This document shows, in pieces, positions 1 to 64,000 of a stretch of DNA of 64,000 bases; position 1 is the stretch's first letter; each line of letters opens with the position of its first letter. Source of the DNA: Euglena gracilis (lineage: Eukaryota); NCBI GenBank assembly GCA_039621445.1, contig CP154954.1:5987693-6051692 (forward strand), in the 5' to 3' direction. Made by a program: the position numbers and the translations under genes. A model generated the notes under the pieces. The model made no database searches. It saw only the letters and a list, made by a program, of their open reading frames with translations, and had not been told where the DNA came from.

Positions 1-223
1 GGGCCGCCTATCCAACTAGAAGGCATTTGGGCGGAATAATCAGCAACGTCTCACAAAATCAACCTTCGGGTTTGCTGAAACATTGAATTTCTCAAGACAT
101 ACGTCACAAAAATGCACGAGAAATAAAATACATATTAATGTATTAGAAATATATATGTTAACATACATATAGAATACGTATATATATATGTATGTATGTA
201 TGTATGTATATATATATTATTTT

Positions 224-3200
224 CCAGGAGCACGGCCTTGAACAAGATCGTCAAGCACTGGGGGGAGGCACGCCCCACATTCTGGACTCTATATGCGTGG
301 CCCAGCAGCGGCGCACCTTCGGGCGGCCGCATCCGCCGGAAGTCCTCCCACAGGACCACCCTGCCGTGGGCGAAGTACTCCCCGAGCCGCTGGAGGTCGT
401 AGATGCGGGACGCCGGCAGCAGGTACCGCCCCAGCAGTGTGTCTGCCTCGCGGCGCGGCGGGAACTGACCCCCGAACAGACACGCCGATGTTCCAGGAAT
501 GCGGAACTGACCCGGGGGGCTTGTCAACAACATGGTGTGCCTGGGGGGGGGGGTGGATGTTCACGGGAGGTTGGGTGGCCGTTGGTTGGGCCGCGGCCGA
601 CCGCGGTCGGCCGCGGCCCAACCAAAAACACAAAAATGGTTGGGCCGCGGTCGACCGCGGCCCAACCTCCCATGACTGTCCAAGCAGCACTTTCAGGGTG
701 ACCGACTGACTGGGAGACCATACTAAAACGGAGGAACCCTAAAACCTAACCCTAACCCTAACCCTAACCCTAACCCTAACCCTGACCCTAACCCTAACCC
801 TAACCCTAACCCTAACCCTAACCCTAACCCTAACCCTATCCCTAACCCTAACCCTAAAACCTAACCCTAACCCTAACCCTAACCCTAACCCTAACCCTAA
901 CCCTAACCCTAACCCTAACCCTAACCCTATTCAAATATGAAAGAAAATGACTCAAAACGCGAACTTAGTCGGCCCACGGCCTCCTCCGGGGGGGGGGGGG
1001 CTGCCGCCTCCCCTGGACCCCCCCCCCAAAATAACAAAATCCCCTTGTGTTTGCAAGGCAAAGATGGCCGAGTCGCGCTTCGTAATGAATGTAGTCTTGT
1101 GTGTGCAAGGCAAGGATGGCCGAGTCGCGCTCCCAGGCTATTGTAAATGCTATGGTTTCATAGAACAGGCCCAAAGAAAAGATATTACCCGAAAGGTGAA
1201 AGGTTTCCTCCAGATTATTTCGTCTCTGAAGAAAAACGCAGAGGGACTCACTTTTAAGTGAATGTTTTCATTTTACTTTTTACAAATACACCATGGTTTT
1301 GATATTATGTGGAGCCAATTACCAACTGCCACGGAGAACGTCATCACACTGCACTCTCAGAATAGCAGAGGACGGAGGGAACGGAGTCTGGAAGAGTGGC
1401 TTGCAGAACAGTGCTGGGACAGTCATGGGAGGTTGGGCCGCGTTCGGCCGCGGCCGGCCGCGGCCCAACCAGAAAAATCATTTTGGTTGGGCCGCGGTCG
1501 GCCGCGGCCGACCGCGGCCCAACCAAAAAAGGCTTCTGGTTGGGCCGCGGCCGGCCGCGGTCCAACCAAAAAAAAAAATGGTTGGGCCGCGGCCGGCCGC
1601 GGCCCAACCAAAGGAAGCTAAATTTGGCCGTGGTTGGGCCGCGGCCGGCCGCGGCCCAACCAAAATCTTGTTTTGGTTGGGCGACGGTCGGCCGCGGCCG
1701 GCCGCGGCACCTACCTCCCGGCCACCCAACCTCCCGTGACATCCCACCCCCTGGGGGGGGGGGGTAGGTAGGCGGAATATCACACAGCTCAGTGGCATTG
1801 GTTTTCGTCACCTCAGACCTCTTGCTGTTATGGACAGAACCTTTTTTGCTCCTACAGGCAGAATCCGGTTTGCAAACATTTCATTCAGGGGGCTTATTCC
1901 AATAACTATCTGCTTGAATGGACTTGATTTCTTTGCAGCAGAGGGGGAGATTAACATCGGAAGCCTTCAAGCGAAAAATTGCGGAAATTGCGGGTTTGGG
2001 ATTTGGTACATCTCTGCTGAGGGGACTTGAAAACTTCCACAATTTGGTCATTTTGCAACAGATCATATATGAAAGTTTTGAGCCACTATTCACCTTTTTT
2101 CCCACAAAAAGGTCCAAAAACATGATTTTTGTGATTTTGGGAGCATGCTGATTCTGGAAATAAGGAATTTCTGGGGGAAAAATACAAATCCAAAATTGCA
2201 AACAATTCAAGAAAAAATTGGTATTGATTAAAATCTGGTCAGGATGCGAAACTTTTCTACGTAGAAATTATTTCCCAGAGGAAATTGGGAAAAAACCTGA
2301 AAAAGGCCCAGAAATTTTACAAATTTTGTCAAATTTTGTAAAACTTGGCAAATTTTGGCAAACTCGTAACACAATAGCAAAAAAAGGCACCTGGGTTCCT
2401 CTGTGAAACGTTCAAGGAATGGCCAGAACTCATCTCGCCTTCCATCTCAGGTTCAAGCGGAAAACTTGTAGAAAGGGAAAAATTGCAAAAAAATCGCGGA
2501 AAAATTGCGGAAAGTTGCAGAAAACTGCGGGAAAAATGCGAACATCAATCCCCCCCGTTTAAAACCCATTCAGATGGAAATGCTGTCCCGGGCTTTAGGA
2601 ATGCAAACACTTTCTTGGTTGCCCAGCCCCACAAGATGCCTTGTCCACAACTCCTGCGGAAGACCTTCTTCACGGGTGAACCACCCTTTGCATCCGCATC
2701 CATATCTGTAACAAGCTTGACTGAAAACCTGCAAATTGGTTCACAAAAAGCAACTTGCCTTCATTGTGATGTTGAAAATTGACTTAGGTTTGGCGAACAA
2801 AAAAATTACGGTTGTTCTGGAACATTCCACATTCCTTGCCGTGTTTCCATTCCATTCCTTGGCATTCCTCCCGGTTGGTGAACATGGAAACAGCGCACGG
2901 CAGCAGAGACGGGGGTTTGGCCGTCGCCTGCCGAAGCCCCAACCGCCAACCCGGAGCGGGCGAAGCAGCGCCCCGGCCTTCCGTGTTGGAGTAGCGCCGG
3001 CTTTGGATGCGTGCCTCGATCTTGACGTTGTCGTGCGGCGTCACGATGAAGAGCGGCTCCACTAACACGTACCTTGGCCCCAGGGCCTGGGGGGCGTCGG
3101 CGGGTGCAGGCGAGCCTCAAAGAACTTGACTTGACTTGACTTGACTTGGCTTGAACTTGACTTGAACTTGACTTGAACTTGCCTTGAAGTTGACTTGAAC

Positions 3201-5978
3201 TTGACTTGACATTGACCTTCCCATCGATGCTGTGCGCTTAATTCCATGGCCATCTGGATCCATTGGAATCTGTCAATTCACCAAAGGTGAATTTGCCTGC
3301 GACTCTCATCCCCCCCAATGGTTCTAGGGAAACAGGGTTGCGCCTCGCAGCAAACATGCGACAAAACGAGAGAATCAGAGGAAAGAGGGGTAAATTCTGT
3401 ATACGTACCCCTCCCCCCCGGGAGTTGCATCCGTCAAATTGGCGAGCACAGAAAGGGGGGCGGGGGCCAGCTTTCGGAGAGGGGGGGGGGGTAGGTCCGA
3501 GGACCGGCACACCTTGACGACGTGGATGGTCTCCATCACCGCCAGCCGCTGCTGGGAGAACTGCTCCCCCAGGAAGCCCTTGAACACCATGACGTGCTGC
3601 ACGTACCGACAGCCGTCCGCGTGGGGGCAGCGCCAATGCCCCGCTGCCGGGGTCGGGCGGGGGCATGGCGGGCTGTGGCCGGAACGTACTGCCATCCCCG
3701 GATGGGGGTGGCAATTAAACCCTCAAAAAAAAAGCATGGATACAAAGCAACATGGACACAAAATGGACACAACGTGGACACAACACGGGCACAACATGGA
3801 CACAACATGGACACCACATGCACACAACATGGAAGCAACATGGGCACAACATGGACACAACATGGACACAAGGTGGCACAACATGGAAACAACGTGGACA
3901 CAACATGGACCCTCAAAAACGTGATGCAAGTCACGCATACAAAACTCAAACAACGCAAAACTCAAAAAAAACAACAACCTCAAAGCACACACAAAAAAGG
4001 CGTTTGAAATTGTACAAAATCATATTAGTTTTGTTTTTCTTAACCCCAAGGTGACACATATCTGACGAAAAGCCTGCTCTCTCCCCAACAGGCGGCAGCC
4101 ATCCATGGCTGTGGGTGGTACTGCAAGGCCGCCGCCACGCCGCTGAGATTGGCCGGCGCGGCCGGCGCGGGGTTGGGCGCCGGCAGGCCCCCCGGGCCCG
4201 GGGCTGGGGTGGGGGGGGGGGCTTCGGGCGGGGGCGGGGGCGGCCGGGCCGCGGCGCGGAGGAGGGCGTCGACGTCGTCGCGGGCCCGGACCAGGGCGGC
4301 CACCTGCGCCTGGGCGAGCCGCAGCCGGTCCGCCGCGGAGGGGCCGGCGGCAGGCGAGCCAGTGGGGCGTGTCGAAATTTGAAAGTCGAGTTCGGTAATA
4401 AAAAAAAAAAAAATAAAACAATAAATATGAATGAACAGAATAAAAAAAAATATAATAAAATAATGATAATAATAAAATATGACAATGATCATGAAACATC
4501 AAAAAAAAATCAAAAAAAATAATAAAATAAAATATAAAAAAATATAGATTAAAATAGAAAAAACGAACAATAAAATAATACAACAATACAACAAATAATA
4601 ATCATATGACAAAAATAAAAAATTGGTTTGTTTGGTATTGGCGCTGGATCTGCTTTTGAAAACATAACTCCTTCATTCCACGGAATTCAAGGCAAGATGG
4701 TCTTCGACATCTGCATCCTGGTCACCCAACAACAGAGCAGGAAACTGTAAACACCAATTTTTGTTCAAACACTGATTAAAAGAAGCAAAAAAAAACATGG
4801 TTTATAAGATGTGCAAATTCTTCTCATGAAGCACAAATTCTTAGAAGAATAATGTTGTTGTTGTCATTCTTTTCATCATAATTGTTTCTCATTCTCATTC
4901 TTCATTCTTATCATTCTGATTCTTATATTATTGTCATTCTTCGCAATTACATGTGGAAACTGGAAACACCTGGTTTAATTCCACAGCGGGTGCTAAGACT
5001 TGGGGCTTGGAGACGGTGTCCATGAAATGCCGACAGGTGCAGTGCCTTGTAAAATGACCGTCACTTAAAACCAATCAATGAAATGTAATGCTCACACATC
5101 ACACATACATAACGTAAATACACACATGCATGCATGCATGCATGCATACATACATACACACACATACATACATACATACATACATACATACATACATACA
5201 TACATACATACATACATACATACATACATACATACATACATACATACATACATACATACATACATACATACATACATACATACATACATACATACATACA
5301 TACATACATACATACATACATACATACATACATACATACATACATACATACACACACACATGCATGCATACATACATACACACACACACACACATACATA
5401 CATACATACATACATACATCCATACATACATACATACATACATACATACATACATACATACATACATACATACATACATACATACATACATACATACATA
5501 CATGCATACATACATACATACATACATGCATACATACATGCATGCATGCATACATGCATGCATACACACACACAGACATACGTACGTACGTGTGCATGTC
5601 TGTATGCATGGATGTACCTCTACCCTGCCTCGCGAAATTATCACCTAAATCCCGTATTCGCTGATCTGTCACCATAAAGACCTGTCAACTACTTCTGTGC
5701 CCGCTACCCTAACAATATTTCTCAAAATTTCGATGTTTCTCACCAAAAATGCATTTTTTTTTGAATGTGAAAAAAGAGGGAACCTCATTTTTAGAATTTG
5801 AATATAAATCACAACCAAATAAAAAACCACACCACCACCACCGCCACCAACACCACCATCCAAAATTCTTGTAGATACTGCTGCGTGAGCCACAGGGCTC
5901 TGGGGGCAGGCCCCAGCCGCACACCACGCCCAGCAGCATGATGAGGGCCAGGCCCCGGAACCGCAGGGCCCCCTGCAT
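224..5978 (-). CDS. Multi-exon GDP-fucose protein O-fucosyltransferase-like (POFUT-like) glycosyltransferase, 3' part off the window edge
   Basis: Approximate exons: ~5887-5978 (MQGALRFRGLALIMLLGVVCGWG, signal/anchor-like), ~4080-4356 (Pro/Ala-rich stem), ~3508-3688 (HVMVFKGFLGEQFSQQRLAVMETIHVVKV), ~2980-3101 (RYVLVEPLFIVTPH), ~224-465 (PASRIYDLQRLGEYFAHGRVVLWEDF). Motifs resemble the POFUT N-terminal GEGFNxxR...VLVxP and FFDLxxL...VIExEEF segments (recalled, not searched). Confidence 0.6.
541..690 (+). mobile_element. MITE-like palindromic element, copy 1 (ends TCACGGGAGGTTGGG / CCCAACCTCCCATGA)
   Basis: Inverted termini with internal GGCCGCGGCC...CAACCAAAA...GGTTGG units; inverted longer copy at ~1410-1750. 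Confidence 0.65.
736..929 (+). repeat. Interstitial telomeric repeat array (CCCTAA)n, about 32 units
   Basis: Tandem CCCTAA with rare CCCTGA, CCCTAT and CCCTAAAA variants; non-telomeric sequence on both sides. Confidence 0.97.
1410..1750 (-). mobile_element. MITE-like palindromic element, copy 2 (expanded internal minisatellite)
   Basis: GGGACAGTCATGGGAGGTTGGG ... CCCAACCTCCCGTGACATCCC with about 6 GGCCGCGGCCGGCCGCGGCC units. Confidence 0.65.
3123..3216. repeat. (CTTGA/ACTTGA)n microsatellite
   Basis: Tandem CTTGA and ACTTGA units. Confidence 0.85.
3735..3910. repeat. 11-bp minisatellite (ACAACATGGAC)n
   Basis: About 15 degenerate tandem copies inside an intron. Confidence 0.9.
5125..5575. 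repeat. (TACA)n/(TGCA)n microsatellite
   Basis: About 450 bp tandem array. Confidence 0.98.
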
Positions 5979-5992
5979 GGGGTGCGGCGCGG

Positions 5993-6028
5993 CTGCGGGA
6001 ACAGAAATGGCACACGGGAGGGAGGGGG
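5993..6028 (-). promoter_or_regulatory. Probable splice (likely SL trans-splice) acceptor of the O-FucT-like gene
   Basis: Minus strand pyrimidine tract ending TTCTGTTCCCGCAG 14 nt before the ATG. Confidence 0.45.
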
Positions 6029-6092
6029 GCGGGTCCGGCGTGAAGCTTCATGTGTGAAACAGGCGTGAGTTTATTCCGGTACCCCCCCCCCC

Positions 6093-6825
6093 CAGGGCTG
6101 GGGGAGTTAGCCAGCCCAAAGTTTCCAGCCTCTGAGCTGGACCTGGGGGGGGATTAACCCTCCCATTTGAGTGCACGTTTTTTTGACCGCATTTTCGGGT
6201 CCTCAGGGGGGCGAAACTATTAGCCACTGCCTGAAATCAGTTCAGTGCGAACTGATTTTATTGCGGTGGGGGCGTTTTCGGGCTTCGTTTTTCGGGTGCT
6301 CACAGGTCTGACAAGACACCATTTGGGCACCGCGCATTGAAATGGGGAGGGCAGGGCTGTATTGGAATCCCAACCCTGTGCGCCTCGTGGGCGGGGTCGA
6401 CCCCCTCCCCACCGGGGGTGGGTCGACCCTCTCCACCCACCACACCACCCGCACAAATCCTTTCGGCGGTGAAGATTTTGACCCAAAAATCGGTGCTCGT
6501 GGAAATACGGGAAAGCCTGGAGGGGGAGGTTAGACCTTCCCCACCCACCACCCATAGGGTTGTGCCTCCCCATTTCAATGCGCGGTGCCCAAATGGTGTC
6601 GTGTCACACCTGTGAGCACCCGAAAAACGAAGCCCGAAAACGCCCCCACCGCAATAAAATCAGTTCACACTGAACTGATTTCAGGCAGTGGCTAATAATT
6701 TCGCCCCCCCTGAGGACCCGAAAATGCGGTCAAAAAAACGTGCACTCAAATGGGAGGGTTAATCCCCCCCCCAGGTCCAGCTCAGAGGCTGGAAACTTTG
6801 GGCTGGCTAACTCCCCCCTCCCCTG
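6093..6825. mobile_element. Foldback element with ~250-bp near-perfect inverted arms, CAG...CTG termini
   Basis: Arms ~6100-6350 and ~6565-6815 are reverse complements with few mismatches; ~210 bp spacer; no TSD seen. Confidence 0.8.
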
Positions 6826-7945
6826 AACAATTCCACACTTAACTAACTTAACAATTCCGTTCACACTTAACTAACACACTTAACCATTCCGCTGAACAAT
6901 ACCACACTCAAGTGCGGGCACCGTGGGGGGATGTGTGGGGAGGGTGTGGGACATACCAGGATGAATTGACAACAACATATTTTTTTCTTTTAGGTTGGAT
7001 AGGGACCTGGGGAGGGAAGCACGTATTCTGGGCTGCCAATCACATACACGAAACATCATGGGCGGTGGACTGTTGCCTAGCCACGCCACGGTGGCTGGAG
7101 CTTGGGGGTGGGGGGTGTGCGGGGGGGGGGGTTGGGTGTGTGCGGCGGTGTGTGGGTGTGGGTGTGTGTGGCGTGTGTGTAGGCGTGTGGGGAGAATTGT
7201 GTGCGTGCACGTGCGACCCTTGGGGATTACATTCGACCGGTTGCAGAGTAAAAGGGAACCCGAGGGGGGGCGAGGCCGAAGGTTGAATAAATCAAAAAAT
7301 GACACCAAAATTCTTTATTAACACACACAATTCACACACAATGCTAAATTTCTCAATCCTGAAAATGGACCAAAAAAGGGTGGCTGCAAAATTCTGGCTT
7401 TCACACAGGCTCCATAGAAACTGCAGTTTCATCTTAAGACCATCAGGTGGGTCGAAAATAAAATCTTGAACTTTGCATTTGGTGAGAAGAGCTGGGGGTT
7501 GGAAGGAATAGCCCCCCACCCAAATAACCCCCAATTTAATGTTTGGACACCCAGTCGAGGTCTGGGGGTCGGGGGGTTTTTATAATTTGGGTGGTGTTCA
7601 TAATTTCAACAAAAAATTCAAAGTCAAAAATGGCTGGAAAAATCTCCATCAGGCAAACCAGCCCCCCTTTTGGCAATTCTGGTTGTTTTTTTTTGCACAA
7701 TGAATGATCTTTTGAAACATTTTCTGACCAAATATCATCGATTTTCGTGATTTTGGCAATATTTTTTTTTGTGATTTTATCTCCTTCTGCCCTGGGACTT
7801 TACCGCAATACTGAGGGGGGGGTGTCGTGGGATATGTAATTTGGGGCCAATTATTTGGGTTTGATATACTCCTTGTGGACTCAACTTAACTTGACTTAGC
7901 TCACCAGGTTTTTTTTGCACAGAAATTGAGGAGTAAACAACCTAT

Positions 7946-8319
7946 TAAGGCGTCGCTTAGTGAGCCTCCCGGGGGGTCAAGCTCAGAGGGTGGAAAATTT
8001 GGGCCGGCTGGAAAAAGGCTGCTGGCTGACTGCCCCCCCCCCCCCCTCCCATAGGGGTCCCCCAGCTGGAGCTGGGCCCGACTTGGGGTCGAACCGGGTA
8101 CCAAAAAAATCAAACCCCCAAAATTTCCAACCGACTTTGGCCCATTTTTTGCACCCCCGAAAAAACAAAAATCCATTACCATTCTGTCGAAGAGCGGCTG
8201 GAAAATTATCAAAACTCGTCAATGGGGGGGGGAGGGGGGTCCGGGGCCGGAAAAAGGCAGCTGGCTGGCTGGACCCCCCCCCCAGGGATGGGGTCCACTT
8301 CAAACTAAGCGACGCCCTG
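7946..8319. mobile_element. hAT-like MITE with 8-bp TSD
   Basis: TIR TAAGGCGTCGCTTAGT / ACTAAGCGACGCCCTG; flanks CAACCTAT (7938-7945) and CACCCTAT (8320-8327), 7/8. Confidence 0.8.
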
Positions 8320-11300
8320 CACCCTATTCGATCCTCAGGGAATTCAGCCAACGATGCCACTGCACCCAACCATTATTAATGCACCGGCACGAGGCATTCA
8401 TTTGTTTGTCAAAGATGATCGGACAGGATTTGACCGGCGTTGGCAACAAGGTACAACCCAGCGAGTAAACGGTTTTGCGGCGACATCCCAAAGGTGGCTT
8501 CTGGTCGCCTGCGCTCCCCTCGTCCAGGATGGCCGCCATCCCCGTACAACCCATACTCACGCCTCACGCGGCGGTCCCTCCAGAGCCCATTGCCCATCCG
8601 CCTGACTGCCGACTACAACTGCACGATCGCCTCCAGGGCGGGTCCGGCCCAATGGGTCAAGACTGTTGAGGTAGCCCCGTCGGCAATGCAAGCGGTGGGG
8701 GTCAATCAAAATAATCAGAGCCTCTGGCGGGCGCACTCTTGGGGGGAGGGACCCAGGTTGCTGCCATTGATATGACCCAAATCTTTTGGGGGGCAGAAGT
8801 CACTCTGAAAACCAAAACCTCACAATAAAGCCGAGCCTTCAGTGACAAGCCGAAGCATTTGTCATCCGGAGTGCCACTCTGTGGGAGGAGGACAAGCCAA
8901 CTAGATCCCATCCCACCAAAACACTTTTCCTTGGGGGGGAAAGCCCCCCAGCCCCCCCCCCCGATCTTCAAAGACACCTCCCCTGGTACACTTGGGACAG
9001 TTCAATTTTTTGGATGGTTTTGATAATTTGGCTGATGAGTAAAATGGCGAAGGAGTAAAATCCCCACTGCACTGGGAAGCTGCCACGTACATAGGCATAT
9101 CCCAGAAAAAAGTGTGTCACAATATCGTGTCCACCCGTTTCATGTAGAATTTGTTTAGAACTGAAGCGGCCCACAATCAGGCTGCAAGAACCCCCCCCCC
9201 AAAGATCACCAAAACAAAAAAATCCGACGCTCACAGGTCGGCTGATACCAGGGACCAAGCGCCTATGGTCAATCCCAGTTTTGGACCTGTGGACGGCTGG
9301 GGACGGCTGTGGACAGCCGGGGACGGATGTTGACGGCCATAGATCTTCCAAGACGATCAAAGGTCATTTCGTGGGGTCACATCATTCGTCTGCTATTTTC
9401 AAAATTTATTTGTTCACCTCAAAATACCCCACAGTGCCATTTGCTTCACAACGGTGATGATAGATGCATTTACCAGAGCAAGCACCTCTGGTGCTTCCCA
9501 CTGTTCTGGTTGACCTGGTCGTCGTAAATAATGAAGGTAGTAGTAGTAAATAATCAGCGGTAGTGTAGGTGGGGAGATTGCCAGTAAAAAAAAAACAATC
9601 AAGTGTCACAACCAAATAACGTACTTGAAATTTCCCCAGGGTTATTTTTTGCCCATTTGACAATTTTAACCCCCTTTTGGCCATTTCTTAAGGGATGGGG
9701 TGGAGTGGGGGGTCGACCCCCCCCCCACCATCCAAAGGGCTGCCGGGATTCCCGTTCAGCGCTGGGGGACCCGCCCTGTACAGTGTGGCCTCGTCCAAAG
9801 AATAGGCCCGGTCGCGGCGGATTGGCCGGCCCTTCGCGTCCCGCTTGACGGGCGGCCACCCGGGGCTGGGCCCCGCCTGCCCGTACTGTGGTGGTCTCGG
9901 TGGGGCCAGGGCCAGACCGGTGCTGACCTCGTCCTTCATCCCTGACCACTTTCATTCCTGCCTCCCCTTTGTCGCCTGACAGCTTGGCAGTCCCGGGGAC
10001 CCTGAACGTTTCCCAGGCGGGAATTTGACGGAATCTCAGGGGAAACGGATTTTTTTGGGGGGATTGTCAATCCGGAAACATGCATTTTCATTTCGGAAAT
10101 GCATTTTTCAACATGCACTTCCACAGTGCAAAAAAAAAATGCAAAAGAAATATGAACCATCAATGGGAAAATACTTTTCTCTGCACCTAGAACTGAGTGG
10201 GCAAATCTGTCTCAGCAGTGGTATGGTCCAGAAATAGGGAGGGGGAGGCTCGATGGGAGGGGGAAATGCAGCTGGCGTCAGCTGTGGGGCCCACGTTGGA
10301 AACAGGGCGGTGCGATGGCGGCAACGGAGCAAAACTGTCTGTGGTCTTGAATCCCCTGGGCGAGGAAGGGATGGGCGGCGCACACCGGGGGGGGCTAACC
10401 CCCCATTGGCAGCACCCCCTGGTGTTCGGAAAATTAAGTGTGGTGGTTGACCTCAAAGAGCTCTGAATCGTGGCCATTGCAAAACCAACACAATTGCCGC
10501 GATTTTCTTGCTGCCCCCAGAAGAGAACATTTATATATATATATGTTATACATATAAATATACATTAAACATGATGAATATGGTAATGTATTATACATTA
10601 TGTAATGTACATATAATCTTGTTGTTTATATGCTGCTCATCACATATGCCATACATAACACTATAACATATGTGATTTTTATGTTGTATGTTATTTGTGA
10701 TATGTGTATGTTTTAGTGTTATATATAATAATACACATAATAATATAACATCACCTTAAAAATGGCAGGTGGATTGTATCTCGGCAGAGGAAAAAAAGAA
10801 CACAGACCCCCCCAAAAAAACGAGACGCAAAAAACACAAAACACTCAAAAAAGACAAAAAACACATATTGCATATAAAACCTTTAGGAGCTCCACTGGGG
10901 ATGAACACTTTCTGCTGGAGAGAACTGGGAAAGTTTTGGCTCCGCCAGAAAATTTTTCTCATTTTGCATAAAAATACGCATTTCGTTGACCAAAACATGC
11001 AAAAAATGACACAAGGAGGACACTGAGCGTTGTGTGTGCGAAAGAACTCTCAGGCCGGTTGGGCCTGACCCTAACCCAACATCCTTCACTAATTTCCTGG
11101 CTTGGGTACGACGACCAAACCTGAACCACACCAAACGATGAAGATAACTGAAAACGATGAACTGAAAATGAGGCAGAGCATGGGATCACCAGCGCATACT
11201 CACATGTTCTGAGGTGGGAAAGGCGAGGATCAGCACATACCAGAACGGGACGACAAAGACGACAAAGCAGATTTCTCAAGCCGGAGGGGATCGCGGAAGG

Positions 11301-11331
11301 GTGAACCGCACATCCAGGGCTGGCCAGCCCC

Positions 11332-11448
11332 GGGGGGGGGATTGATATCGGAGACCTTCGGAATAATTGCGGAAAAATTGGGGTAAAATTGCGGAAATTG
11401 CGGAAAAATTGTGGGAATTGCGGAAAATTCCGCATCAATTCCCCCCTG
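11332..11448. mobile_element. Small MITE with (TTGCGGAAAA)n interior
   Basis: G-run+ATTGAT / ATCAAT+C-run+TG ends; flanks CCAGCCCC and CCAGCCAC (7/8). Related interiors at ~2480-2555 and ~12830-12990. Confidence 0.55.
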
Positions 11449-12318
11449 CCAGCCACACAAGCCAAACACCCTGGGGGACAACCCGTGACCCGGCCACGAA
11501 ACAGCGAGCTGGAGCTCGGGGACGTAGCTGTGGCCGTGGCCGAAGGCACTCGGAGGCAGAAAAGGAATTGCGCTGCAGGCGATTCGTGTGTGAGACGAAC
11601 GCTGCCATTCAGCTTCGTGTGCACTTCTGGAACACTTCCAAATCCTTCTCGCGGAAAGCAAAAAGGCGATGACCCCAGGGGCATCGGCCAACACAACCAT
11701 AATGTGAAACTGTTGAATTGCATATGCACAAGCTTTTGTGTCATATAAGGGTAGGTGGGACCATGTCCGGTCCGGGGGGGGGTGTGGGGCGGGACACCCA
11801 CCCATCTAAACTAAACAGTGGGCGAGATTTCAGGTCCGGTGCGAAGCGATGAGCCGGAAAAAACATTCGGCCTCCCAAAATCGATGGAAAAAGGTGCCAT
11901 TTTGGGCGAAAATATGTGTCAAAAATGCAAAAATTTTGGGTAAGAAGCGCCGCAAGAAAACATTTGACCTTTTTTGGGGGGTCTGGGACTCTGGGACACC
12001 CCCCTCCCCAGAATTTGTCCAGACCCCCTTCTGGTCTGGGAGGGGGTTGGGTTGCTGAGATTTGGGGTTGCTGACAGCGAAGGGGGTGGCTCATATTAGG
12101 AGGGGGTTTTAAAGCTCGGAGGACCAAAGCTAAAACCAAAACGCCAATAACCAACCGCCAAAAAATGGGCTCAAGGTCGCCAGTTTGGTAATCCCCCAAA
12201 TGAGCACTCAAATCCACATTTTGGGTACTTGAAGGAAATCCCAACGTGGTCTTATTTTTTGGGGGGGGTTTCGCCGAAAAAGCATTCCCACAGGAGGGTC
12301 CAACAATTGGTTCAAAAT

Positions 12319-13293
12319 CAGGATTTATCCTAATGGACAAAAATTGTCATACCTTTGGTGTCTGGAAATTGGTAAAAGTTAAAAAATCCAAAAAAATCCA
12401 AAAAAACGAATTCGGGCTATTTACACACTTTTTGGGGAGATTATTTTCCTTTCCTAAGAATGCCGGGGGGGGGGGGGGGGCCCTTATTTTTGGGGTCTGT
12501 CGTGGGATTTTTTTTTTTGCCAAAAGTTGGCATTTTGGGGGTTTAACTTTGTTCGGTCTTAAATTAAGTTCCTCAAAGAAATTGGGTGGGGGGGGGCAAG
12601 CATGCAACTGGTACCCCGAGGGCAGCCACCGCCGAACAGCCTGGGAGGGGCGGGGCCGCCGAAGAAGGGCCTCGGCATTCCGCCGCCACCGGCTTCGATG
12701 GAGGGGCCGGGGCCGACGAAAGTGCCCCCCAGGAAGGGGCCGGACCACTGCGGGCCGCTTGCCCCAGCCGGTGGGCGACCGCCGGGCTTGCGGCCTGGCG
12801 TTCCATCGTATATGGGAAAGCGGCGGGAAATTTGTTGGAAAATTGCGGAGAATTGCGGAAACTCGCAGAAAACTCGCGGGAAAAAATCGCGGAAATTGCG
12901 GAAAATTGCGGAGAATTGCAGAAGAATTGCGGAAAACATGCAGAACGAATTGCGGAAAATTGTGGAAAAATTGTGGATATCACCCCCCCCAGGTCCATAA
13001 CCCCCCCCAATTAGAAGCCCCCCGGGGCTACATTCGGTCACTCTGCGGAAAACCCGGGGGGGGGGGGGGGGGCTTCTAATTGGGTACCCTTTGTCTAAAG
13101 GAAAAACCTTCAGCCAGCGGCCAACCCCCCCCCCCGGCATTCTTAGGAAAGGAAAATAATCCCCCCAAAAAGTGTGTAAATAGCCCGAATTGGTTTTTTT
13201 GGATATTTTTTTTGGATTTTTTAACTTTTATCAATTTCCAGACACCAAAGGTAGCATTTGCATGACAATTTTTGTCCATTAGGATAAATCCTG
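12319..13293. repeat. ~160-bp inverted repeat pair (12319-12480 / 13126-13293)
   Basis: CAGGATTTATCCTAATGGACAAAAATTGTCAT...AAGAATGCCGGGG and its reverse complement. Confidence 0.85.
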
Positions 13294-14332
13294 ACCGGGA
13301 TTTGAACGGGGTCCAAATTTAAAAATTTGCAAGATGCATTTTTTTCGAGTTTGGGTGGATAGGCTATGTTTCAAGGATACCAGATATCAATTTTGTTCCG
13401 ATGTCGACCTGTTTTCGTGGAGATTTTTCGAGGGCTTCACCATTTTTCGGAAAAATTTTGGTCAACTTTGTCGGCCGGCTTCGTCGGGGGGGGGGGGCAA
13501 TCATTTGGATTTTTCGCGGGAAACCCGGGGGCTTCTATTGGGGGGGGGGGGGGCTTTAATTGGGGGGGTTTACGCTGGCGAGGCGCTCGAAGCGGCGAAT
13601 CGTCTGTTTTGGGCATTCCCGCAAAGCCCCGGGGCTGGGGGGTGTGGTTATGGCGTGCTGGTGGGGTGGCGGTGGTGTGCTGGAATCTGCTGGACCTTCA
13701 AAAAGGGAGACACAAAAAATGCAAAAAAGGGCAAAAAAACGCAAATAAACGCGGAAAAAATGTAAGTTTCATGCAAAACCCTTTAAGAGATCCCCTGGGA
13801 CATGCACTTTCCCACTGGAGAGGACTGGGAAAAAAGTTTCGGCTCTGCTGGAGAAAACTGTCCATTTTGCAAATTTGGATAAAAAACCATTTTGTTAAAA
13901 TGCAACAGTGCCAAAAAAAAACTGACAAAATTCTTGATCTCGGGAGAAAATTGGGGCTAAAAAGATGATTTTTTCCTTGTCAAAAGTTTTTTCCAACAAA
14001 AAACCAAAAATCACCAGGAAACCCCCCCAAAAAACGCAAAAAAAACCCGCAAAAAATGAATTCCCGTTTCCCCCTAGGTCGCAGAGGCATCATCCCGGAG
14101 GTGTGAGAACCGGCCCGGGCGTGGAATAGCTGGTGACTGGCGGTGTCAGAGGGAAAGCACACAATGGGTACCCCCACTGGGTCATACGTGGATGGAGGGC
14201 GAAGCTTCCTGAGGCAAGGAGAGGGAAAGCAAGAGGATCAAACACACATTTGAAGCACAAATTTCACCGACCCAAAAACCTTTGTCAGATATAATAACAA
14301 CAAAACAACAACAACACCATGCTTTTTGAGTG

Positions 14333-14922
14333 CGGGGAACTTCTTACGGACCCCCCCCCCAGGGCGGTCCAAAAAGGCACTGGCGGGAGCCACCGGAATG
14401 GGGGTCCAGGGGGTTGGTCCGACCTGGCTGCCAGGCTGGACTGGGCTGGAACCGAGAACACCCAAATCCAGATGGGATGCCTAGACTAATTTAGACTAAA
14501 TTTTAGACTAAGTTAGATTAATTAATTTAATTAAATTTATTAAATTAGACTAAAATTTAGACAAAATTTTGAGATACTCCCCCAAAACTGTCGATTTCTG
14601 GAATCGTTTTTTTTTTTTTTGACATCCGTATGTTTTCACACCCTTGGGCACTCCCGCCGGCACATCGGAAGAATTATCCCAAGAACTGCAATGGGAACGC
14701 CCCAATCCCCCCAAAAATCCCCTTAAAAATGGACAGTTTGGTCATTTTTACCCCTGTTCAAAATTCGAGTCCCAGCCCAGCTCGAAAACTTCATTACTGC
14801 TCGACCCTCCCCCCCCCCCTCCTGGGTCGGGGGTTTGCAGCCTGGCTGGGAGTTGCTGGCTGGAAAACAGGTGCTGGCTGACCCTCCCCCAGGGTGGTGG
14901 ATCCAGCTTAAGAAATTCCCTG
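14333..14922. mobile_element. Old copy of the MITE family that forms introns at 16680-17477 and 59849-60250
   Basis: TIR CGGGGAACTTCTTA / TAAGAAATTCCCTG; internal TGCTGGCTGGAAAACAGGTGCTGG; flanks TTTGAGTG / CCTGGGCA differ only by transitions. Confidence 0.55.
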
Positions 14923-16662
14923 CCTGGGCAAGTGTTGGAGGTTGGGATTGGGGACGGGAGTTGGAATTGGGCGGATGCCTCAAAGTGGCCCCCTGGCACT
15001 TTCATTTTGATTAATTGGGGACACCAGGTGGCTGAATCCCAAAAGGGGAAACCATCAAAATTTGTTTTGGGCCAAGGGAGGTTGGCCCAAAGTCCCCCCA
15101 TGTTGTCCCGTGGACATTGTAATGCATCTACGGCCGAGGCCCATGGCAGATGTTGTAACCCCCCAAATAATTAAATTTATTATTTTGACACTTGAAATTG
15201 GGGTCCAGGGTGTTTAGAATTTGGGCAAAAATTTTCGAAGTCAAAAATCGACCCAAAACCCCTCCACAAGCTCCAATGGTCTTTTTTTTTGGCATTTTTG
15301 GGCCTTTTTGAAAAATGGGTGCCCTCTTTGGCATACTTTCTGCACCAATTTTTGTGATTCTTTGCAACATTTCTGCTGACTTTTTCCTCTTTTTTATTTC
15401 CCTTTGTCTTCACACCTGCCGGAGGGGGATTTATTATTTGGGTGGCCGAAGTCGGTCCTCAGAGGGGGTTTTGTTATTTTGGGGGGTTTATTATTTGGGG
15501 GGTTATTATTTGGGGGTTAAATGGACCGCCGCCTTCGGCAGCCGTAGGTGCTCTTTTATTTACCCTGCGCTTGTAGTGGCCCCGCGCTTCTATTAGGGGG
15601 GCCGGTTTACCAACGCCCTTCACAAGGAAAATCGTCCCCCCCAAAAAACGGGAATGGGTGGTGCGGTGATCTGGGGGGGGGGGGGTTGGCCGACCTCCCA
15701 TCCACAACCACCTGCCGGATTTCTGGGATTGCTGTCAAACCATGAGAGGCCAGTTGGATCTCAAACGCCATGGCCCCAAAGCAAAGAAATCTCCAACGAA
15801 ATAGTTGTTGCGAGACATCTGCATTAATTAATCCATTCATTATCAATGTATTGGATTTTTTCTTTCGAAAAATGTGCCGACACTATCTGCAACAAGGTTC
15901 GAGGTTTACAAAAATGAATTCCCAAACTGGACACCCCACCCTGTCCAAGACACAACAACGATCCAAGGACGTTGACAAAGTGTGTGTGTGTGTGCCTGTG
16001 CGTGTGGTGTGTGTGTGTGTGTGTGTGTGTGCGTGCGTGCGCGCGCGTGTGCGTGTGCGTGTGTGTGCGTGTGTGTGTGCCGACGACACGTTGTGTCAAC
16101 AGGAAAGGTACCATAAATTTTGGCACACATATTTGGCAAAATCAGCAAATTTGAGGGGAAAAAACATCAACAGCTCAGATGCACAGAATCAACAATTTTG
16201 CTTGTCAAAAAAAATCTCAAAATTTTTAGCAAAATATTCTCTGAAAATGTTGTTCCTGAATATTCCATTGACACGAGGCGCGTGTCAAAGACCCCGTGTG
16301 TCCCCGACAGGGGGGGGGGTTTGTCAACCCCAAAGCAGAAGCGTAGACGTTTGAGAAAATCTAAGGTGCACATGCGCACATACACACTGCACCCATTAAA
16401 AGGACATCGCAAACACAAACAAAATGCGGTCGTGCAGGATTTTTAGTCTGGAGGTGAGATTCCTCCGAAAAATGGTTGCAATTTTCTGAAAACCGAACGC
16501 AACGCTGATAAAACAGAGGCGACAGCAGCACAGGAGTTGTGCCCAGCCGTGCTGGCCGAGTACCCAAAGCAGCGTACAGCTGGACCGGTACGAGCCAATA
16601 AACGGGCGGATGCATATGGGTGTCGGAGATATGGATGGACCGAGCGGAAAACACCCGGACGG

Positions 16663-25891
<9,229 letters not shown>

Positions 25892-25893
25892 GG

Positions 25894-25915
25894 CTGGAGG
25901 GGGGGGAGGTAAATG
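25894..25915 (-). promoter_or_regulatory. Probable SL trans-splice acceptor of the SDR gene
   Basis: Minus strand TTTACCTCCCCCCCCCTCCAG|CC-ATG. Confidence 0.5.
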
Positions 25916-25990
25916 CATCGGGAGGGATTTGAAGGGTCAGATTTTGACCACCATTCCAAAAAAGTATGACCTCCCCTTCGGCCGACCCCA

Positions 25991-26107
25991 CAGGGCTGTA
26001 CGGGAAGGCCTGGTTGGACCCCCCCCCCATCCACCAGGAGGGAGGTGGTGGGGGGTGGTCGACCCCCCAATCACCCATGGGGTTGCGGGGATTCCTACAC
26101 AGCCCTG
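25991..26107. mobile_element. Short MITE of the CAGGGCTGT family (same family as intron element 46554-46911)
   Basis: CAGGGCTGTACGGGAAGGCCTGG ... GGGGATTCCTACACAGCCCTG; no clear TSD. Confidence 0.65.
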
Positions 26108-26631
26108 CTGACCTGTAAGCCCGGGCGGGGTTATAAATGAGGGGTTTACGGTTGTTTGTTTGACAGCTGGGCCAACAACCACCCTCTGGTACCCCCAGCA
26201 CAGCCTGCATTTGCGACCACACTCCGCTCCCGAGTTTGGACGGTTCTGTCATGACCACAACAGGCATTTGACACAGAATTTGCAGCAGGATGCAGCAAGC
26301 CCCCCCCCCCCCTCAATAGAAGCCCGATTTTTTTTTGTATTTTGGTGGATATATCAGGGGGGGCCTATTGGGTGCATGGGCAAACTTTGGTGAAGGTTTC
26401 TCCTTGTGTTGTTGGAGCTGAGACGGACAGGGGCTTCTGTGTATTGGTGGTTTGGTTTTCTCCTGCACATCTTTGCAGTTACTGCATTTTCTGTCAGGAT
26501 TTGATTCTTTGTGCTGGTTCACAAGCTGCTTAAACTGCTGCTGTTAGTTCGGCCCCGAGAGTTGTAACCTTGGGGGGGGGACCTGGAAAAAATTTGGCGT
26601 GTTGCACACGAACATTTTGTTGGTGGGACCT

Positions 26632-27280
26632 TGGGGATGTTTCCGCACCGCGTGCACCGTGTGCACCGCGTGGCACCACCGCGTGACAAGAATCAGGTAA
26701 AACCTAAAATGATTGAATGAGAGGAAAGCGCCTGCAAAAGCACCCATCGATTACAAAACTGCAATAAAAAGGTATTTTGGGTAAATTTGATCGTTTTGGC
26801 TTGTTTTTGGCCCAAAATCACCCGGCTTTGCCACCAGATCTCACCAAATCTGTCCCAATGGCCACTGAAGCTGTGCAAATGGCCACAAAATGGCCAAAAT
26901 TGGTCAAAAATGGGCAAAAAGTGGCTAAAAGCACTGAGAAATGACCTAAAATGGACACAAATATGCCAAACTGTCCAGAAGCATCCAAAATTGGTGTGAA
27001 TGAGCCAAAAATGCATTCAAACAGCCAAAAGCGGTCTAAATTGCCAAATGCAGCCCAAAGTGGCCAAAAGTGGTCAAAAATCGTCCAAAGTGGCCAAAAA
27101 AAAAGGCCAAAAAGACCAAAAGTTGCTGATTTGCAGGAAACCAGACAAAAAAAGAACGGAAGTGAACTACAGATGGGGCACTGGTGGAAATTTGTGAAAA
27201 TTGCACATTCGGAAATGATTCTTCTCACGCGGTGCACGCGGTGCGCCACGCGGTGCACGCGGTGTGGAAGCACCCCCCTG
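26632..27280. mobile_element. hAT-like element with subterminal (GCACCGCGT)n repeats
   Basis: ~60-bp inverted termini; flanks TGGGACCT / GGGGACCT (7/8). Confidence 0.65.
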
Positions 27281-30200
27281 GGGGACCTGCACAGTGACTC
27301 AGGGATTTTCTTGCTGGAAAGAATGCTGGCTGAATCCCTGATGGGGGCTGAGCCTGCCAAAAATCCGCTGATCTTTGACCCTGCCTGCGTTGTGGATGTA
27401 TTCACGTGAGGCTGTGTGTCCAGACAATACAATTTTTTTTACTGACCCCCATGAGGGTCACTTCCGTTCTTCAAAAAAACAGTCTGTAACCCCCCCCCCC
27501 GAGGTTGACCACCCCCTGATTCAGGGAAAATCGACCGGAAATGTGAAGAAAAAAATGTCCAGAAAAATCACCGGCGCCGGGTCACCTTGGTGTTTTTTTT
27601 TGCCGACCCCCTTGAGGGGGGGGGTTTGGGTGTTTGGGATTATTCAACACCCAGTCAGTCATCCCCCGTGGTGTGGCCCAGACCCGTTTTGGCGCTGGAA
27701 CAGAGTGTCAAGGCCAACAGGAAATCGCAACAGCTGCAGCAGTGTGGGGTTGGCAGAGGTCATCAAAGACTGTCTTCGGTAGAGGACAGCGGGCGAGCCC
27801 GCCATATGCCGTCAATGGGGGGGCGAGAAACGGGGCAGGGGGGCAAAGTCATTGGAATGCAACGCGGTGCAGAGGAGCCCACACGTCGGGCAAGCTCAGT
27901 GGGGAGGGGAGATGCAACGAGGCTCGTCAAAATATGCAACGAAGAAAAGACTGCAAAAATGCAAGTTGCATGCAAATTCATTTCGGAGCTCTGCGATGCT
28001 GCGCACTTTCATGGTGGAGAGACTCAGAAAGAAATTTTATCTCCTCCACAGAAAACTTTTCACTTGATTGCTTCCGCTTCAACTCAGTGGATACTTTGGA
28101 CAATTGTTTGCACCTTTTTCTCTAACCCTAAATAATAAAATATAAAAAAACATATATAAAACAGGCCATTTTTTCAGTAGAATGCCAAAAAAAAACCAAA
28201 AGAATGCAAAAAAAAGCCACACCAAAATACTTGTGCAAACTTGCAATGTGGCATAATTGGTTTGACCAGTTCCACACAATTATGTTTCATAGTCATTGAA
28301 ATTGGTCTGAGAATGTGTACATAGAACTTTCAGTTGTCTGGCAGTAGAGCAGTTTGCCTGTGCGATTGTTTTGCTTTGTCTTAGCTCAAAATGGCGTGGG
28401 AAAAGGAAAAATAATGGCAAAAAAATGATGTGCACAGGGAAGAATATTTCGGGAAAAATTAGGTGCTTTCCCAAATTTTAATTTCTAGTTTTTTAAATTT
28501 ATTTTTCATTTTCTTATGTACTGAAAATGGAGACTTCACATGATTCTTGGGTCTTGCAATGATCAAAGACCAGAATCTCATCATTCTGGTGCCTGAAGTT
28601 GAGGCTACGGGTAATTTTGGAGGTAACATATTCAGTCACCGGCACTTTACGCCGTCAGGGGCTTCTTAAATTTGAATGGGAGTTCTTGTTCTTGGATTTT
28701 TGCATCTGGGTTCTTTTGGGGCGGTGTTTTGGTGATAATTTTGGTGTGGACTACCTGTGAAGGCCAGTGAAAGATGACACAGGGCGGATGGACGAGATTA
28801 CGGAAGACAAAACTTACAAAAAAAACATGGGAAAACTTTGATGGTAGTTTTGCCTCCCGTTCCTGTCCAGACTGCACCAAACATAATCTATCACCGTCAG
28901 CTTGGAGGTCATGTCTGGCGAACCTCACGGTGCCACCCATCACTTACTTATGCCACCGCCATTCGCCAACAGCAGGTGTCCCCAAATAATTCACCCGGGG
29001 GAATATTACTTGGACATCCGAAGTTGGGGGCCAAGGAGGGATACTATTTTAGGTGTTTATTCATTGGATCCACTTACAATGACATCTTTACATAATTTCT
29101 GATTTTTAAACTTTTTTTTTTGACAATTTATTCAGGTAAATACTGCCATATTTTTTCGGTACCAGACATTTTTTCAAAAATATGTTGTTTTTGGACGGAA
29201 ATTGAGGATATTTTGCCTTGCTTGACCTTGATCACTGGGGTGTGGCAAGGGGGGTACCTAATTTGGACAGCTGAAATCCCTGGAGAGGGGGGTATATTAT
29301 TTGGGGCAGGCTTACACCATCGCACCACACTGTTCTACCCACATGTGGCTGGCGATCTGATTAGGGCGTTGGACAATCCGCAAAGAAAGGGCACAGCAAC
29401 GCAAGCACCCATGCAGGTGGCTGAGGCAAAAGGGGAAGGGGTGTATCGTGAAAAATCCCCAGGGAGGGGTGATGCCCCTCGGGACCGACTTCCCCTTTGT
29501 GGTGGGATGTGCATCTGCTCAAATAAAGAGCCAGCCCGATTTCAAGTCGCCAACAGAAGAACACGAGGGTGTTGGGACTCAGACCTAGCCCCGCGTTGCC
29601 TGCCCACCCGAAAAACGACCCGATTTGGCCCGATATTTCTGATTTTGCCCCGAAAAAAATCCCGGGAAATTTATGGGTCCCGGGGTGTTCCAAAATAGTT
29701 CTGGGAATATTCCACCCCGCTGATGCTTTAGGGGTACCCGTGACCTTTTCCATGAAAAAAACGTCGAAAAAAGGTGGGCAGACAACGGGGGCTAGGTCAG
29801 CCAGCACATGAGGCATAAAACGAGGATGACTGCCTTCGCATCAAGGTGAGACAACTCCATGATGATACACACCCACCAGGTCACCACTATCATGTGTGAT
29901 TTTCCATCATGACAAACGTTGAAGAATGGGAATACAAATCAAACAACAAAAATCCGAAAATCTCTCGTCAAACGTTCCCTTCAAACTGAGGTCAAGATGC
30001 TGTGGAATGCATTTTTGCTCTGGATGGAATGGCTATCCCAGGTGTTGGCATCGGTGGTGTGGGTGTGGGTGTTGGAGTTGGCGCTGGCGTTGGTTTTGGC
30101 ATTGTTTTTTTTGGCATTGGCTTGGGGCTGAGGTTTTGGTTTGTTTGCCCAAATGAACCACCGATAAGGTTGATCCGATCCATTTCTTTGAAAAAAATCC

Positions 30201-30875
30201 TGGGTTTGGATTTATGGCGCAGCAACAGTCGGCAACAAATCTAGCAATGACAAAAATGGAAGCACGCAAACTTTTGGGCAGTATGAGAAACTCAAGAAAA
30301 AAAGACAAAGGGGAGGCTGGACCGACCGCCCTGCCACCGGCATCCAGGACGAGGGCAGAATAGGAGAGGGTTGCTGGACCTGGCTGTCCGCTGAGGTGGT
30401 CGTCTGGGCGGACCCCCGCAGCAAAATCCCCCCCCCCCCCAGGCACCGTTGCACCATTTCATTGACCCCCCCCCCGGGAGATGGGAGAGGCTGTTCTAAG
30501 ACTCTGGAGAGGTCGGCACCCACCCCGATGCCCTCTGGGGGTGGTGGACCCGGGGGCTCCGAGGGGACTCGCCATTGGGAGGGGGTCCCAAAAACTTTCG
30601 GCGTTTCACAGCCCCCGCGTGTCCACTCAGGCCACTGAGGGGGGGGGGGCAGGACCCTGCTCCCCTGGTCATCAACCTTTTTGAAAAAAACCCTGTTTGG
30701 GGGGTCGGGAAGGCATCTTCCAGAAAAAGGGGGATGACTTCCCTGCCGAGTGGTTCGCCGGTGCCCACCAACCACAATCGCGTTGGCGGGGCGTTTGAAC
30801 CGAAGCCGACGCTTTTCACCAAAAATATCAAAGTTGAGTTGCTTTGCTTTGCTTTCATCAAGTTCGCACTGGGGA

Positions 30876-31231
30876 CAGGGTTCGATATAAAGGCAGGTGG
30901 GGGGGGGGTGGCCGGACCCCCTCCTCCAATCCAGTAGGGGTGGGAGGCACCCCCCTCTCCTGTACAATGGCGCAGTCAGGGTTACCAAAGCGCCAGGCCG
31001 AAAAAAACATTGCCCCCCCCCCCCCAATCGGCCAAAATGTCATTTTGTGCACCTTTGGGCAGAAATTTGCCAAAAAAAAGCACAAAATTTTCGGTGCAGC
31101 ACCGGAAGAAAAAACTTGACCTCTTTTGGGGGGTCCCAGATACCCCCGGGTCGGTCTGGACCCCCTTGGCAGTGGGGGGGGGGGGTGGACACCCCTCCTC
31201 TAACCCGTATAATCTCCTTATGTCGATCCTG
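30876..31231. mobile_element. MITE of the CAGGGTTCGATATAA family
   Basis: CAGGGTTCGATATAA ... TTATGTCGATCCTG; CTGGGGA repeated on both flanks; homologs at 37234-37625 and 60716-61049. Confidence 0.7.
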
Positions 31232-31584
31232 CTGGGGACGTTTACCAGAATTCTCTATGGAAAAAAAATGAGGCAATTCCCCCTGGGTTACACGACGACG
31301 TATAGGGACCCCCACCCCTGGTCGTCCACAATTGTGCCACAGTTAATGACTCACTTTGCTGTCAGATAATTAACGCCTGTTGCGTATGGCAGCAAGTTCC
31401 CCAGCCAGGCAAGCACAATCAAAGAAGGTAAGGAAATGGAGCAGGTCAGGGTCAGGCGGGTTGGTCTCCACCTCTGCTCTCACGCAGAGGGGGGTTTGCG
31501 CTAGGGTCAGCGATGCCCGACAGAGGCCAGGCTCATTGTGTTGAGGGGCGGACCGGATCGGCGGATCAGTGGGAGGGGAGAGCG

Positions 31585-34500
31585 TTACTCGCCGGGCGGA
31601 GGGAACACCTTGTCCTTGAAGGCGCCCCAGACAGGCTTCTTTTTAAGACCCCGGGGGGGGGAGGGGGGGTCCCCCCCCACCCACCCAGGGTGGCGCGGGA
31701 CCCCCCCCCGGGGGGGGGGGTCCGGTCCGGCCCGGACCCACCCACCCACCCCCCCTCCCCCCAGGGGGGGGGGTCTGCTGACTTAAAAAGAAGCCTGGCC
31801 CCAGAGCCCCGTCCAGCGAACCTCCCTCGGCTGCAGGGCGCCGGGCCAAACTGTCCGGCCAAGGGTCGAAGGACGCACGCCACCACCGACGCCAACGCCG
31901 ACGCCAACCCCGACGCCAACACCAACGTAAACGCCAACAACCACGCAAAAGGTCGGGGGAAAACGGCCCGAAAGCAACTGCCATGGGCAGAAAAAGTAAG
32001 GGTTGCAGGTGGACCGGTTGCGGAGGTTTCTTTCCCACTTGGGGGGTTCCAAAAAAAGGGCCAGAGTTGGGTGAAAGTTGGCTCTGCAGATCACGTTTTT
32101 TTCCCCATAACTTGTGCTGCTTTTTAGGTTCCTTTGCGCCCTTGATTTTCCGGATCACACTCATCAAACACAGTTCCTGCTTCAGGACCCCATAGAGGAT
32201 AAACAATCCCGGGGAAGCGGAAACGGGGCATGAGCAGGATCCCTGGCCAAAACAAAATCCAAAAACCGCATCTCTTTCATATGTCCCTCCCTGGACGGCC
32301 GTTTCCGCACTAAAGGCTTGTGACAAAGAACCCTCACCCCCCCCCGAAAAACATGGCGGGCGTGGCTGCCAGCGTTCGAAACCCCCAGGAAGGAATGGTG
32401 TGCACACATCACACTGTCCGACCGAGCGCACCTTTGCAAGTGGAGGCGCACCCCTCGTGCACGTGCCATCTGCACCCAATCGCGCGCATATGGGAAATTT
32501 CTGCAAAAATTGGCGAGTATTTCAGGGTTGGCCCCTGGGCTCCCAGTGTGGCCCAGAAACCCCCCAGAAAATGATCGACTGAAAACAAAAATTAAATTGC
32601 CAAAAATATACATTTAAAACATGTAAGGTATGAAAAAACTAAAGGAAATAGAGAGTAGAGCAGCCACAATACCTCCATTTGACTCCCAACTCCCCGAAAG
32701 CGTACTTTCAACTCTGCCAATTTGCTAAGGTGATTTTTTTAATGTTGGACCCCCGGGGGGAGAGGGGAGCAGGGTGGGTGGGTCCGCCGCAACCCCCCCC
32801 CCCCCCGGGGTGGTACCCGCAAGAGCCTTGTGGGTCCCCCGCTGGAGGCGGGACTTTGGCCCTAAATTCGGCGCCAAAATCGACCCAAAATTGACCCCAC
32901 CCTAAAATGGGCGACCATCCCCAGGTCTAAAAAAAAAATCCCTGGTGGATCCAGCTGGATTTGGGATTTGGTGCCAGTTTCTAGAAACGAGTCGAGCCCA
33001 GCCCAGGAGCTGGTGGGACCCACCCCTCTTGGGGGCAGCTCCTTTTTCCAGCTGGCTGGCTGGACCCCCCCCCCCGGGTCCTTAGGTTGTCCCCTGGTGA
33101 TGACTACAACATGAGTGTCACTCATTCCTCGTCACCTTGGGGCACGGCGAAGTTGGGGTAGCCCGGCGCACCTGGGCTGAGGTTTAAAAAAATTCTTTGA
33201 GAATTCTTTTTTGGAGTTTTCCCTTCTCCGGCTGAAAAATGCCAACCCAGCTGCATTCGGGCGTTTCCCCCATTTTTCTGTGTACCCTCCAGATCCAGCT
33301 GGCAGCCAGTTGGACCCCAACTGGACCCCTTTTCATTTTTGTCCACCAAAGAAAATTCTTGTGCACACCAAAGATTTCAGGTTCACCAGCCATTTGCGAA
33401 CGCACCGAATGAGCGTTGGCCAAGTTGTGACCCCAAAGGCATTATTTTGGGGGTGCCAGCCCCCCCCCCCCCTCGTTTGGATGTGACCAAATTTGAAGAC
33501 TGTGGATAGAAAATATGAAAATTCTTCAATTTCAGAGTTCATGAAAACTCATTTCTTGGTCATTCCCCAAACTCCAGAATGACCCAGAACAGGCTTGTGC
33601 TTGGGGGGTAGGGTTGTTGGGGGTGCCTGCCCATAGCAGGCACCCCCCCCCCCCGACCCCGGCGCCGAAGGCACCGGGGGCCGGAAAAGGCCATTTTCAA
33701 TTTTCAATGAAAATTTTCTGGTCCCCCCCTAACCCCCCCCCCCGGAGGTGTGTGGCTGTTAGGGAGCACCCCCCCCCCCGGTCGGTCCCGGGGGGGGGGT
33801 CAGATGGGGTGCTATGGGGTGCCTGCCCTAGCACCCCCCCCCCCCCGTGGGGTAGGCACCCGACTAAGCACAAGCCTGACTCAGAACCCCCCTCCACGAC
33901 TCAGTTGGTGCCTGCCTCCAAGCGCCTTCGGCGCCGAGGCTGAATTCTTCTAAGTCGTTTGGTCAGCCAGCCCCAGCAGTTCTTATAACCAACGTGTTTG
34001 TGAGTGTGTTGCAAGTGGGGGGTTGGACGCTTTTCGCCCAATAGTTGTGTCAGACCGTGTGTGTTAATGCACCGGATCTGTCCACTCCATGAGCTGGGGT
34101 TTGGGGTTTTTAGGCGGCGATGCAGACACGACAAACACTGTCGAGGGGTCCACGCCGCCTTTACGCCGCGGGTGCAGAGACAAGAAGCAGCGGTCGAAGG
34201 AATTCAGTTCGCACGGCAGGTGACAGAAACAAAATCCCTTCCCCGTCCGTGTTGGAAACCTGGGCCAAAGTCTGCCATTCGGTAGGGATTCCCTCAGTTT
34301 CGTGCTGAAGACGCCATGTCGCCATTCGTGATTCTTCGTGTTTTTTTTCGCGACTTTTCGTGATCTTTTTGTGACTTTTCGCGACTTTTCGAGATCTTTT
34401 TGTGACTTTTCGCGATTTTCGTGATTTCTTTTGTGACTTCGCTATTTTTCGTGATTTTTCGTGATTTTTCAGGATTTTCTATGGCACGAAACTGAGGCAA

Positions 34501-37500
34501 TCCCTGCTTTCAGCACCCAACTGCGCACACATCTGTGCGCCGGTGGAATTGACTTCGAACGCCCTCTTCACACTCCATCCCACCACACCCTGCCCGGCTG
34601 CTCCATCGATGCAGCGTCCCCCACGCTGGACCGCGGGGTGATGGTGTTGGCTGGGGCTGGAGCGGGGGCCGCAGCAGGACCGTTGCCGGCAGGCTGGGGT
34701 TGGGGTTCCCGGGGGAAGGGTCTCTGTCGGGGTGCCCAGGAAAGCACTTCCCTGTGGGTTCCCTGGAGGAGAAATTCCCTGACAAAGTCCAGACTGTGCA
34801 CATTTTGTCAGGAACAGACTTAGAAAAAATCACCACCTTGGGGAAAACTCCCATCATGCAACAAAACGATGCCTTGCAGTTTTTCTTTACATACAAATCA
34901 AAAATTCTGGAAAATAACACCCGAGAAAGGGGTTCAAATTTTTTGAAAAAAAGGACTTAAACCCCCTTAATTTTTTAAAAAAATTTCTGCCTCAAAAAAT
35001 AATATGGTCCAGGGGGGACAGGAGGAAATTCGCCCACTCAGCTGAACTTTTCTGGACTTCCAGAGGGAGGGAGGGCCCTGGGGGGGGGGACTTTCCAACA
35101 TGACAAAAAAAGTCAGCCGCAAGGGCCCATAGTGACAGCCGGGGGGGGGGTGCAGGGCTCTACGGGAAATCCTGGTGGGGGGCGACCCTCCCACCCGGAG
35201 GTGGGGGTGGGTGGGTGGGCTGACCCTCCCCCCCACCCACCCGGGCACCGCCCAAATAAAATTCCTTTGGCGCCGAAGGCAGAAAATGTTGACCTAAAAA
35301 TCGGCGCCCCCAAGGAAGGGGTGGGGGGGGGTCGGACCCCCCCACCCTCCCTCCCGTACAGCCAGAGCTCTGCCCCCATAGAGAGGTTGGCCGCACCGTC
35401 ACACCCGCCTGGTCGCTGGCCTGCCGCCGCCGCATCACGATGCAGTCCTCCTCCATCAGGTATGGCAGGTTGTCCGGGTCGTGTTCTGGTGCGTCCTCCA
35501 CCGTGGGCAGGGCCCCCTTTTGGGGGGCGGAAGGCACGGGTCCACTGTTGATGTGGACGAATCAGCACCCCTTGTGTCTTTTCCTGTCTTTGAAATGCTG
35601 TACTGTTTTGAATCTGTGTCGTTGTGCTCCCATTTTAATGGAGCCAGAAAACAGCCAGAATTTTGGTTCTGCCCCCCCCCCCCTACCTACAGTCTCCAAG
35701 GTTGCCAGGCTCCCGCTGCTGCCGACCTGTCAGGGGGGGGGGTCTAAGATTTCTTATCTGTTGCCTGTCCATCAGTTTTGTTTCATCGGAATGGGGGTGC
35801 TGGGCGGGAGAGAGTTTCCTGGGTTGCGCAGTAGCAGGGCATTTCCAAAGACTTTGACTCTGAAAAATTGGGAGGTGCTGGGATGATACTCTGACTTTTT
35901 CCCGGGCAGGACTGTGACAAATTCTCGGGCATGAAAATCTCTCGTACGGGTGGCATAAGTAAGTAAAAGTAATAAATGTTAAACTGTTAAACTGCTAAAT
36001 AGGATAGATTGACAGATCTTCTGTGCGACAGAATAACATCTGTCGGCAATGAAATCACACGCTCCAATCTGATGCCTGGGACCTGGCACCAACACTTTGT
36101 TGTTCAACTTGTTTCAGGCGATTTGCACCAAAAAAAAAGAAAAAAATAGACTCCTTCAGGCATTGATACTCCCCTTGAGAAGAAGGGAATAGGGTCTGAC
36201 ATGCCGATGTTAAAGCAAAGGGGGGGGAATGCCTGAGCAGGTGTCACAGGGCTGGGGGACACCCTTCTACACTCTGAAACAGTGGTGTGTCAAAATCCGT
36301 TGATTCAATTGTTTGGCCTGGCGCAAAGCGCTTGGCGCACAAAAAAAAACACCAAATTTTAACGTTTCTCTCTTTTGGGAAAAACATGTTAAAACCAAAG
36401 TATTCCTAGAGTGAAGCTTTGTGGGAAAAATCCTCAACCTTTTTTCTGGGTTCTAGAAAGCCCCAAGTCCGTCCGGAACCTCCACACCCATGGGTGGGGA
36501 CCCACCTTGAAACCCAGACACCAAACTGAGGTCGAGCATGGAGGGAGGGCTCAAATAACGCGACGCAAACATAATCATACAAAAACAAATAAAGACGCAC
36601 TCCCACCCCCCGAGTTGAGCCTCCTCAAGCTGCTCCTCCAGGCTGTAGCCCTAGATGGGCGATCAGGACATCCTCAGGTTCAGTCAGGCACCGACGTAAA
36701 AGGAGGCGCTGGCTCCCGAGAACACGGTCTGCTTGACGCGGTCCAGCAGCTCCGTGGTGGAGCCGTTGGTGCCGTCCGTCATGGCCTGGACGAGGGGCTC
36801 CACAAGGCGACCCACCTGTTGGGGAGGTCATAAAAACAATAATAAAATACAACGATCACTAAGAGAGGAGAATGTGTGCGTCTTTCCCGCTTCCCCGTGG
36901 TTTCTGCTTCGGCCTATTCTTCTTCGGAGGCAAGGTGCAGCAGCAGCAGGGTTGCCCTCGTGTTTTCCCGCTGTGGGCTGACCAGGGTTCATTGAAGGAG
37001 TAAGGCCAGGGTTCGGAGGTGCTAACCCTGACCCTGAACCTAAAACCTTTTTTTGTGTTTTTGGGTGACTTTTTGGACAAAATTTTGGCCAGGGTTTTAC
37101 TAACTTCCAACCACATTTCAGCCTAAACACATGCTAAAACACTAACCCCAACCGTGTTCCTAACATACCCATAACCATAACCTGGCGCTTAGGCTTAACA
37201 GACTTAAGCAGACTCCATCTGGCAGCCTGGGATCAGGGTTCGATATAAGGACAGGTGGGGGGGGGTGGTCCGGACCCCCCCCTGCGGGCCAGGAGGGGGG
37301 GGGGTGGGGGGGACACCCCCCCCACCTAAACAGGTGCGCAGTCAGGGTGGCCGAAAATTTTTGACCCCCCAAAACGACCAAAAGTGCCATTTTGGGCACT
37401 TTTTGGGCAAAAATGTGCCAAAAATGCAAAAAATTTTCGGCGCGAAGCGCCGGAGGAAAAAATTGACCCTTTTTGGGGGGGGGGGTCCCGGGAACCCCCC

Positions 37501-40500
37501 CGAGGGTCGGTCCGGACCCCCCTGGCAGGTGGGGGGGGGGGTGGTCCGGACCCCCCCCCCTGCGGGCCAGGAGGGAGGACACCCCCCCACCTAAACCATG
37601 TACGCCCTCCTTATATCAAACCCTGTTTGGGATACTGTCGACAAACGCTCCCCGAAAAGCACCTACTCTCGAGCCGGTAGAAAGGCCCAGAGTGACCCCT
37701 ATGCAATCTTGGCGAGCTGGTGCTCGACATGCTTTTCAGCGTTGTTCTGCGCATCCCGCTCTTCTGAATGGGGGTGGAATTTTCGCTCTAAAACCCACCC
37801 CAAGCGTCCGGCAGTGTACAGGGGTGGGACCCTGCAGAAGACAGGAGACGTGTCCACAGCCGACGATGCGCCAATCAATCCCTGCGGTATGCCCTCTGCC
37901 CATACGGGATCGATCAGGTCTCACGGGATTCAAACCCACCGCCTCCAGCGTGTGAGACTGGTACCCCAGCGGAACAAGCTACCCGGGCGATACTCGCCTT
38001 GGTGTACGCAGTGTTAGTGTTAGTGTGTCGCAGGCTCTCCCTCCGCCGCACACAAGACGACGTGACTAGACCTGGGCCAGGTGCCCGGCGGCCTTGTAGC
38101 GCCGGAACTCGTTGGCCACCTCCTCCCGCTCCATCAGCACGTCGTTCAGCCGCTCCATCACCTTTGCCACCCGGAAGGCGCCTCGCGATACCTCCCCACC
38201 GAGACCTTCTTATTTCATTAAAACCCCCGTTCAGGGCCTTAAGTGCAGAAACCATTGCTTCCATCACAAAAGACTTTTTGGCCAAGCAAGGGGTGCCCCC
38301 CAGGTGTGGGGGCCCACTCCACCAGAGGAGCAGAGATTGGTTTACTCAAAAAATTGGGCCTTTCTGCCCAAGAAGTTTGTGAAATTGGCCAGTGGAGGGG
38401 GGTGGAGGCTTCTACAGCCCACTATCAAAGACGTGGTGCTCAAGGAGCCTTGGAAAATGCCCCTCCCGGGTAACCACCACAATGGTAAACCCGCCCCCCC
38501 CCCCCCTAATAGAAGCGCCGGGCCGTACAAGCGCAGAGTCCAAATAAAAGCGCACCCCCTGCCCGCCTGCCGCTGAAGGCGTCGGTCCGCTACAAGCGCA
38601 CCCCCCATTTTGATGGTATTTCGAAAGGAAACCAACAAAAATTGGGCACGAAAGGTCCAAATAGAAGCGCACCCTTGGCCGCCAGAGGCGGCAATCCGCG
38701 ATAAGCACACCCGCGCTTCTATTAGGGAGGGTGTGTTTACTTTGAAAAGAAAATTAAGACCCAAAATTTTTTTCGGAACAGGGTTCCGGGTGGTGGTGGG
38801 GGGTGCACAGCTGTTTTTAGGACCTGGAGAGGGGGGTCTGCACGCACCCACCCACCCCCAGGGGGGGGGCTTGGGGACCCACCTCTGGGGGGTCAATTTT
38901 GGCCCCCCCCCCAAAAAACAGGAAAACCCTGCCTCTTTGGTGGAATGGAGTCTTCTCTGGCTTGAGCGCCGCCCGGGTCTCAATGTTGGCGGACATGGTC
39001 GCGTTCTGCTCCAGTAACTTCTCATTGGGTGACGACCGATGCCCATTGGCGGGGGGGGGGGAGAAATGCTTAGGCCCGCCCTGGAAAAAATGTGCGAAAA
39101 TGCGCAAAAATGCGCAAAAAATGGGCATGTTCAAAGTCCGAGGAAAAAAAATCAAAAATCATGAAAATGCAAGCAATTATCCAAAAACATCAAAATTACA
39201 AATGTTGTATGGAATTATGAGGAAATTGTTCGTACAAAAATTCGAAAAAGCAACGAAAATACACAAAAATGCGAACGATTTTTTCAAAAATGCGTATTTT
39301 TGAAAAATCGAAAAAAATGTGCAAAACTTGTGCAAAAATTCGAAAGGCTGCCGTTAGTCCAATGCCAAGTGGGGAAATTAGTCCTTCGCAGCACAAAGCC
39401 TCTGCATAGCGCTTTGTTTATGAACGCAAAGCATAATTTTTTTTTGATCGAACCTCTATTTTTGTGCGCGAAATTGTGTACAATTAGCTAAAATTGCTCT
39501 AAGGTGAATGCAGAAGTGCTCAGATTAAGCTGGGTATCGTGCTTGTAATTGACCTATTGAAATACCTCCCTGAACAATATTCCGCCAAACAATGTTTGTT
39601 CTCCCTGGAATCGAATTCAGCAGCCCAAAATAACATTCCCCCCTGATTTCTTCACCTGCGAGATGGAACCATATTTTTGCAAGTTTTACATGATTTCCAC
39701 CATGTCAAAAATGGAAAAGAAATTTGACAAATGGCAAATTTCTCAAACAAACATTGCACCTCCCATGAATTTTGAAATTAGGGGTCATCTTCCAAATTAG
39801 AGGTTTCCAGTACAAATGATTGAATCTTTGACCTTCGGTTAGGAATCATCTCTAAATTGGCGCCATTTCTATTCAAATCATGGAATAAATGGTGAACACT
39901 TTCGAAAAAAAAACGTGGAGGCTTCGGGCTCAGTTTGGAGGCCTCGGACAGAAATATGGACAAAAATTTGGCGGGATTTCATTCCGCCAATTTCGCCGTA
40001 AGTCCCATTCCTGTAAACGTGCAGAGGGGGTGCCACACATAAATAGCGAAGTCTCACCACAGCGCCGCACAGAGGCAAGGATCGCTGCGGTGCGCTCCAG
40101 AGCACGAACGTGTGCAGCGGCGGAGCTAACACACGGCAAACGATGCATCGGGTTTGTCGGGACACTTCACTGCAACGTGGGAAGGAAGCCAGACCGTTAC
40201 CACAAAACGAATGCGCTTTCTTCCTTTAATTCAATAAACCTCTCTTTAAACAAAGGCAATGCCAAAATCCCTCTAAGCAAACTCCTCAACCGCCACATTG
40301 GAAAAGAGAACATGATTATGAAACCATAAAAGCAATTCCAAAGTTTCAGAGGCATCAGCCAAATTCACACAATCGGAATTGAAACTGTAAGAACCATCCG
40401 AGTCTGTCGCAGGGGTTGTGCCTTTTTTGTAATATAGAAATACAACTGTGCGACACACGCGAATGGTTCTCCTGGCGAATGGTTGGGGACTAATGCACGA

Positions 40501-43500
40501 TAAGTATCGCCCTCCCCAACGGGGTGAAAGATGGCCACATGAATGACTTCAAGCTGTACCTTTCCCTACACGGGCCACCGGAACGGACAATTTTGAGATA
40601 AAATTCCTACTGGTGAGGATCCACGAAGAGAACCCACAAACAGACCCCCCGAATCCGATCCGACGAATTCACCCCGGTGCCGAGCAGAATCAGACTGATT
40701 CAGTACCAGATTTATTTGATCTGGAGGGAGCTGAATGACCAATGGTTGGAAAATGGATCCAAAATGGGCTGACCTGCTGGATTTCTGGTTAATTTTTTTC
40801 GAACATAATTTGCTGACACGGTGGGGATTTCAGAGTTGTGCTTTTTAATTTTTTAAACTAAAATATAAAAATGTAATTTTTTTTTCGGGCCCGGGTCCAC
40901 CCCACCTGGGCCTCCCGGGCACCACGCAAGCCGCAGACTGCCGCATCGGGCCAGCCCCGGCCGTTGGACGCGGTGGCGGACATGCGGCTCTGGGCCAGCT
41001 CCCCCTGCAGGCGGCTGCACTGCTGCTCCGCCTCCGCCAGCTTGCGCCGCAGCTCCGCCGCCTGGGAGCAGACCAACAGAAAAACAGCCCCCCCGAAGGA
41101 ATTAAATGACATGACAGGAAAGTGAAATGACAGGGGGGGGAGGGGGTGGTCTGGGCTCCCCTTTCCCATCGGGGGGAGGGGGAGAGTCGACCTCCCTCCT
41201 CTCCTCCCCCCCAGGGTAAACCCGGCGCAACGTGCCAGAGATTTTTCCCAAACCCCCCCAAAAATGCCCAAAAATGGTGCTTTCAGGAGTAGCACGAGAA
41301 GCCTCCCCACCTCTTGTGGCTTTGAAATGCACCTGACCTCCTGGGGCTGGGCTAAAAATACCTGGAAACAGTCCAAACTCCAGAATGGTCTGCACTCTGA
41401 TTCCGACTTGGATGGAACTTCATCACAAAAAGGCCACATCAAGTCTCAACATAAAGCCACTATGCAAAAAGAAACCTTTTGTGCTGTTTGGGGAAAAAAT
41501 TTTGGGGGCCAACTTTGGCTGAAAAAATCAAAAAAGAAGACCCATGAAAAACTGCAGAAACCCCTGGAGTTGTTCCATCAATGATCCCAAAAATAACACT
41601 ACCCAGTTGTTGTTCCTTCATCAGACATGCCCCCCACCCCCTGAGAAGTTGTCCCTCACAAGTCAAGCCATATTTCCAGCCAGGAAATGAATTTACACAA
41701 CTATTGACCCAAAACAACATTTTCAGCTGGGTGACAATGGGGGAAACAAATTCCCAGCACTGAACATTCGCCCACAGATTAAACCTTTTTGAATTCGTTG
41801 CTGATACCTGGATTACAAAAAAAATATAGAATAATAACAGAGAATAACAAGAATAAGAATAATATAAGAATAATAAATCAATAGAATAATAATACCAGTG
41901 CAGAAAACAAAAATACATGTATTAACAAAACAATACCAGAGTATTACAACAAAAACCGGCGGATGGCTTTGGGGGGGGGGCACCTCCGCGGCCGCCCGGT
42001 CCGCTGCGGCCAGCCTCTGCTGCAGCTCTGCCACGGTGGCCTCGTGCTGGCCCAGCTGCTGCTCCGCCGCGGCGAGCCGCGACTGCAGCACCGCCGCCTG
42101 GACGGCTGCGGTGCCAGCCTCGGGGCCGGAGCTCGGGAGCGAGTAGCCGGTGGAGTCCACTGCGGGGGGGGGGGGGGGTGAAGGAGGAGACATGGAGTGG
42201 GACGGTGTGTGAAATTCACGATGACAAGATGGAAAATCTTTCGGCTGGACAGCTGGCTCATCCCCCGGATTCGGCGAAAGCCACAAAAACCTCCCCAAAT
42301 TGGTGAGGCAAATGTCATTACATCTTTTTTTTTAAACCCCTCAAAACACTTGTGGGAGGTCATAAAATATCAATATATTTTATACATATATAATGCATAT
42401 ATAATATATAATATGTCATTATATGTCAATATATGTAATATCAACTTTGATGAATACATGGGCATTAAAAATTTTGGTGAAAGTGATGGAACAGGTGAAA
42501 GGTTGAAAGTTGAAAGTTCGTACACATTCCCAATAAAAGAGGGGTTGATATTCTGAGTTTGGCGGCTCGGCCTGAGAGTGAGACGCTTTGTGTGTGTATG
42601 TGTGTGTGTGTGTGTGTGTGTGCCTGTGTTTTTTGCGCGCGTGTGACAACGCCAAAGCAGAAAACACAGCATTCTGGTTGGGGGCATGGGAGGACGCAAC
42701 CAACACCCCGAAAAAAAAAGCAACAAAAAAAAAAGCATAAAAAAGCAGCACAACCCCAGCAAATACCCAGCGTTTGCCACAGCCCTGCCGCACACACCGG
42801 GGCTGGGGGTGACGCCGCGCGACAGGAAGGAGAGCGCGCCGTTGCCGCTGGGGCCGGGGCCGTTCGCGCCGGGGGTCGTCCAAGCCTGGGGGCTGGAGGG
42901 CGAGTGGCGGCCCGTGCCGTTGGGGAGCCCGGCGGGGGAGGGGAAGGCGCGCCGGTCAGGGGGCCGGGGCTGCTGCAGTGTGGCTGGATTTGGGCCGGTG
43001 TGGGCGGATTGTGAGGCCGTTCATGGCTTGTATGCGTTGCGTATGCATTTGATTTCACACTGCTCTTTTCTCACTTTGGCGAAAATTTAAACTCTCAACA
43101 CATCACGACAACAACCGTTTTTGAGCTTTCTGCGCTTTTCTGCCATGCCAGACATTTGATGGAATATAAACAAAGGGGGCTGTGGGTGGGTTTTCTCAGA
43201 CTTTCTCAGACTTTTTCTCAAACTCAAAATGCATTCTCGAGCGGAGCAGAGCGGGTTCACACCTTATCGGCCAGGCCTGGGGCAAACCATGGTTTGAAAA
43301 TATGTATTCTGTCTGTGTGTGCGTGTAAAAAATGTATTAAAAAATGCATGAATATAATATACACCTGCATAATATGCATAATAATAAAACTGTAAAATTA
43401 TACATCTGTATGCACATCTATGCTTATTCATGTATGTCTGCATTATTTCTCTTTCCGTCAGTTTCTTCAACCACGATAGACCCCGCAGCCCGGCGGCAAC

Positions 43501-46500
43501 CCCAGCGGCGGAGCCGTTGGCAGCCGCCTTCTCCGGTGTGGAGGCGGTCAGCGCCGGCCCGGAGGGGGGCGTGATGAGGGCGTCCAGCACCGGCGGCCGC
43601 GTCGGCAGCGCCGGGATGGGCGGCAGGGGGGCCCCCAGCCCGGCAGATGGGGCTCAGGCGCGTGGGGTCAGGACGGCCCGCTGGCGGGCCGGAAAGACGG
43701 CCCCATGACACGTGCTCCAAAACTGCCACGCGTCTGTGCGCTTTGCCGCGACAGGTCGTTCCGACCCCCTGCCCCCCCCCCTGTGTCCAGTGAACAGGTT
43801 GGTGGCAAACGTGCAGTCCGGACACGGGTGTTTAGGTGACCGGGGTGTTCATTGGACACACACACACAGGGGTGGGGGAGACCGGGCCCGGGAATATTTT
43901 TGTCCCCGGACCAGGCACCCCAGCAGTGGTCCGGGTTTCCCAGCAGGGAGACTATCGACTGCGATGTCACCGCCACGGACTTGTCAGTGCGAAAGGTTGC
44001 CAGGGTCGCAATGCCAAACTTGATTGAAATGCCCTGTGAGGGTTTCCTGTCAGGCCCGTTGGAACGGTGCCAGCCAGTGTGAGGATAAAAACTGTGAGGG
44101 TCTATGGTACCGGCAAGGCTCTCAGACAGACAGACAGATTCGGGCATCCGCCAATGTTCAGGGAATGTGCCGTTGACACAGGGGTGTGTCAAAGACGCGG
44201 TGCGTCTTGGACAAGGGGGGGGTATGACAGTGTGTAATATGATGGGATTCGTGATTAACTTGGGGATTGTATCGGGCCAACATTGTGCTACACTTCTCAA
44301 CGTTCAACTCTTTGGGGATGCGGTGTCAAGGGTTGGTCATCCAAAACGGATCGCTGGGACTAACCAACCAAATCTGTTACCAAAAGTGGGGGGCGAGATG
44401 GGTCCTTTACATGCGCAACAAGAAAAAAGAGAAAATTCTGGCAAATTTGCATCGTAAATCATACCCTGCGCAGAAAGTTAACAGCCTGGAATTGGAAATG
44501 CAGAACAAAACTGGAACAAGCCAAACTGTTGTCTCCAAAAAGAAATACAGCATCAGGTTCGTAAATATTTTTGAATTATCTGCAACACGCATTTGTCCCG
44601 ACGCCCCTTGAACCAGAACAGCCGTGACCGCCAAAATTCTCAGTCTGAAAGCAGTCTTTCCATTCTGCACAGGCCTGTGTGGTGGCTGTGAGTCGGGGCG
44701 CGGCGCCAGGCCAGCCAGGCTGGGCATCGTGCTGAACGGCAGCCCGCAGCAGGCCGTCTCTGCCAACCCCTCAAAAAGCGACACAAAAAAAAACATCCGC
44801 AAAAAAAAACCGCAAATGAACGCAAAAAACACAAATTTTTCCAAAATCAAAAAACACAAAAAAGATGCAAAAAAAACGCATTTGTGTTCCTCCCTGCTCC
44901 CTCCCCCCCCCCTGGGAAGTTAAGCCAGCCCGTACAACAAATGCTGGGCCTGGGGGTTTTCCTAGGGACAACTTTCTACCGAAAGTAGCCAGCACACCCC
45001 AAAGCAAGGTGAACATTTCCCGGGGGCGGGGGTAGGTAGGTCCCCCATGCGCTCCGTTGCAGAGCAAATTGGAAACTAGACGAAGAGAAAGCGTACGGTA
45101 TCGCTGCGAGATTGGCTTTGGGGCTGACCACAGGGTGCTTTAAATTTGGGAGGGGGGGGAGGGGGGCCCCCGTGGGGGGGGGTCGTCGAAAAATGTGGGT
45201 GGGTGGGTTTGGCCCCTGGGGAAAAGTGCCCCTGGGGGTCGCTTGGTGAATCCATGGACTTAGCCCTCCACAACCCACTCTGCACGTCGGCCAAGGTTAG
45301 ATACAGCGTGTGGCGGATTCCGCCCCCAATGGGACCAATCCGTCGCAGGTTGTTTGGGTTCTGAAAGCAGCAACCACCCACCCAACATCCAGCTAAAATC
45401 GGCCGAAAATCCTCGAAAATTTTTACGGCCTGGCCTTTGGCCAGGCCAAAATCTGACCCATCCCCCCCGGGGGGGGGTCCAGTGGCTCCAACCCGTTCAC
45501 CCACTCTCGAACCCCAGGGGGGGGGGCTCACACAATTGATAAGTGAGCCTATGGCTAGCACACCGTTTCCAATGCCTGTCACCTCAGATATTTTCAACTG
45601 GACCATATTGGTCAGGCACAGAAGCCTGACAATAAAATCTAATTCACTTGTTTTAATCCACTCCGCGGGTGGATTTGCCGCCGACAATTTCTGGCCTCAG
45701 GTATTCAGGGGGGTTGTGCTCTGGGCATCAGAACATTGTTTTCAAGTGAAGCCTGGGGGAACAGAAAAATACTGATGACTTTTTACCCACTTGAATTTTT
45801 TTGAGAATTAAATCCAAATTCATACCGGGGGGGGGGGAATTTTGCCCTAGAGAAAATTTGCACGGACAAATTTCGCAGAAGCAAATCCCGCGAAATATTT
45901 CCGGATATTTTTAAGGAATCCCGCGAAATTTTTGTCCATATATTCCCTTTCAGGTGCTCAAGGCTTCCCTTTTTTTGCTTCACAGAAAAAAATACTGCGA
46001 AATATTTCCGGACATTTTTAAGGAATCCCGCGAAATTTGTCGCCGCAAAATTTCTCTGGCACGAAATCCCCCCCCCCCCCCGGTAGGTGTATCTCAGGCA
46101 TGACCTGAATGAGTAATTTTCGGTCCAATGCGAAGCGCCTGGCCAAAAATTTTCCCTCTAAAATGGTGTAATTTCAGACGTTTTTTTTGGCAATAATGCT
46201 CAAAATCTGGCACAAAGTGCCGGATTTGTGGGGAATCCAAATACTGCCCGGGGGTCAGCATTGTATTGTGAGTCTCACGTCCTGCCTGGTTTCGTTACAC
46301 GACGATGTGCAATTACTCCCCTTGCACAACGTTAACTGCATTCAAAAAGCAGACACTGTGCGCCAACGGGTTTTAAAATGCATTTTTTTGTAGTATAAAA
46401 CCTTTTTGGCAACAGACACTCCTGACATGAACCCTGGCCACAACCTCAGGGAGGAGTGAGGCAGCGCATCGACAGGGGGAAACGGCCTGGCCCAAACTTC

Positions 46501-47074
46501 CCCGCGGGGGGGACCGACGCCGGGGGTACGCCTCCGGCTCCTCCCACCAAGGACAGGGCTGTATGGGAAGGCCTGGTGGGAGTGTTGACCCCCCCCCACC
46601 CGGGAGGTGGGAGGAGGGGTGAGCCAACCCCCCCCCCCACCACAGCACCCCGCAAAGAAAAACATAAATAAATAAATAAATACATAAATAAATAAATACA
46701 TAAATAAATAAATAAATAAATAAATACATAAATACATAAATATATATTTTATTTTTAACAAATATTCATTCATTAAAATTAATAAAATAAAAAAATATAA
46801 AAGATAAAAATAATAAATGAAAAAATATAAATACGGGAAGGCCTAGTTGGGGGGGGGTCGGACTCCCCTCCACCAGCCAAATAGGGTTTCGGGGATTCCC
46901 GAACAGCCCTGGCCACGGAGGGGAAGGGCGGCCCGCCCGGCAGGCGGCCGCCGAGGAGGCCGCTCACGGCGGGCAGGGCCAGGCCGGCGGGGCCGGGGGG
47001 AGGCGGGAGGGCGGGGCCGGCGCCGGGGGGCGGGGGGTAGGCCATCGCGATGGCGGGGCCGCCGGCGGCATACG
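31585..47074 (-). CDS. Multi-exon Pro-rich / coiled-coil protein of unknown function (ends uncertain)
   Basis: Exon-like segments: 46915-47074 (MAYPPPPGAG), 46493-46548, ~44680-44744, ~43480-43648, ~42799-42972, ~41984-42159 (LQSRLAAAEQQLGQHEATVAELQQRL), ~40905-41060 (ELRRKLAEAEQQCSRLQGEL), ~38935-39048, ~38075-38190 (VMERLNDVLMEREEVANEFRRY), ~36615-36815 (45-nt GT-AG intron), ~35398-35502, ~34590-34735, ~31801-31885, 31585-31626. Several junctions checked in frame; membership of the 3' exons is uncertain. Confidence 0.6.
31632..31797. mobile_element. 166-bp hAT-like MITE interrupting exon-like sequence (putative intron 31627-31800)
   Basis: Perfect 16-bp TIR CAGGCTTCTTTTTAAG; perfect 8-bp TSD GCCCCAGA at 31624-31631 and 31798-31805. 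Confidence 0.9.
33590..33878. mobile_element. hAT-like MITE with 8-bp TSD
   Basis: Perfect 13-bp TIR CAGGCTTGTGCTT; flanks ACCCAGAA / ACTCAGAA (7/8). Confidence 0.85.
34285..34505. repeat. Inverted-repeat-bounded minisatellite (TTTTCGTGA-like)
   Basis: AGGGATTCCCTCAGTTTCGTGC / GCACGAAACTGAGGCAATCCCT bracket tandem 9-10-mers. Confidence 0.65.
37234..37625. mobile_element. MITE of the CAGGGTTCGATATAA family
   Basis: TIR CAGGGTTCGATATAAGG / CCTTATATCAAACCCTG; flanks CCTGGGAT / TTTGGGAT (6/8). Confidence 0.8.
38485..38739. mobile_element. MITE with GTAAAC...CCCTAATAGAAGCGC inverted termini
   Basis: Inverted ends CCCTAATAGAAGCGC / GCGCTTCTATTAGGG; related ends at ~15580-15612 and ~26310. Confidence 0.6.
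45825..46083. mobile_element. TA-flanked MITE (Tc1/mariner-like signature)
   Basis: TA|CCGGGGGGG...AAATTTCGC ... GCGAAATTT...CCCCCCGG|TA. Confidence 0.7.
46554..46911. mobile_element. CAGGGCTGT-family MITE forming non-canonical intron 46549-46914
   Basis: TIR CAGGGCTGT / ACAGCCCTG; flanks ACCAAGGA / GCCACGGA (6/8); removal joins FPSV|VGGAGG in frame; internal (TAAA)n tract at 46664-46740. Confidence 0.8.
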
Positions 47075-47130
47075 CTGCGGGGAGGAGGGTGGGGGGGAGA
47101 GGGGGGCCGACCTTTGCGGTGGCCTACCTA

Positions 47131-47246
47131 CCCCCCCCCCCCCGGGAAACTGTCACCTGACAGGTTGGCCAGTACCGGGGACCCTGACAGTTTCCCGGGC
47201 GGGACCCTGACCGGTTCTCGGGCATGACAGTTTCCCGGGGGGGGGG
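47131..47246. mobile_element. TA-flanked MITE (Tc1/mariner-like signature)
   Basis: TA|C-run-GGGAAACTGTCA ... TGACAGTTTCCC-G-run|TA. Confidence 0.75.
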
Positions 47247-47797
47247 TACCGACTCCCCCCCGGGCCAGGCCGAGGCAGGTTCAGCCAGCCCTTGAGGCTG
47301 AGCGACACTTGTTTTTCCACCTTGGACAAGTCAGGCGTCTGTTTCTCCTCGTCTGTTTTGACGCTTTCCTAAATAAATGGTAAATGCGGTTTTCTGTTGC
47401 CACCAAGCTTGCGCTGAAGCCTGAGGGGACTCCCCAGGGGAAACAACACGGACATGGCCGTGGCCCAAAATCGAGGAAATGCAAGAACAACGCAATACAA
47501 CGCGGTTTGCGTTTTCCTCCTGCCCCCCCCCCCCACGCCATGCCAACCCAAGCAACTTCAGACAATTGGCGTCGTGGCGCTGTGAATGGGGTTTGCTTGG
47601 AGTGCTCGTCTCTGCCCCAAACTGTCCACCAATGGCAAGCAAGGCGTGGCACATCTGACGTACGCGCTGGGGCCACACGCTCCTGTGAGCGGTCTCTCAT
47701 GTGCCTGGGTTCCCAAGCCGCTGTAGCTGCTCGTTCCAGGGATCGTTCCCTAACCGGCAATCCGGTTCGGCAAACAACGTCAGCCATTGGTGGCCAC

Positions 47798-47898
47798 AAC
47801 GTCGTCACAGCATCGTCACAGCATCGCCACAACGTCGTCACAGCATCGTCACAGCATCGCCACAGCATCGTCACAGCATCACCACAACATCGTCACAG
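47798..47898. repeat. 11-bp minisatellite (CGTCACAGCAT)n
   Basis: About 9 tandem copies. Confidence 0.85.
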
Positions 47899-50243
47899 CT
47901 ATACCGCGTACATCGTCATTGGCCAGACCGGAAGGGTTTCTTGGCGGGTGCCTGGCAGGTATCTCGGGGCACCTTGTGGGGCAGGCTGAAGCATCAGTGA
48001 AGTTGGGGTGGGTGGGTGGGTTGGTGTGGGACGTGGCGTTGGAACACCAAACAGGGAGGCGCTGGCATTCAAGCCGGCAGGTTCCGAAAAACTCCGCCAC
48101 TTTGGTTGTGGGGCAGGGGATGCACCAAGGCCTCCGCTGAAATGGAAAAGCAAGTGCCTTTATGGCTCCCTTACTGCCTTCCTTGCTGAAGCTCTGACGC
48201 TGTAAAACCTCCCCTCACAGCACACCCAGCTTCAGGGGACCAAGAAAAAATGTGGGCGGAGTAATGTATATTAGACTCTTCTCCGTCATCATCCGGGATT
48301 CCTTATGCAGTGGGCGCATGCTTTGAACGGTCATTGACTTCTTTCTCACCAATACTCATATCAGCGAAATACTGGCTTGTGAACTTTTATCGAAAACGGA
48401 CTGAAAAAAATAAAAAAAAAAGGAGAACACCAAATGAAAGCTAGCAAACACTTGCGTTGTTGCAGGGTTGGCCGCAAATGTTGCACTTGTCATTTTCACT
48501 GTGCAACACTTATGAGCAAAAAAAAAGTGGAGTATGCAATGGCAATTTCCAGGGACATTCTGATAGAAAATCAATTTACCTGTGAAAGCCAGGGCGTCCT
48601 TTTGCGTAAACCAATTCCGCATCCAACAAAAAAAAAAAAAAAACCACAGGAAAAATGGCCGAAGAATCGTCATTTTGGCAAAAAAATAAACTTAGGAGAA
48701 AAGTTATTTTTGGAATCCTCGGAACCTCGCCCATCCAAAGCGTAAAAAAAAAAAGCATTTTCGACTGTTCAAAACTCGACCCTGATCGACGCCCAGACCG
48801 GCGTTGGCCGGCTCTGAAGCCCAAGGCGGGGAGGCATTTAGGCAAGAAAAATCTTGTCCCTTAACCCCACCCCAAAATACGGCGGGGTCTTATTTTTGAG
48901 GTCCGTTTCTGGAAACCTCCAGGGGCCGATAAAAAACCATCATTTTTCAACTTCCCAAAAACACTAAAAATTTCCTTTGGCACTTCGCGTTGGGTGTAAA
49001 TTGGTATACATTAAGCATGTTTTTTTTTTGCACTTCAAAAATACCAAAATCTTTGAAATTTCATCATTTTTTTGTGTCTGAAATTGGGTTTTTCGGACCC
49101 CCCCTTGTCCACCAACCGGGTTCACAACCCCCAACTAGGGGTGGTTATGCGCCCCCCAACCCGCCTCCCCCCTTGTCTAAGCACCGGGAAAGATGGGTAA
49201 GAACCGGGGGGGGGGGTGCTTATTTTGCCAAAATATGGGTAAGAACCAGGGGGGTGGTGCTAAAATCCGGCGCTTCGCGCCAAAAAGGAAAATTTACTCT
49301 TATTTTGGAGGTCCACTGTTGAACTTACACACATTTGGATGCAGAAATCAACAATACCTCACCAAGTCAGGTCTCAGAAGCTGCAGAAATTTCGGAATTT
49401 TTGAGAAGCTTCCCTTAAAAATGCACACAAAATAAACCTCCCCGTGACGATGACCTTTAAAAAGATGGGTAAGAACCGGGGGGGGGGGTGGTGCTTAGAC
49501 AAGGGTGGAGCTTGGACAAGGGGGGGGGTACGACCCCCAACCAGGGGGTGGTCGTACGACTAGGTGCCAAAAACAACCCAAATTTCAAAGCAACCTGCAA
49601 CCCCAACCGGGGGGGTGGCAGATACATGGGGATGGTCGGTGGACAAGTGGGGGGGGAATATTTCAGGGGAAATTTTCACCCTCCCCAGCGCTTTGCACCG
49701 TCAGGGGGGTGTTATTTTTGGGGTCTTATTTGGATTTTTGCTCGATGGGCCCGGGGGGGGGTGTTATTTTTGGGGGGTCTTATTTTTTTGGAGGGTGTCA
49801 TTTATTTGGGGGGGGGTGGCAAAAATATCAGAAACTTTGCATTTCCGAGGTCAATATGCACAGAAAATGCAGGGATTTCAACTTTCAGAGCAAAAAAAAA
49901 ATAGGCACTTGCATCCATACACTTGCTTTGTTTCAGGGAATTTGAATTTGGATGTGAATGTAAACTCCCATCATCGAAGCGCATGGTCCATCTTTCTTTC
50001 AATAAAATTACCAAATATAATCGCCCTGTTCATTATTCTAAGAGCTAGTGGCATTTCAAGTTCCCTTCTGATTATATTTGTATTTTACGTTTGTATTATG
50101 TGTTTGGCTGTTTGTCTTTCAGCGACTACTTTTGCTGTCACGTCCGAGGGACAAAAATGGCAGCGTTGCGTGGAAGGTTGTCAGAAGTATTGTCCAGGAG
50201 GCGGATGGTCAGCCCTGTCCGGATCCTGGGGGAGGGGGAGGCA

Positions 50244-50303
50244 AGGAGGAGGAGGAGGAGGAGGAGGAGGAGGAGGAGGAGGAGGAGGAGGAGGAGGAGG
50301 AGG
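50244..50303. repeat. (GGA)n microsatellite
   Basis: About 20 tandem units. Confidence 0.95.
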
Positions 50304-50858
50304 CAAAATACATGGGTTGGCCACGGTGGGTTGGGGACAGCAGCCGGAGGGTGGAGCGATACGGGCGTAATGCTTATCTGAGGGAGGAGCCGCATGACAG
50401 GAGGGGGGTACGTGGTCGTGGTCAGGGGGGAATGAGCTGTGAAAGGCTGATGTGCAAATGCACCCCAGAGCCAGCCAGCCAGCCAGCCAGCCAGCACTCA
50501 AACAGTGGGTGCGTCTGACACACTGGGCAAAAAAAGCTTCGGCAGCTCAGTGGTCGCGTCAGTGTGTAAGTCATCGTAGTGTGTTCACATGTGCAGCCTG
50601 GATGGCCCGCCTTTGGAAAATAGAACCTTAAAAAATCTTCAAATGCCTTAAAATACTTTTTAAAAAATACCTTTTAAAATGCCTTGATTTTATTGAAAAT
50701 TTTCGGCTTAAACAAGACTGCCTGCCACCGGAAAAATAGCCGAAATTGACAGCCTCCAAGGCGACAAATTCCCAAGATAGGCAACAACACCACAGGGGTT
50801 AACAGGACGGGGGAACACTCAATTACAAAATTAGGAATCCCGGGGGGGGGGGACTCAT

Positions 50859-51110
50859 CTACAAATCAGCCATTCCGGCGAAATTGCCAGCTATGTTTGT
50901 GTATGGGTCTTTGGGGTGGGGTTCTAGGGATTTGATTGGTTCAATGCCAAAAGGGATGCCAGGGGGTGTTTTCACGAAGCTATCCTTCACCTCTGCAGCC
51001 TCTGGCCTTTGAAAACGTTCACTCAGGAATAGTTTTATCAAATCGTCGTAAATTGTTTTGTAACAATTATACGTGAGTGTCTGTGAGGCTTCATTTTCAA
51101 AAGCCCTGAG
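50859..51110 (-). pseudogene. Possible transposase (hAT-like) fragment
   Basis: Open AT-richer frame YNCYKTIYDDLIKLFLSERFQ resembles the Y..iD..i..L..RF motif upstream of the hAT C-terminal dimerisation domain; no catalytic motifs seen. Confidence 0.25.
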
Positions 51111-51256
51111 GGAGGGGAGCGCCTCAACCCCCGGTGTGCCTGAAACGCTTGGTGGGGGTGGTTTTGGGTCCCAAATGGGCCTCTGAGCACAGTTGAGAAT
51201 ACAGCATGTGAAGGAAGCCGCACGCACTGACACACACCGAGAGAGACAGACAGCAG

Positions 51257-51283
51257 ACAGGCAGGCAGGCAGGCAGGCAGGCA

Positions 51284-51351
<68 letters not shown>
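51257..51351. repeat. (GGCA)n microsatellite
   Basis: Tandem GGCA. Confidence 0.95.
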
Positions 51352-51354
<3 letters not shown>

Positions 51355-51379
51355 ATACATGCAAACACACAGTCAGACA

Positions 51380-51908
51380 CAGGGATGGATGGGAAGCCTT
51401 GAGGGGGGTGGGTCGGACCCCCCCCTCCCGACACGGAGGGGGGGGGGGGGTCGGACCCCCCCCTCCTACCTCGAAACTGAGGGGGGGCCGAAATTTTTTC
51501 GATTTCATGGATGGGCAAAGGGCCGGAAATTGGGTCGGAATCTGTCAAAAAACCCTGATTTTTCTTTGAAAATCGATCCAAAAATGCTCATTTTTTGAAT
51601 TTTTTTGAACATGTTTTTGGGGGAAAACACCAACACATCAAAAAATGGGCAATATGACCAAAAGTCAGCAAAAGGGGTGTTTTTTGCTCATTTTCCGGCG
51701 CGCAGCGCCAGAAGAAAATTTTCTGCTATTTTTGGCACCTGTCAAGGAGGGGGGGGTGGGGGGGTGCGGAAACCCACTCCCAACATCTAGGGGGGGGGGG
51801 GGGTCCGGACCCCGCCCCTCCCACCTACCCCCCCCGGGGGGGGGGGGGGGGGTCGGGACCCCCCCCTACCACCTACCTCAATACCGAAGGGCTTCCCATC
51901 CATCCCTG
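51380..51908. mobile_element. 529-bp hAT-like MITE with perfect TIR and TSD
   Basis: 19-bp perfect TIR CAGGGATGGATGGGAAGCC; perfect TSD GTCAGACA at 51372-51379 and 51909-51916. Confidence 0.92.
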
Positions 51909-52581
51909 GTCAGACACATGTGGACACACAAGAGCGAATTTCAGACCCAATGGGGGGAGGGGCAACACCAGGTGCTATGCCAATTCAAGGATCTCAACCC
52001 ACCAAGAAAGGGAAGGGTCCGGCGTCGTGCAAGCAAGTGCAGAGGAATGATTCAGTGTGAAGGGCCGGATGCGGTCAGTCCTGGCCTGGCGGAGACCGGA
52101 GCAGTGACAAACCCGTTCAATAGGGACGAAAGAAAGAAAGGAGTGAGTGGAGAGGGAGGGGGGGGGGGGGCGGGGGGGAGCATAGACTCACTTAGTGACT
52201 CCTGGGGAGGGGGGGGGCATTTTCCCCCAGGCGGAAACCCACCCGCCCGCCCTTTGAAAACCCCACCAACCCACAACCCTCCCCCCCCAGGGGGGTTCAC
52301 CCACCCACTCACCCATCACAAATTCACCCAAAATCATTCAAAATCGGCCAAGAAACCGTTTAAAATTCTCCTGGCCAACCTCGAAAGTGCCCTACCCCCC
52401 TGCGTGCCCCCCCCGGAGGTGCCCCCGACCTTCCTAAAAAAAAGCCTGACCCAAACCCACCCACCCACTCTCAAAAAAACCGCCCAGCGTGGTCACACTA
52501 GGGTTAAGTAAAATATGGGCGGGAGGGAGGCAGTGACATGTGTGGTCACGCAGCACAGCGGGCCAGGATGGGGGGGGGGGG

Positions 52582-52783
52582 TCAGCGCTTCTTCCGCTTC
52601 TTCTTCTCCTTGGACTTCTTGGCCTTCTTCTTCTCCTTGCGGCGCTTCTTCTTCGCCCGCCGCTTGCGGTCGCCACTGCTGGAGGAGCTGCTGGACTCGG
52701 TCCATTCGCCACTGCAGGGCACGCGCGCGCACACACACATACACACACGCGCGCGCACGCACGCACACACACGCACGCGCGCG

Positions 52784-52826
<43 letters not shown>

Positions 52827-55800
52827 CTCGTTGTTGCTTTTCAGTTAGGGGGGGGGGTGTCCAGGGGTCCCCCAATTGGTGGGGGGGGGGCGCACATTGG
52901 AAGTCAGGTTTTAATGAGTTTCTGAGAGGTTTGTATATTATATATTTATTTTGTTTCAGAAAACCCAAAAAAGCCAAAAAAAAACGAGCATTATTGGCAG
53001 GCTTTGCCCTACCCCCTGCCCAAAGCACCCACCCCCGCAGGGGGTGTGAATTCCCTTAAAAGAAGCCTGTTGAGGGTCCAAAAAAAACTTTCACTTCGTT
53101 CAGGTCAGCGGGAGAATTCTCCATGATAGCGATTATTGTCACACCCCCATTGTCTTCGACACCCAGAATTGTGCATCACCCATCCCAACCCCGACAAGCT
53201 CCCACAACAGTCGAACGTACCTTCCCCACCCGGCCTACCCATAACAACCGTGCGACCATCATTAAAAAAAAAAGCACCCACCTTCTGCTAGCTAGTGCTG
53301 CTCAGCAGACCCCCCCCTCCTGTGGGGGGGGGGTCCACTGGATTCTCCACTGGCCATTGTTTGCACTAGCTGCAGTCAAGCCCCCCCCCCCCCTGGAGGT
53401 TCAGCAACCCTTATTGAGAAACCTGCCCACCATAGAGACCATATATAGAGTTTCCAGAAGTCGCATTCAACCCTGCGAGGGGGGGCCAACCGGGTGGGGC
53501 CAAGCTGCCTTCAACAGCCCAGGGGCCAACGGGGGGGGGGGGGGTCAGCAGTGGCCTGCTTAGATGCAGAGCTGGAGCTGGAACCGGAGCTGCGGCGGCG
53601 CTTCTTGGCCTTGTCCGCCTTCTTGCGGCGCGCTGCGCCGCTGCTGGCAGGGCCGCCCGGGCGGGGGGGGGGGGGTGGCTGTGCGCCGAGTGCGTAGACC
53701 CCAGGTGGTCATCCTTGCATCGCCCAATTCCATGTAGGGAAGGCGTGGTGGGGGGGGGGGGCGACGCTTCAAGCTGCCACCCATAGAGTTTCCGGGACAA
53801 GCCATTGCTTAAGGACCCCCCCCCCCCGGGGGGGGGGTAGGGGGTCTGGACCAATAACCACGTCACTCTGAAAAATCACTCACCCACCCTCCCCAGGGGG
53901 ATCGGCCAGTGACGAAGTGATTGTATGTTCTGGGATCGAGAACGCCTCTGCTAGCTCTCACTGCTCCCATCATCCGAGCTGCTGCTGCTGCTGCTCCGTC
54001 GTCAGCCTCAGAAGGGTGGGTTCTAGTGCGGCAAGACGAGGCTTCTCAGCTTTTTACAGGTGTACCGGTGGATCGACTTTTACCTATACTTTCTGGTTTT
54101 TTTGCAGATGGTGAAAAATTCCACCAAAATAAAAAAAATTATCTGATGTGTGGTACAAAATCTTGGTTCGATAATCTGGATTGATTCAATGTTTAAGATA
54201 CAAATGTGGGTGTGGGTGTGTGTGTGTGTGTGGGTGTGCATGTGTGCAGGCGCGCGTGCATGTGTGTGCGTGCGTGTGTGTGCGCGCGTGTATGTGCAAA
54301 TGTGTGTGTGTGTGCGCGCGCGCGCGTGTGTGTGCGTGCGTGCGCATGTGTGCAGTGTATACTCAAAGCCAGGCCTATTGCAGTTGACGTGGATACTCTT
54401 CTGCAAATTGTCACCAAAGGGTTGGGTACCACAGACCAAGATGACAAGTTCAGGGTCTGAGAAAAACAACCTCTCGTGTGACAGAAAATCTTCACCCCCT
54501 TGGCTGGATAATTTGACACCAAAAAAAATTCAAACCCACATTTTACGCAGTTGCCGTTTCTTTAGCCTTCAGTTCATACAAAAGTTGAATTTTATTGTAG
54601 TGTTTTTGTTGAGGCAAAAATGAACATTCCCATGAGAAATATCAAAATATAAGATATAATAACATAAAACACAAAACATCTATACTAAAACTAATAAAAT
54701 ACTAAAATATCAAAAATATACAAGACATCTGCAACCCTCATGCTTGCCGCCTTCTTCCGCCCCCCCCGCTACCCTTTTTTAAATTCAATCCAGGCTTTTC
54801 CTCCCCCCCCCCTACTGCTTCAGAGGCACCCCCAAGGAGTTGGCCAAAAATACCGTCCCCCCCCCCAATTTTTGAATTATTTGGCTGCCGGAACCCAGGT
54901 TCTGGCTGAATTCAGGGACCGAAAGACAAGTGGAACCTCGGGGCCCAATGCGTCTGGGGCGTCTGAGGCAGCAGACCGGGCCCCGGTCCCCACCCCACCG
55001 CCCTGGCCGCTTCAGGGGCTCCGGGATGAACACCACCTCCGTGCCGTCCGCGTCGTCGGGGACCGCCGCCCGGGGCGGCGGAGCCGGGGGCGAGGGCGGG
55101 CGGCGGGGGCACGGCTGCATGTTGGCCAGGGGGGGGGGGGGCTGGTTCAAAAAAATATTCCGCCGCCTATCCTGGCCCTTGTACGAGAAGGCCCAGTGGG
55201 GTGGGGGTCGACCCCCACACCATAGATTCACTTACTGACCCGGGGGGGGGGGGGCTTTTTCCCGGGCCTTGGAGGGATGGGGTCCCCCACCCCCAACGAG
55301 GCCTTCCCAAATTTCTGGGGGTGCCGACTGTTAGGTCAACGTTTTCCTTGTGTGGTGCTGTGCTGGGTGTGTGGCATAGATTCATAGAAAGATGGATGGA
55401 CAGGCTACCAAATGGGACTTTGCAAGGGGCGATTCCTTCGGCGCCACCGTAAAACTGGGAAGCAGTGGGTGACCCCCCCCAACCCCACCACCAGATGGGA
55501 CCCCCCTCCACCGCCACCCACCGGAAATCCAAACGTGCGATTCCGCCTCCTCCCTCCCGCTATGGGGGCGGGGAGGCCCCCGTCCTCCTCCTCCTCCTCG
55601 GCCTCTCTCTCCACACAGGCAGCCCTGGGCGGGGGGCGTAGTACTGCTCGTCACGCTGGAACTGGGCCCCCCCGCGGCCCCGGAGCCCGTCGAGGGTGGG
55701 CCCCTGCCAAGCCGGCGTTCCGCGGCGTTGGCCCACTGTTTCGTGGTGGAGGTTGACCCTCCGGGGCAGAGGGAAAACACACCCGGCAATGAGGGGGAGG

Positions 55801-58800
55801 ATGACGTTTGGACGGGGCTGGCGCGGCGCAGTAACCCGCAGCTGGTTTCTCAAAACTCTTGCAGCGGCTCCGCAGCACTCCAGCAGCTGTCCCTTGACAG
55901 CATTGTTTCCATTAAAAGTGGTCCGCACCCACCCACCCACCCACCACCCCTGGGGGTACCCGGGGGAGGGCTTGGGGGGACCACTTTTGGGGGTCAAATT
56001 TGGGGTCAAAAAAAAAATTGCGCTTCGAAACCCCCCCCTCCAGCGGGCTACCACTCGGCCAGAACAGGGGAGAAACTGCACATGGGCCAGTCAAAAACTG
56101 CACTGCAAAAACTGCAAAAAACTGCACTTCAACAAAAAAAATTGACAATAAAAAAGCTGAAATGGTGTGCATATGCAAAACAACGGAAAACTGCGACCAC
56201 ATGAGCACGCCCCAATTCACCTAACTTTTTTGCACAGCTTTGGAGCTGATGAAGACAAAGGGGATGCCCACCCCGCAGTGCCGGCACTGCGTGGCACTGC
56301 GTGGCACTGCGTGCACTGCGTGGCACTGCGGGCCGTTAAACCCTTGTTTTTGCATCATTGGCATTTCTGGGCCATCAAGGGCAATTCTGGTTGTTTTGTG
56401 CAACTTTTTGCCTTTTTGGGCCAATTTGACTGCTTCTGGCTAGAAATGTCGAAAAATGACCAAAAAGATGCCTGAAAAGCGTTACATCATTGAAGGTTAT
56501 TGTATGCGGGTTGAACGGCCCGCAGTGCCACGCAGTGCCACGCGGTGCCACGCAGTGCCACGCAGTGCGGGTGGGCATCCCCAAAAAATGGAAGCAGTCC
56601 ATCAAGGTACACTGTACACGGTATTTCATACACTGAAATGCAAGTCATGTGTTTGGATGCCGGGTCACACCGACCATGCCCACAAGGATGCCAAATGGTT
56701 TCCTTCTAAATATGGAAAAGATGCACATAAACCCATTCGCAGAAATATTCGATGCTTTCATTCTTGCAGGGATGTTCAATTTGGAACTTTCGGTCCATTG
56801 AGTGGTGTGACATGGGATGAGCATTGGAATGGCATGGCAATGCAAAGAAAACATCATCGCAACATGCTTTCGTTCGACTGGGTTGTTTTATTTAGAGGAG
56901 AGGTCAGACGATGAAGAGGAGGAGGAGGAGGAGGAGGAGGACGGGAAATTGTATGTTACTGTTGAACGAAATGTACTCGCAAGCAACCTTCATCTGGCAC
57001 ATCGACGTTGAGTCTGCCTTTTCCTTTAGACATACCCTTCGCACGTCGCTTTGTGCCTTTGTTGGCTCGCTTGAGCCTGAAGCATGCACGCCGAGCACTG
57101 AACTGTTGTGCTGCTCAACAACGTCAGAACTCAAACGTAACCGACGATATGCCAAAATCATCCTCAGACTAATGAATTCAGACTTGACAACTGCATCATA
57201 CGGTGTCATAGCAAGGCATGCGCAAAAAAATACACATCAGGTATTGGGGTGGAACGAAGATGTCGGTTACCTGTTGTAATTTGCGCACTCCTTTGACGAC
57301 TGCCCTCACAACCTTCAACATTGTTCAAACCTCCTACAATGCAAAGGTTGGAGAGGGAGCAATTTTGGTTGGGGAGTAATTGTGGCCTTGTCGCCAAAAC
57401 AGCAAGCACCAAAAAATAAACATGTTAGGTTTCCTCAAAACTGGATCAACAAAAAACTGCAAAACAACCTGCAAAAAACCCAAAACGTGAAAACTGCAAA
57501 AAAAACAAACTGCAAAAAAACTTCACGTTGCAGATTTTCCACCTCCCTGACTCCAACCCCCTGGTGGGGGGGGAGGGGCGGACCCACCCACGCCCCCATC
57601 CCCCCCCCTGCCTTGACGTCTCAATCGTGTCCATGTGCCGGCATAATCTGCGCACTGGTCTGCAAAGGAAACGAAGCAAAAGTTTTAAATAAATTTACAA
57701 AATCGTTGCTGCTCGCGGTGCTGGCAGCCACCCAATCGGGACGGGGGTTGGCCTTCTCCTCAACATCACTATCAAGAACACAGGCCCCCCTCCAGCGACC
57801 ATGTTGGAGGTAGGTAGTCAGGCCGACCCCCGCAGGCATTATGACCTTTTAAGCCACCTTAAAAAACCTTAAAATGCCCCAAAATGCCTTCAAATACCTT
57901 AAAAAAAAATCGGACCAGCAGAATTTTCTCTGAAAGAGCAAAAAACAAACCCGGCAAAGTTCCAGCCAACAAAAAACAGCCCAACTCGGGGAAGAAAAAT
58001 GATTTTCGGTATCAATAGAACATTATCTATCCAAACTGAACTCAAAATTCCCAGCCGTCCCAGCCGTCCAGGGGGCACCGACCTGTTAAAACCCTTCTGC
58101 GTCAGTGACACCGTGGGACCAGGGCGTTTTTTAAACGACCCCCCCCCCTCCCCCGGGGTCAGCTCAGAGGCTGGAAATTTTGGGCTGGCTGGAAAAAGGC
58201 TGCTGGCTGACCCCCCCCCCCGGGCTGGAGCTGGACCCAACCTGGGGCCAAACTGGGTCCCAAAAGATCGAGAGTGCAAAACCGTTCAAAAAAAACTGCC
58301 AAATATGCAAAAAAAACAACAAATGTTTCAACGTTTTTTTCAATTTTTTGACCCCAAATATTTCCTGGCCAGGCCATATCTTTCCCTTTTTTTTCCATTT
58401 TCGTCCCATTTTTGTACCATTTTTGAACCCCCAAAAGCGAAAACCCGTTGCTGTCCAGCTGCCCAAAGGGTGGCTGGAAAGATAAATAAATCTCATTGGG
58501 GGGGGGGGACCCGAGATGGAAAAAGACGGCGATGACAGCCCCCGCCCCGGGGGGTGGGGTCAAATTTTCTTAAGCTGCACCCGCCGTGGGACGTGCGGCC
58601 GAAAGGGGGGGCCTGGGCCGCGTCGGGGGCCTTCTCCTCCTCGCTCGAGACGCTGCTGGTGCTGCTGGGCATCTCCCACCGCTCCGGCATCGCCCTCCCT
58701 GACGACTCCGCCGCCCGGTCCGGCCCCGACGGCCGCATGTGGTTGGGGGGAGGCCGCCGCCGGGACCCCCGGGCGGTACGGGAAGGCCGGGTGGGGGTGG

Positions 58801-59537
58801 GACGGTCGACCCCACGATGGCGCCGGGCACGGAATCCGCATTTGTGGCCTAGAAACCCCGGGTCACAGGAAGGGGTGGTGGGGGACTGGCCCTGCCCACC
58901 CATCCACCCACCCACCAGGATGGGGGGGGGGGGTAGGCCCACCCGCCACGCATTGGGTTTTCCCAGCAGGGACCCATAGCCCCAAAGTGGCGGCTGAAAC
59001 GGACTGGGGTGGGAAGAAGTCACAGCGTCTTGCCTTCTCTGCGGGGCGAGGCGCCATGAAGAACTGAGCTTAAATAACCTGCAAGCATCACAGGTGGAGA
59101 CCTGTGATTTCATAATTGTGCGTGAATGAGTATAAGTAACGCATGAAATCATTATGAATTTTTTTTAATTTATATTTTGAAAAAAAAAATGAAAATGATA
59201 AATTGAGTGAGTAATAATGAAATATGTAATAATAATATAATAGTAAAAACAATATATACAATAATAATAACAAGAACAAGAACAACACCAACAATAATAG
59301 TTGCAATTGTAATTGTTATTGTAATTGAAATTGTGATCGTGATCGCGATCGCGATCGTGATCGTGATCATGATCGTAATCATAATCATTATCATAATTGT
59401 AATCATAATCAGAATCAGAATCAGAATCAGAATCAGAATCAGAATCAGAATCAGAATCAGAATCAGAATCAGAATCAGAATCAGAATCAGAATCAGAATC
59501 AGAATCAGAATCATAACAACAGCAACAACAACAACAA

Positions 59538-59568
<31 letters not shown>

Positions 59569-61538
59569 AAGAAGAAGAAGAAGAAGAAGAAGAAGAAGAA
59601 GAAGAAGAAGAAGAAGAAGAAGAAGAAGAAGAAGAAGAAGAAGAAAAAGAAGAAAAAGAAGAAGTATAAACAGCTTGCAAACTTGCAGAGGAAGTGACTT
59701 TAGGGCTTGGAATGTTAATTGGAAATACAAAGCAAACACCAGCGGCCAGTCTATCCGGGCGCCGGCCTCACCGCGGCACTGGAACGTGAGGTGGCCTGTG
59801 GCGCCGCAGCGCTTGCACGTCCCCTTCGTAGCCGCCACCTGCCCCGCCCAGGGGTTTTCTTACGGACCTGGGGGGGGGGGGGTCCCATGGGCCAGCTGGA
59901 AGAAGGAGTTGGCTGGACCCCCCCTGGGGGTGGGGGTCCAGTGGGGGGGGTCCAGCCAGCTGGAAGCTGGACCCGGCAGGTATCCCAAAAAAAAAAGCCA
60001 AAAAAGCCGAAAGCCAGCTGGGTTTGAATTTTTCAGCCAAAATTTGGAGGAAAAACCCCAAACCCACCCAAAAACGCCATTTCCCACCATTTATCATTTT
60101 TCAAGCATTTTTCTGGCTTCTTCGCCGGCTGGCCTGAACTTTCTGTCAGCGGACCCCCGGGGGGGGGGGGGGGGGCTGGGAGGTGCTGGCTGGAAAAAAG
60201 GTGCTGGCTCCCGGGGGGGTAGGGTCCCCTCCAGCTTTAGAAAACCCCTGGCCCCGCCGCCGCGGCGTGTGTCTTCGCCAGGCTGAGCAGCCCCTTGTGG
60301 TGCCAGGGCGGAGGGGCCCCAGGCTGGGGAGGGGGGACAACAATGACAGGAAAAAAAATGACGGGGAAAATGACGGGAAAAATTGACAGAAAAAAAGGAC
60401 TGGAAAAAACCATATGAAAAAAAAAATGGCAAGAAAAAAGACGGGAGAAACTGATGGAAAAAAACTGACGGAAAAAAACTGATGGGAAAAAATGACAGGA
60501 AGAAAAGATGCGAAGAAATGACGAGAAATACTGGATGGATCTTTGTTTCCCGTCATCTTTGTTTCCCGTCATCTTTGCCCAGACACACTTCAAAAACGTT
60601 TCCACACACAACGTCACCCACCAACGAGTCATCCAATGAATCATCTAGTGGATCAGTGGCACAAAGCAAAAGATGGTAAATTGGCAGTAATCAAACATAA
60701 ATCATCAGGTTGGTTCAGGTTTGATAAAAGGGCAGGTGGGGGACACCCCCCCCCACCTAAACAGTGGCACGGTCTGGGAGTCGCTGATTTTGGCCCAGCA
60801 CCAAGCGCCAGACCGAAAATTTTTGCCCACCAAAAACGGCCATTTTGGGCAATTTTTGGGCAAAAATTTGTCAAAAAATGCAAAACAAAAAAAAAAAGGC
60901 GCAAAGCGCCAGAAGGAAAAGTTGACCTTTGGGGGGGGGTCCCGGTTACCCCCCCCCCCCGGTCGGTCCAGACCCCTCTTGGCAGGTGGGCCCCTCCGGT
61001 CCAGGAGGGCCCGTGTAAACCCCGAACACCCTCCTTATATCAAACCCTGGTCGGGTTGCAGGTTGTTTAAAAATCGGACTTCAAAATGCGTTGCACCGTC
61101 CCCTTTTTCTGAACATCCATCCCCAACTGTCCTCAAATTCTATGACAACCCATTTCAATTATCCTCCCCCCACCTCCCCACCTGGGGTAACTGTCCTCAA
61201 TGAGAGACTGCCCTGGAACAATTGTACTTAACAACATGACCTGCGTGTCCTTCCGAAGGGTGGTCACAAGGGTGACAAAAATTTAGGTTTATGCGGGATT
61301 CCATCCTGTCGAAATGAAAGTGGGAAAGGTAGGCTGGGTTGCGTGCCAAAAAAGGGACACTCGCACATTCCGACCGGCCCCGCCCTGCGCACGTGTCGTA
61401 GGCACTGCTGCCCGCGGCCTGGCCCTCCGCGGCGGGCTTCGCGGTGGCGCCCATCGTCTGCCACACCGCGTCGCCCCCGCTGGCGGAGGACATGTCGAGG
61501 TAGTTGTTGCGCCAGAAGTCCGGGGCGTACTTCGGCAT
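52582..61538 (-). CDS. CCHC zinc-knuckle protein, CAX-interacting protein 4 (CXIP4)/SREK1IP1-like, with Ser/Lys-rich tail
   Basis: Exons 61391-61538, 60254-60298, 59773-59843, ~58619-58744 join to ...AVWQTMG...AYDTYKGLLSLAKTH...KGTCKRCGATGHLTFQCRNH. Approximate later exons: ~57710-57776, ~55555-55740, ~55005-55120, ~53950-54050, ~53562-53695, 52582-52712 (SSSSGDRKRRAKKKRRKEKKK...*). Confidence 0.8.
56260..56582. mobile_element. Inverted-terminus element with subterminal (GGCACTGCGT)n repeats
   Basis: GGGGATGCCCACCC / GGGTGGGCATCCCC with ~80-bp inverted arms; architecture like 26632-27280. Confidence 0.7.
58120..58584. mobile_element. hAT-like MITE nested inside an intron
   Basis: Perfect 8-bp flanking repeat CGTGGGAC (58112-58119, 58585-58592); degenerate right TIR; interior homologous to 7946-8319. 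Confidence 0.75.
59407..59664. repeat. Compound microsatellite (AGAATC)n + (AAG)n
   Basis: Tandem arrays at 59407-59512 and 59539-59664. Confidence 0.97.
59849..60250. mobile_element. 402-bp hAT-like MITE forming intron 2 (59844-60253) of the CXIP4-like gene
   Basis: 12-bp perfect TIR CAGGGGTTTTCT; perfect TSD GCCCCGCC at 59841-59848 and 60251-60258; removal restores AKTHAAAAGQVAATKGTCKRC. Confidence 0.92.
60716..61049. mobile_element. MITE of the CAGGGTTCGATATAA family, degenerate
   Basis: CAGGTTTGATAAAAGG ... CCTTATATCAAACCCTG; flanks match 5/8. Confidence 0.65.
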
Positions 61539-61568
61539 GGCGCCCGGGGGAGGGGGAGGGGTGCCTGC

Positions 61569-61599
<31 letters not shown>

Positions 61600-63599
61600 G
61601 GGGGGGCGGGAAGGGGTGGGGGAGTGAGTACTGCGCCTGCTGGGACTGGAGGACACTTTTCAACTCTTTTTTTTTTCAGGAACAAAATCTTGAATTGCCG
61701 TGTTTTTTAAATTAGAATAGGGAACAGGAGAGAGTCAGAGGTAATGCAACGGTTTTTCACAGACTCAATTGCCGCAGCCCATATGGGGCCCAGGAAATGG
61801 GTCTTTTGTCACGTTTAACTTTTAATGATTCATCGTGTGCAAGTATTCACATAATTGCAGCAAATCCATCAGCTGAATGCGCAAAGGAATCACTGGCGCA
61901 ATCGTGGAAAACCTCCACTTTGTTCCCGCTGTTGTGCAAGTAGTCCTGTGCCAGGCTCCTTTTAAAGGAAGTTCACCCCCAGGGGTGGATGCTGTGGGCA
62001 GGTAGGGGGGGCAGGACACTTTCGACCCCCGGAGGGGTCAGGTTTTTGGGGTGTTTCTGTTATTGAGCCCACGGCGCGGGGGCCTGAAAATGGTCATTTT
62101 CAAGGGAAAATTGGAAAGTTGGTAAGCACCGGGACACAACGCCGAGCTCCGGAGGTTGGGGGTTTCTGTGGGACGGCAACCCATGGCACAAGGCTACCCC
62201 CCCTCTCCCCCAGGTTGGAAAAAAGAAGCCTGCCGTATGCGCATTTGAGCGAATAGTCCCTTTGCGCGATTGTGCAACCAACATTTTAAGTCGAAGTCAA
62301 TGGTATCGTCCAGCGCTCGGTCTCACCTGCCCCAAATCGCTCCGGCAACTCTCCCGAAACTAGGTTGCTCGTTATGGATTTGCGTCTTGTAAACCCCGCA
62401 GGTGCATATGCAAGTGTCTTGTCCATTGCCTCGGGTATCTGGTGCAACAACTGAGACACTTTTTTGACCAACTCAGATGTACTGTACAAACACTTCCACT
62501 TATGAACGCCACTCACAGAACGCCGCTCCCCACTAGGGTGTTTTTATCGACCCCCCCGCTCACAGAGGTTCCAGCTCAGAGGCTGGAACATCTGGCTGAC
62601 CCCCCTCCACCCCCCCCCAGGGGTCCGGGGTCCGGGGTCGAACCAGGTACCAAAAAGAATCGAAACTGCAAAAATGTCCAAAAAAACTGACAATTACTTC
62701 TCAGCCCTTTTCCAACCCATTTTCGCCCATTTTTGACCTATTTTGTGGTCAAAAATGTCGAAATTCCAGAGGAGCATTGAATCTTCTCGATAAAACCCCA
62801 TCAGGGTCGAACACCAAGCCGCACTCTGTAACAATGAGGGAGTTGTAAGTGGGGCAGGATTTGACACACTGAAATCCAGACTTTCCTGGATTCTGTAGTC
62901 TTCCTTATTCTGCAGTTAGCTGTGCAGATTATTCAAAGGCCATTGTTTTCTTTCTTTCACGGTTTGGGAGACACAGTGGAGTGCAACTGAGGACATTTCA
63001 TCCGTCGGGGGAATTTTTTCCACGCAAAACATATTACTGGCAATGCAGACTCCCCAGCAACGGTTGAAGAATACACCCATGTTCAACTCCGCACTTCAGG
63101 CAGCAATGAATTATGAGAGCCCTAACTTGCCGCAAACCAAGAACACAATTGAGCACGTGAACCCTTGCTGGTGCCCACTGGAGCCAGTGTGATTGGGTCG
63201 CAGAGGATTTGTGCCAACGGCGCACCCGTCGCAGGGCAGGAGGCTGTGTTGGCCGGAACACAGGATTGGCAAACAGGAGGCAATTACTGCCATTCGCCCC
63301 CCCCCCCCCGACACCATGGACATGGTAGAGATATCTAGATAGACAGAGCATGGACATGGCCATGCTCAGGCCGTGGCTTGGCGTGTACCGGCCCAAATGC
63401 CTGCCCAACACCCTCCCCGTGTCTCGCCACGGCTACACTGTACACCGCACTGATGCTCGCGCAGTCCCCTGCCCTGCCACGCTCCATCCGCCAATGGACT
63501 GTGGGGGGAGGGCAGCCCACAGCTCTTGGATGGCACGCGGAGCTGCAGTGGCAAGCGGAAGCCGGCGGACCGCACTGGTCAGTGAGAGGGCAGGGGAGG

Positions 63600-63775
63600 T
63601 CAGAAGGCCAGGGCGGTGGCGAGGGTCACGCCGGCGGCGGTGTGGCCGGCGAACAGCCGCTGCAACCCGTCCTCCGTCCCAAGCCGGTACTCCCGCTCCT
63701 CGGGGGGCACCGCCCGGCCTGGGGCATGCCCATCCCGCCAGGCTGCACGCTGTTGGCCCCAAGACGGAGTGCATG
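63600..63775 (-). CDS. Probable terminal exon of a gene entering from the right edge
   Basis: GC-rich frame QQRAAWRDGHAPGRAVPPEEREYRLGTEDGLQRLFAGHTAAGVTLATALAF* followed by UTR-like sequence; no product recognised. Confidence 0.4.
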
Positions 63776-64000
63776 GGAAGATCTGGTGGGGGAGACGGTG
63801 GACTCTGCCACCAGGGGGGGGGGTCCAGAAAAAAAACGCAAAAATACAGGTTTTTTGCCCAAAAAAAAATCGGGAAAAAAAACGCGCCAAACACAAAAAT
63901 GAACGCGCCAAAAAAAGGCATTCATCGGGGTCCATTCAAAAACCAAAGCTCAGGGGGCAAGAAGAGTCAGGCGGGACAAACAGATGGTCCACCGCACCGG

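Follow-up and report, generated by a model that had tools for sequence, protein, structure and literature searches.

The second intron of a zinc-knuckle gene of Euglena gracilis consists of an intact MITE-like element, whose arms are highly repeated in DNA, together with one copy of the 8-bp repeat that flanks it. We consider it likely that a CAGG-ended MITE-like copy, for which a hAT transposase is the most plausible mobiliser, landed in a coding exon of this gene and is removed from the transcript, along with one 8-nt copy of the duplicated target, by nonconventional splicing. The gene lies in a 64,000-nucleotide stretch of genomic DNA (the window), in which all positions below are numbered.

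An intact inverted-repeat element in a coding region

An earlier note on this DNA had described a 402-bp element with a perfect 12-bp terminal inverted repeat (TIR) and a perfect 8-bp flanking repeat, and direct reading of the sequence confirmed each of these points. The element occupies positions 59849-60250 and is flanked on both sides by the exact 8-bp repeat GCCCCGCC (window, plus strand), whose left copy lies at 59841-59848 (reading GGCGGGGC on the coding strand) and whose right copy lies at 60251-60258. On the plus strand the left TIR is CAGGGGTTTTCT (59849-59860) and the right TIR is AGAAAACCCCTG (60239-60250), its exact reverse complement, which reads CAGGGGTTTTCT on the minus strand. 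The arm given by the repeat finder is one letter longer (13 nt), owing to chance pairing between the last C of one copy of the target-site duplication (TSD) and the first G of the other; the TIR itself is 12 nt long and perfect, and the TSD is exact and not extendable. The element is non-coding and contains internal G-run and C-run palindromes, and in being short (402 bp) and bounded by a TIR (12 nt) and a TSD (8 bp) it has the anatomy of a MITE.

The host is a minus-strand gene for a zf-CCHC_3 protein, with 10 coding exons running from 61538 to a stop codon at 52585, and the EukProt entry EG_transcript_22677 (P0002, 272 aa, Pfam PF13917) maps onto all 10 exons and shows 98% identity to the gene over exon 1. 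As far as RNA shows, exon 1 spans 61391-61553, with the ATG at 61538-61536; this and the following exons are on the minus strand. The element is bordered by exon 2 (60251-60298, 48 nt, YKGLLSLAKTHAAAAG), on whose side the retained TSD copy is written here, and by exon 3 (59773-59840, 68 nt, QVAATKGTCKRCGATGHLTFQCR), which encodes the CCHC zinc knuckle (PF13917). Starting from the ATG at 61538, the frame stays open through exon 2 and on into the zinc knuckle; the three coding lengths of 148, 48 and 68 nt add up to 264 nt, or 88 codons. In the genomic sequence, the minus-strand reading frames flanking the element (60237-60644 and 59170-59859) differ by 2, which equals 410 modulo 3, so that ...KTHAAAAG and QVAATKGTCKRCGATGHLTFQCR come to lie in one frame once 402+8 nt are removed.

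The mature mRNA lacks the element and one repeat copy

Two transcript sources cover the insertion site. The transcript-derived protein P0002 reads ...THAAAAGQVAATKGTCKRCG... across it, and the P0002 sequence ...YDTYKGLLSLAKTHAAAAGQVAATKGTCKRCGATGHLTFQCRNHMRPSG... spans the site with one copy of the repeat retained; several single residues differ between P0002 and the window, so P0002 represents another allele or strain. Record 9 of the X15 contigs (RNA-type, 437 nt, depth 61) is composed of 61553-61391, 48 letters, 59840-59773 (exon 3, with 0 differences) and, from exon 4, another 128 letters. Across the site the X15 sequence thus amounts to exactly 48+68 letters; what the 48 letters in record 9 are is deduced from arithmetic, from the position (60298) at which contig 10 ends and from P0002. 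From the P0002 sequence and these 48+68 letters we conclude that the mRNA is without the element and one 8-nt copy. Intron 2 is thus absent from the mature mRNA in both P0002 and X15 record 9, and the claim of the earlier note that exactly this stretch is missing is borne out by the two sources.

In RNA mapping across the site, which had been proposed as a check, the X15 contig supplies the 48+68 letters; a row for the 59840/60251 junction in raw RNA reads is not among the 15 of 251 joints listed, which are dominated by X1 repeat noise. Rows for loose ends at 59849/60250 are likewise not among the 24 of 1,230 listed. The neighboring junction between exons 3 and 4 is covered by 7 raw RNA reads of X24 and by one X15 contig, and their loose letters correspond to 58744-58715.

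Intron 2 fits the nonconventional splicing code in one register

The code described for nonconventional introns of Euglena consists of 3 nt, CAG...CTG, 5(-6) nt and a purine, with CAG and CTG paired and no GT-AG (PMC12501133, 2025); the lengths of its two spacers, 3 nt and 5 nt, were established by experiment, and the code is sufficient with synthetic introns. Placed at 59844-60253 on the minus strand, intron 2 is 410 nt long and reads GGC, CAG...CTG, GGCGG, and the next exon starts with G. In this register (60253..59844) a 3-nt spacer precedes CAG at +4 to +6, a 5-nt spacer follows CTG at -8 to -6, and the exon that follows opens with a purine, the G at 59843 (coding strand), such that every feature of the published code is present. 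The ends of the intron pair as a 12-nt perfect inverted repeat, and this TIR stem appears in both the MFE and the centroid folds; the fold of the whole intron is not significant (z = -1.05), with only the terminal stem being meaningful.

Eight further registers (60258..59849 to 60250..59841) yield the same mRNA, and the true cut site is indistinguishable among the nine. These begin with GG, GC, CG, GG, GG, GG, GC, CC and CA and end with TG, GG, GG, GC, CG, GG, GG, GG and GC, respectively, so a GT or GC start is combined with an AG end in none of the nine. The gene is real and expressed, its intron 2 is not of the GT-AG type, and the assertions that it has no GT donor and that excising the element plus 8 nt restores the frame hold up against the registers and against 410 modulo 3. 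A reading of intron 2 as a spliceosomal introner was considered and ruled out, there being no GT/GC-AG sites in any register.

As spacer lengths of 3 nt and 5 nt have been defined by experiment (PMC12501133), the arithmetic by which the earlier note equated the two spacers with one 8-bp TSD (3+5=8) is sound. That study set aside 'slidable' introns with flanking direct repeats; intron 2 has an exact 8-nt repeat and an insert from what appears to be a repeated family.

The events that we propose are as follows. A high-copy, non-autonomous cut-and-paste MITE-like element would have inserted into a coding exon of the CCHC zinc-knuckle gene, mobilised most likely by a hAT-type transposase, and its landing would have duplicated 8 bp of the target (GGCGGGGC on the coding strand). 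Since the element begins with CAG and ends with CTG and its ends pair, the transcript would carry the cis-code, and the nonconventional system would read the CAG/CTG terminal stem, with one cut placed 3 nt before CAG, the other 5 nt after CTG and a purine next. The upstream duplicate would contribute its last 3 nt to the intron and the downstream duplicate its first 5 nt, so that the element and 8 nt would be removed and the pre-insertion frame restored exactly. Insertion by transposition, the involvement of a hAT transposase and splicing of the element-bearing allele are all three steps that we infer.

The arms of the element are highly repeated and both of its junctions are present in DNA

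The arms of the element are highly repeated in genomic DNA. Depth over the element in DNA run X1 was 25,722, 46,745 and 204,477 in three bins, as compared to about 72-95 across eight single-copy contigs and about 85 in the flanks of the element. This amounts to 300-2400 times the single-copy level, part of it being a sub-repeat common to other families, and the depths are summed over contigs and do not equal copy numbers. At position 59863, over the left end of the element, the window's C is replaced by A in 91 X1 contigs, which account for 42,956 of a total depth of 44,420, and in 7 X15 contigs. Reads were mapped at a likeness threshold of 88, chosen to show family copies, and 59200-59664 (microsatellites) was left out. 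Within the window, neither blastn of the element nor a search with a 20-nt terminal pattern (3 mismatches) found a second copy of this family, and as a result no other copy's TSD was seen.

Both junctions of the element with its flanks are present in DNA, in X1 contigs at 59665-59899 (depth 86.3) and 60224-60754 (depth 71.4); 13 single-letter differences and 12 gaps separate the latter from the window, and it still carries the right junction. These contigs bear on the question of which allele gives rise to the clean mRNA. If the element-bearing allele were unspliced or poorly spliced, and the clean mRNA came from an allele or paralogue never hit by the insertion, the mature mRNA would be identical, and the single residues by which P0002 differs from the window, as well as the expression of two alleles at position 61481 in X21 (C in 10 of 15 reads), would be in line with such an origin. 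However, the depth of the two junction contigs (86.3 and 71.4 versus 72-95) is that of single-copy DNA, no empty-site joint is found among the 15 of 251 joints listed, a haplotype that differs from the window still has the right junction, and the insert possesses every element of a code that is sufficient with synthetic introns (PMC12501133). We regard an mRNA derived from an empty allele as quite improbable and favor splicing of the element-bearing allele.

Flanking repeats at other introns of the gene

Intron 1 (60299-61390, minus strand) is nonconventional, with GCG preceding CAGGGCGG at one end and GCACC following CCGCCCTG at the other; it is in the 3+5 register, its placement is a unique solution and it is not slidable. 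Nested repeats lie within it, including a CAGGGTTTGATATAAGG terminus at 61033-61049. Intron 3 (58745-59772, minus strand) is also nonconventional, with GGT before GAGGCCGGCGCC and CCCCC after GGCGGCGGCCTC, and adopts the 3+5 register with GAG/CTC; the register is without ambiguity in both introns. The microsatellites of this region lie in intron 3. Identity between the flanking 8 nt, scored by eye, is 1, 3, 2 and 3 of 8 for introns 1, 3, 7 and 8, which is chance level. The spacers of intron 4 are 3+7, no register of this kind suits intron 9, and no placement was obtained for intron 5.

An 8-nt flanking repeat is found in two of the nine introns of the host gene. The second is intron 6 (55102-55635, minus strand), which contains a 518-bp insert, CAGGGCTGCCTG...GCAGCCGTG, with a TIR matching at 10/12 and the exact 8-nt repeat CCCCCGCC. 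This repeat adjoins CAG and allows 9 equivalent registers, and because it is of low complexity we treat intron 6 as a weaker example.

Related elements outside the coding exons

CAGG-ended elements with exact 8-bp duplications occur outside the host gene too. A 529-bp element at 51380-51908, downstream of the stop at 52585, has the 19-nt TIR CAGGGATGGATGGGAAGCC and the exact 8-bp TSD GTCAGACA, and a 166-bp element at 31632-31797 has the 16-nt TIR CAGGCTTCTTTTTAAG and the exact 8-bp TSD GCCCCAGA. Less perfect examples are a 289-bp element at 33590-33878 (TIR CAGGCTTGTGCT, 12/12; flanks ACCCAGAA and ACTCAGAA, 7/8) and a 392-bp element at 37234-37625 (TIR CAGGGTTYGATATAAGG; flanks 6/8), whose family has three more termini in the window. 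Several CAGG-ended families have multiple termini there. The elements at 31632 and 51380 were also considered as further introns and rejected, their flanks being without a convincing coding frame.

The window was scanned for a non-low-complexity 8-nt direct repeat abutting a TIR, with the ends 50-3000 bp apart and with the palindromic array at 500-1800 excluded. Three elements were recovered in which a TIR of 10 nt and a TSD of 8 bp are both perfect, and all of them start with CAGG, compared to a mean of 0.02 and a maximum of 1 over 100 block shuffles (at least one in 2 of 100). In all three (59849, 51380 and 31632) the TSD is exact and not extendable, and the duplication abuts CA. Among 32 inverted-repeat pairs that start with CAG (at least 11/12), the best flank-8 identities are 8, 8, 8, 7 and 6, whereas among 1,263 pairs starting otherwise 8/8 was reached by none and 7/8 by three. 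A reversed-sequence control was discarded as uninformative, since reversal preserves inverted and direct repeats, and a 'maximal repeat' filter lost the 51380 element (through a chance outer match) and intron 6 (through the low-complexity filter) for technical reasons.

These related elements also inform how the repeat at intron 2 arose. With no transposon involved, double-strand-break repair or structure selection might have produced the 8-nt repeat while the inverted ends evolved in place. The same origin has been proposed for an 8-nt repeat at a new intron (PMC4770533), and most of the older nonconventional introns of the host gene are without flank identity. By contrast, such an origin fits poorly with the presence of the element's arms in 91 or more further contigs of a single DNA run, with the same architecture and exact 8-bp repeats at 51380-51908 (downstream of the stop) and 31632-31797, with the several CAGG-ended families that have multiple termini in the window and with a chance expectation of 0.02 for the TIR/TSD architecture; we judge it very improbable. 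Spread at the RNA level, through an excised circle, reverse splicing and reverse transcription and with no DNA transposition, could draw on reports that nonconventional introns exit as full-length circles, as cited in PMC11282704 and PMC12621601. However, a reverse-spliced unit of 3 nt, element and 5 nt would bring its own 8 nt and give no exact match between exon flank and intron end, and copies with duplications outside coding sequence would be left unexplained, which makes this route extremely improbable in our view. Transposition of a DNA element is the origin that we favor.

A hAT-type transposase as the likely mobiliser

Ac/Ds elements have an 8-bp TSD and a TIR with the sequence C/TAGGGATGAAA, and they and other hAT elements share short TIRs beginning with C/TAGGG; Ds1 is a non-autonomous element of ~400 bp, comparable to the 402-bp element described here (PMC3260210). 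In the window, the TSD is exactly 8 bp at 59849, 51380 and 31632, and the TIR starts CAGGGGTT, CAGGGATG and CAGGCTTC begin with C/TAG in keeping with the Ac/Ds motif, the 51380 element starting with CAGGGATG and the 59849 element with CAGGG. A hAT transposase, subterminal binding repeats and an autonomous partner are further features of Ac/Ds, and the comparison here is of the TSD and the TIR start. No transposase was seen in the window, which has no ORF of more than 359 aa and in which Pfam, run on 9 of the 65 ORFs of at least 170 aa, gave no transposase domain. The hAT membership put forward in the earlier note is thus putative, agreeing with the 8-bp TSD and the Ac/Ds-like TIR start and gaining no transposase from the window. 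hAT elements prefer targets of the form nTnnnnAn, a pattern that is not reflected in any of the four exact duplications found here.

The same course of events could have been driven by a non-hAT transposase (P-like, Mutator-like or Merlin) that mobilises CAGG-ended, 8-bp-duplicating elements. Several transposon superfamilies make duplications of about 8 bp, and the search of the window described above showed no transposase. In addition, the only reports found of DNA transposons in E. gracilis concern Merlin, of which two families, each with an 8-bp TSD, are described (PMC8101967). Weighing against a non-hAT enzyme, the duplication abuts CA exactly in the three perfect cases, the TIR start matches the Ac/Ds C/TAGGGATGAAA (PMC3260210), and the TIRs of all Merlin families, the new ones included, begin with GG (PMC8101967). 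A Merlin origin was rejected for this reason: although Merlin of E. gracilis shares both the species and the 8-bp duplications, the elements here begin with CA and the duplication abuts the C. We consider mobilisation by a non-hAT transposase unlikely overall and prefer a hAT-type enzyme. Ds was reportedly found by Giroux in 1994 to be removed from maize transcripts as a new intron; this removal uses the spliceosome and no CAG/CTG code.

Discussion

The origin and spread of euglenid nonconventional introns have been open questions since the 1990s, and the locus described here offers a concrete young case: an intact TIR/TSD element of an apparently repeated family lies in a coding exon, is absent from the mRNA and has a TSD length equal to the sum of the two spacers, which were worked out genetically in 2025. 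The locus would thereby link nonconventional introns of euglenids to cut-and-paste transposons.

Much of this has been published before: the derivation from MITEs, junction repeats described as "TSD-like", the repeat of 8 nt at a recently gained intron of E. agilis and the rule on 3/5 spacers. The earlier note was correct that a MITE origin had been hypothesised, and this has been in print since 2014 (PMC3935182; reviewed in PMC11282704, 2024). The hypothesis takes the inverted ends as TIRs (CAG at +4 to +6, CTG at -8 to -6) and calls the junction repeats 'TSD-like'; neither the length of the duplication nor a superfamily is given in the available portions of the two texts, and the 2014 text states that euglenid genomes had so far yielded no identified transposable element (PMC3935182). 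In the main text of PMC12501133, as far as available, a MITE origin is a suggestion only, the origin is called unclear and the words hAT and duplication are absent, and PMC6221363 asks if the transposon theory is correct. Intron 4 of E. agilis gapC, present only in strain ACOI 323, has eight-nucleotide direct repeats at its junctions (PMC4770533, 2016). It is likewise a recently gained nonconventional intron with 8-nt repeats, the comparison being by description only; there, the repeats are read as a fingerprint of double-strand-break repair, and TSD length is not linked to the 3/5 spacers in the available part of the text. Introners of Micromonas, Aureococcus and others are similar in that a non-autonomous TIR/TSD element in an exon is removed from RNA and the TSD gives part of the signal, but they are spliceosomal, with GT/GC-AG ends and one site derived from a 3-nt TSD (PMC11282704). 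By contrast, intron 2 has no GT-AG register, and its cut sites are measured from the terminal stem. An explicit link of 3+5=8, of hAT or of an 8-bp TSD to nonconventional introns was not found in the literature searched and may be in print elsewhere.

A broader possibility, which we advance tentatively and hold to be somewhat doubtful, is that the 3-nt and 5-nt rulers are an RNA-level mirror of the 8-bp staggered cut of a transposase. The whole class (~70% of E. agilis introns) might then derive from CAGG-ended hAT-like MITEs, and the splicing machinery, shaped by selection or taken over from a nuclease that measures stems, might serve to erase the element and one duplication. If so, erasure would work in either orientation and render exonic insertions nearly neutral, and in the excised circle the joined ends (5 nt + 3 nt) would rebuild one full copy of the target site. 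The link drawn from this locus would also account for the tolerance of massive intron gain in such genomes. It predicts that slide length and flank identity peak at 8, that CAGG-ended families also have copies between genes and that an autonomous partner of hAT type exists. The two cuts are offset by 2 nt, similar to the stagger of an RNase III-type enzyme.

Structure of the insert and transcript of its host gene

The 402-bp insert at 59849-60250 interrupts a minus-strand gene immediately upstream of its zinc knuckle (CKRCGATGHLTFQC). Read on the plus strand, terminal inverted repeats (TIRs) CAGGGGTTTTCT (59849-59860) and AGAAAACCCCTG (60239-60250) enclose 378 nt; GCTGGCTGG motifs and G-run/C-run palindromes abound in the insert. 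The 8-mer GCCCCGCC stands on both sides of the element, at 59841-59848 and 60251-60258. The TIR element with its 8-bp repeat, as described in the earlier note, is real; no second full copy was found within the window. Translated exon 1 retrieved EG_transcript_22677 from EukProt at 98% identity, a transcript-derived protein of 272 aa (Pfam zf-CCHC_3) whose EG_ prefix we take to denote Euglena gracilis and whose knuckle we would liken to SREK1IP1-type proteins. By tblastn and exhaustive junction search, this protein resolves into 10 minus-strand coding exons from 61538 to 52585. A second protein match, from another contig, is exon 1 read through into a diverged intron 1. Over the insert site, EG_transcript_22677 reads ...KTHAAAAGQVAATKGTCKRCG..., which places exon 2 (60298-60251) directly before exon 3 (59840-59773) and retains a single copy of the 8-mer. 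The flanking minus-strand frames are offset by 2, equal to 410 mod 3, such that removal of the element plus 8 nt does restore the frame, and none of the nine equivalent registers of this intron (intron 2) is GT/GC-AG, in keeping with the claimed lack of a GT donor.

In a contig set labelled "RNA?" (X15), a 437-nt contig of depth 61 aligns at record positions 31-193 to 61553-61391, continues with 48 unlisted letters, aligns at 242-309 to 59840-59773 with 0 differences and extends 128 letters past 59773. A separate X15 contig stops exactly at 60298, and the stretch from there to 60251 measures 48 nt. Counted from the ATG at 61538, 148+48+68 nt add up to 264 nt, or 88 codons, and the zinc knuckle is reached in frame. 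At 59773, the same 30 loose letters recur in seven raw RNA reads (X24); reverse-complemented, they equal 58744-58715, where exon 4 begins. Together, the X15 contigs and the reads joining exons 3 and 4 show that the gene is expressed and that intron excision uses non-GT-AG sites. The RNA mapping across the insert proposed in the earlier note was borne out in part: the 437-nt contig and the protein lack the element, but no raw-read 59840/60251 junction occurs among the 15 of 251 joints listed. Mature mRNA alone is also compatible with an element-free allele, which may be the source of the clean transcript; against this, contigs from a DNA sequencing run (X1) span both insert junctions, their depths of 86.3 and 71.4 being those of single-copy sequence (about 71-94 in eight single-copy contigs), and one junction-crossing contig is a haplotype that, despite 13 letter differences and 12 gaps relative to the window, carries the right junction. 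We infer that the element-bearing allele is itself spliced. Elsewhere in the gene, two alleles are expressed at 61481, where the window has T and 10 of 15 raw RNA reads (X21) have C, as do X1 and X15.

Repeated elements with CAG ends

Summed X1 contig depth over the insert reached 25,722, 46,745 and 204,477 in three bins versus about 86 alongside, a sum that is not a copy number and whose peak at 60175-60209 is a sub-repeat of wider distribution. In 91 X1 and 7 X15 contigs, position 59863 (15 nt in from the left end) is A, compared with C in the window. The insert arms are thus part of a repeated family. Extreme summed X1 depth (up to 234,066 versus about 85 for single-copy sequence) was seen at 60175-60209, 60680-60969 and 62565-62854, segments of G-run/TCCGGAC/C-run or GCTGGCTGG sub-repeats that are common to several element families and nested in introns.

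Three sites in the window (59849, 51380 and 31632), all starting with CAGG, combine a perfect 10-nt TIR with an abutting 8-nt direct repeat that is perfect and not low-complexity, compared to a mean of 0.02 in 100 block shuffles, two of which had one. A GC-rich palindromic unit array at 580-1710 (GGTTGGGCCGCGGCCGGCCGCGGCCCAACC...), the source of many spurious matches of this type, was left out of these counts. Inverted-repeat pairs with at least 11 of 12 matches and 50-3000 bp spacing, leaving out low-complexity sequence and the 500-1800 palindromic array, numbered 1,295. When the 8 nt on either side of each pair were compared (flank-8 identity), the best values among the 32 pairs starting with CAG were 8, 8, 8, 7 and 6, while among the other 1,263 none reached 8/8 and three had 7/8. 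The separate element at 51380-51908 (19-nt TIR, target site duplication (TSD) GTCAGACA) is situated past the stop codon of the gene, and so the architecture extends beyond coding sequence. Two CAGG-ended families, CAGGGTTYGATATAAGG and CAGGCTTCTTTTTAAG, have five and six termini in the window, respectively, one of the former nested in intron 1. That decayed minus-strand copy (60713-61049) has a confirmed terminus and 8-nt flanks AACCCGAC and AACCAACC that match by eye at 5/8.

Splicing code and proposed mechanism

According to PMC12501133, knock-in tests in E. gracilis defined the elements that suffice for an intron, even a synthetic one of 50 bp, to be removed: the motifs CAG and CTG, adjacent pairing, spacers of 3 nt ahead of CAG and 5(-6) nt past CTG, and a purine starting the next exon. 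In register 60253..59844, intron 2 reads GGC|CAG...CTG|GGCGG followed by G, and fits this code. An element landing with a CAG start, CTG end, TIR and 8-bp duplication would bring the complete code, the final 3 nt of the upstream duplicate and the initial 5 nt of the downstream one serving as spacers, and the RNA would lose the element plus 8 nt. Either orientation should serve, given the symmetry of the ends. The purine requirement would fall on duplication position 6 of the sense strand, a G in this intron and in intron 6 alike. Anatomy, mRNA, code fit and repetition are all observed at the insert, and the core of the 3+5=8 interpretation holds at this locus; transposition would be the route of insertion.

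The gene's other junctions were judged by eye. Intron 1 (GCG|CAGGGCGG...CCGCCCTG|GCACC) and intron 3 (GGT|GAGGCCGGCGCC...GGCGGCGGCCTC|CCCCC) adopt a 3+5 register with little or no ambiguity, and introns 7 and 8 allow one among their protein-equivalent placements. For intron 6, nine registers are equivalent, and an exact 8-nt repeat CCCCCGCC stands beside CAGGGCTGC...GCAGCCGTG (TIR 10/12), a weaker example because the repeat is C-rich and within a proline-rich stretch. Exceptions to the 3+5 rule are intron 4 (57774-58618), with a perfect 10-bp CAG/CTG stem and spacers of 3+7, and intron 9 (52699-53561), which pairs GCCACTGC with GCAGTGGC, has no CAG/CTG at the canonical places and fits no 3+5 register; intron 5 was left unplaced because of allelic differences. 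Flank-8 identity of introns 1, 3, 7 and 8 is at chance level by eye (1, 3, 2 and 3 of 8). Since PMC12501133 describes "random flanking spacers", the intronic duplication halves would be unconstrained and decay of flank identity is expected. A TSD-spacer link for nonconventional introns in general is plausible and goes beyond what this gene demonstrates. Intron 3 also holds long microsatellites at 59333-59664: (GTGATC)n, about 110 bp of (ATCAGA)n, and (AAG)42.

Transposon class and relation to earlier work

Ac/Ds elements make 8-bp duplications and have C/TAGGGATGAAA ends (PMC3260210), and the starts of the 51380 element (CAGGGATG) and the insert (CAGGG) are Ac/Ds-like. Two Merlin families are the only DNA transposons we found reported for E. 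gracilis (PMC8101967); these share 8-bp duplications with the window elements, but every Merlin TIR begins with GG according to that paper, and membership of the CAGG-ended elements was rejected on that basis. As no transposase domain was found in the 9 ORFs compared with Pfam, out of the window's 65 of at least 170 aa, hAT is a plausible label and our best guess from the terminal sequences and duplication length.

A MITE origin of nonconventional introns was proposed in 2014 (PMC3935182). In E. agilis gapC, a strain-specific new nonconventional intron with eight-nucleotide direct repeats was interpreted as break repair (PMC4770533, 2016), PMC11282704 (2024) equated the TIRs with CAG/CTG and called the junction repeats TSD-like, and PMC12501133 (2025) reported the 3/5 spacer rule and 84.4% "slidable" introns in E. 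agilis. Within the main texts searched, we found none that ties duplication length to the spacers or names hAT. The insert sharpens a known hypothesis as a fresh, unusually clean instance of a kind of system that is itself not new.

Further features of the window

Interstitial telomere-type hexamers, (CCCTAA)n, occupy about 200 bp at 699-946, well inside the window. Two inverted structures are not of the CAG/8-bp type: a long inverted repeat at 6177-6739 with 35-nt arms (41 with palindromic GTGCAC) 563 bp apart, and a roughly 1-kb hairpin at 12319-13293 in which several perfect 12-nt arm pairs are nested. A different minus-strand gene has its last coding exon (...EEREYRLGTEDGLQRLFAGHTAAGVTLATALAF*) at 63497-63702; a 1,043-nt RNA-type contig and 16 raw reads continue beyond 63702 into sequence that is non-adjacent in the window.
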